This document shows, one piece after another, positions 1 through 64,000 of a stretch of DNA of 64,000 nt. Each line of letters opens with the position of its first letter. Position 1 is the first letter of the stretch. This DNA comes from Mobula hypostoma (Eukaryota), in assembly GCF_963921235.1 (NCBI RefSeq), contig NC_086097.1, positions 27,158,001 to 27,222,000 on the forward strand. Reading direction: 5' to 3'. Position numbers and translations under genes: made by a program. A model generated the notes under the pieces. That model saw only the letters and a list, made by a program, of their open reading frames with translations. It searched no databases and had not been told where the DNA came from.

Positions 1-58
1 AGTAATCCACTGCTTTTTGGGATCAAGACCAATGCAGACATCCCCCTTCCTCTTGTAT
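1..58 (-). CDS. NRDE2: NRDE2 coding exon 5, partial (YKRKGDVCIGLDPKKQWIT...), continues beyond the window
   Basis: Matches human YKRKGDSCLGINPKKQCIS. ttacag| acceptor at 59-60; phase 2, consistent with exon 4. Confidence 0.93.
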
Positions 59-337
59 CTGTAATACACAACCACCATGTTTAACTATTTATTGATGAGC
101 AAGTCTAATATACAAGTCCTGAATACAACAAGCAGTCCTGATGAACGGTTTTGGCAAAACACTGCCTGTTTATTCCCCTACGTAGATTCTGCCTGACATG
201 CAGAATTCCTCCAGTATTTTGTGTATTCCATAGCCTTGTGCGTTCCCTCACCCATCAGCAGATCTCTGCACTAGCCTATTTCTCTGAATTGATAAAATCT
301 CCAGTGTGCACCACTGTATCATTAGCAACCATGCCTC

Positions 338-815
338 AGACCACAAGACTGTAAGACACAGGAGAATTAGGCCCTTTGTTCCATCAAGTTTGCTCTGCTC
401 ATGGCTGATTTATTTTCTCTCTCAACCCCATATTCCTGCCTTCTCCCCATAATCATTGTAGGCCTTACTGATCAAGAACCACTTTAATTATCCACAATGA
501 CCTGGTCTCCACAGCTGTGTGTGGCAATGAATTCCACAGATTCGGCACCTTCTGGCTAAAGAAATCCTTCATCATCTCTATTCTGAAGGGACATTCTTCT
601 ATTCTGAGACTGTCCCCTCTGGTCCAACACTCTCCCACTATTGGAAACATCTGCTGCACATCTAGTCTAAGTCTTTCAATATTCAGTAGGTTTCAATGAG
701 ATCTCCCCTCATTCTTCTAAACTCCAGCAAGTACAGGCCCAGAGTCATCAAATGCTCCTCATATATCAACACTTCCATGGCCAGGATCATTTTCATAAAC
801 ATTTTCTGGACCCTT
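338..815 (-). mobile_element. CR1 3' fragment
   Basis: FPIVGE..TRGDSLRI...FFSQKVPNLWNSLP plus CR1-type tail. Confidence 0.8.
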
Positions 816-3264
816 TATCTATCTGGACTCATAATTTTGGAATTCCCTTTCTATAACTCTTTCCAGGATGCTCCTTAAAAGAACTAGATAATCTTACAGG
901 AGTCAATGTTGAATCTAATTTGATTCTGCTGTTAAATTCCGTGGGGAATTTTACAGTATTAAAGGCTCGAGTTACTGGGCAGTCACTGTGGTGTCTATTA
1001 CAGATTTTCTGTCAGCATGGTCATTTACTGGGGTAAAGGTCACAGGGATGGATGGGGGAGATGGGGAGGGAGGTTTGGCAGCAGTTATACTGAATGCACA
1101 GGCTCCATGAAAGGAAATATACCGATTCAAAGTTAACACGATAACATGGATCAAATTGTCAGTCGAGAAAAAGATAAAGATCTAAAGATTAGATTTACTT
1201 GTCCACCAAAACACACAGTGAAATGCACTGATGACGTCAATGACCTATACAGTCAAGGCTGGACTGGGGGCAGCCTGCAAGTATCGCGAAGCTTCTGGTG
1301 CCAACACAGAATGCTCACAACTTACTAACCCTAATCTGTATGTCTTTGGGGCGCGAGAGTTAACAGAGCACCCATGCGGTCACAGGGAGAATGTACAAAC
1401 TCCTTACACACGGTGGTGGAATTGAAGCACAGGACTCGATACACAATGTTAAGCTAGCTGCTATGCTGCTGGAAAAGCCTATTTTTCAATAAATCACTGA
1501 ATTCTACAGTGCAGGAGACTGCTCAATTTAACATGTCTGTTCCAGCTTTGGCCTTGAAAGATTAACAAATTTGTCTAACACCTCCTCTTTTTTTCATTAC
1601 ACCAATTCTTCCCTTTGAAGAATGTATCCACGTCCATTTTAACAGTAATCTATAAATTATCTTCCACCACCCATTCCATAAATACATTCCAGTTAATCAG
1701 TAGTCATTCTCCTTGAAGTAATGAAGGTTTCAAAGATCTAATAGAGGTGTTCAATATTGTAGTCTGAGAAGCAAAAGTCATACATTGAGAGCGATGGGTA
1801 ATAGATGAAGAGGTGGGATGTGGGTGAGAGAACATGGGGGAAAATATTTTGTTGTACACAGACAGTGGTTTTGATCTGGATCATCACCTGTTACTGAAAC
1901 ATTAAGTCAATCTCTTTCACGAAAAGGAACTGGAAGCAGAATAATTTGTAGAAATGCAGACATGGATTCAATGGGCCAAGTGACCACCTCTTATGCCACA
2001 ATGATTTACGCTACGTTCTGAAATTCTCCACATAATCCTTCATTTTCATAAACAGGTACTCCCTGCTTATCAATGGAAATTGCTTCTCTTTAGTCACTAG
2101 AGAGCAATCTCAGCTTCTTCACTCCAGAAAAAGTTGGCAGAAAGTGGCAGATACAGTCCAGTGCATCACAGAGAGGAGGAGAAACTTACTTAGCCAGAGA
2201 ATGGTGAAACTGTGCAATTCATTGACATGGCTGGCTATGGAGGCCAGGGCATTGGGTATATTTAAGGCAGAGGTCAACAGGCTCTTGATTAGCCAGGGCA
2301 TGACGGGTTATGGAGAAAAGACAGGAGATTAGAGCTGAGAGGGAACTGGATCAGCCATGATGAAATGGCAGAGCAGACTCAATGGGCCAAACGGCCTAAT
2401 TCTGCTCCTATATCGAATGGTCTTATGGTCAGGCAAACCCCTCCCATCATTGAGCACAATTTCATGGCGCAGTGCCAAAGGAAAGCAACATTCATCATGA
2501 AAGCCCCCACCATCCACTCCATAACCTCTTCTCACTACTACCATCAGGCAGGAGGTACAGAAGCCTTAAGTCCCATACCACCAGGCTCAAGAAAAATTAT
2601 TACTGCACAAATATTAATCTCCTGAATCCGCACGGATAACTTAATTCACCACTACTCCAAACTGATTCTACGACCTACAGACTTACTTTCAAGGACTCTT
2701 TACAACACGTGTTCTCAGTAACGCAGACAAACTGCTGGAGGAACTCAACAGGTCAGAGTGCTACCTGATCTGCCAAATTCCTTCAGCATTTTGTGTCTGT
2801 TACTCTGGATTTCCAGCATCTGCAGAATCTCTTGCATTAACAATGGTCTTGGCATTCATTTCTTTATTTGCACTTTGATTGTTTGTCAGTCTTTATGTAT
2901 AGTTTTTTTAAACAAATGTTATTATATTTCTCCCCCCCCGTAAATGCCAGCAAGAAAATGAGTCTCAAGATAGCACATGGAAACACATACGTACATTGAT
3001 AATAATTTACTTTGAACTTTCGAACTCTCCACACAGATGACATCTTTCATCCTGTGTAATCATTTGGCTAAAGTTCCACGGCATCTTCCACAAAGGATTG
3101 ACTGGAATCTGGAAAGACCAACTGCTGGGCAAGTGGGCTTGTCCTTTATACATATCCAGTTTAAAGCTCTGGCCTGTTGAATGACAACATAGCTCACTGA
3201 TACAGTAAGCACAGGCTGGCCTTGAAGCAACGACTACCTCAGAGGATTCCCCAATAGAGCAATT

Positions 3265-3715
3265 ATAGAAAGGACATGGAAGCTTCAGAGAGGGTACAGA
3301 GAAGATTTACCAGGATACTGCCTGGATTAGAGAGCATGTCTCGTGAGGAAAGGCAGAGTGAGCTAGGGCTTATCTCTTTGGAGAACAGGAGACTGAGAGG
3401 TGACTTGATAGAGATGTACAAAATGATAAGCATAGAATGAGTGGACAGCCAGAGACTTTCCCAGAATGGAGATGGCTAATACGAGAGGGCATAATTTTAA
3501 GGTGATTAGAGAAAAATATAGGGGGAATGTCAGAGGTGCCCCGCCAGGGGTGGGACGTTAGGGACGTTTAAGAAACTTTCAGGTAGGCACATAGATGATA
3601 GAAAAATGGAGGGCTATGTAGGAAGGAACGATTAGATTGATCTTAAGAGTAGGCTAAAGGGTCAGCACAACATGGTGGACTGAAGGGCCTGTACTGTGAT
3701 GCAGTGTTCCACGTC
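3265..3715 (+). mobile_element. CR1 3' fragment (similar copies at ~7205-7890, 14785-15130, 19455-19905, 46490-46860, 48305-48760 minus, 50640-50870)
   Basis: RFTRILPGLES..EERQSELGLISLENRRLRGDLIE remnants; GAAGGGCCTGTACTGTG 3' end. Confidence 0.75.
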
Positions 3716-5399
3716 CTAAGAAACTGTATCTACCCTCTAAATTTCTTTAAAACGATTTTGATTACTCCATATTAAATACAGGAAGGCACAGCTGATAGGG
3801 GTGCTCCTTCTCAGGCATTTACACATTCTCCCCATGACCATCTGGGTTTTCTCTACGTGCTGCTCCCACGTGAGCTACGCGAGGGCTGATAGGTGAACTG
3901 GCCACTCATTGTAAACTGGCCCTGATGTGTGGGAATGTGGGGAGAATAAAATGGCACCAGTTAGGATTGGTGGAAATGGCTGCTTGATAGTCAACAAGGA
4001 CTCAGTGGGCCAAAGGGCCTGAATTTCTACTCACCATCACACTCCCTGTGTGTGTGGGTGTAGAAAGAGTCTTGTTTTCTATTGTGTTCTGTGTTGTTCT
4101 GCTGAACATTATGGACATGCTATATTGTAACCAGAATGTGTGGCAACATTTGCAGGCTGCCCCCAGCACACCCTTAGGTCGTGCTGGTTATTGACACAAA
4201 TGACAGATTTCACTGCATGTTTCAATGCAGATGCGATACGTAAATGAGTCTGAAATCTGAAATCTAAAATGAAAGGATGCAAGCCAAGTGGTGAGTGTGT
4301 GGAACACTCTGCCAGGATGGTGGTAGATGCAGATACATTAGGGGATATTTAGGAGATTCTTAGATGGGCACATGGATGTTAGAAAAATGGAGGGTTGTGG
4401 GAGGAAAGGCTTAGATTGACCTTGGAGTAGGTTAGAGGACTGGTACAACATTGTGGACCAAAGGGCCATACTGTGCTGTGCTGTTCTGTGTTTATCCAAA
4501 CTGTCTTCAGAATTCAAACCTATCAGTTTACACTGCACCTCGATCAAAGCCAACATGTTAGAGCAGGGCCCTGTTGGGTTAGTAAGCAGCAGTACTGCAG
4601 TCTGAACAATCTTCAGCAGGGCAAAACCAAGACTCCCGAGCTTTATTTCTGAAGTGAAACTCCACCCTCCATTCAGATAATTGACGTGACAACTCTGTGT
4701 TGAACATCACTGACCCGACACTTTGTATTTACCATTATGTGAAAGCTGTCTACCCGCAGGGAGTAATGACAATTGTTGAGACATTTCATCTCATGGCTAA
4801 TTAAGTCTGCCTTTATGCCAAAACAATATTGACATAGGGCATTGTTTAGCAGTCAGCTGGAAGACAGCCCATGGGACACGGGAAGGCAGTCCATTAGCAC
4901 GGACTGGATGCAAAGCGACTTACAAGAAAATGGATTTGTACAAAGTGACGAGTGCTCTCTCCCTCCCTTGGAATAATCTGTCATTGACACAGAGACCTGC
5001 TTCCCTCATCAAACCTTCAATTACAAGAAAATAATTGTTCTTGGGATACGTGTACATTGAGCTGGCTGCAGTTATTGTGTAGCCCAGTGATTTGAGCTGC
5101 TTAGTGTTAATACAGGGGATGAGGGTGATGGATAAATCAGATTTTGTTGAGACTAAATTCGAAGGAAGTGGAACAAGATAATTTACAAGGTACTGGAAAG
5201 TATCAAACAGTTAAGATACAACTACAGAACTAACAGGCAACCAGCAATTGTGGAGAGTCTTGCCAACCTCAGTACTGATTTTTGCTTACATAGTATCTTT
5301 AGCATGGGAAACTATCCAAAGGCTCTTCACAGGAAGGTAATCGAGCTAAAAGTGACACTGAGGCAAAAATCCAGAAACAGTCTAGAAGCTTGCAAGGTC

Positions 5400-5850
5400 T
5401 TCTTGCAATCACTTGAGTCGAGTATGATGTTCTCCTAAGGGGTTGTCTATAGGTGGGTCCTCAGGTGGCTGTAGAGGCTGATCCACAATCCACATAACTG
5501 GAACGTTAGGATGCATTCCATTAACGGAGAACACCTGTGCATGACTTTGATGTGGGCAGCCACTACATGGTCCTTGACAGATCGAGGTCAGGGTCCAGTG
5601 GCGTAGAATGATAAATGACTGGGGACCCTTCACTGCTGCATTTCCTCCACCTCCAATGCCACTGTGATGCATTATCATCTTCCACCAGCCCCACTGTTGA
5701 CATATTGGTGGGATAACTCTTTGTATGGAACCTCTCTCTTAACCTTACTGCTATGAGTGACCCTACCAGGATCTAAACTCCAGATAGCATCGCTTTCAGG
5801 AACTCACCAACCTCTCTGCCACAACAAGGTGACGATCCTCAGAGAAGAAG
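5400..5850 (-). mobile_element. RTE (Rex3/Expander-like) non-autonomous derivative
   Basis: Minus-strand start CACCTTGTTGTGGCAGAGAGG...CCTGGTAGGGTCACTCAT resembles RTE 5' UTRs. Confidence 0.5.
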
Positions 5851-6947
5851 GAGAATTTAAATGGTATGCTTAAGAAGTGAGAAATTGCACTGCCTTAAAG
5901 AATAATGGGTAGTATTTCATAGAAACATATAAAACCTACAGCACAATACAGGCCCTTCGGCCCACAAAGCTGTGCCGAGCATGTCCCTACCTTAGAAAAT
6001 ACTAGGCTTACCCATAGCCCTCTATTTTTCTAAGCTCCATGTACCTATCCAAAAGTCTCTTGAAAGACCCTATCGTATCCACCTCCACCACCATTGCCGG
6101 CAGCCCATTCTACGCACTCACCACTCTCTGCGTAAAAAAAATTTTGCAGCAGGCTTTCAGAGAAAAGATAGAAGTGAGGTAATGTGACTAACTGGAGCTG
6201 GAGTGGGCTCAATAGATAAATGGTCCCAATTGACAGTGCCGCAGCCAAATCCAAACATCAGAGAGTTCAAGGAAGAAAGATTGAAGATTAAGATTGACGA
6301 TTTGCTTTATATGTCATGTGTACACCCAAACATTGCAATTAGTGAAATGCATTGTTTGCGTCAACAACCAAAACAGTTCGAGGATGTGCTGGGCAGCCCG
6401 CAAGTGTTGCCATGCTTCTGGTGTTAAGATAGCATGCCCGGAACTCATTAACCTTCACTCTAACTCATATATTTTTGGAATATTGGAGGAAGCTGGAACA
6501 CAAGGGAAAATCCATGTGGTCATGGGGGGAATGTACAAATTGAACATACAACTAGCACTGTAAAACATAACATTAACCGCTATGCTACCATGCTACCCGA
6601 ACTAGATGGATATTTGGCAGAGAAAGCAATTGAGGTATGCAACAGAAAGTATGGCAAGTGGCAATTTTCAACAACATAAAGAGAGCCTGTAGATGCTGGA
6701 AATCCAGGGTGACGCACACAAAATGCTGGAGGAACTCAGCAGGTCAAGCAGCATCTATGGATGTTTCAGGACAAGATCCTACATCAGGGTAATTATCAGC
6801 TTCCAGTTCCATTCAAATGTTCTCTGCCAGTACAGTGCCATGCTCCCATTCAAAACACCTATTCCAAACGGCGCATCACACTCAATGTCATAAGTCAATC
6901 ACAAGGGAAGTATCAACGAGTCTTACAGCTTCTCTCATTACTAGTAC

Positions 6948-7094
6948 CTTGCCAGGTCTCCACGATAGAGCGACTTGTACTCCCAGTTGCCAGGATCAGG
7001 CTTTCTGTCGATGCAGAAGGTCTGCGCAGTCTGCTCTTGGAGGTCATCCAGCCACATGAATGCACCCACAGGCAAGTCACTACAGGCTTCATCC
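6948..7094 (-). CDS. NRDE2: NRDE2 coding exon 4 (DEACSDLPVGAFMWLDDLQEQTAQTFCIDRKPDPGNWEYKSLYRGDLAR)
   Basis: Close match to human FVWLEDIQAVTGETFRTDKKPDPANWEYKSLYRGDIAR. tttgcag| acceptor and |gtacta donor; 147 nt. Confidence 0.96.
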
Positions 7095-7967
7095 CTGCAA
7101 AGTTACAGAATCTGATTGCATATCTATCCGACTGTATATTTCAAATCATGTATATTTCAATATTTCAATTCCTATGCAAAGGGACAGGTGGGTTCCATTC
7201 TGGTCACCTCATTAAAGGAAAGATGTGGAAGGTTTAGAGAGGAGATTTACCAGGAGACTGCCTGGATTAGACAGAATGTCTTATGAGGATCAACTGAGCG
7301 AGCTAGGACTTTTCTCTTTGGAGTGAAGGATGATGAAAGGTGACTTGATGAAGGTGTACAAGATGATAAGAGGCAGAGAGACTTTCTAGAACTCTATGTA
7401 CTCATATCTCTATTTGCATAGTTTATCTCTTTCTTTTGTGCATTTATGTAGTTTCTCAGTGATTCTATGGTATTTCTCTGTTCTGCTGTGAATGCCTGCA
7501 AGAAAATGAATCGCAGAGAAGTATATGGTGACATACACATACTTCGATAATAAACTTGCTTTGAACTTTGAGATCTAGTGGGCAGCCAGAGATTTGTCCT
7601 GGGGCAGAAATGACTACTATGAGGGGATATAATTTGAAGGTGTTTGGAGGAGAGTACGGAGGGGTGGGGAGATGTCAGAGCTAAGTTTTTAAACAGAGAG
7701 TGGTGGGTACATGGAACACGCTGCCTGGTGTGGTAGCAGAAGATACATTAGGGACATTAGATAGGCACATGCCTGAAAGAAAAATGGAAAGCTAAGGGAA
7801 GGGAAGGGTTAGATTGATTTTGGAGTAGATTAAAAGGTCGGCACAACATTATGGGCCAAAAGGCCTGTATGGTGCAATACTGTTCTATGTTCTAAAGGAT
7901 GTGCTGGAAGACTCAACAAAACTACAGCAATGTTCATTGATATGGTATCGTAGTGCAATCTCCTCAC

Positions 7968-8177
7968 CTCTCAATGGGGACCTCTTTGCCTTTATCCCAG
8001 AGGAGCTCAGGGTCCGTATCACTGCTGGAATGATAACTGTCTCTGTTTTTCTTTTTCTCCTTTTTGTGACGGCGATGTTTCTTCTTCTTTTTCTTCTTCT
8101 TGGCCGCAACATGCTCTTCACCACTGTCAAGCGATCTGGGGGACAACCTCCCAGATACTTCACGGTCTGAATATGCA
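7968..8177 (-). CDS. NRDE2: NRDE2 coding exon 3, lysine/histidine-rich segment (KKKKKKKKHRRHKKEKKK...SSSDTD)
   Basis: ttttcag| acceptor and |gtgagg donor; 210 nt. Poly-Lys/His tract followed by SSS-DTD resembles the NRDE2 N-terminal basic region. Frame is continuous with exons 2 and 4. Confidence 0.9.
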
Positions 8178-8789
8178 CTGAAAATGCAGTTAGATAAGGA
8201 ATCATTAACCACCTGCTAACTGCTAGTCAATCACTAGTTAAAGCCACGCTATCATTGTTGTCCAGTCCTGGCTTCTTCAAAGCCTTGCAACGTCCCCTCC
8301 CTTTCTTGGTCAAGATTAGAGGCAACATCATAGTGCAGGAATAGAGGGGGGTAAGAGGGGATCCAGAATGGGGAGTGTTCTTCCCTCTTTTTTGAATCTC
8401 TCTTTTCCCTTTCCCCATTCTGGCTCTCCTCTTACCCCTTTCTCTTCTCATCTGCCTATCATCTCACTCTGGTGCCCCTCATCCTTCTCTCCCTCCCATG
8501 GTCCACTCCTATCAGATTCCTTTTTCTTCACCTTTTCCACCCATCACCTCCCAGCTTCTAACTTCATCCCCCATTCCCCACCTTGTCCATCACTAAATTC
8601 ACCTATCACACACCAGCTTGTACTCCTTCCCCTCTCCCCAACTTCCTTTTTTAGCTTCTTCCCCATTCCTTTTCAGTCCTGATAAAGGGTCTTGGCCCAA
8701 AATGTCCGCTCTTTATTCCTCTCCATGCATGCTGCCTCACCTGCTGAGTTCCTCTAGCATTTTGTGTAGTCACAGAGGTAGCCAGATAC

Positions 8790-11070
8790 ACTCCATATCT
8801 ATCACTTCATGATCCTCACTGCAGTTTACATACTGCCAAAAGCCAACTAGGCACTCGAGATATTGAATGCTGTCATCACCAAACAAGAAACTGCCCACCC
8901 CAGCACATTTCAAATCATACTCAAGAACTTCAATCAGGCTTGTTTGAAGAAATCTCTGCTCAATTATCATCAGCATGTAACCTGCAGCACCAAGGGTCCA
9001 AACACACTAGACCACTGCTATACTATGATTAGGAATGCCTACCGTTCCATCCCTAGACTGCAATTCGGGAAATCTGATCACTTGGCTGTGCTTCTATCTG
9101 CATACAGGCAGACCCTAAAGAGCAAGGCTATGGGATTGCTTCCAGTCACTGGACTAGACCAAGTTCAAAGACTTAGCACGGGATCTGAACAAATACACCA
9201 CGGCTGTCACCCACTTTAGTGGCAATTCCAAACCAGTCTCTGGGGGATGCTTGACAGCCGTGTCAGGGCTTGAATGCTATTACCTCTTACAAAATGAAAC
9301 CAAGCAACATTGGTTACAAGAATTCGCTCCCAGGTGAGCTCAACACCTTTTATGCTCACTTTGACTGTCAAAACATGGAGAAACCTTCACAAACTCCCAC
9401 AGCCCCGATGATCCTGTGATTTCAATCTCTGAGGCCGACGTGAGACCATTCTGCAGGAGGGTGAACTGACTGAAAGCATCAAGTCGAGATGGGCTACCTG
9501 GCTGAGTACTAAAGACCTATGCTGATCAACTGGCTGGCGTGTTCACCAATACCTTTAACCTCTTGCTTCGGCAGTCTGAAGTGCCTACCTGCTTCAAGCA
9601 GGATTCAATTACACCGGTGCCCAAGAAGAATTCATGGTAACTTGCCTCAATAACTATTGTCCGGTAGTACTTACATCTACTATTATGAAATAATTCGAGA
9701 GATTGGTGTTGAAACTTATCAACTCCTGCCTGAGAAGTGACTTAGATCTGCTCCAATTTGCTACTGCCTCAAATGGCCCACAGTGGATGCCAATTCACTG
9801 ACTCTTCACTCAACCCTGGAACATCTGGACAGCAAAGATGCATCCATCAGGATCAGGATGCTCCTTATTGACTACAGCTCAGCATTCAACACTATCATCC
9901 CCTCAAAACTATTCAATAAGCTTCAAGACCTTGGCCTCATTACCTCCTTGTGCAACTGGATCCTCGATTTCCTCACTTGCAGACCTCAATAGTCAGCTCA
10001 GATTGGCAACATCTTCTCCACAAACCCTATCAGCACATGTGTGATTAGCCTCCAGCTCTACTCACTTTATATTTACGACTGTGAGGCTAAGCATTGCTCC
10101 AATGCCATATTTAAGTTTGCTGATGACTCCACTGTCGTTGGCCGAATCAAAAGTAGTGACAAATCAGCATAAAGGAGGGAGATTTAAAGTCTGGTTGAGC
10201 TGTGCCACAACAGCAACCTCTCACTCAGTTTCAGCAAGACCAAGAAGCTGATTACTGACTTCAAGTCACAAAGCTTTTATTGTCATTTCAACCATAACTG
10301 CTGGTACAGTACACAGTAAAAACGAAACAACATTCCTCCAGGATCAGGGGGTCCATGAGCCAATCCTCACTGGTGGATCAGAAGTGGAGAGGGCCGGCCA
10401 CTTAAAATTCCTCTGTGTTACCATTACAGAGGATGTCCTGGGCCCAGAATGTCGGTGCAATTACGAAGGAAGCACAGCAGTGCCTCTACTTCCATAGAAG
10501 TTTGCAAAGATTTGGCATGACATTTAAAACTTCAACAAACTTAAAAATTGATGTCTGGTGGAGAGGACATAGACTGGTGGTATCACTGCCTGGTATGGAA
10601 AGACCAACGCCCTTGAACAGAAAATCCAGGTTAAGCCCTTCCCACCATTGAGCACATCCACACAGAACGCTGTCGCAGGAAAGCAGCATCCATCATCAGG
10701 ATCCCCACCACCCAGGTCATTCTCTCTTCTCACTGCTGCCAATAGGAAGGTGGTACAGGAGCCTGAGGAACAGTTAGATTCAAGAATAGTTATTAACCCT
10801 CAACCATCAGGCTGTTGGACCAGATAACTTCACTCAGCTTCATTCACCTCATCACTGAACTGTTCCCACACTTATGGACTCACTTTCAAGGACTCTTCAT
10901 CTCATGTTCTCGTTGCTTATTGCTTATTTAGTTTATTTTTCTCTTTAGTATTTGTACAGTTGCTTGTCTTTTGCACATTGGTTGCTTGGCTGTCCTGTTG
11001 GATGTAGTCCTTCACTGATTCTATTGTGTTTCTTGGAATTACTGTGTATGCCCGTTAGTGGCATATATGC
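8790..11070 (+). mobile_element. Rex1/Babar-like LINE, decayed ORF2 (endonuclease end, RT, 3' UTR)
   Basis: TLDHCYT...[36 protein letters not shown]-like motif near 10116; many stops and frameshifts. Confidence 0.85.
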
Positions 11071-11078
11071 ACTTCGTG

Positions 11079-11140
11079 AGAGGGACGGGGGGACAGAGAG
11101 GGACGGGGGGGACAGAGGGACAGAGGGACAGAGGGACAGA
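11079..11140. repeat. (GGGACAGA)n-type purine-rich tandem repeat
   Basis: Directly visible. Confidence 0.85.
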
Positions 11141-12229
11141 TTAATGGACTGTTCAAAGGAGGAGCATTACATTCCTTTTATTGGTTATAGGAGCCTACTC
11201 AATCCTCCTACTATAGACAACTCATCCCATTTGCTATGAATACAGAAGCTTGTCAGACTGTTACTCAACCATTAAACCTTTCACCAATTCCAACTAATCT
11301 CCAACAGGAACCAAAGCAATGCAGGGACCACCTTGAGCTGCCAGCAAAGTGCAACTGAACACAAAACACTGCACGTTAAACAAGTATGGCTAATTATTCC
11401 ACAGGCAATCATACATACACAAGTAATCAGTTGACCAACACACATAGCCTTTGGAAAACAAAGCAATGCAGTGCAAGGGAGGGATGTAAAAGAAATGTAA
11501 AAAAGATGCAATTGGAAGTTGCACCACTGATCAGGTAGAGTGTCCCAGTGGCACTTAGAGAGGACATTCTGAGGTGACGTAGGTAGACCTCAGGAATAAG
11601 GGTCTTGGGAGTTACACTGAAAGTCTCCCAAAAAACTGTGGGAGTAACAGATATGTAGCAGCTAATGAGGTGTTAAAAGCAACAGGACTGTTATTGTGGG
11701 TGACTTTGATTAACCCATATTAACGGGGCTCCCTTAGTATCAAAAGTTTAGATGAGGCGGAATTTTTTTAATGCATCCACTTGTCATGAGGAACTGTAAG
11801 GAGATATCAGGACAATGTCAGAGAACTAACAGAACATGCTAAGTGCTTCTTCAAAGCAGTTCATTGACACTGGCCATCATATTCCATATTGTCACTGCTG
11901 GAAGTACAAGGAGGCCCTACTCATTCTTCTAGGCAAGGCCTCTTCCCTCTTCTCTTTTGCTGCTCATGGCTTAGTGATGCAGCTCAAAATATTGAGGCAG
12001 CAAAGTTAAAACATTTACAAAGGACCACGGTTGTTGGAGTTTAGGAGATATGATAAAAGCCAGTTGACAGTTATAGCACAAACCTGACTTTATGAGGATA
12101 GTCTGAGCGATCTAGATCTTTTCTCCTTGGAGCGAAAGAGGACAAGAGGTGACAAGAAGCAGAGACTGAGTGGACAGCCAGCACCTTATTCCCAGAGAGA
12201 CAATAGCAAATACGAGAAGGCGTATTTTT

Positions 12230-12920
12230 TGAAGTCAAGTTAGGTTTATTGTCATTTAACTATATACATGAATACCGTCAAACAAGACTTTTCTCCATAC
12301 CAGGGTGTAAAGCCCAGTAGTACACATAACACAAATATAACACACAATAACTTTGGAAAGTAAGGATAAATTACATATTGTAAGGTACAGAATAAATTAT
12401 CCAGTGACACTTCAAATGCGATGTAGCTGGGGGTTTAAAAGCCAAATGGCCTGAGGGAAGAAACTGTTTCCCATCCTGACCATTTTTTTTTAAATGCATC
12501 AGAGTCTCCTGCCTGATGACAGAAAGTCAAAGAGGAAGCTGGACGGATGGGCGGGATCCTTGATAATACTAAGGGCCCTCCATACACAGCACTCCTGATA
12601 AATGTCCGCAATGGATGTTAGGGAGACTCCTATGATCCTTTCAGACACTCAGTCTTTTGTTGGGACTTCTGGTCTGATGCTCTGCTGCTCCCATTCAAGA
12701 TAGAGATGCAACTTGTCAGGGTGCTCCAGTATAGTTCAGTTAAGATGGAGGTGGAGGGGAGCTTCGCTTGCCTCAGTCCCCTTAGGAAGTGGAGGTGCTG
12801 CTGTGCCCTCTTGTTCAGGGAGGTGATAACGAGGGACTAGGTGAGGTCATCCATGATGTGAACTCCCAGGAACTTAAGCACTTAACTCTCTCTAAAGAGG
12901 AGCCATGTATTCACAGATAA
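12230..12920 (-). mobile_element. Rex/Babar-like 3' fragment inserted in a CR1 fragment
   Basis: Homologous to the 36600-37325 region. Flanked by collinear CR1 3' sequence at 12090-12230 and 12920-13170. Confidence 0.7.
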
Positions 12921-13377
12921 TCTATTTAAGATGATTGGAGGAAGGTACCGGGGGGCCGGGGGGGGAGAGGAGAGAGAGATATCAGAGGTACTTTTTTTTT
13001 AAAAAACACAGTAGTGGGTGGTAGAGGCAGATATTTAGACGAAAGAAAAATGGAGAGCAACGCAGGAAGAATGGGTCAGATTAATATTGTAGTAGGTTAA
13101 AATGTTGGCACATCATCATAAATCAAAGGTCCTCACTGTGCCACACTGTTCTATGCTCCATGATCTATGTTCTATGCTGAACTTGGTTACACAGACAAAA
13201 ATCAAACCAAAGAAGTACTTTATAAATTTATACCCCAAGGGCAATGGGGGAGTGGGATTCACGCCGCTTGACACATCCTATGACTTGAAGCAAAAGAATG
13301 GACTGAAAGTGGACAAAAAACAGGGAGTGGGTAAAGAGGAGACAATGAATAGAGAGGTAGAGAGACGGAGGGTGTAC

Positions 13378-13486
13378 CTTGCCTGTGGTGACCCCTGGAC
13401 TGAGTCTGCTGCATTCCCCACGATGCGCTGGTGCAGCTGTAGGGCATCCTCAGTGCGGAAGCTTTGATTACTGAGCCAATCCAACC
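13378..13486 (-). CDS. NRDE2: NRDE2 coding exon 2 (LDWLSNQSFRTEDALQLHQRIVGNAADSVQGSPQA)
   Basis: LDWLSNxSF motif as in human NRDE2 (LDWLSNPSF). cag| acceptor and |gtacac donor; 109 nt, phase-compatible with exon 1. Confidence 0.93.
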
Positions 13487-13922
13487 CTGCAGGCAGCAGA
13501 AATCAATGTTACTTAGCAGCTGCGCTTTTTAATGTAAGGATTCATCAGATAAACTGACAGTAAATCACAGCAAATGCCATTAAAGTCATTCTTCACAGTC
13601 AAGGACAACATAATGTAAGTCAATGAAACCCTCGCTGATCACACTGCCCTCTGCTACTGCAGTGCTGACTGTCAAACTCCCACAGTAAGAGAAACCTCGG
13701 AAACGTGGATGGTGCAGTCTTCTAACGAGGACGTCACAGCTTCCTTGGCCTGAAGTAGCTTCAAAGCTTTTGTTGAAAAGATGCAGTCTGGATCACAGAT
13801 ACCAAGAGGTCATCATATATAACCTCTAACTTTAATAGCTCTTTGTATAATTCTTTATAATTGTTGACTTGATTTTGTTGCATGTCATGCCCTGACCAAC
13901 ACATCACAAGAAATTCCTAATA

Positions 13923-15610
13923 CAGCAGATTCCAGTTAATTGGCCCATCTGTAAATCGGAGCAGCTGCTTATTTGAGACAACGCTTAAATAACAAAAACT
14001 AATTGGGAAAATAGCCAGGATTCCTCTTTTTTTTTTGGACGCAACGCCGCTTAATTGGGACAGGAGACTATTGTTGAAAAGTTAACTGGAGTCCATCATG
14101 TGAACTTGTGTGGCCATTAGACACTACGCCGTGTTTAGATCAGGTTTTAAATACCGTCATTTATATGCGTTTGAGTTCAAAAGGAAGTGATCTTCGTCAT
14201 TGATGGTTGGGAAGAACGAAGCAGCAAGACTGTTCTGCTCACTTCACTGCAGTTTCAAGCATTCAGGCTTACAGATGCCAGAGACGGCTGGGGGTGAAAA
14301 TGAACCTATTTCACTACTTTAGCAAGTTAGGAACTACAAAGAATTTGAAGGCACTGACAATCATTTTGAATGTTACAATGAAAATGAAGATTTGGAGGAT
14401 GCAATCATCATAGGCCTTTTGGAAGGCAGTCCATTATCTGTGCTAGGTGCCTGTGCTAATTTTGTTCATTTACAGTTGATCAAAAGAACATAACAGCGTG
14501 TTGGTTGTCTGCCGTATCCAATAATGACAGTGAAATCTGTGGTGCTGGGGAGCTTTTAAAGTGGAAAAGCCACTGCACAAAGGGCAGTTCCACTCCTCAA
14601 CCTCAGAAGTCCAGGACCTGTGGTACAAATAATCATCATAAACTGCAGTATTTCTTGGTTGCCATGAATTATTCTGAGCCTTATCATAACCTTCGCCCTC
14701 CACGAAGCTTTGCAGAACTGCCTCCTTAGCCGTTGGATCTCATCCACCCAGTCTGCCAGAGCTGACTTCACATGCTACGACAGGCATCTCATTGAAGTCT
14801 ATCGAGTATTGAAAGCTGACAGAGAGTGGAAGTTTCCTATAGTGGGATTGTCTAGGACTAGAGGGAATAGCCACAGAATAGAGGAACAAGCATTTAGAAC
14901 AGAGATGAGGAAAGATTTCTTTAGCCAGAGGGCGGTGAATCTGTGGAATTCAATGTCACGGCTGTGCAGGCCAAGTCATTGAGTACATTTAAAGCAGAGG
15001 TTGATAGGTTCCTGATTAATCAGGGCATCAAAAGTTACAGGGAGAAGGCAAGAGAATAAGTCAGCTATGATAGAATGGCAGAGCAGACTCAATGGGCAAA
15101 AAAGCCTAATTCTTCTTTTACATCTTATGGCACATCCCTAATTCACTGGGGTATGAGGTCTGCTGGCTACCCTCACCTCAATTAGCCCGCCTGTTGAAGT
15201 GGTGTACGAGGGTATGGCTGCTGTCGCATGCAAACAGCTACCTGGAGCCAGAGATGAGAGCTGAATGTCTGGTGGGGACCAAAGGTGAGCGAGCTGCCCC
15301 AGAATGCACACAAGCCCCTTCACCAAAGATGTTACCCCGCCCTGGACACCTCATACATGGCAGTGTACACCAGATGAATTCCTCCATTAGTAACTATTAG
15401 GAACGGACACAGTTTTATAATACAGTACTGTAGTAGCATTGGTAGTTCTGTATGTTATTTAAACATACAACTTGTTACTCAGTTAAACAGTAGATTGTCT
15501 TTTTTATACCTTTTTAACTATTTCCATGAAACTTCAGCTAATTAGGGCAGTCGCTTAACTGGGCCAAAATGTATTGGATCTGATGTGTCCCAATTAATCT
15601 GAACCCACAG
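13923..15610. mobile_element. Tigger/pogo-like non-autonomous DNA transposon with nested insertions
   Basis: TA-flanked; degenerate TIRs sharing TTC...TTAATTGG; acidic transposase-tail-like remnant EFEGTDNHFECYNENEDLEDAII (~14341-14410). Confidence 0.6.
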
Positions 15611-15983
15611 TAAATATAAATATATATGCCAAATTTGGTCCTTGATCTTTATCTGCCCTCTCTCTGTAACTGTAATATTTAATTCTCTATTCTGTTATTG
15701 TTTTCCCTTGTACTACTTCAATGCACCGTTGTAACAAAATGATCTGTATGTATGGCACGTGAAACAAAGTTTTCACTGCACCTCAATACATGTGACATAA
15801 TAAATAAATTTACCAGTTCAGCTTAAAGGCATCATGTCATCTTTGGATAATCTATCCAGGCTGCTCTGAACAAGTCAGTATTACCAGAATAACTCTGAAA
15901 GTACTATGCTGAGATAACAAGGCCACAAAAGGGCATTAGCCTTTTCCCCTACTATTAATTTTAACCTGGAGGTGCTAATGAAG

Positions 15984-16290
15984 TGGCACGGTAGTGTGGC
16001 GGTTAACATAACACTTTACAGCACCAGCAATCAAGGTTTAATTCCTGCCGCTGCTTGTAAGGAGTTTGTGTGTTCATCCCATGACAGTCTGTGTTTCCTC
16101 TGGGTGCTCCGTTTTCCTCCCACATTCCAAAAACATAGGGGTTACGGTTAGTAAGTTGTGGGCATGCAACACTTGCTGGCTGCTCTAGTGCAATCGTCGG
16201 ACTATGTTGATTGTTGACGCAAAAGATGCTTTTCACTGTATGTTTTGATTTTTCGATGTACATGTAACAAATAAAGCTAGTCCTTAATAT
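15984..16290 (+). mobile_element. tRNA-derived V-SINE (HE1-like); relatives at ~1185-1470, 6285-6600, 16460-16660, 20585-20865, 30470-30690, 31160-31660, 43270-43555, 44735-45340, 55115-55410
   Basis: A/B-box-like head, central V-domain GTTTCCTCTGGGTGCTCCGTTTTCCTCCCACA, LINE-derived tail. Confidence 0.75.
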
Positions 16291-18049
16291 TTCTATGAAT
16301 TCTGTAATTTAAAACAATTCTGCATTTTTTTGTGAAAAAACTGTAGATCCCTCTCTCTCACTGAAGAATGAAGATGCCTGCATTCAATCAGTCTCTCCCT
16401 CCCTCTCACTCATAGCTGCCAGAGGACGGTGCCAGAGTCCTGGGTCTTGGAAAGGCTTAGTTATTTATTGAGATACAGTGCGGTATAGACCTTTCTGGCC
16501 CTTCGAACCGCACCACACAGCAATTCCCCGGTTTAATCCTAGCCTAATCACAGGACAATTTACAATGATTAATTAACCTACCAACTGGCACATCGTTGCA
16601 CTGTGGGAGGAAACTGGAGCACCCGGAGGAAAGCCACACGGCGACGGGGAGAACACACAAACCCCTATTGACGTGGTTTGTGGACCAGACTTTGTGGTTC
16701 ATGTTATGATGCGTTTCTGGTGGCTCCTTTTTTTTGTTGCTATCTTATGCAATTTTGATCAGTGCACACTGGCTCTGCAGCCTACAGTCAACAACATTGA
16801 ACTAAAATGAGCTGAAACTGAACGTTCCTCGACTGTTTTGTTGATCTTCTGGTTTGATGTTCTATACTCTTGTGTTTTTTGCTCTTTTTTTTGCCCCTTT
16901 ATGCAATTTGTTCTTCTTTTGTGCGTTGGGGGTCTGATGTTTTTCTTTGATGGTTTCTTTGTTTCGTGGCTGTCAGTGGGAAGTCAAATCTCAAGGTTGT
17001 ATGCTGCATACATACTTTGAATCTTGAATCTTTGAATCCCTTATGTCTCCTCTCATCAATTTTAAGAAACCATCAAACATTTTGACAGAGGAAGATAAGA
17101 TAGACAAGGAAAGGGGAAGTCCTGGAGTAAAGGAGAAGGGAGAATGGATTCATGAAGGCACGAAGGATGCAGAAGAATCTGGAACAACCAACAATCTGCT
17201 TGAGGAACTCAGCAGGCCATCAGCATCTATGGGGTGGTGGAATGGGAGGAATTGTCAACAGTTTGGGTCGAAAAACTGCATCAAAACCCTCAAGTTCTGC
17301 TCGGGGTGTTACCTGCACCAAGCTCAAAGTTCAAAAGTTGAAGGTAGATTTATTATCAAAGTATACTACCTACCCTATACAACCCTGAGATTCACTGCTG
17401 ACACCCACAGGAGAACAAAGAAATACAACAGAATTCATTAAAAAAAAGACCAATAAACATCCCATGTCCAAAATGATGCAAGTAATTAAAAGGAGCAAGT
17501 AATACAGTGAATATCAGCTGCAGAATCAGTTCAACGTTGAGGTGAGCGAAGCCGAACCAGGAACCCAAAAGCTGCAGGGCAACAACTGCTGCAAAACATG
17601 GTCGCGTGGGATTCAACTCATAGTAGCGAGAAGAGAGGGAGATGGGTCAAACGCAGGCAGACAGGATGGGTTTGGATGAGGGATCTAGGCTGGCACAGAG
17701 TAGTGGGGTTTTCCCCACGGTGACCCCGCAGAGGTCAAAGTGCACAGTCTCACCTCATCTGTAGGCTCTTAGCCTGACCTCTCTGTGGCTCCTTGCCAGC
17801 ACTGATCCACCCGTCCCAGACTGAGCAATGGTGGATAGGATTCACCTATTATCAGTGAGAATCCCAAATGTCTAGGGATCTTGCTGAAATATCGGAGCAC
17901 TGCTCAGGAGTGTGACTTGAGTTCCCACTGTGCCTAGGCTTTGTCAGATGGTCTTCATGGCCATTATTGCTGGCAAACATTTAGGGAGACCCTCCTAAGG
18001 TTCACAGTCATTTAGCTTAATCTCATCGAGATCCGTAGGTCCCAAATAG

Positions 18050-18700
18050 AACATTGAACACTACAGCACAGTACAGGCCCTTCGGCCCACAATATTGTAC
18101 TGACCTGTTAACCTATTGCAAAAGCAATCTAATCTTTCCCTCCCAAATAACCCTCCATTTTTCTATCTTCCATCCACTTATCAAAGAGTTTCATAAACAC
18201 CCCTAATGTATGTGCCTCTACCACCACCCCTGATAGCACATTCCATGCACTCACCGCTCCCTGTGTAAAGAACTTACCTCTGGAGGATATATACTGGGAT
18301 GCCAACCATGTTAACATTATGCCTCCTTACATTAGCCATTTTTACTCTGGGAAAAAGTCTCTGGTTATGCACTTGATCTATGCCCTTTATCATCTTATAC
18401 ACCTCCATCAGTCACCCCTCATCCTCCTACACTCCAAAGAGGAAAGCCCTAGCTCACTCAACCTCTCCTCTTAAAACATGCACACTAATCCAGGCAGCAA
18501 CCTGGTGAATCTCCCGTGCACCTTCTCTAAAGCTTCCACATCCTTCCTACAATGAGGCGGCCAGAACTGACCACAATATTCCAAACGTGGTCCAAACAGG
18601 GTTTTACAGAGCTGCTTCATTAGCCTGCGGCTCTTGAACTCAATTCCCGGAATAGTGACACACTTCTTAACCACCCATATCAATTTGAGTGACCCCAAGA
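18050..18700 (-). mobile_element. CR1 3' fragment
   Basis: GIEFKSR..LEYCGQFWPPH.RKDVEALEKV ORF remnant and CR1 3' UTR. Confidence 0.8.
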
Positions 18701-20429
18701 TCCCAATGATTCCAACACATTGATAGCAGAAACTTGTTCAACTTCTGCTCTTGCTTTTAAAAGTGCTGAGGAATCAGTCCCGACTGCAATAGACTCAGAT
18801 GTAGCAATTTGCTGTTGCAGGCACTCAATTATTTGAAATAGCCTTAGCCTATTTTCAAGTCCAGTTCTCTGATAGACTAAGCAGGCTGGTAAACATTGTG
18901 CCAGGGTAATCCCTGTACTGCGGTACTGCAGGGCTTACCACTTGGTATAGACTTTTAAGTTACATTCAAGTCAAAGTAGAGTTGATTGTCATCTGCACAA
19001 GTACACGTATGCTCAGATGCAATGAAAAACTTACTTGGAACAGCATCACAGGCCCAAAGCATTGTATAAAGAGCATTCACAAAGAAAACACAAATTAAAG
19101 ATAAATTATACACAATTTTTACAAGAAAGCTTTTAAAATATGAAGCCTATTTTAGTAGAAAGTTATCAAAGTGCTCATCGTGTTTCCAAACTGTAGTGAT
19201 TACGGTTGTGTTGATTGGTTCAAGAACCGAATTGTTGAATGGGAGTAGCTGTTCCTGAAGCCGGTGGTGTGGGACTTCGAGCTTCTGGATCACCTGCCCA
19301 ATGGTATCTTTGAGAAGTTGGCATGGCCCAGATGGTGGGGATCTTTGATGATGGATATTCTGGTTTTGAGGCAGTGCCTCCTGTAGATACTACCGATGGT
19401 GGAGAGGGACGTGTCCACCATGTATTGGGCTGAGTCCTCTACGCTTCCCAGCTTCTGAGAAAGTTCACAAACATGATCCCAGGAATGAAAGGGTTAATGC
19501 AAGAGGAGCATTTGATGGCTCTGGGCTTGTACTTGCTGGAATTTAGAAGAATGAGCCAGGATCTTATTGAAACCTATCAAATATTGAAAGGCTAAGATAG
19601 AAAGGCCAAGGAGAGGATCTTTCCTATAGTGAGGGGGAGTCCAGGATCAGAGGACACAGCCTTAGTGTACAGTTATGTCCCTTTAGAACAGAGCTGCAGA
19701 GCAGTTTCTTTTACCAGTGAGTGGTGAATCTGTGGACCCAAGATGATGGGTATATTTAAAGCAGAAGATGAGAGGTTCTTGATTAGTAAGGGTGTCAAAG
19801 GTTATGAGGAGAATGAGGTTGAGGGAGATGATAAATCAGTCGTGATAGAATTGGGGAGAAGATTTGATGGGCTGAATGGTCTAATTCTGTTCCTATGGTC
19901 TTATGTTCCTGTGCATTCGAATTGGCATACCAGACCATGGTGCAACCAGTCAGGACACTGCAGAAGTTTGATAGAGTGTTTGGTAACAAATCGAACCTCT
20001 GCAAGCTCCTAAGAAAGTGACCAAGCTGGTACACTATCCTTTTAACCGCATCCACATGCTGGGCCCAAGTCATTTCATCCAATATATCACGTCAGTATTG
20101 TGTGACATAACACCACTTGGTGGTGGTTCCCCTGGCAAATATTATGCATAGGCCTCGCAATAAGTGTTACCTAACCACTAGATTCCTCCAACATTTTGTG
20201 GACCGCCCATTTCCTTCCAGAGATGCTGCCTCCAGCGTCTTGTGTGTCGCACTAGATTACAGCACCTGCAGTTCCATGAGTCTCCCTAAACGTCAGAGTA
20301 TTTGTCTATGACAATTAAGTGGCATAACTTTTACTTCAAAATCTACTGAAATGTTTCAATATGTTAAGTTACTCAATGTCAAATTTTATTTTTAAGCCTT
20401 CCTATTGAGTCCCTTGGGATGGTTTCCTG

Positions 20430-20509
20430 CAGGGGGGGTTCCCAATCTGGAGTCCACAGCCCCCTCAGTTAATGGTAGGGGTCCATGTCCATGGCATACT
20501 GCAACCCTG
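20430..20509. mobile_element. hAT/Charlie-type MITE
   Basis: CAGGGG..TTCCCAA left end and CAACCCTG right end; 8-bp TSD gtttcctg/gtttactg. Confidence 0.7.
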
Positions 20510-21305
20510 GTTTACTGCAACAACATCACTATATAAACAGGCTGCTTTCATTATGAAACAACTACCACATTAAACCTCTCCATTCGCACCACAGTAGCAT
20601 AGAGATTAGCCCAAGAGATTCACAGCTCGGGAATTTGGAGCTTGGAGTTCAACTCCAATGTTGTCTGTAAAACATCTGTACATCCTTCGTATGAGTGTGT
20701 GGGTTTCCTCTGCTCCAGTTTCTTCCCACAGTCGAAAGCAGGTTAATTGCTCATTGTAAATAGTCCTGTAATTAAGCTAGTGGATAATTGGTGGGTTACT
20801 GGGCAATGCAGCTCATAAGAACAGAAGGGGCCGTTCCACACTGTATCTCTAAATAAAAATAAATACATTCAGACTAAAGACCAGGTAACTCTTCAAAGAG
20901 AGTAAATGAAGAAAATCTGTCAAAGATAAAAGAGTCAGTATCCACAGTGTTAAGCTGGCTAGTGAAGACAATTTGTGGCTTGGATCTCAAAACTCATTCA
21001 TTTTACAAAAGAACAAACAAAATGTTGCAGGAACCCAGCTGGTCAGGCAGCACCCATGGAGAGATATGAACAGTCGATGTTTTGGGCAGAGTCCTGATGA
21101 AGAGCCTCAAGCCAAAACATCAGCTGCTCATTCCTCTCCGTAAATGCTTCCTGACCTGCTGAGTTCCTCCAACATTTTCTGTTTGTTCCTCTGGATTTCC
21201 ACCTTCTGCAAAATCTCTTGGGTTTGGGTTTATTTTACAGACTATGGTCATCAACAGCAAGATTGGCATTTTATTACCCATTGATTTCTAGGATGTAGTG
21301 GGTAT

Positions 21306-22700
21306 ATGATTGTGGACTTCAGGCAGGGCAAGACAAGGGAACACGAACCAATCCTCATGGAGGGACCAGAAGTGGAGAGAGTGAGCAATTTCCTGGGTGT
21401 CAATATATCTGATGATATAACCTGGTCCCAACGTATCAATGCAGTTATAAAGAAGATATGCCAGTGGCTATTTTTCATTAGGAGTTTGAGGAGATTTGGT
21501 TCGTCACCTAAAACACCTGAAAATGTCTACAGATGTACCGTGGAGAGCATTCTGACAGGCTGCATCAGTCTGGTATGAAGGGGCTACTGCACAGAATCAA
21601 AAGAAGCTATTAATCACCCCCCATCACCCAGGGCATGCCCTCTTCTCATTGTTACTATCAGGAAGGAGGTACGGAAGCCTGACAACACACACTCTGCGAT
21701 TCAGGAACAGCTTTTTCCCCTCTGCCATCCAATTCCTAAATGGACATTGACCCCATGAACATTACCTCACTTTTTTTGTATATATATAAAATTTCTGTTT
21801 TGCTCTATTTTAAATTTAAATATTTAATATACATATTTTTCTTTCTATATTATCATGCATTGCATTGTACTGCTGCCGCTAACAAATTTCACAATGTATG
21901 CTGGTGATATTAGACCTGATTCTGATTCTGCTGGAAATCTCATGCAACACACAGAAACTGCTGGAGGGACTCAACAAGTTAGACGGCATCCTTTCCAGTC
22001 CTGACGAAGGGTCTTGGCCCAGAATATCAACTGTTTATTCCCCTCCATAGACGTCACCAGTTTTGCTGAGTTCCTCCAGCATCTCCTGTGCCATTCACAA
22101 CTTTTTCCCTTCCGCAAATACCACTGAGATCCTCCAGAGGAATGCTGCTGCGGAAAGGCACACTCCTTCACCTCAGACGGATGAAGAAGTTTGGTATGGG
22201 CCCCCAAATCCTAAGAACGTTCTACAGGGGCATAATTGAGAGCATCCTGACTGACTGCATCACTACCTGGTCTGGGAACTGTACCTCCATCAATCGCAGG
22301 ACTCTGCAGAGAGTGGTGCCGACAGACCAGCGCGTCTGTAGATGTGAACTTCCCACTATTCAGAACATTTACAAAGACAGGTGTGTAAAAAGGGCCCGAA
22401 GGATCACTGGGGACCTGAGTTACCCCAACCACAAACTGTTCCAGCTGCTGCCATCTGGGAAATGGTATCGCAGCATAAAAGCCAGGACCAACAGGCTCCG
22501 GGACAGCTTCTTCCACCAGGCCATCAGACTGATTAATTCATGCTGACACAACTGTATTTTTATGTTATATTGAGTATCCTGTTGTACATAATATCTATTA
22601 TAAATGACTATAAATTGCACATTGCACATTTAGACAGAGACATAACATAAAAATTTTTACTCCTCATGTATATGAAGGATGTAAGTAATAAAGTCAATTC
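21306..22700 (+). mobile_element. Two Rex1/Babar-like 3' fragments separated by a Penelope-like repeat
   Basis: ORFs 21306-21578 and 22088-22546 (FYRGIIESILTDCITTW...LFQLLPSGK...DSFFHQAIRLIN). Confidence 0.8.
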
Positions 22701-22825
22701 AATTCCATTCTGCAGACCCGAGAGACTGCTGATGCTGAAATCAGCAGCAAAGCACAAAATGCTGGGGGATTCCAGATGGACAGGCAGCACCAGTGGACAG
22801 TTGACATTTTGGGTTGAGACCAGGT

Positions 22826-23687
22826 GTCAGGTCTCTCAGTGGGAGAGCATTTTGGAGATAGTGATCACAGTTCTATCTCCTTTACCATAGCATTGGAGAG
22901 GGATAGGAACAGACAAGTTAGGAAAGCATTTAATTGGAGTAAGGGGAAATATGAAACTGTCAGGCAGGAACTTGGAAGCATAAATTGGGAACAGATATTC
23001 TCAGGGAAATGTGGCAAATGTTCAGGGGATATTTGCATGGAGTTCTGCATAGGTACGTTCCAATGAGACGGGCAAAGGATGGTAGGGTACAGAAACCGTG
23101 ATGTACAAAGGCTGTTGAAAATCTAGTCAAGAAGAAAATCTTATGAAAGGTTCAAAAAACTAGGTAATGATAGAGATCTAGAAAATTATAAGGCCAACAG
23201 GAAGAAGCTCAAGAATGAAATTAGGAGAGCCAGGAGGATCCATGAGGTGGCCTTGGCGGACAGGATTAAGGAAAACCCCGAGGCATTCTACAACTATGTG
23301 AAGAGCAAGAGGATAAGACGTGAGAAAATAGGACCAATCAAATGTGACAGTGGAAAAGTGTGTATGGAACCGGAGGAGGTAGCGGACGTACTTAATGAAT
23401 ACTTTGCTTCAGTATTCACTACGGAAAAGGACCCTGACGATTGTAGGGATGACTTACAGTGCACTGAAAAGCTTGAGCATATAGATATTAAGAAAGGGGA
23501 TCTGCTGGAGCCTTTGGAAAGTATCAAGTTGGATAAGTCACTGGGACCGGACGAGATATACACCAGGCTACAGTGGGAAGCAAGGGAGGAGATTGCTGAG
23601 TCTCTGGCAATGACCGTTGCATCATCAATGGGGACGGGAGAGGTTCCAGAAGATTGGAGGGTTGCAGATATTGTTCCCTTATTTAAG
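22826..23687 (+). mobile_element. CR1 LINE ORF2 fragment (endonuclease end to RT start)
   Basis: GEHFGDSDHSSISF; IKENPEAFYNYVKSKR; GEVPEDWRVADIVPLFK, cut by the Gypsy LTR. Confidence 0.88.
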
Positions 23688-24329
23688 TATAAGGGGTTCT
23701 TCTTTCATGTTACTTGCTAAGGCTAATAAAACAGCTTCTCTGCAATGTTATAATAAAATGGCTTCTCTGTAATGTTAACTGCTGATGTAAGGGGTTCTCC
23801 GTAGCAGCATGTTTGGGTTATAATTAGTGATAACGGGACTTGTATTCATTTGCTAACCAATTGGGATAGACATTATTCTTTCTGTCTGTGTGAAAGCTGT
23901 TGTTTGCGTAGGATTTGGTCAGAACGCATCATGGGGATTAAGAGAGAAGACGCACACGAAGAGATGCTGTGAGCTGGCTGACGGAGCGGATCCCAAGCGG
24001 GGGCTCGGGACCCGCCAAGTTCGGAGGAAATCGAATGGTGGACCGAGGATACTGCGTGAGCTCCGAGTTATCTGTGCACAAACTGTTTAATTATTATTCT
24101 TGGCGCCATTTTATTTTATATTTTGGTTCTCTACTAATCCCATAGTTCAAGTAAGAGTTATAAAATCTTAATTATTTAACCGCACCGTGTGCAGCTTATC
24201 ATTACGGGGTACTGGTTTGAAACAGGGGACACATCACACAGCATTCATCCAAACGCGAGTTCTAAGGTTTGGCCGAGCAGGGGGTTATCACCCCGAGATC
24301 ATGCCACTAGGCAAAGCAAGTGTTACATT

Positions 24330-24347
24330 TGGGGGCTCGTCCGGGAT
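24330..24347 (+). other. Primer-binding site complementary to tRNA-Pro 3' end
   Basis: TGGGGGCTCGTCCGGGAT (18 nt), 2 nt after the LTR-terminal CA; identical to the canonical tRNA-Pro PBS. Confidence 0.9.
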
Positions 24348-25232
24348 TTGATTCTGTGGAAGGCTGTGTGATCGCCCTGTTTAAATCAGTGCTACTGTGT
24401 CTCTGTGGGATTACGGTTAAGAATGGGTTCAGTGGGGTGGATATTCGTACCCAGGAGGAATTGTTCATTCGATTTCGGAGTTTGGGTAAAGCTGAGGGCG
24501 AAGTTGAAAGCGTGGCGCCAAGGTCTGATAAAATGGCGGTCTTTGTTCTAGGTCAGACTAGCACTGACGTCATGGTGGTGAGACTGCCAGTGTCTACTGG
24601 TGAGGCGGGGCCATGGGCTGTCCATACTGTCAGGAGTGAGGGGAAAGAGTGGTCAGAATGTTCTAGCTGTGGCAGGCTCCACCCGGTTTTTGGAATAATG
24701 TCCACCCCTAAAGGGGCGGAGGCGTGGGCAGAGCGGACCTCTCAGTTGTTAGGTGAGTGGCAGTGCTCAGCTGAGGGACAGCGACAGGGATTGGTTGGAA
24801 GTTTGGATAGGCAGGCTGCTGACGTTGTTAGAACTGTCAGGTTCAATGACCCCATAGTGACAGCTGCTCTTTATCGGCAAGTGCGGGAAAAGGCGTTTGG
24901 TTTGACTGGGGGCAAACTGCAGCTCAGGGTGGAGTTTCCAAACGTGAGTTGGGAGAATGGGGAAAAGCTTTCAGAGGTTTTTTTTTTGGCTAGAGAAACA
25001 GCTAAATTGGTTGCAGTGCGGTGGGGGGGGGGTCATTCAGCTGATCAGAGAGGTGTCAGGAAACTTCGAGGAGATTCAGTGGGAGAACTGCCTGGTGTCT
25101 CTTGGGGGAACACGTTCCCAGCAATGTACCAAGGAACTCCCGAGAGGAAAAGACCCTTTTTCTGAAGGCTTAGTGGGACTGCACTCCAGTGGGTCGTTAA
25201 GGAGGGATGGAAGCCATGCTGAAGCCACACTC

Positions 25233-25694
25233 AACATCTGCCAGACAATGCTGAGGATGTTCTACCAGTCTGTGGTGGTGCTATCATGTTTGCTGAGGGT
25301 AGCAGACACCAACAGAATCAACAAACTCATTCCTAAGGCCAGTGATGTTGTGGGGATGGAACTGGACTCTCTGAAAAGAGGATGCTGTCCAATGTCTCCC
25401 ATCCACTACATAATGTACAGGTTGGGCACAGGAGTACATTCAGCCAGAGACTCATCCCACCGAGATGCAACACAGAGCGTCATAGGAAGTCATTCCTGCC
25501 TGTGGCCATCAAACTTTACAACTCCTGCCTAGGAGGGTCAGACACCCTGAGCCAATAGGCTGGTGCTGGACTTATTTCCTGGCATAATTTACATATTACT
25601 ATTTAACTATTTATGGTTTTATTACTATTTAATTATTTATGGTGCAACTGTAACTGAAAACCAATTTCCCCCGGGATCGATAAAGTGTGACTAT
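25233..25694 (+). mobile_element. Rex/Babar-like 3' fragment inserted into the Gypsy protease
   Basis: Interrupts EATL|DTESQV. A closely similar copy lies in reverse orientation at 53350-53955. Confidence 0.8.
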
Positions 25695-26696
25695 GACACC
25701 GAGTCGCAGGTCGAGTTGCTGTACAGTTCGTTTTACAACCGGTTTCTGAAGCATTTACCCTTGATAACCTTCAGGGCACTGGAGATCTGGGGTACCAGTG
25801 CTGATGATTATTCAGACGACGGTTATTGGTCAGTGAAACTGGAGTTCTCGGAGGCCAATGTGTGGGTGTCTGAGGGTCATGAATATTTAGTGCTGATGTG
25901 CCCGGACACTGTTGAGACGGGCAGCGTTTCGATTCTGGAGGGGACCAACTCCCCACTGGTGAGGAGGCGCATGGGGGCCTGCCAGGAGGAGGCGGGTGAG
26001 AGCTGTTTGGAGGCATTATCTGTGCACCCAGTGTTTCGAGCTGCTTGTGAGGACGTGTGTAGCAGCATTGGGCCGGTATCCCAATTTAAACGCGAGCCGA
26101 TGGTGATATGGCCCGGGGGGTAGTATCTGAGGGTGAGATCCTCTTAGTGGATGCTCTGATGTACCACGGGGGGGGGGGGGAGTTGACTGCTGTAGACACC
26201 TCGGTGAGAGAGAGGTCACGGCGACTGGCCCCTGCAGATGTGAAGGACGCAGGCAGCGTGTGTGTGGATTATAGGACTCTGAACAGACGCACTGTCCCTG
26301 ACCAGTATGTGGTCCCAAAGGTCGAAGACACACTGGTCTGTCTGAGTGGTGCGAAGTGGTTTAAAGTGCTGGATCTGAGGAGTGGATGTTGCCACATCCC
26401 GATGAGTGAGGCCGACCAGGAGAAGACGGCCGTTATAGGACCTCGGGATTCTTCCAGTCTGAAAAGATGCCCCAGGGCATATCCGGAGCCCTTGCAACTT
26501 TCCAGCGGGGGATATGGACTTGTGTGGAGTTTTGGTGTATTTGGATGATCTCCTAGCATTGGGATTCACCTTGGAAGACTATGAAGCAAGGCGAGTGAGG
26601 GATCCCAGGCGGCTAGGGGGTTAATGAAGTAAAACTTTCTTTGGACGAGTGCAAGGTCTGGAGAAGGACACAGCTCGTGAGTGTTCTGTGTTCATT

Positions 26697-27715
26697 TGTG
26701 GAATTCTGTGGTTACCAGTGGAGTTCCACAGGGGTCGGTATTGGGACAGCTGCTTTTTACAAAGTATATCAATTATTTAGACTACAGTATTAATGGATTT
26801 GTGGCTAAATTTGCCAATGATACAAAGATAGGTGGAGGAGCAGATACTGTTGAGGAAACAGAGCCTGCAGAGAGACTTAGATAGTTTAGAGGAATGGGCA
26901 AATGGAATACAATGTTGGAAAGTGTATGGTGATGTACTTTGGTGGAAGAAATAAATGGGCAGACTATTATTCAAATGGAGAGAGAATTCAAAATACAGAG
27001 ATACAAAGGGACTTGGGAGTCCTTGTGCAAGATACCCTAAAGGTTAACCTCCAGGTTGAGTCAGTTGTGAGGAAGGTGAATGCAATGTTGGTATTCATTT
27101 CCAGAGGTATGGAATATAAGAGCAGGGATGTGATGTTGAGGCTGTATAAGGCACTCATGAGACCACACTTGGAGTATTGTGTGCAGTTTTGGGCTCCTTA
27201 TTTTAGAAAGGATATACTGACATTGGAGAGGGTTCAGAGAAGATTCACGAGAATGATTCCAGGAACGAAAGGGTTACCATATGAGAAATGTCTAGCAACT
27301 GTTGGGCTGTATTCCCTGTTCAGTAGATTGAGGGGAAATCTCTTAGAAACATTCCCAATGTTAAAAGGCCTGAACGAATTAGATATGGCAAAGTTATTTC
27401 CCATGGTAGGGAAGTCTAGGACAAGAAGGCACGACTTCAGGATTGAAGGACGTCCATTTAGAACTGAGATGAGGAGAAATTACTTTAGTCAGAGGGTGGT
27501 AAATCTGTGGAATTTGTTGCCATGAGTAGCTGTGGAGGCCAAGTCATTGGGTGTATTTAAGGCAGAGATAGATAGGTTCTTGATTATCCAGGGCATCAAA
27601 GGTTATCGGGAGAAGGCGGGGGGGTGGGAATGTCTAGAAGAATTCGATCAGCCCATGATTGAATGGTGGAGCAGACACGATGGGCTGAATGGCCTACTTC
27701 TGCTCCTATATTTTA
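26697..27715 (+). mobile_element. CR1 LINE 3' part (RT C-terminus and 3' UTR)
   Basis: VTSGVPQGSVLG, KFANDTK, RPHLEYCVQFWAP, FSQRVVNLWN. Confidence 0.9.
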
Positions 27716-28099
27716 CAGATCATGACTGTTCTTTGCAATATTTTTCAACAGAAGTAGTTTGCCTTTGCCTTCTTCTGGGCTGTGCCTTTACAAGAAGGGT
27801 GACCCCAGCCATGATCAATACTCTTCAGATGGCTGCCTGGCGTCAGTGGACGCATGACTAGGATTGAGAGACGCACCAGCTGTTCATACAACCATCCACC
27901 ATGTCCCCATGGCTTCATTTGACCCTGGTCTGGTCGGATCGGCGGTGGGGGTTGCTACACCTTGCTTAACGGTCATCCGCAGGCTAGCGGAGGGAAGGAG
28001 CGCCCTACACCTTTGATTGAGACGTATCTCCACCCCACCACCCAGGTGAATAGCCAATCCAAACCTCGAGAAGGGATGTAAGGTAGATGCTTTAATGGA

Positions 28100-28620
28100 A
28101 GAAAGGGGGGGGGGACCACAGACCAACGGCATGAGAGGATAGTGAGCGAGCAGGGTAATGAATAACAGGGCCAAATAGCCCCCAGCTGCGAAAGAGGACG
28201 CTTTAAGTAAGGAACGCACGGCAATGCCCCACAAAACGGAGAGAGGACAAGGTGAAGCCGAACTGTTTTGGCAGAAATAGAGGGTGATCAAGGCCCAATT
28301 GCAGACTCTTGTGTGCAGAGATAGGAAAACGGAAGACGCAAGCACTCTGGTGGGGAGAGCCCTAGCGGGCAGCACCCACTCCCGAGCATTTACCTTCGGA
28401 GCCGCTTGCACAAGGCACCTTCGTCCCAGCAAACGCCGGGAACAATGAACCTGACGGCGCTTCCATCCTCCCAAGGCCGCTCTCCTCCGTCGCTTCGTCC
28501 TTTGAATATGACGGCATGGAACCGCGAGGGAGTTTGGGATTTGTAGTTTCAGATGGTGAATTCTCATCAGTAGAGATGTCTAACTGCCCTTTCTTGGACT
28601 ACAAGCGAGGGAAAATGCAC
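28100..28620 (-). promoter_or_regulatory. NRDE2 CpG-island promoter with ACTACAnnTCCCA (ZNF143/THAP11-type) motif
   Basis: CpG-rich segment around exon 1. Minus strand reads ACTACAAATCCCA at 28535-28547. Confidence 0.7.
28394..28466 (-). CDS. NRDE2: NRDE2 coding exon 1 (MEAPSGSLFPAFAGTKVPCASGSE-G)
   Basis: Contains the LFPAFAG N-terminal motif of vertebrate NRDE2. ATG is in strong Kozak context (aggATGg), the exon ends at a G|gtaaat donor (73 nt, phase 1) and lies in a CpG island. Confidence 0.9.
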
Positions 28621-29068
28621 AAATAAGTTCATAGCCATGAATCTACGAAAATATTATGTTTCACGTTGCAGCTATATAAAACCTTGCTTAGACTGCAATT
28701 ATTCTATTGTGTGCAATTCTGGTTACTTCATTTCAACAAGGATGTAGAGGCTTTGGAGAGGGTGCAGCAGAGGTTCATCAGGATGTAGCCTGGATTGGAG
28801 GGTCTGAGATATGAGAGGTTGGTGAATGTGCATTGTTGTATCTGGAGTGTCAGGGGCCGAAGGAACACCTGACCGGAGTTTATTAGCACAAAAGATTCTG
28901 CAGATTCAAAAGATTGTGCAACACACACAAAATGCATCTATAGAACTGAATAAGCAGTCAACATTTCAGACCAAGAAGGGTCTCAGACCGAAACGTCAAC
29001 TATTTGTTCCCCTCCATAGAAGTCTTTAAGATTATGAGTCTTCTCCCAGGATAGAAATGTCAAATACT

Positions 29069-29360
29069 TGGCATCCGTTAGTCTTGTGAGACCATGGATC
29101 TGCACCTGGAAAAGTCTTCACTCTCCAGGGCGCAGGCCTGGGCAAGGTTGTATGGAAGACCAGCAGTTGCCCATGCTGCAAGTCTCCCCTCTCCAAGGGA
29201 AGGGCATTAGGACCCATACAGCTTGGCACCAGTGTCGTCGCAGAGCAATGTGTGATTAAGTGCCTTGCTCAAAGACACAACACGTTCCCTCTGCTGGGGC
29301 ACGAACTCACGACCTTCAGATCGCTAGTCCAATGCCTTAACCACTTGGCCATGTGCCCAC
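29069..29360 (-). mobile_element. tRNA-head SINE with CORE-like middle and RTE-like tail, 9-bp TSD
   Basis: Minus strand has an A box (TGGCCAAGTGG) and a B-box-like GAGTTCGTGCC. TSD tcaaatact at 29060-29068 and 29361-29369. Confidence 0.8.
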
Positions 29361-31731
29361 TCAAATACTGGAGAGTATGCATTAAAGGTAAAGGGAAAAT
29401 GTTTAAAGGAGATATGCAGGAAAGTTTATATTTTACTCAGAGAATGGTGGATGCTTGAAACAAACTGTTGATGGAATGGTGGAAGCAGATAGTATAGTGG
29501 TGTTTAAGAAAGAGGTGAATATAGAGGGACACGGACGTGTACAGGCAAAATAAAATTATTTTAATTCAGCGTCATGTTTGGCACAGGCATTGTGGGCAAA
29601 TTACACTGTTTCTCTTCTGTGTAATAGATACAGACGTAATAATTGAAGTAATCAGCAATCAATTTCTGAATTTATATGTGCAAACAGTTAATAATGAAGG
29701 TACTTAGTCAGAGCTCCAAGTAAGTCATGTAGTTTATCAGTAAATACCTACTTAATAGTAAGGATGGATATGGGGGCCGAAGGGCCTATTTCAGGTTCCA
29801 TTTTTTACATGATATTCTGTTGAATTAATGTTGCATATAAAACTGGCCAAGCAATCAGACAGAAACAAGTTCAGGCATCGTTATGAATGTTCAAAGTTCA
29901 AAGTAAATTTATTATCAAAGTACATCTATGTCACCATATACAACCACAAGATTCATTTTATTGTGGGCATTCACAGTAAATATAAAGAAACATAAAATGA
30001 ATCAATGAAAACAAATGCGGCATAACAACCAGCAGGCAAAAGACAAACTGTGCATATTCAAACAAGAAAAAAAGTAATAATAAATAGCTAAGCAATAAAT
30101 ACTGAGAACATGAGTTATAGACTCTTTAAAAGTGAGTTCATAATGTAGTCTGTTGCATTAATTCAGTGTTGGGATGCCTGTAGTTATCCCCTTTGGTTCA
30201 GGAGCCTGACAGTTGAGGGATAACTGTTCCTGAACCTGGTGGTGAGGGACTTGACATCTCTCTTCCTGATGGCAGTAGCGGGAGGGAAGCATTACCTGGA
30301 TGGCGGGGGTCCTTGACGATGGAAGAGCTTTCCTACGACAGTGTCCCTCGTAAATGTTACAGGCCTCATTCCAGGTTGGAAAGCAGTAATCATAATGTTA
30401 GACAGTGACTATCTCAAAAAATAAATGTCTCACCATCTATCCTTGCAAAGTCCCCACCGTCAACTCTGGGGCAGCACGGTAGTGTAGACATTAACATAAC
30501 ACTAGTACAGTGCCAATGACTGGCTGCTGTATTGAGTTCGTATGTTCTACTCTGGGTGCTCCAGCTTCCTCCTACAGTCCAGATGTACGGGTTAGTAGGT
30601 TAATTGGTCACAAGAGTGTAAATGGGCAGCGCAGGTTCGTGGGCCAGAAGGGCCTGTTACCAAGCTGTATCTTTATCTGAAGAAAAATAAAGAACACAGT
30701 AACGTCTTGTGAGTCACTATTAATCAGAAACTCCACTTTGTCAGCTAAATACCACGAGCAATTCACTTATTGAGTGATTCACCACGTCACACCCCAAATT
30801 TCCTGCATGAGATGTGGCACAAGCCAGAATGAATACAACTCCAACAACACTCAGGAGACTGAGCACTGGTCACTTGACTGGTAATCAATGGAAAATGTGA
30901 CTTTCATTTAACTGCACCACAAAGCAATTTTGATAGCACTTTTTAAACCTATGACCGGGAAGTACAAGGGCATAGCTACACCATCTTCTGCACCACACCC
31001 CACCACCCCTCGTCTCCATTCAAAGACCCTGTGCCTCCATCATCACTAAGGGTTGATCCAATACTTCCTTATCTGACAACATTGCTTTTGAGTTACTTAA
31101 CCCTTCATCAGACTCATCACCACCTTCCTAAGGGCAATTACGATGGTAAAGAGACAAAATTAAAGACTGGCTTTACTTGTCACATGTCCATTGAAACATT
31201 GAAATGTACAGTGAAATGCATTGGTTTGCATCAACAACCAACACGGTCCAAATATGTCCTGGTCACCATTCTTCCAGCACCAACATAGCACCAGGGTAGC
31301 TAGGCAGTTCGCGTGACACTATTACAGCTGAGGGGTGTCGGAGTTCAGATTTCAGTTCCGGCATTCTCTGTAAGAAGTCTCTGTACATTCCCCCTGTGGA
31401 ATGTGCGCGGTTCTCCCCGGGTGTTCTGGTTTCCTCCCACAGTCCAAAGATGTATCGGTAGGTTAAATGGTCATTGTGAATTGTCCCATGGTTAGGATAG
31501 GGTTAAATCGGGATTGGTTGGGGTGGTGCAGCTCATAGGGTCGGGAGGGTCTATCCTGCGCTGCATCTCTAGATAAATAGATAGCATGCCCACAACTCAC
31601 TAACCCCAACCCGTATGTCTTTGCAATATGGAAGGAAACCGGAGCACCCCAAGCAAACCCAAGTACAAACAGCGTGCCCACAATGTTCAGCGGAACAACA
31701 AAACAGCAACAAACCCCTTTTCTCCCTCCCA

Positions 31732-31764
<33 letters not shown>

Positions 31765-31774
31765 GCGCGCACGC

Positions 31775-31825
<51 letters not shown>

Positions 31826-31859
31826 AACACACACACACACACGCGCACACACACACACA

Positions 31860-31895
<36 letters not shown>

Positions 31896-31903
31896 CACAC
31901 ACG

Positions 31904-31960
<57 letters not shown>
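31732..31960. repeat. Compound (CT)n/(CA)n microsatellite with CG and AA interruptions
   Basis: Directly visible; it produces the spurious HT/CV-repeat ORFs. Confidence 0.98.
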
Positions 31961-31963
<3 letters not shown>

Positions 31964-32014
31964 TTCAACCCCAGAACAGGCCACCCCTGGGCCTCCAACC
32001 TCCAGCCTGTGGCC

Positions 32015-32690
32015 TGGACAGGTGAGCGTCATGGCTGTGGTGTCTATGTGCCTGAACCAAGACAGGCTTTTGCTGGTATTCACTCCAAGAAACTTGAAGG
32101 TTGAAGGCTCAAACCTCAGCATGGTTGGTGTAAACAGGAGCATGTGCATCACCCCCTCCCTTCGTGTAGCCAATGACCAGCACTTTTTTTTTGCTGACAT
32201 TTGAGGAGAAGGATGTTGTCATGAGACGACTTTCTATCTCCTTCCTGTTCTCTGACTCATTGTTATTTCAGATACAGCCCACTATGGTGGCATCGCCTGC
32301 AAACTTGTAGATGGAGTTAGATCCATATGGTCTTGAGTATATAGGGAGTAGAGTTGGGGGCTGGCATTGAAGCCTTGTGAGGCACCAGTGTTGAGGATAA
32401 TCATGCCGGATGTGTTGCTGCCTATCCTTCCTGATTGCGATCTGTTGGTCAAGAAGTCAAAGATTCAGCTGCAAAGGAAGATGCTGAGTGCCAGATCTAG
32501 AAGGTTGGAGATAAGTTTGCTTGGAATTATAGTATTGAAGGTGGAGCTCTAGTCAATAAACACTAGTCTAACGTAGGGGTCCAGAGCTGAGTGTAAGGTC
32601 AGGGAGATGGTGTTTGCAGTGGGTCAATGTTGTCTGGGAGGCTGGAGCTAATGTGTGCCACAACCAGCCTCTTGAAATGCATATTGAAAG
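32015..32690 (-). mobile_element. Rex1/Babar-like LINE RT fragment
   Basis: Reverse strand encodes SSTFNTIIP, CNWIFDFLT and FAGDATIV-like motifs. Confidence 0.75.
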
Positions 32691-34764
32691 ATTTTTGAAT
32701 GAACGTTATTGCTAATGTTGCCAACTTCGTTTTTGTAAATGTATAAAACAGAACGTAGAACGCTTCAGCACAGCAGAGTGCAGATCCTTCGATCCACAAT
32801 GTTGTGCTGACCTTTTAACCTACTCTGACCCTGCCCTCCTACATAGTTCTCTATTTTTCCAGTATCTGTGTGCCTATCTAAGAGTTTCTTAAATGCCCCC
32901 TCATGTTTCTGCCTCTACCACCATCCCTGGCAGGGTGTTCCATGCACTCACCACTCCGTGTGTCAAGAATTTATCTCTGACATCCCTCCTATATCTTCCT
33001 CCAGTCACCTGAATATTATGCCCCTGGTATTAGCCATTTCCACCTGGGAGAAAACGTCTCTAGCTATCCACTCAATCTATGCCTTTTATTATCTTGTACA
33101 CAAGAATGCGCCTCAAAAAAAAAGTTTATAGCTGACTTTTGATTAGTTTGAGACTGCCTGGGGCTGTGAAAACTTATCTTTGAAAACTCGACCCCTTTTT
33201 TTTGGAGGAGGCTGTATAAGGTGAGGTGGTTGGTTCTACTGCCACATAACACCACAACCCCTCTTAAAGCCACTGACCAACAAAATTCTGTCAATGTCAG
33301 ACCTAAAATTAATGATCCTTGCAACATTAGTCATTGCTTTATGGAAGGAATATTCACATTTCTACCAAACTTGGTGGCTAGGATAGTTTCCCAGCTGTTT
33401 CCTGAGAGGCCTAAATCTATACTTTTTGGCTGTGTAGTTTAGACTTGGGCTCTGAACCAGAATCTGGTTTATTATCACTGGCATATGTTGTGAAATGTCT
33501 TGTTCTGCAGCGGCAGTACAGTGCAAAAACAAGATTACTATAAGTTACAATCACTATGTCAATAAATAGTGCAGGAAGGGAATAGCAAGGTAGTATTCAC
33601 GAGTTCATGGAAATCTGATAATGGAGGAGAAGAACTGGTTCCTAAATCATTGAGTGTGGGTCTTCAGGTTCCTGTACCTCCTCCCAATTACAGTAAGGTG
33701 AAGAAGGTTTGTCTCAGATGGTGATGACCCTTAATGATGGGTGCCACCTATCTTGAAGTATTGTCTCTTGAAGATATCTTTGATGGTGGGGAGGTCTGTG
33801 CTCGTGATCGGGCTGGCTGACTCTACAACCCTCTGCAGCCTCTTGTGATCTCGCGCACTGGGACTTTACTCCTTTTCCTCCATTTAACTGCAATTCTTTC
33901 CTTGTTTCCGTGCGCCCCCACATCTTATGACCGAACACCGAAACACTAAAACATGCTGCTCCACTTAAAGAACCTGCTTGAGGTCTGATCTGCAGTTCTG
34001 CTAATACCATGAGGGGGCAGAGCTTGCAAAGTATCACAGCTGTGGCAAGGCACAGGTTATTTAAAGACTGGGATCATATTGAGGACCCCGAACCACAAGG
34101 AGAACGCAGAAGAAACATTTCAGTCATCAATGCATGTACTAAGTATAGCCACTTTATCTGGGTGAGAACTTAGGACAATCGATTCCTGTTCATTGGATGT
34201 AACTTTTCAAAGTACATATATACTAGTTAGGTTTGTTAGATGTATTTCAGGATCTAGCTGATGCTGGTAAGATTAGTAAATTTGGCCGCCCCTAATTCTA
34301 CTCCAGAAGGCGATGTTGAACTGTCAAGACCATAAGACATAGGAGCAGAATTAGGCTATTTGGCCCATCGAGTTTGCTCTGCCCGATGACTGTTTTATTA
34401 ACCCTTTCAACCCCATTCTCTTACCGTCTCCCTGTAACCTTTGATGCCCTATCTGTCGACCTCCACGTTAAATATATGCAATGAAACATTGCACTCCTCC
34501 CGATAATGGTTTTGGTTGGGGAAATATAGGATTTGCTTACAGTGATGCCTTTTGCTGTCAAAAAGCCTGTGATTGATTGTATGAAGAAACATCAGATGTG
34601 AGATCAAACAGGGTTGGTTTTGGTGGGGGGGCATTACATAGACATCCTATGTAGGTGATAGAAAGAAGACATCTATCACATCAGACCAACACACGGGCTC
34701 AGTCTGGCACCAACATGGCATGTCCACGATATTCATCAGAACAACAGCAACAAAACAAGTCCCT

Positions 34765-34767
<3 letters not shown>

Positions 34768-34806
<39 letters not shown>
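34768..34806. repeat. (CA)n microsatellite
   Basis: Directly visible. Confidence 0.95.
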
Positions 34807-34807
<1 letters not shown>

Positions 34808-35837
34808 CTCCAACCCCAGAACAGGCTGCCTCTGGGCCTCCTGTCCTTATCCCCAGACTCTCAAGTCTCCAGCTTCAGACTTCAACCCAGGATGCCGATC
34901 GTGGGTTCGGCCTTTGGGCCTTGACTTCTAGACTTGCACCAACCTCCAACCCCAGTGACCTGGGCCCTCGCATGGTTCACAAATTCCCTTTTAGTCTATT
35001 TCTCCGGAGTGATTCAACGCTTGCACCTCCATATTTCTTGAACAATAAGTTGAGCAGTAGTGGAGAAGGCTGTGGAAAGAGTGTTTTGCATCTTTCTTCA
35101 TATTTCCATATTCTGCCAGACGAAGGCCTTATTCTCCCTGAGAGTCCCTCAGATAGACCACCATGGAAACTCTTTCTGAAAACTACCGCAGCTCATAGAA
35201 GTCCTGGCTTCGAAGATAATTTGAGAGGCCAACTGGGGAAATATAAAGCCTTATTGTTGACAGGTTCAAAGAGGGATTTCTCCCAGTGGACCATACAATC
35301 TGAACTCTATCTCCATAAAGGAAACACACGAGCATATTTATTCACTAAAGAGAGACAGGGTAATTACGATGCACAGGATGCAGATTCATAGTACAATAAA
35401 GGAGATCATTCAGCCCATCGAATCTAAGTTGGCCCTTTCCCTGCTGTTTTCTTCATTCTGACATTTTCTCCTGGAATCTGGATTCATCTCCCCATTGGAC
35501 AGCGTTCCGACTGCCTTCAGCTTGTTGAGTATGACGTCTTTCTTTGACACTGAATTTACATTCGTATCCTAAGGTTATCAATCTTTTATTCACTGTAAAC
35601 AATTCCTCTCTCCAAATTCCTCTCTCTAACTTCCCCTCTCTAAACACACGGGATGTTACTTTATAAACATCTTCATTACTTTGACTTCCATTTCATGTAA
35701 ATCATTAAAGTTCAAAGTTCAAAGTTCAAGGTAAATATATTACCGAAGTTCGTATATGTCACCATATGCTACCCAGAGATTCATTTACTTGCAGGCATTC
35801 ATGTAGAACAAAGAAATACAACAGAGTCAGTGAAAGA

Positions 35838-37325
35838 TTCTGAAAGACTCTGCAGCCCAGCTGACGGATATATTTAACATCTCTTTGGGACAAGCCATTG
35901 TCCCCTCAGTTTTCAAGGTGGTAACCATCATTCCAGTGCCAAAGAAGGCGACAATATCCTGCCTAAATGACTATCATCCAGTGGTACTAACACCAGCCAT
36001 TAAGAAATGCTTTGAGTGGCTGGTCATGGAGCATATTAAAGTATTTCTCCCAGCTACACTGGACCCTTTCCGGTTCACTTATTGCTCAAATTGATCCACC
36101 GATGATGCAGTAGAAAACAGGGTCTCACATGCCAGACTGCTGTTTATAGACTTCAGTTTGATGTTCAACACCATCATACCCCAGAAACTGGGTGGGGAAA
36201 CTGTCCTTGCTGGCTCTCAGCACCTCCTTCTGCAATTGGATACTGGACTTCTTAACAGTAAGGCCACAGTCAGTCCGTGCGGGCAGCAACGTCCCCCGTC
36301 CCATTTCGCTCAGCTGGGGCACTCCCCAAGGCTGTGTGCCCAGCCCACTGCTGACGCATGACTGTGTCGCAGGATCCAGCTCAAACCGTATCATCAAGTT
36401 TGTGGTTGATTCAACAGTGGGTGGACTTATCAAGAACAATGACGAGACAGAGAGGAAGAGAGGAAGTGGAGCGGCTGGTGGATAGACGTGACAGGAACAA
36501 CCTAAGCCTGAACATGGAGAAGATGAAGGAAATCACTGTGGGCTTCAGGAGGGTGCAGACATTCCATCCCCCTCTGCACATACATGGCTCCTTCATGGAG
36601 AGAGTTAAATGCACCAATTCCCTAGGAGTTCACAACATGGATAACCTCACCTGGTCCCTTAATATCACCTCCCTGAACAAGAAGGCACAGCAGCACCTCC
36701 ACTTCCTCAGAAGATTGAGATAAGCAACCCCTCATCTTTACTGTGTTTTATAGGAGCACCATTGAGAGCATCCTGACAAGTTGCATCTCCATCTGGTATG
36801 GGAGCAGTCGAGCATCAAACCTGAAGTCCATACAAAGAACTGAGAACAGCTGAGAGGATCACAGGCGTTCCCTACCATCCTTCGGGGACATTTATCAGGA
36901 GCATTGTGTACACAGGGCCCATAGTATTATTAAGGATCCCGCCCATCCATCCAGCATCCTCTTTGACTTCCTACCATCGGGCAGGAGACAACGATACATA
37001 AAAACAAGAATGGTCAGGATGAGAAACAGTTTCTTCCCCCAGGCCATTAGGCTTCTGAACTCCCGGCTGCATCGTATTCAAAGTGTCACCGGTTAATCTG
37101 TTCCATACCTTACAATATTTAATAAGAATGCACTTTAGTTTGTTATTTATGTGTGATTCATCTGTACGTTTTCTCCTTACCTTCATAAGCTATCGTGTGC
37201 TATGTGTGTTATGTGCTTTACACCCTGGTTTGAAGAAACATTGTCTTGTTTCTATATACATTATATACATTATATACATTATATACTGTACATGTATATA
37301 GTTAAATGACAATACATTTGACGAC
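35838..37325 (+). mobile_element. Rex1/Babar-like LINE fragment
   Basis: [58 protein letters not shown]-type tail. Confidence 0.85.
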
Positions 37326-37389
37326 TTGAAAAACTACACACAAAGACGGACAAACAATGTGCAAAAGAATACAACTGTGCAAACATAAA

Positions 37390-37492
37390 AATAGATAAAC
37401 AGATAATAAATAGATAGATAGATAGATGGATAGACAGCCAGACAAATAAACAAATGGACAGATAGATAAATAAATAGCTAAATAGATAGATA
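37390..37492. repeat. Imperfect (GATA)n/(AAAT)n tetranucleotide repeat
   Basis: Directly visible. Confidence 0.85.
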
Positions 37493-37666
37493 ATGCTGAG
37501 AATATGAGTTGTGGTGTCATTGAAAGTGAGTCTATAGATTGTGGAATCAGTTCAGTGTTGAGGTGAGTACAATCTTAGCCTACATTATACTAGAGCTACT
37601 GAAGATAAAAGGGCTCACGAGAGACTAAAAAATCTTGAGATGCTGGAGGAACTCAACATCTATGGA

Positions 37667-37702
37667 TACCCTGATGAGGGGTCTCAGTCCGAAATGTTGA
37701 CT
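37667..37702 (+). ncRNA. Minimal hammerhead ribozyme motif (core intact, stem I 5' strand lost)
   Basis: CTGATGA (37671-37677)-GGGG-TCTCAG-TCC-GAAA (37691-37694)-TG-TT-GACT. Confidence 0.55.
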
Positions 37703-38364
37703 ATCTATTCTCATCCATAGATGCTGCCTGAACTGCTGAGCTCATCCAGCACATTGTGTGTGTGTTGATCTATGGAGGGGAGTGACATTTTGGGCCGTGG
37801 CCAACATCAGGACGCAGGGAGATAAAAAGGACTGCAGATGATGGGAGTCTGAAGTAAAACACTCAACAGGTAAGATAACATCAATGAAATAGAAAACAGA
37901 GCTAACATTACAGATCCAATGAAGGGTCTTGGACAAAAAGTCAACTGCTTATTCCTCTCCATAGATGCAGCCTGACCTGCTGAGTTCCTCCTGCATTTTG
38001 TGTGTGTTGCTCTGGATTTCCAGCATTTGCAGAATCTCTTGCATTCTTGTTAACATTACAGCTATGAGAAACCAGATAGAGAGAGAAAAAGCAAGTTGGT
38101 TTTAAATTGCTGAGAAGATGGGGGAGGGATGGGTAGATGAAAGGAAATGCCACTGATAGGGTGAGAGCAAATAAGATAATGTGGCAGTCAGAAGCACACT
38201 ACGTGTCTTTAATCTGCATTTAATGGTGTTTAATAGCAGGGCTGTGGGACATTCCCAGCAAGACAGGCAGTACTAATAGGGAGAAAAACTGAGCCAAAGT
38301 CACAGCTGGATAACCAACAGAAATGGCCAATTCTGATGCAGGTAAAAAGAATGAACAATTTATT

Positions 38365-38900
38365 TAAACACAAAAGATTCTGCAGATATTGGAATTCTTG
38401 AGCAACACACACAAACAAGATGATGACGGATCTCAGCAGTATAGACAGGCCATACGGAAAGGAATGTTTTGGGCTAAGTCCCTTCATCGGGAATACAAAA
38501 CAAAGGGGTAGAGCCCAGAGTAAGAAAGTGAGGGGAGGATGAGGACTACAAGCTGGCAGGTGATAAGTGAGACCAGGTGAGGGGGAAGGTGTGTGTGGGG
38601 GATGGCAGGTGAGGGGGGGATTGAAGTAAGAAGCTGGCAGGTAATGTGAGACCAGGTGAGGGGGAAGGTGTGTGTGGGGGAGGGCAGGTGAGGGGGGGAT
38701 TGAAGTAAGAAGCTGGGAGGTGATAGGTGGAAGAGGCAAACAGCTGAAGGAGGAGGAATCTGATAAGAGAGCAGAGTGGCCCATGGGAGAAAGAGAAGGA
38801 GGTGATAAGCAGATAAGGTGAGATGAGTACCAGAATGGGGTATGGAAAAAGAGAGAAGGGGGTGGTGGAGAAATTACCAAAAGTTAGAGAAATCAGTATT
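38365..38900 (-). mobile_element. Penelope-like element 3' end: ORF stop remnant, pyrimidine-rich UTR, decayed hammerhead, terminal repeat
   Basis: Minus strand 38874-38900 reads NTDFSNFW*, followed by a pyrimidine-rich tract and CCGATGAAGGGACTTAGCCCAAAACAT. Related copies at ~8400-8770 (+), 49500-49790 (+), 55757-55950 (-). Confidence 0.7.
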
Positions 38901-39855
38901 TTCCAGAAGGCATCAGCTTTCTCAGATGTAAGGTGAGATATTCCTCAAGTTTGAGGTGGGCCTGTTGCAGCATTGCAGTTATTTTTACGATAGCTAACAT
39001 ATCCCTAGCACAATATTTGTCCTTTCTTTCCTAAACATCAAATCCTAGGAGTGCTCACCCACGTGAATAGTTTTCCTCACAATCATCATTTCTTCATACA
39101 AGGATCAGTAGACTATTTGACTGCAGAAGATATCACTACAAACACAAGTCTCGTATAAACTAACCCAACACCATTGTGCCAGGATACCTTCATCAGAAGG
39201 TCAGAGCATGTCTGATGAGAATAGGTTGAGTGAGTGAGGGTTTTTCTCTCTGGAGTGGAGGATAGGATCACTTGATAGTGGTGCAAAGATGATTGGAGGC
39301 ATAGATCGAGTGGATAATCAGAGACATTTTCTCAAGGTGAAAATGGCTAATATGAGGGGCAAAGATATGATCAGAATTAATTGTCATAGAAAACTACAGC
39401 AAGAAACAGGCCCATTTAGTCTGCAATGAACTATTTATCTTCCTCGCCCTATCGATCTGCACCTGGACCACAGCCCTCCCATCCGTGTAAGGAAAGTATA
39501 GAGGGAGGGGATGTCAGAAGTAGGGAGAATGGTGACTGCACGGAACACTCAATGAGAGTGGTGCGACAGGCAGATACATTAGGGGCATTTCAGAAAATTT
39601 TAGATAGGCCCAGGGATGATAGAAAAATGGAGGGCTATATAGGAGGGAAGGGTTAGATTGATTTTAGAGTTGGTTACAAGGGCATGTACTATACTTTGTT
39701 CTTTGTTCTATGACCACAATATTTCAAGAATCAGAATCAGGTTTAATATCACCGGCATGTGTCATGAAATTTGTTAACTTTGTGGCAGCAGTACACTAAA
39801 ATCCATGATAAATATAGAGTAAAACAATTGAATTACAGTAAGTTTATACATGTCA

Positions 39856-41900
39856 AGGTACCATATCTGATGCAGACGTTGGTGACCATGGTTTTCCATA
39901 TAGATCTATCCTTCGTTCTTTGGATGACTTCCATTTCCTCGATGTGTAGCCACCTGGCTAGGCTTTTGATGTACATAAGCCGAGGTCTTCCTCTAGGTTT
40001 GCTCCCCTCGATCTTTCCAGAGAGTATGAGTTTTTCTAGTTCATCTTTCTGCATGATATGTCCTAGGAATCTGAGTTGTCCTTCTCTTATTGTTAGTATG
40101 AGTGTAACTGCTTGTAACCCAGTATAACTGCTTGGGCTCTTCTGAGAACTTCTCCATTTGGTGTGTGTGTGGTCCATGATATTTTTAACATTCTCCTGTA
40201 GAATCATAATTCAGCTGCTTCTAGTCTCTTTTCCATTGCTGGGGAAATGGTCCAGCATTTACTTCCATAAGTCAGGATAGAATAAATGTAGCACTGCAGT
40301 ATTCTGTTTTTAGTGTATGTGCTCATCTTTCTGTCTGTTAATATGGTCTTCATTTTTCAGAAAGCTTCTTTCACCATTGCTATTCTGTATTTGATATCTG
40401 TGTCGCACCTGCCATCACTTGTTATTAGGCTGCCAAGATATCTGAATTTATTGACTTGTTTGATGTTTGTATTTCGGATCTTGGTCACACATTGTGGGAT
40501 GTTTGTCTTTCTGGAGATGACCATGCTTTCTGTCTTCTTGGTGTTGATTGAGAGGCCTCTGCGATTACTTTCTGCTGCCACTATAGTGAGTAGTTCTTGA
40601 AATTTTGTTTCTGAGTCAGCTATTAGTACGATGTCATCAGCATATCTGATGTTATTTATATTATGGCCTCCAATTGTGAATCCTTTGATGTCTTTGATAC
40701 CTCTCAAGATATTTTCACTATACAGGTTAAATAAGTCTGGCGAAAACACACAACCTTGCCTGACTCCTCTCATGATATTCACATACTCACTCACTTCTCC
40801 TTCTATTCTGATGGATGCTGTCTGGTCCCAGTATAAGTTTCTTAAGAAACATATATCTTTCCCATCTATGTCAAGATCTTGAAGCATTTCCAGAAGATCT
40901 TGGTGTCCGACAGTGTCAAAAGCTTTTGTATAGTCAATGAAACATAGGTAGATGTCTTTTTGTACCTGGATGGCTCGTTCACAGATCATCCGTATCATGA
41001 AAATTGCATTTCTGGTTCTAGTGTTTTCCACAAACCCACATTGTTCTTTACTGATTTCTGGTTTTATACAGCATCTTGCTCTCATCATGATTACTCTGAG
41101 AATAATTTTTGCCATGTGGCTCTTCAGGCTTATTGTACGATGTAACTCACATTCTGTTGCTCCCTCTTTCTTTGGAAGTGTGATGAACACTGATTTACTT
41201 AAACCATCAGGTATCTCCCCATGATCATAGATTTCATTTGCTATTTCTGTTATTTTCCCTATTCCAAAATCTTCTAAGGCCAATATCATTTCAACAGCGA
41301 TGTTGTCTGGACCAGTTGCTCTGTTGTGTTTTGCTTTATTTATGGCTGCTTGAATTTCTGATTTTAGAATGCTAGGTCCTTCAAGATTCTTCTTTATGTT
41401 TGATTTTTCTCCTCTTTGGTCTTCAAAAAGTTCTGTCCACCTGTTTAGGGTTTCTTCTTTGCTCATAATTAAGCTGCCGTCTTTTGCCTTGATGCATCCA
41501 CTTGCTGAGCAAGGTAATTTCCCCGTTAGTTCTTTAATCTTACTGTGCATCAACTTTGTTCCAGGGTTATGGGTTTGTAGCATTTCTATCTCTGAGCATT
41601 TCTCATTTAGCCGTCTGTCTTTAGCTTTTCTGCATTTTCTTTTTATTGTTTTATCAAGTTGTTTGTATTCTTTGCTGTCTCTTGGTTTGATGGTCTGTTT
41701 TTGTTGCATCAATTGTATTATATCTTCAGTTATCCATTTCTTCTTACTTTACCATTCTTTTCGTGGGATGGTTTCTTTTGCAGCTTCAACCATGGATTCC
41801 TTCAGTATGTCCCAGAAAGATTTGCCTCCTTCATCCTGCACCAGTTGAAAACGGTTTTTCACCTTGATTGTGTATTCTGTTTTCAGATGAGGGTTGTTTT
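39856..41900 (-). mobile_element. RTE-clade non-LTR retrotransposon, 5'-truncated, RT region largely intact
   Basis: 451-aa ORF 40357-41712 with QCGF, FIDYTKAFD, GVRQGCVFSP and YADD. RTE-type C-terminus (LRFLGHI...GKIEGSKPRGRPR) follows after premature stops and a frameshift. Confidence 0.9.
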
Positions 41901-41911
41901 GTAGTTGTTTA

Positions 41912-43190
41912 TTAAGTAGTTAAAATAAGTAGTGCAAAAAATACAGAAATAAAAAATAGTCAGGTAGTGTTCAGGATTCAATGTCCCTTCAGAAATCGGA
42001 TGGCAGAGGGGAAGAAGCTGTTCCTGAATCGTTGAGTGTGTGCCTTCAGGCTTTTGTACTCCTTCCTGATGGTAAAGATGAGAAGAGTGCATGTTCTGGG
42101 TCATGGGGATCTTTAATGATGGTCGCTGCCTTCCTAAGGCATCACCCCTTGAAGATATCTTGGATACTATGGAGGCTAGTGCCCATGATGGAGCTGACTA
42201 ATTTTACAAGTTTCTGCAACTTACTCTGATCTTGTGCAGTAGCACTCCACCCCCCACCCCAATACCAGATGGTGATGCAACCAGTCAGAATGCTCTCCAC
42301 GGTACATTTGTAAAAGTTTTCAAGTGTTTCAGTTACCAAACCAAATCTCCTCAAACTTCTAATGAAATATAGCCGCTACCTTGTCTTCTTTATAGCTGCA
42401 TCAATATCTTGTGTCCATCTTAGATCCTCAGAGATATTGACACCCAGGAACTTGAAATTACTCACTCTCTCCATTTCTGATCCCTCGATAAGGATTGGAT
42501 TGTGTTCCCTCGTCTTACCCGTTCTGAAGTACACAATCAGCTCTTCGGTCTTGCTGACGTTGAGAGCAAGGTTGTTACTGCAACACCACTCGGCTAACTG
42601 GTATATCTCGCCCCTGAACGCCTTTAAATCACCATCTGAAATTCTGCAGCAATGGTTATATCACCAGCAAATTTAGAGATGGCATTTCGGCAATGTCTAG
42701 CCAGACAGTCATGGCTGCAGAGAGAGTGGAGCAGTCAGCCAAGCACACACCCCTGCGGTGTGCCGGTGTTGATTGTCAGCAGGGTGGAGATTTTATTTCC
42801 AATCTGCACAGATTGTGGTTTTCTGGTTAGGAAGTCGAGGATCCAATTGCAGAGGGAGGTACTGAGGCCTAGGTTCTGTAGCTTTCTGATCAGCACTGTG
42901 GGAATGATGGTGTTAAATATTGAGCTGTAGTCAGTAAACAGCATCCTGACATAGGTATTTGCATTTTCCAGGTGATCCAAGGCCACGTGGAGAGTCATTA
43001 AGATCACATCTGCTGTAGTCCTATTGTGCCGATAGGTAAATCGCAGTGGGTCCAGGTCCTTCCTGAGACAGGTGTTGATTCTGGCCTTGACCAAACTCTC
43101 AAAGCATTTCATCATCGTAGCTGTGAGTGCTGCTGGGCGGTAGTCAGGATAACAGCTCACGCCACTCTCCTTGGGCACTGGTATAATACC
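41912..43190 (-). mobile_element. Rex1/Babar-like LINE; its 3' tail (39728-39850) is displaced by the RTE insertion
   Basis: ORF 42735-43202 ([14 protein letters not shown]...[16 protein letters not shown]...GTPQGCVL). The 3' UTR resumes on the far side of the RTE element. Confidence 0.85.
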
Positions 43191-43758
43191 ACTCACCATC
43201 ATCTTCTAGGTAGACTCAGGGACGAGTAAGAACGCCAGACTGACTGGAAGCACGCAGTAACTAATTTTTTATTTATCTTATTTATAGACACAGTGTGGAG
43301 CAGGCCCTTTCAGCTCAACGAGCTGTGCTGCCCAGCAACCTGCCTTTCAACCCGAGCCTAATCACACGACAATTTACTGAGACCAATTAACCTACTAACT
43401 GGTAGGTCTTTGGAGGGTGGGAGGAAACCGGAGCACCTGGGGGAGTGGGGAGAAGGTACAACCTCCTTACAGGCGGCGGCGGAATTGAATTCTGAGTTCC
43501 GAATTCTCCGAGATGTAGTCGCATCATGTTAACCGCCATGCTGTCATGGTGCCCCATGGCACATGTAAATAAAGCTTTTAGTTTCTTGACATCCACTTTC
43601 TAACAGAGATCACTCACAATGAACAAGTTAGCTTCCCTGAGACTTGCCCAGATTAAGTTCCTGAACACTCAGTAAGTGAAAAAGGATCTAGTGCTCTCCT
43701 GACGTATATGACGAATAAACTCTTCTCGGGCTTCCAGCCAGGTACATGTATCAACTTT

Positions 43759-43801
43759 AACCAACGTTTCGATGACACACTCTGCCATATTCATCAGGGA
43801 C
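43759..43801 (-). ncRNA. Second-family minimal hammerhead ribozyme motif
   Basis: Minus strand: CC-CTGATGA-AT-ATGGCA-GAGTG-TGTCAT-C-GAAA-CG-TT-GG; 6-bp stem II. Confidence 0.6.
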
Positions 43802-43949
43802 GACACCTAGTCCTGTGGTGTTTATACCCCCATCATACATCCCTCCTGAATGATTAGTAGGTGTGTTGGTGATAGTACTTTTTCTTTCAGGCTACTGTTG
43901 TGACTTCTTACAACAGTTCTTTATTTCTTATTTCAGCATAAGAAATATA

Positions 43950-44010
43950 CACTCAGTGGCAACTTTATTAGGTACCTCCAGTGCATCCCTCAGCACGTGC
44001 ACCTAAAAGA
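43950..44010. mobile_element. Tc1-like MITE remnant
   Basis: TA followed by CACTCAGTGGCAACTTTATTAGGTAC, a Tc1-type TIR. Confidence 0.55.
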
Positions 44011-47000
44011 CGAAATAGTCTGCTCCTGCTCCTGTTTCTTAGGATCTTCTGTTTTTATGGCAATCTGCTCCACCCTTCAATGTGATACTACCCTGATCAT
44101 ATATTCTCCTCAGTGTCCAAACAGCTATTGATCCTAATCTTGAATATTAATATTAAGCATCCACGGCTCTCTGCCACAGAAGATTACAGAAATTGCACTC
44201 TGAATAGAAAATTCTCTTCCATTTATTCTTAAATATCCAATCAGAGTCAGAATCAGGTTTATTATCACTGACGTATTTTGTGCAATTTTGTTGTTTTGTG
44301 GCAGCTATACTGTGCAAGCCATAAACATTATAATGCAAAAGAAGAACAGGGTTCATGGGTTCATGGACCGTTCAGAAATCTGATGGCAGAGAGGAAGAAG
44401 CTGTTCCTAAAACACTGAGTGTGAGTATTCAGACTCCTGTACCCTTTCCCTGATGGTAGTAACGAGAACAGGGCATGTCCCAGCTGCTGAGGGTCCTTAA
44501 TGATGGATGCTGCCTTCTTGAGGGATCATCTTTTGAAAACGTTCTCGATGGTGGGGAGGGTTGTGCCTGTGATGGAGCTGGCTGAATCTACAACCTCTGT
44601 TTTAGATCCTTCACTCTGACAAAATAGTTAGGCCAATTCCAGTCCAAATCTTGTGTGCCTCTTTATTTTTAACTTCAGTTTACTTCCTCTTCTTGAGAAT
44701 CTGGACTGCAGGTACTTGAAGGTGAGTATCTCAGTCCTGTTGTCTGGAGGTGCAGCTGTCTTGCTGCTCCAGTGATCCGGGTTCGATCCAGACCTCGGGT
44801 GCTGCCAGTGCAGCTTTGTGTGTTTCCGGGTTTGATCCGGGTTCAATCCAGACCTCGGGCGCTGCCAGTGCAGCTTTGTGTATTTCCCCTGTGACCACAT
44901 GGGTGTCTTTCAGCTGTCCTAATTTCCCCCCACATCCTGAAAACATGCAGCTAGCCACAGTAGATTGCCATTAACGTGTAAACGTATAGTAGAAACTCGA
45001 TGGATGAGGTGAATATGTGGAGAATAAACCGGGACTGGTCTAGGATAGGGCGAAGGGTAGTACAGCGATTAACATGACAGTATCACAGCTCAGGGCATTC
45101 TAGATAGTTCAGAGTTCAATTCCTGCAATGTTCTGTCGGGAGTCTCTGTGCATCCTCCCTGTGAAATACATGTTCTCCGGTTTCCACCCACAGTCCAAAG
45201 ATGTGCTGGGTAAGTTAATCGATCACTTTAAATTGTCCCATGATTAGGTTAGGGTTAATCGGGGTTGTGGGATTGCTGGGGCAGTGTGGCTCGAAAGGCC
45301 AGAAGGGCCTAGTCCATGCTGTATTGCTAAATAAATAAATGGTAACTTTGCCAACACTGCGCACATCCTGAGAATAAATACAGAGAGCAATCTAGAGAGT
45401 CTCCACAAAGAACTACAGAGTCATAGGACGCTATAGCACAGAAACAGGTCCTTTGGCTCATTTAATCCATAACAAATATTATTCTGCCTGCACCTGGACC
45501 ATGGTCCTCCTTACCTCTCCCATCTATGTATTTATCCAAACATCTCTTAAATGTTACAATCAAATCCACATCCGCCACTTCCACTGGCAGCCCGTTCCAC
45601 ACTCTCACCGCCCTTTGAGTGAATCTCACCCAACCTCAGTAGAAAAAGCCTGATTGCATTTGATGCTCATGTGCCTATTTACACCCCTCATAGGGTAAAT
45701 ACAATCGGGTAGGGTTAATGCATTACGTATACACATAATGAAGATGTCTCTGATGCCCTACAAAGGGCAAGAGAGAGGACAAGAAGGTAAGATGCTTTGT
45801 AGTGTGGGATAGCTTGAAGTTATCCATGCTGTGCTTTTGCATATCTAATCCCGAACAAAGGCAAACTCAGCACTCAGCTTTCAAATTACTTGCTGAACCT
45901 GCACGTACACTTTTGATGTCAAGCCAAACACCAGCTGCGTCTCCTACCATTTAAAAAATATACTGTCTTACCAAAGTGGATAACATGCTTTCCCATGTCT
46001 GTCTTATTTCCTACAAACACCCTCTGTACACTCATTATTTGTAGATCACTATAGCCAGCATGGTGTGTGGGTACTTGAATCAAAAGCACCTTCGAATACA
46101 CTCTAAAATGGCTCAACAAACATGAACGCAAGAGGTTCTGCAGGTGCTGGAAATCCAAACTAACACAAGCAAAATGCTGGAGGAACTCAGCAAGTCAGGC
46201 AGCATCAATGGAGAGGTATAAACAGTTGACATTTGGGGCCAAGACCCTTCATCAATAAGGATAGAGAGGAACTGTCAATGTTTCGAATTGAATCCCCACA
46301 CCGTTTTGATCCAGGGTCCTGAGCCAAAATGTTAACAGTCCGTCCACCCTGCCACAGATGTTGCAGACCTGCCTGTCTTCCTCCAGTAGGTTGTTTATTG
46401 TTTCAGATTCCAGCACCTGTAGGCTCTTGCAACTCCATGAACAAGAATAGTGTAGATTATCTAAGTTTAATGAGCAGCAAAAAGACCTTTGGGCCTCACT
46501 GAGACTTATCAAATAACAAAAAGCCTAAATAGAGGGGATGTGGAGAGGATGCTTCCAATAGTGGGGGAGTCTAGCACCAGAGAGCACAGCCTCACAATAG
46601 AGGGATATATCTTTAGAACAGAGATGAGAGGAATTTCTTTAGCCAGAGGGTGGGTGAATCTGTGGAATTCATTACCACAGGTGGCTATGGAGGCCAAGTC
46701 ATTGGGTATATTTAAAGCGGAGGTTGATAGGTTATTGATTAGTAAGAGTGTCAAATGTTATGGGAAGAATGGCGAGGGATAATAAATCAGAGACGCTGAA
46801 AAGGCAGAGCAGATTTAATGGACCAAATAGTGTAATTCTGCTCCTATGTCTTATAGTGTTATAGCCTAATACTTATAAGACCATAAGACATAGGTACAGA
46901 AATAGGCCACTCAGCCCATCGAGTCTGTTCCACCATTCGATCATGGCTGATTATGGTCCCCATCAAATCTATTCTCCTGCCATCTCCCATAACCTTTGAC

Positions 47001-47567
47001 GCTCACGTGCCTTTAGATTTCACCTCCACCTATGTTACCTTTCATTACAGGTTCGTCTTAAAGCTATGCACTCTTCCTGTTTTGAAGATTCTTTCAAATT
47101 TCTGTGGATGTATAGTGGAGACCATTCTGATTGGTTACTTCACAGCCTGGTGTGGAGCCTCCAATGTACAGGATCACACAGACTACAGACGGTTGTAGAC
47201 TCAACCAGCCCCGTCACAGGTACAAGCTCCCCACTACCAAGGACGGCTTCAAGAGGCGTTGCATCCATCCTTAAAAACCCTCACCATCCTCACTGCCCCC
47301 TTCCCATTACTACCATCAGGAGGAGATGCACGAGTCTGAAGACCAAAATTCGGTGCTTTAACGGCTCTTCCCCTCCATCATCAGATGTGAACAGTCCATG
47401 AACCTATGAAGACAACCTTGTTATTCATCTTTTGCTATATTTATTTATTGTGATTTATAGTAAGTTTTATATCTTGCACTGTTCTGCTGCCACAAAACGA
47501 CGAAGTTCACAGGTGTATGTCTCTGATAATAAACGTCCTTAGACCTGACATTGATTTAGCCCAAAAG

Positions 47568-48214
47568 GCGGGAGGAGAAGATGGCAGCGTGACGCAGCGT
47601 GCGTAGCCTCTCCGGTGAAATGATATGGTATTTGTAAGTAGGACGCCATGCACAATTCTGATTTGATGGAGACAGACGTGAGAAGCACGGCGGAACATCT
47701 GGAGAAACTTCTGAAATGCCCGGTTCGCTGCCGCTGCTACTGTGCAATCGAGGATCTCTGGAGGGAAGGCCCCAAAATCCCCGGCTTTGCCTGCTGCTGG
47801 CAACCGAGGCTGGGGTTGAAGCGTTCAGATAGAGATGGTGCTCGGTGCTCGGTGTCGGACAGCTGATCAGAGCTCCAAGTTTTCGGATGACTCAGAGTCG
47901 GACTGTGGTCGGGCATGGCAGGGAAAGTTTTCTTCCTTCTCCCGTCTGCGTGAGATGTGGGACTTTCGAGAGACTTTGAACTTTTTTTACCATGCCCATG
48001 GCCTGTTCTTCATCAAGTTATGGTATTGCTTGCACTGTTGTAACTATATGTGATAATTATGTGGTTTTTGTCAGTTTTTCAGTCTTGGTCTGTCCTGTGT
48101 TTCTGTGATATCACACCAGAGGAATATTGTATCATTTCTTAATGCATGCATTACTAAATGACAATAAAATGGGACTGCGTGTCCTCATAATCTAATAATC
48201 TAATAATCTAATAA
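47568..48214 (+). mobile_element. CpG-rich non-coding retroposon with Rex/Babar-like 3' end and (TAATCTAA)n tail
   Basis: Starts GGAGGAGAAGATGGCAGCG, ends TGACAATAAA...(taatctaa)3; no credible ORF. Confidence 0.6.
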
Positions 48215-48994
48215 TGATCTTTCCCCAGCAGTGGCTACCAGGAATGAGGGAGGATTTTTACAAATGTAAAGATCAGGGAGTAAAACTCCAACACAACTGC
48301 TGCTAAGACCATAAGACCTTAAGACATAGGAGCAGAATTAGGCCATTTGCCCCATTGAGTCTGCTCCTCCATTCCATCATAGCTGATTTTATTATTCCTC
48401 TCAATCCCATTCTTCCATCTTCTCCTTGTAACCTTTGAAGCCCTTACTAATAAGGAACCCATCAACCCCAACTCTAAATATACACAATGACTTGGCCTCC
48501 ATGACTGCCTGTGGAAATTAATTCCACAGATTCACCACCCTCTGGTTGGAGATTACTCCCTCATCAAAAGCGCCTCAAAGAGTAAGTTAACCCTTGCATT
48601 CCTGGGATCATTCTTGTGAACTTCCTGTGGACCCTCTCCTATGTCAGCACACCCTTTCTGAGATAAGGGGCCCTAAGCTACTCACAATACTCTAAGTGTG
48701 GTCTGATCAATGCCTTATAAAGCCTAGTATTACATCTTGCTTTTATATTCTAGTCCTCTTTTGCTGTTTTTATGATGGTGCATATTAAGATGTGTGAGTG
48801 TAATGCCTTCAACCTACAACTAGATCCTGCTTAAACAATGCTTCAGTTAGAAATTCTTCATCCTTACTTTCATATCTTCCAGAGACTCCCCCATTCCCTC
48901 TCCATAACCTCCTCCCACCCCATAACACACTGGTACAGAAATTCTAATGCACAAAATTCAAAACTTCAAAGTAAATTTATTGCCAAAGTACATG

Positions 48995-49380
48995 TGGGTG
49001 GCGGGGTGGAGAGAGGTCTCTACCGAAGGAGGTGTAAGGCACTCCACTCCTTCCCCCTCCGTTAGCCTGCAGGTCACGCTTGGGCATCTGCTCAGGAACC
49101 CTGCTCCCCCCAACGATCAGGATCACGTGAAGCCATGGGAGCAGGTGGTGGATGGTCGCGTGAGCAGCTGGTGCATATCACACGTCCTGGTGATGTGGCC
49201 ATTGATGCCAGGCAGTCAGTCTCCGAGGAGTATTGATAATGGCTAGCACAATCCGTCTTATAAAGACACTCCCCAGAAGGCAATGGCAAACCACTTCTAC
49301 AGAAAAATTTCCCAAGAGCAATCATGACCATAGACCGCGATTGCCTACATCATACGACATAGCACATAATGACGATAATG
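48995..49380 (+). mobile_element. Non-autonomous element with RTE-type tail; second copy at 27716-28044 (minus)
   Basis: GAAGGCAATGGCAAACCACTTC tail motif typical of RTE/BovB 3' ends; two homologous copies; approximate TSD aaagtacat/aaagtatat. Confidence 0.65.
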
Positions 49381-49655
49381 ACATAAAGTATATGTCACCA
49401 TATACAACCCCGAGTTTCATTTTCTTGTGGGCATACTCAATAAATCCATAATAATCTACAGGAGATGTTGCCTCAACAATAGGCTTCTATCAAGCCTCTG
49501 GTACCTTCCTCCTTCTCTTTCCTCCATGGTCTACTCTTCTCTCCTATATGATCCTCACCCAGCTTCCCCCTCGCCTAGTTTCACCTATCACCTGCCAGCA
49601 TGTACTCCTTCCTGTCCCCCAACCTTTTATTCTGGGTTCTTCCCTTTTCCTTTCC

Positions 49656-49691
49656 AGTCCTGATGAAAGGTCTCGGCCTGAAATGTCAACC
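49656..49691 (+). ncRNA. Minimal type-I hammerhead ribozyme motif (core intact, stem I decayed)
   Basis: AGTC-CTGATGA-A-AGG-TCTCGG-CCT-GAAA-TG-TC-AACC; predicted cleavage after 49687. Confidence 0.65.
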
Positions 49692-50564
49692 ATTTATTCC
49701 CTTCCATAGATGCTGCCTGACCTGCTGAGTTCCTCCAGCATTTTGTGCGTGTTGCTCTGGATTTCCACCATCTACAGAATCTCTTGCGTGTCTATTGTCA
49801 AGGACCCCTCCCCCATCCAGGTCATGCCGTCTTCTCACTGCTACCGTCAAGCAGGAAGCAGAGGAGCCTACAGTCCCAACCGCCATGTTTAGGAAGAGCT
49901 ACTTTCCTTCAGTCATCAGGTTCTGATCCTGATGACACAACTCTAACCCTACCTCAGCAATGGAACAGTGCAGTTGCTTGCACTAACATGGACTTCGGCT
50001 GTGTCTTTATTTCTGGTCTTGTTTACACACTGTTTTTTCACTATCTTGCATAAATTTCATGTATAATTTATGTCTGTGCCTACCTGCCTGTGATGCTGCA
50101 GCAAGCAAGCTTTGCATTGTACTCCACCTCACTGTACTTGTGCACATGGTTAAACTTGAGTTTGACTTGACTTGAGATTCTGGTGTCTTCTGAATCCTTC
50201 CACCTTTATCAGCCTTGCCTTCAGCTACCTAGGTCCCACGTGCTGGGGTTCTCTTAAACCTCTCAAGCCTAACTCTCTTCCCCCAGTTCCATCTCTCTTC
50301 CCTCAGTTTTCCTCTCTCTCCCTCCATCCCTTATGACGTCCCTGTGAACAGTTTTTGATGACATTCCTGTGAACAGTGCCACGATTGTACAGATAAGAAA
50401 CTGTCCTATTTACCAGCTACTACCATAGGATTCCCAGGAGCTTGGAAAGTTGGTATTGAAAGGAGGCATAAGTCACTATTTTATCCAGTGAATGTCTTTT
50501 TGAGCAAACCTTATAAGCCACGAAGGATACAAACTCTCCCCATCTCCTCATCATCTCCCCAGAG

Positions 50565-50632
50565 CAGGGGTTCCCAACCTGTGGTCCACAAACCCCTTGC
50601 TTAATAGTGGCGAATAAAAGGTTGGGAACCTG
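50565..50632. mobile_element. hAT/Charlie-type MITE (68 bp)
   Basis: TIRs CAGGGGTTCCCAACCT / AGGTTGGGAACCTG; decayed 8-bp flanks ccccagag/tcttagag. Confidence 0.7.
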
Positions 50633-52760
50633 TCTTAGAGAGCAGTAGGTGCGTGGAATGTGCTTCTGGTGGTGGCAGGGGCAGATACATGAGGGATATT
50701 TAAGAGACTTTTGGATATGGATGAAAGAAAAATGGAGAGCTATGGGGGAGAAAAGGTTAAAAGAGTAGTACAACATTCAAGTAGGTTAAAAGGGTAGTAC
50801 AACATTGTGGACTGAAGGGCCTTACAGTGCAGCACTGTGTACTGTGCTGGATGGTTCAATGTTCTATGTTGCTTCTCTACCAATCAATGCATTGTGACAA
50901 TGGATATGACTAGCTTTGCCCCTGATTACTCTCCTCCTTTTCAAGGACAGAGATAGAAACCTACCCCTCGTAAGACAATAAACACCTTCTGAATATGAAC
51001 ATTGTTAACCTTGGTGGAACATGTGGCAAACATGTGGACTGCCCTCTTCACATCCTTGGTAGTCAATGCAAATAATACGCATTTCATTGTACGTTTCGAT
51101 GCGCAAGCGATCAATAAATTGGAATCGGAATCTGATTGCCAGCAAGGATGCAGGGGGCTGAAGGATCTGTTTCAATGTTGTATAATAATGATTACAAACA
51201 TCTGAGGTTTCAAGATGAGAGAGCTGCTCCTAATTTATTAAGCTCTTCAGAAGTGCAGTGTTAAAAATGGAAATTAATTCAGAGAGCTGTATATCAGTCA
51301 TTCATAAGGTGCATCTTAAACACATTAACCTTGTGCAGACCTTTGTGGTGTCATATTAGCCATTTTAGGCATGTAACATATTGCGGAATCCAACACCATT
51401 TCTAGTTACTAACAGCATCATCTGCCAGGTGAATAAGTTGCCAGGGATGTTTTAATAGCAAATATAATCAATGACGTAAACGCCCAATAATGAAGTCATT
51501 ATACAGAACTGGTTACTGTTGTCTCTCTAATTGTTAACTTAGTGAAGGGATGGAGATAAAAATGGTCCACAGTTGCTCAATGAGCATTTACACAGGAGCT
51601 TTGTTTAGTCTCGATAAAGACTTCTTTCTTTATAGCCACCATTTTTGAACACATATCTTTGAACTGTGCCAGCCTGTCGGCTTGAGCTGTAAAACTGAAA
51701 TCCATTCATGGCACTCTGCAAAGTTTTCCTGGTGTCCTGGGCCAACATTCCTCTGAAACCCCACACCACTGATACAGATACCAGTCCTTCATCTCACTGC
51801 AGTTCTGCTTGTCTTCAGAAGGAGTGCAAAGAGCTTTGAGGTGTTCCAAAGACAAGCAATAAAGACGAAAACCGCTATAACTTAAGGATTGCCACTTATG
51901 GTTTCTCCTTCCCTCATAATCTTCGAAGTGCAACTTGTGTCGATTCTTATTTTCATCACTTACTCTTACCAGAAGGCTGTTATATTATTTAAAACATGTA
52001 AGTATTACAATAATTAATAGTCACTATTAATAATTACTGTGTACAGTAACAATCGCACTCAACAGATCAGGCAGCTTCTGTGTAAAAAGGAAAACAGATC
52101 TCTCATTTGCTATTCCAATGAAGGATCTTAAACTCAAAACATGAATTGTTTCATTTTCCACAGATGATTCCTGCGCTGCTGAACATTTCTATTTCCGATG
52201 CCTAATATCTGATTTTTTTTTTGGTGATTTTGGTAATATGACCATCTGGTTGTGATATGGGCCAAACATGGGCAACCGGAACTAGCATGGTGGGCATGGA
52301 TGAGTTGGGCTGAAGGGCCTGTTCCTTTGCTCTATTATTCTGTGAGTCTGTGATCCACTGAAGACCCTCAGGAAGGACTTCTGATACCTTTAGCTGATAT
52401 GCCCACGCATAACTTCAATGTGAGCAGAGCAACTTTATAGATACACCATAGAAAGCATATTACCTGGATGCACCATGGTTTGGTATGGCAACCGCTCTGC
52501 CTGAGACTGCGAGAAATTGAAAGAATTATGGAGCCAGGTCAGCATATCACACAAGCCAGCCTCCCCTGCGTAGAATCTGTCTAAACTTCTTGCAGTCAAC
52601 ATAATTAAAGACTCCCCCCACTCTGGATATTCTCCCTTCTCCCCCCTCATGTCGGGCAGATGATACAAAAGCCTGAAAGGACGTACCACCAGACTCAAGG
52701 ACTATTCCACTTCTACCCTGCTGCCGTAAGACTGCTGAACACTCTCCTAGTAGAATAAAG

Positions 52761-52940
52761 CTGGCTGGTGGTGTAGTGGCGTCCGCACCGGACTTCGAGG
52801 CCAGTGGTCCTGGGTTCGAATCTGGACGGCTTTCCATCCGTGCTGGGTTGAGTATCGAGCTGGCAACTGGGCCACGTAAAAAAACAGACAAAGTGCTAAA
52901 GAAATGGGAAGGTGCCACAAGGCGTGGAAAGGAACAACAA
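52761..52940 (+). mobile_element. tRNA-derived SINE inserted in a Rex 3' fragment
   Basis: A box TGGTGTAGTGG, B box GGTTCGAATC, (AAC)n tail, imperfect TSD tagtagaataa/tagcacaataa. Confidence 0.7.
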
Positions 52941-53349
52941 TTAGCACAATAAGACAGACTCGTGATCTCAAAATCTACCTTGTCATGGCTTTGCATCTTA
53001 TTGTCTGCTTGCACTGCACTTTCCATGCTACTGTAGTACTTTATTCTGAATCATTATTGCTTTTTCTTTGTACTATCTCGATGTACTGATGTGGTGAAAT
53101 AATTGAAGTGGACGACTGTGTCTCAGTACCTCTGACAATAATAAGCCAATTACCAATGTGACTGACTCTTCACTCCCCTCTGATCGGGTTGTTAAGCCCT
53201 TCAGTTGCCTCTGTCCAACAGTACTGTGGGAATACCATTGATTCACTGTCTGTTGCAGATTGCAAAGGCACTTTCTCAGGGGCAATAGGAAGGAGATAAG
53301 GAGCTTAGTGACATGGTGTCATGAAATCAATGGCAATAAAACAAACATC

Positions 53350-53955
53350 GTCATAGTCATAGTCATACTTTATTGATCCCGGGGGAAATTGGTTTTCGTT
53401 ACAGTTGCACCATAAATAATTAAACAGTAATAAAACCATAAATAGTTAAATAGTAGTATGTAAATTATGCCAGGAAATAAGTCCAGGACCAGCCTATTGG
53501 CTCAGGGTGTCTGACCCTCCAAGCGAGGAGTTGTAAAGTTTGATGGCCACAGGCAGGAATGACATCCTATGACGCTCTGCGTTGCATCTTGGTGGAATGA
53601 GTCTCTGGCTGAATGTACTCCTGTGCCCACCCAGTACATTATGTAGTGACACACATAAAAGTTGCTGGTGAACGCAGCAGGCCAGGCAGCATCTCTAGGA
53701 AGAGGTGCAGTCGACGTTTCAGGCCGAGACCCTTCGTCCTGACCTCTTCCTAGAGATGCTGCCTGGCCTGCTGCGTTCACCAGCAACTTTTATGTGTGTT
53801 GCTTGAATTTCCAGCATCTGCAGAATTCCTGTTGTTTGCATTATGTAGTGGATGGGAGACATTGTCCAAGATGGCATGCAACTTAGACAGCATCCTCTTT
53901 TCAGACACCACCGTGCGAGAGTCCAGTTCCATCCCCACAACATCACTGGCCTAAC
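53350..53955 (-). mobile_element. Rex/Babar-like 3' fragment hosting a Penelope-derived insertion
   Basis: (TATGAC)n tail; homologous to 25233-25694; interrupted at 53649-53838. Confidence 0.8.
53649..53838. mobile_element. Young Penelope-like fold-back insertion with partial hammerhead ribozyme
   Basis: Perfect 58-bp inverted arms 53649-53706 / 53742-53799, a 39-nt 3' extension, and a 12-bp TSD cattatgtagtg. Confidence 0.85.
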
Positions 53956-56900
53956 GAACAAGCTGGTCACTAACCTCAGAAGGGGGGGCGGGGTGATGCA
54001 CGTGCTCCTGTCTACAAAAAGAGTTGAGGTTGGGAGGGTTGAGCGCTTCAAGTTCCTAGGAGTGAAATAACATCACTGTCCAACCACATTGATATCATAG
54101 CTGAGATAGCTCACAGCCACCTGTACTTCCTCAGGAAGCTGAGGAAATTTGTCATGTCCCTGTCGACTCTCAATAATTTTTATCCATGTACCATAGAAGG
54201 AATTCTGTTTTGATACGTAACAGCTTGGTTTGGCAACTGCTCTGTACATGACTGCAAAAAAGTACAGAGAGTTGTGTACAAAGCTCAGCACATTACAGGA
54301 ACTTGCCTTTCCTCAGTGGATTCTGTCTACGCTTTTCGCTGCCTTGGTAAAGCAGCCAGCATAACTAAAGAGGCCATCAACTTTGGGCATTCTTTCTTCC
54401 TCTGTCTCCCATCAAGCAGAATATACAGAAGTCTGAAAGCACAAACCACCAGGTTCAGAGGCAGCTTCAACTCACTATTGTCAGGTTACTGGAAGAGTAA
54501 CCATTATGGGATGAATATTAAATGGTGGCCTTGTCATTCAGGCTCATGTGAATTCAAAAATTGCAATTTTAGGTATTAATATTTTACAATATTTAACAAG
54601 ATTAGGTAACATCTCAATTACATTGTGATATTTTTATTTATTATAATTACTGACTTAATGTTTAATATTTATAGAAGGGATTGAAAGGATTTAAATGATT
54701 TTGTTGATTGCCTTTGCCGCAGTATTTTGATGTGTTGTTCAAGATTTCAGCAAATGTGTGTCTTCCACCTTTTCATCCTGAAGATGGGAGACATGTCAGA
54801 AGGATCAACTGCAATACAGGGGAAAAAATGCCTTTATTTAAATGGTTAGTTCCTAGATGCAAATCATTCTGTTGGATTCAGTTGTCGTATCTCAGGGGGT
54901 TTGAAGGAAAAGCCAATTCCTGCCGAGCAGCCTACTTGTTATGGAATCATTAGTCAGCTGCGATTGTGGCCACAGTGAAGTCTAGACATTTGAAAGTTGT
55001 GGGAGGTGGCAGTAGTGGGAGGATGCAACAAGGGAGATGACACATGAGCATTCGGAAAGAAAAAGCACAAAAGATTCATCGACATGATATGGTTATGCCA
55101 TTTCCAAACTGAGTAAAGATTAGCTTTATTTGTCACATGCACATCAAAACATACAGTGAAATGTGACAACCAACACAGTCCAAGGATGTGCTGGGGGCAG
55201 CCCGCAAGTACTGTCCTGCTGCCAGCACTAACATAGCATGTTCACAACTCACTAACCCTAACCCTAACCCTTCAGTCTTTGGAATGTGGGAGGAAATCCA
55301 CGTGCCCACAGGGAGAACGTACTAGTTCCTTATAGAGAGTGAGTGGCAGGAATGGAACCCTGCGATCTCTAGTCCCGTAAAGTGACTGTGCTGACTGCTA
55401 CACCACCAGGCCACCTATTATGGACAATGATCACAATCAGATCGACAAAAAGCATCAATCAGTATCTACCCCACTCTGACCTGCATGCACAGTTTGAACT
55501 CACAAGGGAGAAGGGAGCGACAAACAGTGTACTGGAGGAACGCATCAAGTCAAGCAGCATTTTGGGAGGAAAGGAGCTGTTGGCGTTTTAGTCTGAGACC
55601 CCCTATCAGGACTGAGAGTGGAGAGGGGAAATGGCTGGTGTAAAGGTGGGGAAAATGGTGAAGAGAAATGAAAGATGACAGACAGGTAGGTGGGTGAGAC
55701 AGTGGCAGGAGGACGAAAGATGATATATAGCAGGAGAAGGGAGATGCTAAGCAACAAACACAAAATGGTGGAGGAACTCAGCAGGTCGGGCAGTATCTGT
55801 GGATAGAAATAAAACAGTCAATGCTTTGGGCCAAGACCCTACATCAGGAATGGAAAGGATGACAGGAGAAGAAAGTGGGGGGAGGAGAAAGGAGTACAGT
55901 CTGGAAGGTGATAGGTGAAACCAGGTGAGGGGAAAGGTGGGAGAAAGACGTCAGTCAATTGAATGCAGGTACCTGGGATCCACTGTACGTCCAAACTGGG
56001 AGGCCTGGAAAAGGAGCTGGAAGCCATGTGGAGCAAGATGGCAGCAGAGACAAGGTTCCCAGAAAGGACACATGGCTGTACTAATGAGTGTGGGTGAGTA
56101 CATGGTTGAAGAGTCAGAGACCACAGAGGGGGTGACAGTAGGAGAGAGTCTCACTGAGCTCTGATCGAAGAGAAGGTTGAAACTTACTCAGGGTGGGCAT
56201 ACCTCAAAAAGACTTTGCAGTGGAGTACAGTTACATGCTCTTGTGAAAAGGGAGTCATGCCCCAAGACCCCTGTCTGCTGCCTCCTTGACCCCAGCTCCC
56301 ACAGGCTGTAGACTTGACACTTAATAATTTTCACTGTGAAGGCAATCAGTTAAACAAACAGTTTCTGTTACCATCTCTCAGAGAAACTAGGGCTTGGCAA
56401 TAAACGAGGCCTTGAACAAATAGAAAATAGGTTTGTATGTGCTTACGGAAAAACCGTGATGTCATTATTAATGCAGAGTCCTTATCAACAACAAGCTTCT
56501 TTAAACATAGTAATGTGCCCCAAGGCACTTGGCAAGTGGCAGGTAAGAGCACATTTCAAATGGAAATTCAGAAAAGGATTATAGAAATGGACAAAAATAT
56601 AATTGCAGACCTCAGTTTTCTGAGGGGAGTGTTAAACAATGTGAGGGATGTAACAAGGGAGAGGGGCCGAAGAAGAGACATTAATATAAACATGATAGTT
56701 ACAAATCTCAGAGGGCATAAAGTATTTTGCAATCTATTATGATTGAAATCTGACACAACACAGCTCAGCCCCAGAAAGAAATGGATGACGATGATGATGT
56801 GATGTCGGTTGACAATAAACGATGGCACTAATTGCTGCGGAGAATTTCCCTGAATAACAACAGGGGATCCTTTATGTTCACCTGAGAACGCAGGCTAAGT

Positions 56901-58599
56901 TTAATGTGTCAACTGCGGGAGAGCAACTCCCTCAGTGCTGACACTGGGGTGTTGGCCTAGATTGCAGGCACAAGTATTTGGAGTAATCTCCCACTCCCTA
57001 TAAAAAAAATTGCCAATTGTAATATTTTTCCTGTCACCTTACTTGAGATTAGTTGAGGTTGGGGAATGAATATAGACATTATGCAATCATAACAATTTAC
57101 CTGCAGAGGCACTGAGGGAATCTAGAATCACTGAAGAAAAGATAGTTTAAATGTGCTGGAATGATTCTACAATTAATATAAAAGTAATCCTTTCGAAACA
57201 AGTGCACAATTCAAGTGCAAAATTTATCTTTACCCTACTTTTGGACATTATATTTACTGGTGGATTTGCTACAGTTTGGCAGCTGATAAATCAGACAATA
57301 TAAAAAAAATCTATGGCATATGACATCTAATGTAATACTCTGCTGCTAAGGTGGAACTGCGTCTAATGTGGTCTTTCCCTTTAATAGCACAAAGACTGTG
57401 ATACTGACACATTACCTTGATATCAATTCTAGGTTCTCTGACTTTGCAGTGGGGGCTTTGCATACTAAAAAGCAATTGTAAATGTTCCAGCATCTATGAA
57501 AAAAGAAATCATTGTGAAGTGATAGCGTCGCTTTCGTTTTTGACTTTGTGGTTTGACAGATGCACTCAAAAACAAAGTAATATTTACTATGTGGTGCATC
57601 CTCCAAAAATTAGACCTTAAATATTTTCCAACAGGTAGAGTTTAATTTTTGATTCACCTTTCTCTTGAGGATCACAGATTCTATCACGTCACTGGGCACA
57701 AACCATTCAGCCCGCCTCAACAAAGGCCTCGTTGTCACATAAGCAAATGATAAAAATGATTCTCCTTGTCAGGACATTAGGTTGCATCCCACGGTAGTTA
57801 CATTATCGGAAATAAAGTTATTATGTTGTCCATGGACGGCTTAAATCAACCAAAAAAAAAATCAATGTGGAAACAAGATGAGACACTTTGTGATTTCTGT
57901 ATTCTGCATGATCTGGAGACCTGTCAGCGTTGGTTTAATTTTCACTGATTCACTGCAAAGCACCCACTGTTTTAGGGTTATTTGCAGTTCCACTGTTGTT
58001 TGTCCACCATAACAACCACGTTGGCAGCCTAATACCCCTCTGTAGCATTGAACTGTATCCTGCCTTCATTCTCTCAACTTCTACTGCAATCGGTGACAAT
58101 ATCAGACTAATCAGTCACATCCACCACATGGCGTGTGATCCCTCGCACACTGCCAAGTCTCTGTTCCCTGCCTCAGCAAAGAAATTGTGCCTAGAAAAGG
58201 GCAATTGCAAGAAGCCCAGCAAGCTGCAGTACAAATAACAGAACTATCAGCTGATTTACATCACCTCTTAAATGTGGTCATTAACATAATCCATCTGAAT
58301 CAGAGTGTGTTCGACAACATTGATCTGTAAAGGCCTGCATTTATTACCCCTCTCTGATTGCCCTTGAGAGGGAGGTGGCTAGCACCATCCTCAAGTCTTG
58401 CAGTCCTTCTGGTAAAGGTACTCCCATGCATTGCTCTCAGGGAGTTTCAGGATTCTATGACTTAAAGGTTCATTTTCCACAAGCCTAACAGTTTTTCTTT
58501 CAAAAATAAATATTCTAAAAAGAACGTGTTTCCAATATCACCTCCCTTGGTACATAAATGCAAGCAGAGCATACAGTAGGTGGAGAAAGAAACTTCTTC

Positions 58600-58905
58600 C
58601 ATACGCTCCAGGGTCTTGAACACAAAACATCTGGATTGAGTCTCTCTGGTGTAGTACCGAGGGGCAGAATTGCTGTCAGAGGTACAGTACCAACTTTCAG
58701 ATGAGAGGTTAAAGCTGAGACCTGGTCTTTTACCTGCAAATATAAGAAAACTCACAGACTCTCAGCACATGTACACCCTCAACAGCATTACCAAAACATC
58801 AATCTCTTTGCTGTTCATGGGAGTATTAGTGTGCACACATTAGCTGCACTGTTCCGGTGCTTTGAACTTCAAGGATGGAGTGTGCTACAAAAAATGCAAA
58901 TCTTT
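58600..58905 (+). mobile_element. Ancient Deu-domain SINE remnant (others at ~56830-56990 minus, ~51700-51850 plus)
   Basis: GTGTAGTACCGAGGGGCAG..TTGCTGTCAGAGGT..CTTTCAGATGAGAGGTTAAAGCTGAG resembles the Deu-domain consensus. Confidence 0.55.
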
Positions 58906-59199
58906 AATTTATAATTAGACAATATGGTGGAAGAGGCCGTTCAGCCCATTGTTTCTTTGACAGACCATCCACAGACTCACCAGCCTCCTTATATTTTGCA
59001 GAATCAGATTTATTATCAAAAACATAGGTCGTGAAATGTTTTGTATTCTACCAACAATAGTTTCATATTTATACAATATAATTGCTCCAGTCTGTACTGT
59101 GCACTCCACAATCCAGTTCCTTTCAGGGCACAGTAATTATTCTTTTGCACTCTCTCTTTTTGCTCCTGCTCCCCTCCTAACGTAACATTCCCGGCTGTT

Positions 59200-60500
59200 G
59201 ATACCTGGACTGGCAGAGGCTGCAATTGCACAGCATTGGCACCGGCTCCCACTTCCCCCATCACAGGCAGCATCGCCTTGACGCATTGCAGGTACACAAC
59301 GACCAATGGCAGAGCGCGAAACATCCGCTCACCCATTGCAGGTACGTCTGAACCAATCACAGCGCGCAAGACAAGCTCGATGGACTTCCCCTCCTTCGTT
59401 ACCCCGCCCCTCCTCTCTCCACCCCCAACCCCCCCCACCCTTTCCGCGCCAACCAGGCAGTTGAGGCGTATCACCCGTCCCCTTCCGCCCGTAAAAAAAA
59501 AAGATCCCTCTTGGTCGCGGACGGGAACGCCGGCCCTCGGTTGACTTGGTATGACAGCGATGGGGTCGGCGCCGAGGGAGTAAAAAGAAAGCAGAGGCGT
59601 CGGGGATGAGGGATTATTTCTCCGCAGGTTGTTTCCTCGTCCACTCCGCAACACCCAACCCCCCCCCGGCCGCCGCCGGCGGCGGAGGGATACACAGTAT
59701 ATATGTAGGAGCGCGGGGGAAGCGCGCGGCAATCGGCGCCAGTGGGCTCGCGAGGCGTGGAGCAGTAGCTCGTTTCCGCAGCTAGCGTGCATTCCTGTCC
59801 TATCGCTTGCCATGGTGCGTATCTTCGCCTGGACAAGGAGACCACGTCTCATTTTCCTCCTTTTTCTCTCTCCTCTTCCACCTCCCCTTCGTCTTCAAGC
59901 CTTTGAGCGAGAGGGTGGGAAGGGAAGCGTGTTGGTGCCGGTTGTCGCGGTAATGGAGCGTGGGCGGGGGGGTCGAAAGTAAGATGGCGGTCGGTGTGTA
60001 TCAGCGGCTGTCAGGTGGATGGCGCGTTTAACCCTCTTCCTCCTCGGGTTGGTTGCCGCTAGTTCTCGAAAAGCGGCTTCACTCGCAATAGGGAAGGAGT
60101 GTGTAACCTCCCCGGCACGGAGGGCGGGTCCGGCGGTGGCGTTTGTATGAGGGTGGTGAAATGGCCGGTGTGCGCGGCGAGAGAAGCGAACCACGTCTCT
60201 TCGCCTTTTGGGCTTTGCGGCGGGATGGGCGCTGGTTTTTCCTGTTGTGTAGTTGAGCTGCAGCAAGGGGCCGCCGGGTTGATGCATCTACGCCGCCCAC
60301 CCCATCACCTTTTCCATTGCCAGCTGACTCCATGCATTAAGGATTAAAATCGGAGCAACGTTTCGGGAGAATAGATGGAATATCTCAAGGGTGTGTTTAT
60401 CTCATGCATTTGCGGCTGTAGTCCGCAAAATTAAAAAAAAAGTGCGGTTTCCTGATTCAGATGGCTGTTGCATGCAGCGAACGCCGCGTTCTGGAAAACC
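59200..60500 (+). promoter_or_regulatory. Calmodulin CpG island/promoter: CCAAT boxes, GC box, AGGGA element, TATA-like box, intronic YY1-like site
   Basis: ATTGG 59235-59239, CCAAT 59303-59307 and 59353-59357, CCCCGCCCC ~59402-59410, AGGGA 59686-59690, TATATAT ~59698-59704, AAGATGGCGG 59981-59990. Confidence 0.8.
59812..59814 (+). CDS. CALM1: Calmodulin coding exon 1 (initiator ATG only)
   Basis: gccATG|gtgcgt: a Kozak ATG directly followed by a splice donor, the classic vertebrate calmodulin exon-1 layout. About 110 nt downstream of a TATA-like element in a CpG island. Confidence 0.88.
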
Positions 60501-62649
60501 ATCGCTGCAGTTTAGTTCTCGTTACTGTCACTGGTCAGTTAGGGGCCAGGTGTCACCTAATTTGTTGAGGTAATCGTCGCCTTCTCCAATCCTGCTGCGA
60601 TTTGAAGGTTATGCCGAAGTGCACATGCTTGCTAAGGTGTTTTCTGGTTGAGTAGTCTAAGTTTAGCCTGGAGGCCCCGTCTGTTCAAGCGAGTTCCTAA
60701 TTGGCCTGATATTTGAGCTTGCAAATTAAGGTAATGTCTGTTGTTCTAATATGCTTGAACGAGGTTCTGGTCTCATGTGCACGCCTAAGATCATAAATTC
60801 ATAATGGCTTAGGAGGCAATTTAGACAATCACGTATTTTTTTAAAACTTCCAGTGGCGTGCTATAATTGCAGATTGCATTGCTTCAATGGGTTTTTTCAT
60901 TGGACTGGAGAGCGAGGTATTGTTTTCCAGGCCTAGGATACCATTGACAAGCTGGCTTTTGTTACAAGTATTAGAAAAAGCTTTGGCAGTGATGTATTTG
61001 TTTTATGTAGCTGGTGTCTTGCTTTCTTTGGTAAGGTTGACTAAGATTTGCAAATTGCTGCGCTTAATCTTAGCGCTAGTTATAGCATAACAATTAGATA
61101 ATCAAGAAATAGTTTTTGTCTGTATTAAATGGTTTTAAATGACTTCTGCATGTTTTTTGCACTATTAACTCAGGTTGCTTTATGAGAGTGCATGCCATGA
61201 AATTAACAAGTAATGCAAACCTAGTCAAAAGCTTCTCTTGACTTTTGGACACTGGTGAACTGGCTAGCTTGTGTTTAATTGGTCTGTGTTGTGCAACTTG
61301 TCGTGAAGATGAATTGAGGGGCGAAGTCCAGCAATTAAGTTATCAAATAAGAATTACTTAAAAAAAAAATAATTGGATCTCAGCAGTAAGTTTCTAGGTT
61401 CTGGCCTACCACCCTTGAGGGGGCAGCGTCTTCAGAAGTACAGTAGCGGTGATTGCATTTGCAGTTTTTCCATTTAGGTTGCTACTGATTTCATTTTAAC
61501 TGGTTTTGGGCATGGGTTGGTACACAAGAGCTCCAATTGTCATCTAGGTGCAGCATTCTTTATTGTGAGATCAAAGTTGAACCTCTGATTTCTTAAATTG
61601 CTAACAAGTTTGAAAGGTTGCTTATAAAGGAGCAACCATTCCTGGGATGTTTTCTTTCCCTAATGCGATGGCTATCTTGTGGCTTTAAAAATGTTTTCAA
61701 TATTTAAAAGTTTAATTTTCTAAGAAAAAGATATAATAGCTCAATGCTGACCCATTTGATCTGATCTGAAGGAAAGTTTTAATTAAGCCTGATTTTAAAA
61801 AGTCGGAATGTAGATCAAGGCCCCCATCTTCAATGAAGTATAGAACTGAAAGGTTTCAACTTTGTTAAGGTGACAGGGTGTTTTAGCCACGTTAGTATGG
61901 CTATCAGTGTCTTGATGTAACATCATGCAGATAGTTTTGAATATTTTAGTTTATTCATATGAAAGCTAATTTCAGTATGTAATTATAAATGTGAGGCGGG
62001 TATAGCAGATCTACTTTTGCACAATGTAAAAACAAATACAGTAATAAGGCATGTGTAGTGGTATCAGAAGTTGAGTCCATTCAATTTGGCACTTTTGCAG
62101 TGCCATTAATTTCATTCTCAATTTTGGAATATGCACGTTGATCTGTAATTTCTTGCATTGGTCTCCCTTCCGAAGATTAATAAAAGGGGATTGACTTGAG
62201 TGTGCTTGGGAGATGAAGACTATCAGTCAAGATAACAAATCCACAGTTCTTAAAGCTTTGCCGTACAGATTGTTGTTCACAATCTTCAATCTTTTTGAGT
62301 TAAGTTTGGGTTTGGTTTTTTTATCTGATTCATTTGATAGATCCATTTTGTAGCAACTTCAACTTTAACCTTGGTGCCACATTCTGATAAATATTTAAAA
62401 TATGAGGGTGGAGATCTTCGTTACATGACCTTGCACTGGAAGTTTCTACCACTCAATTTGTATTTTTACTCTATGGTGTGGTCTTAGTTTTACACAACTG
62501 TTTCAATTGCTTAACATAAAATGTAATTTTACTCAAAATTGAAAATTACCCTGGTCCTGAAAAGCTTTAGTTTATAGGGTGTAATAGACTGCTCTGGGTT
62601 TAATATCTTAATGGCATGTATCAGTTAAGTTGTGTTTTTTTCCTTGCAG

Positions 62650-62680
62650 GCTGACCAGCTGACTGAAGAACAGATTGCTG
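62650..62680 (+). CDS. CALM1: Calmodulin coding exon 2 (ADQLTEEQIA, then first base of E); gene continues beyond the window
   Basis: Polypyrimidine tract-tgcag|GCTGACCAGCTGACTGAAGAACAGATTGCTG|gtgagt, a 31-nt exon giving the calmodulin N-terminus. Paralogue identity (CALM1) is inferred from NRDE2 adjacency. Confidence 0.93.
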
Positions 62681-64000
62681 GTGAGTAGTTTATATCTCTG
62701 GAGTTTGGCTGGGCTTGTATGCAAGCAGAAATATCACACTTTTGTGGCATTCTGTTTGCTGTATGTGTGAAGTTAATGATTATAAGTGATATATCAAACA
62801 CAATTGTGATTAGGGATCTAGGATTTGGACTCTTGATTGTTAACCTTCATTTTCCACCAAAGTACACATGGCCAGGCAAAAAAAACTGTCTAACCTTGTA
62901 ACTAGTCTTTTTCAGTATGACTACATGGCTGTTTGCGATACATTGATACTGGATTTGCTTAGAACTAACATATAGTAGAGCTAGTCTGAGAACTAACAAA
63001 TCGAATTGCTTGTATGAATATCTAGATTTTTAGCATATTGAGCCTATGAAGTTTTAATGTCTTGAGGAATACTGGGATGGAATTAAAGCTTTTTAAACAA
63101 AATTTGGGCTAAGGTAGCCATATTAGAATTGAAATTGAGTGTGGACTGGTGTGGAATGTAAATGTGGTGCAATAGATGTTCTAGTGTTTAGAGACCTTGT
63201 ACCCATGCCCACTATAGCATGTGCAGGAAGTCTATTCTGGATTATGCTTCAAGTTTTGTTGTCTCTAATGGAGTTTACATATTGCCTGGGACTAGTAATT
63301 TGAAGCTACCTGTAAGCATCATTATTCGATTTGGTTTAGATGTGTATCACAAATTGCTCTGTAATTTTGGTTTTAATATATATGTAAGCGGTGTTTAAGC
63401 CATCCAAGTGCATATGTCAACTTTCTCCCCATGATGTGGCCATCTTGCTTCAGCCTGACATGCTGTTCCAGCATTTTGTGTGCTTTTGGATTTCCAGCAT
63501 GTAGAATTTCTAGTGTTTGTGATTTGCTTCAGTAAAGGGGTTAATCTAGGTCCATCGATGCACTCAGTTGATGTAGTGTATGATGCATGACAATGGGTTC
63601 TGACAGCACTGACCAGATAGTTCCAGAAAGTTCAGAGGCAGTCAAATAATTTGCTCAGGTTAAGGTCAGTCATACTTCTCATGAAAAGGTCCATGGGATG
63701 TCCTGTTGGGTTGTTGCAAAAAAAAAACAACCTTGCTGCATTTGTGTATTCATTATATTGGCTGCAAAGTAGTTGCCAAAGGCAAGTTTGCAGAATTATT
63801 GATTTGTTCTGTTGCAAAGATATTTTTCTTTGAATTAAATCAATGTAGCCTACATTATTTCTGTTTCAAATGTGGATCTTAAAAAAGAAAGTCCATGTAT
63901 CCATTTAAAGCATCCTTGCATTTGGACAAGTTTGAGTGATTAGTAATTTTAGTAAAAGGTGAGAAAGGGAAGTGATGTTTGAGTGGTTTGAATTTGCTGA

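What the first reader, a model, noticed from the sequence alone, without database searches (positions are those of the whole stretch)
49500..49790. Window-wide family of short Penelope-like repeats carrying a minimal hammerhead ribozyme
Seen: about 20 copies of one repeat (e.g. ~134, 6682, 8400, 21011, 21930, 28885, 37640, 37915, 38365, 46125, 49500, 53649, 55520, 55757), many retaining part of one motif. Aligning them by eye reconstructs AGUC-CUGA(U/C)GA-A-GGG-UCUCGG-CCC-GAAA-CG-UC-GACU. That gives a hammerhead core, a 3-bp stem II, a one-base-pair stem III inside the palindrome ACGU, a GUC cleavage triplet and stem I AGUC/GACU. The copy here keeps CUGAUGA, stem II AGG/CCU and GAAA..GUC. Established: minimal type-I hammerheads with palindromic stem III occur in Penelope-like element terminal repeats and are thought to cleave as dimers; an extra nucleotide after A9 is tolerated in some natural hammerheads. 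Inference: this genome carries a very high-copy, ORF-less, ribozyme-bearing non-autonomous retroelement (about one per 3 kb here), a retrozyme/SINE-like system parasitising Penelope that standard annotation would miss.
Basis: partly seen in the sequence, partly recalled or inferred. Interest (0 to 1): 0.8.

Follow-up and report, generated by a model that had tools for sequence, protein, structure and literature searches.

The report
Penelope retroelement tails with dead hammerheads
The repeats are worn-out tail-end fragments of an ordinary, very abundant Penelope-like jumping gene that carries the small hammerhead RNA motif already described for such elements, not a separate gene-less parasite.

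Summary
Its by-eye hammerhead reconstruction matches a 31-nt motif found 50,271 times exactly in this 3.48-Gb genome.

The repeat is not an ORF-less retrozyme or SINE. It is the 3' end (3'UTR, minimal hammerhead, 'tail') of an autonomous Penelope-like element (PLE) of about 3.5 kb. That element has an RT plus GIY-YIG ORF, with recurring 935-aa open frames, and a pseudo-LTR carrying the hammerhead on both sides.

Copies share their 3' end and differ in their 5' end, which is 5' truncation. Many lie head to head with the 30-nt tail on one arm only. One such pair in the window (53649-53838) is a single insertion with a 12-bp target duplication, shown by an uninterrupted sister site at 25404-25415.

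None of the 13 window copies that reach the hammerhead is intact. No regular tandem arrays and no discrete 5' end were found. All these traits are published PLE traits (Cervera & de la Peña 2014; Craig 2021; Frangieh 2024). Cleavage was not tested, and covariation is not significant. Earlier notes of this scan report the same kind in other shark-like genomes.

The parts
49495..49791 (+). The copy named in the finding. It is a 297-nt, 5'-truncated 3' end of an old PLE subfamily and lies entirely within the 3'UTR/pseudo-LTR. It reaches the long ('tail') 3' end.
   Evidence: It is 78-88% identical to genome copies, some of which (L003/L009) continue upstream into ORF remnants.
49655..49692 (+). 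Decayed minimal hammerhead of that copy. Helix I 5' strand CAGTC 49655-49659; core CTGATGA 49660-49666; unpaired A 49667; helix II AGGT/GCCT 49668-49671 and 49676-49679 with loop CTCG; GAAA 49680-49683; TG (was CG) 49684-49685; TC 49686-49687, with the predicted cut after 49687; helix I 3' strand AACCA 49688-49692.
   Evidence: Core boxes are kept, helix I pairs 2 of 5, and 15.2/16.2 is no longer Watson-Crick.
53649..53738 (-). Arm 1 of a young head-to-head pair. It matches reference positions 2619-2708 (hammerhead from GA.. to the short 3' end, no tail) at 95.6% identity to the young subfamily.
53743..53838 (+). Arm 2 of the same pair. It matches reference positions 2652-2740 (downstream of the hammerhead to the tail end) at 89.6% identity.
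53637..53648 (+). Left copy of the 12-bp target-site duplication CATTATGTAGTG of the pair.
   Evidence: The sister copy of the host repeat at 25330-25697 is uninterrupted and has this 12-mer once (25404-25415).
53839..53850 (+). Right copy of the 12-bp target-site duplication.
8397..8767 (+). Longest window copy (371 nt), 3'UTR to 3' end. The hammerhead core is broken (CTGATAA, CCCAAAA).
133..226 (+). 5'-truncated copy with an indel in the hammerhead.
2717..2756 (-). Inverted arm of a head-to-head pair. It ends 43 nt short of the reference 3' end (no tail).
2759..2844 (+). Forward arm of that pair, reaching the 3' end. It starts downstream of the hammerhead.
6663..6761 (-). Short 3'-end fragment starting downstream of the hammerhead.
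17191..17232 (-). Short 3'-end fragment.
21013..21094 (-). Inverted arm of a head-to-head pair.
21090..21225 (+). Forward arm of that pair, hammerhead to 3' end, core broken.
21917..21990 (-). Inverted arm of a head-to-head pair.
21989..22090 (+). Forward arm of that pair, with a hammerhead that has lost its GAAA box (CTGACGA .. CCCAGAATATC).
22720..22821 (-). Diverged 3'-end fragment.
28886..28969 (-). Inverted arm (query positions about 303 to 199). It meets the forward arm near the helix II loop.
28975..29020 (+). Forward arm of that pair, partial hammerhead with an indel.
37640..37666 (-). Short inverted arm directly upstream of the next copy.
37670..37771 (+). Copy from hammerhead to 3' end. 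Core boxes are kept (37665-37706) but helix I pairs only 1 of 5.
37768..37813 (-). Weak inverted fragments between the two forward copies (E 0.12 and 0.47). They indicate that this is not a head-to-tail dimer.
37919..38041 (+). Copy from hammerhead to 3' end, with an indel in the hammerhead.
38363..38900 (-). Two adjoining pieces (38363-38587 and 38677-38900) of an old copy with internal short repeats in the 3'UTR part. The hammerhead is partly deleted.
46125..46255 (-). Copy from hammerhead to 3' end, core broken, with a short inverted piece upstream.
55532..55630 (-). Diverged copy with a broken hammerhead.
55750..55938 (-). 189-nt copy, 3'UTR to 3' end, core broken.
63453..63517 (+). Short 3'-end fragment.

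Best explanation
The window is littered with dead, 5'-truncated 3' ends of an autonomous, endonuclease-bearing Penelope-like retroelement (PLE).

Shown here, anatomy of the full element:
- It is about 3.5 kb, arranged as pseudo-LTR - ORF (RT then C-terminal GIY-YIG nuclease) - pseudo-LTR.
- Each pseudo-LTR carries a minimal type-I hammerhead about 300 nt after the stop codon and about 65-95 nt before the insertion's 3' end.
- Insertions end at one of two sites about 30 nt apart (the 'tail').
- Insertions are truncated at variable 5' points.
- Insertions are often made of two truncated copies lying head to head, with the tail on one arm only.
- At least one such pair is a single insertion flanked by a 12-bp target duplication.

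Inferred, mechanism:
- The nuclease makes a staggered double-strand cut.
- Each 3'-OH primes reverse transcription that starts internally on the element RNA, at one of the two tail sites.
- The reverse transcriptase usually stops within a few hundred nucleotides.
- The two cDNAs are joined in the middle.

The hammerhead belongs to the element's RNA. As published for such motifs, it would fold only as a dimer through the palindrome ACGU and cut after GUC, trimming unit RNAs out of multi-unit transcripts. Cleavage was not tested here. The genomic copies give no sign that cut RNA is the usual template.
For: Link to a PLE:
- Window-type copies extend upstream to 763 bp and then to over 1.4 kb in other loci.
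- A 201-aa frame from one of them finds 150 scored genome matches (70,007 first-look candidates), including long open frames.
- Near-full copies L033/L034 (96% identical over 2,718 bp) encode an RT-like region (Pfam RVT_1, E 6e-3 and 8.6e-5, below cut-off). They also encode ..VIYCVRCSRCGLLYIGETRRRLGDRFAEH..VATHFN.. (Pfam GIY-YIG, 21.9 bits against a cut-off of 22.6).
- 487 database proteins match at E<=1e-10. Many carry precomputed PF00078 and some PF01541.
- Six of 66 scored copies show a 935-aa open frame. Three of these have no stop inside the match.

Pseudo-LTR: 5 of 6 full-length copies carry an upstream direct copy of 3'UTR-hammerhead-tail that runs straight into the 5' region and an ATG about 35 nt later. 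The sixth has an inverted copy instead.

Truncation:
- All 22 window fragments lie within 424 nt of the 3' end, and tblastn with the ORF finds 0 hits in the window.
- In 28 independent young loci chosen only by position, 5' ends range from reference position 1118 or further upstream to 2617, and 16 loci reach the ORF.
- Of 100 places holding the tail 30-mer, 39 have the exact hammerhead. Of the other 61, 60 were fetched: 18 extend beyond the 140 nt fetched and 42 end at positions 2551-2674.

Head-to-head pairs:
- Among the first 100 places of each motif, opposite-strand pairs closer than 1.3 kb are all -/+ (8 and 9 pairs) and never +/-.
- All 9 young pairs examined have the tail on exactly one arm.

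These traits are listed as PLE hallmarks in PMC8557442 (passages). PMC11167929 reports cleavage and extension of both strands and two internal RT start sites (main text).

Hammerhead: features match PMC4209133. Between subfamilies only the hammerhead-to-tail block (reference positions 2595-2740) stays alignable, while the rest of the 3'UTR does not. The core position N7, which is free in hammerheads, is the one that differs between copies (U, A, C).
Against: - No experiment and no RNA data: cleavage, dimer folding and transcription are all inferred.
- Covariation is not significant. 83.8% of cells pair, but 87 of 500 shuffles reach that. For the covariation score the figure is 105 of 500. Support is therefore conservation and fit to a published pattern.
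- Both Pfam scores are below the curated cut-offs.
- In most young copies position 11.1 is U, not the usual C.
- The predicted minimum-energy fold of a single motif is a plain hairpin, not the hammerhead.
- Only 1 of 60 mapped 5' ends lies at the predicted cleavage product's first base (2645), and 3 lie at 2641-2642. Cut RNA is not visibly used as template.
- No window copy is physically joined to an ORF. The link rests on homology to other loci.
- The genome samples are the first places on contig C1 or the best-scoring hits, not random draws.
- The PLE clade was not determined.
Confidence: 0.9

Rival explanations
1. First reader's reading. The short copies are a separate ORF-less, non-autonomous element (retrozyme or SINE-like) that carries its own hammerhead and is mobilised in trans by Penelope enzymes.
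For: - All 22 window fragments lack ORF sequence.
- More than half of the young copies sampled by the tail motif are under 200 nt.
- 27 of the 40 best genome hits to the window copy seemed to start at query position 73-87 or 101.
- Non-LTR retrozymes are reported to derive from PLE pseudo-LTRs (preprint 10.64898/2026.07.22.740005, abstract and Results part 1).
Against: - The position 74-87 boundary is an alignment break. About 15 of 23 such copies continue upstream in PLE 3'UTR sequence with an extra block of about 50 nt, and 6 are true truncations at scattered points.
- 5' ends are scattered.
- No tRNA, 7SL or 5S-type head was seen. The upstream part of the window copy is PLE 3'UTR.
- No head-to-tail dimers occur in the window. 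The two apparent same-strand neighbours at 37670 and 37919 are separated by weak inverted pieces.
- Same-strand pairs among 200 sampled places have irregular spacings of 61 to 2,742 nt.
Confidence: 0.05
2. Many of the 100-150-nt copies are full-length cDNAs of a short RNA that starts just upstream of the hammerhead, for example from a pseudo-LTR promoter. On this reading the hammerhead-plus-tail block behaves as a small trans-mobilised unit, although it is part of the PLE.
For: - 5' ends of young copies are densest at reference positions 2603-2624, just upstream of and into the first bases of the CUGA box. That is about 21 of 42 short copies, against 8 each in the next two 25-nt bins and 5 in the 50 nt upstream.
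- 11 of 28 loci with an exact hammerhead end at 2584-2617.
Against: - The peak is broad (over 20 nt).
- About half of these ends abut an inverted partner, so the peak may reflect how two cDNAs are joined.
- It may also reflect aligners running through the motif's own self-complementarity (monomer fold).
- No transcription start data exist.
Confidence: 0.15
3. The motif is real but does not act as a self-cleaving ribozyme in the element's life cycle. It is kept for another reason, such as protein binding, RNA structure near the RT start site, or pairing of the two cDNAs.
For: - Published tests found low or protein-dependent activity, and insertion in vitro did not need the hammerhead (PMC4209133 Results; PMC11167929 main text).
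- There is no pile-up of 5' ends at the cleavage site here.
- U at position 11.1 is common in the most abundant young variant.
Against: - All catalytic boxes, the free N7, the extra nucleotide after A9 and the palindromic 15.2/16.2 are kept in 50,271 exact copies and across subfamilies. That is the pattern expected of a working hammerhead.
- Core mutants abolished, and a compensatory double mutant partly restored, cleavage in the Anolis element (PMC11167929).
Confidence: 0.2

Closest known systems
Minimal hammerheads (min-HHR) in the pseudo-LTRs of metazoan Penelope-like elements (Cervera & de la Peña 2014, PMC4209133)
   Same: - Type-I topology.
- CUGANGA and GAAA boxes.
- An unpaired nucleotide between A9 and 10.1.
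- No real helix III but a palindromic 15.2/16.2 (ACGU).
- Short helix I (4-5 bp).
- Located in both flanking repeats.
- Thousands of mostly single motifs in truncated copies.
- Pairs on opposite strands a short distance apart.
   Different: - Helix II is short here (3-4 bp plus a tetraloop) against 7-8 bp in the Schistosoma families.
- The commonest young variant has U, not C, at 11.1.
- The copy number of one identical motif (50,271) is far above the roughly 4,000-9,000 heterogeneous motifs quoted there for coelacanth and Xenopus.
- Cartilaginous fishes are not mentioned in the text I read.
Poseidon element PAc of Anolis carolinensis (Frangieh et al. 2024, PMC11167929)
   Same: - RT + GIY-YIG ORF, pseudo-LTRs and a hammerhead near the pLTR-ORF junction.
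- Two 3' ends about 30 nt apart, as expected from two internal RT start sites.
- Genomic head-to-head pairs fit cleavage and extension of both target strands.
- The target of the one dated insertion contains ATT.
   Different: - In PAc the ORF starts inside the hammerhead and the RT start sites lie 111-118 nt into the ORF.
- Here the ATG lies about 130 nt after the hammerhead, and both 3' ends lie upstream of it.
- Nothing was tested biochemically here.
Non-LTR retrozymes of animals (Cervera & de la Peña 2020, PMC7229834, seen only as a search listing; Li et al. 2026 preprint)
   Same: A short non-coding unit with a type-I hammerhead, related to PLE pseudo-LTRs.
   Different: Retrozymes are head-to-tail tandem repeats that can release small circular RNAs. 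The copies here are dispersed single or head-to-head fragments with variable 5' ends, and they belong to an ORF-bearing element.
Canonical type-I hammerheads of animal satellites and repeats (Rfam hammerhead families)
   Same: The same catalytic core and the same GUC site.
   Different: Helix III and loop 3 are absent. No Rfam hammerhead model matches even at E<=10.

Membership tests
Endonuclease-bearing Penelope-like element (PLE) | Reverse transcriptase domain in a single long ORF | tested here: met
   - Pfam RVT_1 gives E 8.6e-5 and 6e-3, both below the curated cut-off.
- 487 relatives match at E<=1e-10, many with precomputed PF00078.
- 935-aa open frames recur.
The Pfam score alone would be inconclusive.
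Endonuclease-bearing Penelope-like element (PLE) | C-terminal GIY-YIG nuclease | tested here: met
   - Pfam GIY-YIG scores 21.9 bits against a cut-off of 22.6, E 2e-4, at residues 192-266 of the C-terminal frame.
- The motif ..LLYIGETRRRLGDRFAEH.. is visible.
- Some relatives carry PF01541.
The score is marginal.
Endonuclease-bearing Penelope-like element (PLE) | Pseudo-LTRs from partial tandem insertion | tested here: met
   5 of 6 full-length copies have an upstream direct copy of 3'UTR-hammerhead-tail that is continuous with the 5' region.
Endonuclease-bearing Penelope-like element (PLE) | Frequent 5' truncation with a shared 3' end | tested here: met
Endonuclease-bearing Penelope-like element (PLE) | Adjacent inverted 5'-truncated copy | tested here: met
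   - There are 17 -/+ and 0 +/- close pairs.
- The window holds pairs at 2717-2844, 21013-21225, 21917-22090, 28886-29020 and 53649-53838.
- A single-event insertion with a 12-bp duplication is shown.
Endonuclease-bearing Penelope-like element (PLE) | Optional 30-40 bp 'tail', often at one end only | tested here: met
   3' ends fall at reference positions 2703-2716 or 2737-2740. All 9 pairs examined have the tail on exactly one arm.
Endonuclease-bearing Penelope-like element (PLE) | Placement in a named clade (Penelope/Poseidon, Neptune, Nematis) | not tested
   No reference RT sequences were at hand, and no tree was built.
PLE minimal hammerhead (min-HHR) | Core boxes CUGANGA and GAAA, and a UH cleavage site | tested here: met
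   There are 50,271 exact genome matches. In the window only 2 of 13 copies keep them.
PLE minimal hammerhead (min-HHR) | Unpaired nucleotide between A9 and 10.1 | tested here: met
   An A is present in the majority line of 37 copies. With CCU an alternative register (A-U, G-C, G-C) needs no bulge.
PLE minimal hammerhead (min-HHR) | G10.1-C11.1 pair | tested here: inconclusive
   Across 37 copies the pair is GC in 22, GU in 11 and AU in 2. The commonest young variant has U at 11.1.
PLE minimal hammerhead (min-HHR) | Palindromic 15.2/16.2 replacing helix III (dimer use) | tested here: met
   ACGU is present in all exact genome matches. In old copies it is CG in 14, UG in 15, UA in 2 and other in 6 of 37, consistent with CpG decay.
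PLE minimal hammerhead (min-HHR) | Helices supported by compensatory changes | tested here: inconclusive
   83.8% of cells pair, against 19-39% in slid controls. Shuffles reach the observed value 87 of 500 times, and 105 of 500 for the covariation score.
PLE minimal hammerhead (min-HHR) | Self-cleavage after GUC | not testable with these tools
   No experiment was possible. No run on record as RNA was listed.
Non-LTR retrozyme | Head-to-tail tandem units, each with a hammerhead, and no ORF-bearing form of the same unit | tested here: not met
   - No contiguous direct dimers occur in the window.
- Same-strand spacings are irregular among 200 sampled places.
- The unit is the end of an ORF-bearing element.
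SINE | Discrete 5' end with a small-RNA-derived, promoter-bearing head | tested here: not met
   - 5' ends are scattered.
- The upstream part is PLE 3'UTR.
- The only tRNA-like signal in the window (29296-29358, 26.3 bits, below the cut-off of 29) lies outside any copy.
Rfam hammerhead families | Match to a curated covariance model | tested here: not met
   No hit at gathering score or at E<=10, in the window or on an intact young copy.

The most novel reading that the evidence does not exclude
The sharp rise of 5' ends at the upstream edge of the hammerhead marks a real RNA 5' end. On this reading the 100-150-nt hammerhead-plus-tail block is copied as a complete small RNA and amplified in trans. 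It would be a functional, SINE-like mini-unit nested inside the Penelope pseudo-LTR, and this genome's tens of thousands of near-identical copies would be its products. A variant of this reading is that the motif's self-complementarity is what joins the two converging cDNAs of a head-to-head insertion.
Probability: 0.12. Interest if true: 0.6.

Novelty: new member of a known kind. Interest (0 to 1): 0.25.

Why it matters
As a discovery it adds little. Minimal hammerheads in Penelope-like elements, their truncated copies, inverted partners and tails are all in print.

Its practical value is as material. This genome holds at least 50,000 identical hammerhead motifs and at least 64,000 identical tail motifs. 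It also holds full-length copies 97-100% alike and open 935-aa frames, so the family looks recently or currently active. That gives a large natural sample for two open questions about these elements:
- how both target strands are primed and the two cDNAs joined;
- whether the hammerhead cuts in vivo.

The sampled 5' ends already argue that cut RNA is rarely the template. For annotation, the finding shows that Rfam models do not see this class. It also shows that head-to-head pairs can imitate microRNA-like hairpins.

Tried and rejected
- Rfam: no hammerhead family in the window at gathering score or at E<=10, nor on an intact young copy. The sub-threshold microRNA-type hits at 8328-8459 and 53665-53783 are inverted-repeat hairpins. 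The second is the PLE pair.
- Pfam on decayed old ORF frames: no relevant family. One chance-level match (Sde2_N_Ubi_vert, E 0.014) appeared for one of 7 frames.
- Solved structures by sequence: 0 hits at E<=0.01.
- RNA evidence: no RNA holder listed. All 23 rows are contigs of unrecorded kind, so no reads were laid, because contigs cannot show RNA ends.
- Thermodynamic folding: the monomer folds as an extended hairpin and the dimer as a long duplex. The hammerhead fold is not the minimum-energy structure. My hand-written target structures were one character short and gave no energy. I draw nothing from this.
- First idea that L033 and L034 share the element's true 5' end: wrong. L034 is truncated at reference position 1 and L033 about 380 nt further upstream. 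Full-length copies go on for about 780 nt in all.
- Idea that the ORF starts at the ATG in ..CCATAGATGCTGCC..: rejected for the young subfamily, because that frame stops after 16 codons (read by eye).
- Idea of a discrete 230-nt element: rejected.
- Test for copies templated by cleaved RNA: 1 of 60 ends at position 2645.
- Earlier-findings look-up by place: nothing for this genome.
- The isolated regex match at 43803-43755 (-) is outside the family and at chance level (0.64 expected per shuffled window).
Full report
**1. What is in the window**

The stretch 49495-49791 (+) is one copy of a dispersed repeat. blastn of 49480-49800 against the window gives 24 HSPs. Eight longer natural genomic copies used as queries give 22 merged fragments totalling 2,808 nt, about one per 2.9 kb. 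Thirteen copies reach the hammerhead-like block.

An alignment of 37 natural copies (7 from the window, 30 from genome loci) has the majority line CAGTC-CTGAnGA-A-GGG-TCTCGG-CCC-GAAA-CG-TC-nACTG.

**2. The window copies are relics**

- A strict core pattern (CTGANGA .. GAAA NN TH) is met by 2 family copies, at 37665-37706 and 49654-49695. A third match at 43803-43755 lies outside the family, and 0.64 matches are expected per shuffled window.
- Scored column by column, 0 of 13 copies are complete. 4 have indels, 7 have a broken core, and the 2 with a whole core pair only 1/5 and 2/5 in helix I and have ACGT decayed to ATGT.
- Most changes are the CpG-to-TpG/CpA kind, for example ..CCCGAAACGTCGAC.. 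becoming ..CCCAAAATGTCAAC...

**3. What the repeat belongs to**

The window is G000:C1:27158001-27222000 of a 3.48-Gb genome.

*Walking upstream from window-type copies.* Other loci align over 763 bp and then over more than 1.4 kb. Their frames carry decayed RT-like and GIY-YIG-like strings. A 201-aa frame from one of them retrieves 150 scored matches out of 70,007 first-look candidates, some inside long open frames.

*Coding capacity.* Four such loci were fetched. L033 and L034 are 96% identical over 2,718 bp.
- They encode an RT-like region (Pfam RVT_1, E 6e-3 and 8.6e-5, below cut-off).
- They encode a C-terminal ..LLYIGETRRRLGDRFAEH..VATHFN.. region (Pfam GIY-YIG, 21.9 bits against a cut-off of 22.6).
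- The large protein search gives 487 relatives at E<=1e-10. Many have precomputed RVT_1 and some have GIY-YIG. The named ones are 'uncharacterized' proteins of cartilaginous fishes, cnidarians, a crinoid, a tick and a snail.
- Open frames of 935 aa recur in 6 of 66 scored copies, and 3 of these have no stop inside the match.

*Position of the hammerhead.* It lies about 300 nt after the stop codon, in the same orientation.

*The upstream pseudo-LTR.* Walking upstream from the 5' side shows that full-length copies go on for about 780 nt beyond my working reference. In 5 of 6 copies they are preceded by a direct copy of 3'UTR-hammerhead-tail that runs without a break into the 5' region, with an ATG about 35 nt later. 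The sixth copy has an inverted copy there.

This is the pseudo-LTR - ORF - pseudo-LTR layout of an endonuclease-bearing Penelope-like element, with the hammerhead in both repeats.

**4. Abundance and age**

| Query | Result |
|---|---|
| 31-nt hammerhead pattern | 25,115 + 25,156 exact matches; reversed control 0 |
| 30-nt string downstream of the hammerhead | 32,460 + 32,285 exact matches; reversed control 0 |
| 5' region queries | best 40 hits 97-100% identical |

Both motifs keep their CpGs. The young subfamily therefore looks recent, possibly active. The window holds one young insertion (53649-53838). All its other copies belong to older subfamilies 72-78% identical to the young one, and alignable with it only from the hammerhead to the tail.

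**5. Truncated ends, not a separate short element**

- All 22 window fragments lie within 424 nt of the element's 3' end. tblastn with the ORF finds nothing in the window.
- In 28 independent young loci, taken only because they are the first on contig C1 with an exact hammerhead, 5' ends run from reference position 1118 or further upstream to 2617, and 16 loci reach the ORF.
- Of the first 100 places with the tail string, 39 have the exact hammerhead. I fetched 60 of the other 61. 18 extend beyond the 140 nt fetched, and 42 end between positions 2551 and 2674.
- The seeming pile-up of starts at query position 74-87 is an alignment break. About 15 of 23 such copies continue upstream in PLE 3'UTR sequence with an extra block of about 50 nt, and 6 are true truncations.
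- There are no contiguous head-to-tail dimers in the window. Same-strand neighbours among the 200 sampled places have irregular spacings.

The retrozyme/SINE reading therefore fails its defining tests.

**6. Head-to-head pairs and the tail**

- Among the sampled places, opposite-strand pairs closer than 1.3 kb are all -/+ (8 in the hammerhead list, 9 in the tail list) and never +/-.
- In 9 of 9 young pairs one arm ends at positions 2703-2715 and the other at 2738-2740, so the 30-nt tail sits on one arm only.

The window offers a natural control. A host repeat is present twice. The copy at 25330-25697 is uninterrupted. The copy at 53356-53958 is split by the pair 53649-53838. The 12-mer CATTATGTAGTG, single at 25404-25415, stands on both sides of the pair. 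The pair is therefore one insertion event with a 12-bp target duplication.

These traits are listed as PLE hallmarks by Craig et al. 2021 (PMC8557442, passages): 5' truncation, partial tandems, an adjacent inverted truncated copy, and a 30-40 bp tail often at one end. Frangieh et al. 2024 (PMC11167929, main text) found that an Anolis PLE protein cuts and extends both strands and starts reverse transcription at two adjacent internal sites. The genomic pattern here is what that biochemistry predicts. The step from pattern to mechanism is inference.

**7. The hammerhead itself**

It fits the published minimal PLE hammerhead (Cervera & de la Peña 2014, PMC4209133, main text parts 1-2):
- an extra nucleotide after A9;
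- palindromic 15.2/16.2;
- a short helix I;
- location in the pseudo-LTRs;
- mostly single motifs in truncated copies, plus nearby pairs on opposite strands.

The free core position N7 is the one that varies between copies.

Against it:
- Compensatory change is not significant. 83.8% of cells pair, against 19-39% in slid controls, but 87 of 500 shuffles reach that value.
- Position 11.1 is U in the commonest variant.
- The minimum-energy fold is not the hammerhead.
- Rfam models do not match.
- Only 1 of 60 mapped 5' ends sits at the first base of the predicted 3' cleavage product.

The last point agrees with the report that uncut RNA is the main template in vitro.

**8. An unexplained detail**

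5' ends of short young copies are densest at positions 2603-2624, at the upstream edge of the motif and running into the first bases of the CUGA box. This could be an RNA start in the pseudo-LTR, a preferred joining point of the two cDNAs, or partly an alignment effect of the motif's self-complementarity. I could not tell which.

**9. Comparison and verdict**

This is a new example, in what is probably an elasmobranch genome, of a known kind. Earlier notes of this scan on other shark-like genomes say the same.

Not seen, and possibly relevant:
- the supplementary figures and tables of PMC4209133;
- the supplements of the 2026 preprint, which would name its one cartilaginous fish;
- curated repeat libraries.

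Noticed in passing
window 53665-53783: A sub-threshold Rfam match to a microRNA precursor model (mir-641, 45.4 bits against a gathering score of 100, E 1.4e-5). It is simply the hairpin formed by the young head-to-head PLE pair. Such pairs could be mistaken for, or evolve into, small-RNA hairpins.
   Followed up: partly
window 8328-8459: A cluster of sub-threshold plant and animal microRNA-model hits on a long hairpin that overlaps the 5' end of the PLE copy 8397-8767. It may be another inverted junction in the 3'UTR part. This was not checked.
   Followed up: no
window 25330-25697 and 53356-53958: Two inverted copies of an unidentified host repeat, 95% identical over 294 nt. One is split by the PLE pair, which gave the empty-site comparison. 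The repeat itself was not identified.
   Followed up: partly
window 2168-2430, 14833-15136, 19622-19911, 27397-27724, 46552-46862: A second abundant dispersed repeat family (repeat finder families D7, D9, D10, D11), unrelated to the PLE tail.
   Followed up: no
window 31685-31996 and 34760-34849: (AC)n microsatellites followed by the same roughly 35-nt flank (..TCTTCAACCCCAGAACAGGC..), suggesting that a repeat ends in, or targets, the microsatellite.
   Followed up: no
window 43755-43803 (-): An isolated match to the relaxed hammerhead pattern (CTGATGA .. GAAACGTT) outside the repeat family. It is at chance level (0.64 expected per shuffled window).
   Followed up: partly
window 29296-29358 (-): A tRNA-like signal just below the Rfam threshold (26.3 bits against 29), not inside a PLE copy. 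It may be the head of a SINE.
   Followed up: no
L041 1-1630 and L059 1401-3031: Two distant loci share the same composite: a copy starting near reference position 1 lies head to head with an arm truncated at exactly position 1814. This is either a duplicated locus or a rearranged form that has itself been copied.
   Followed up: no
L054 62-1631: A young copy with an internal deletion: reference positions 1-75 are joined to 1226-2740.
   Followed up: no
G000 C1, first 5.2 Mb: Several opposite-strand motif pairs lie 2.05-2.14 kb apart in both orientations, including an alternating +/-/+ series at 2442637, 2444692 and 2446823. This hints at a recurrent larger composite structure.
   Followed up: no
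L012 75-620: Upstream of an old PLE copy lies a fragment of another retroelement ORF (..LYRVLLRPHLEYCMQFWSP..). L031 holds a 756-aa open frame that fuses PLE-like and such RT sequence, so nested insertions are common.
   Followed up: no
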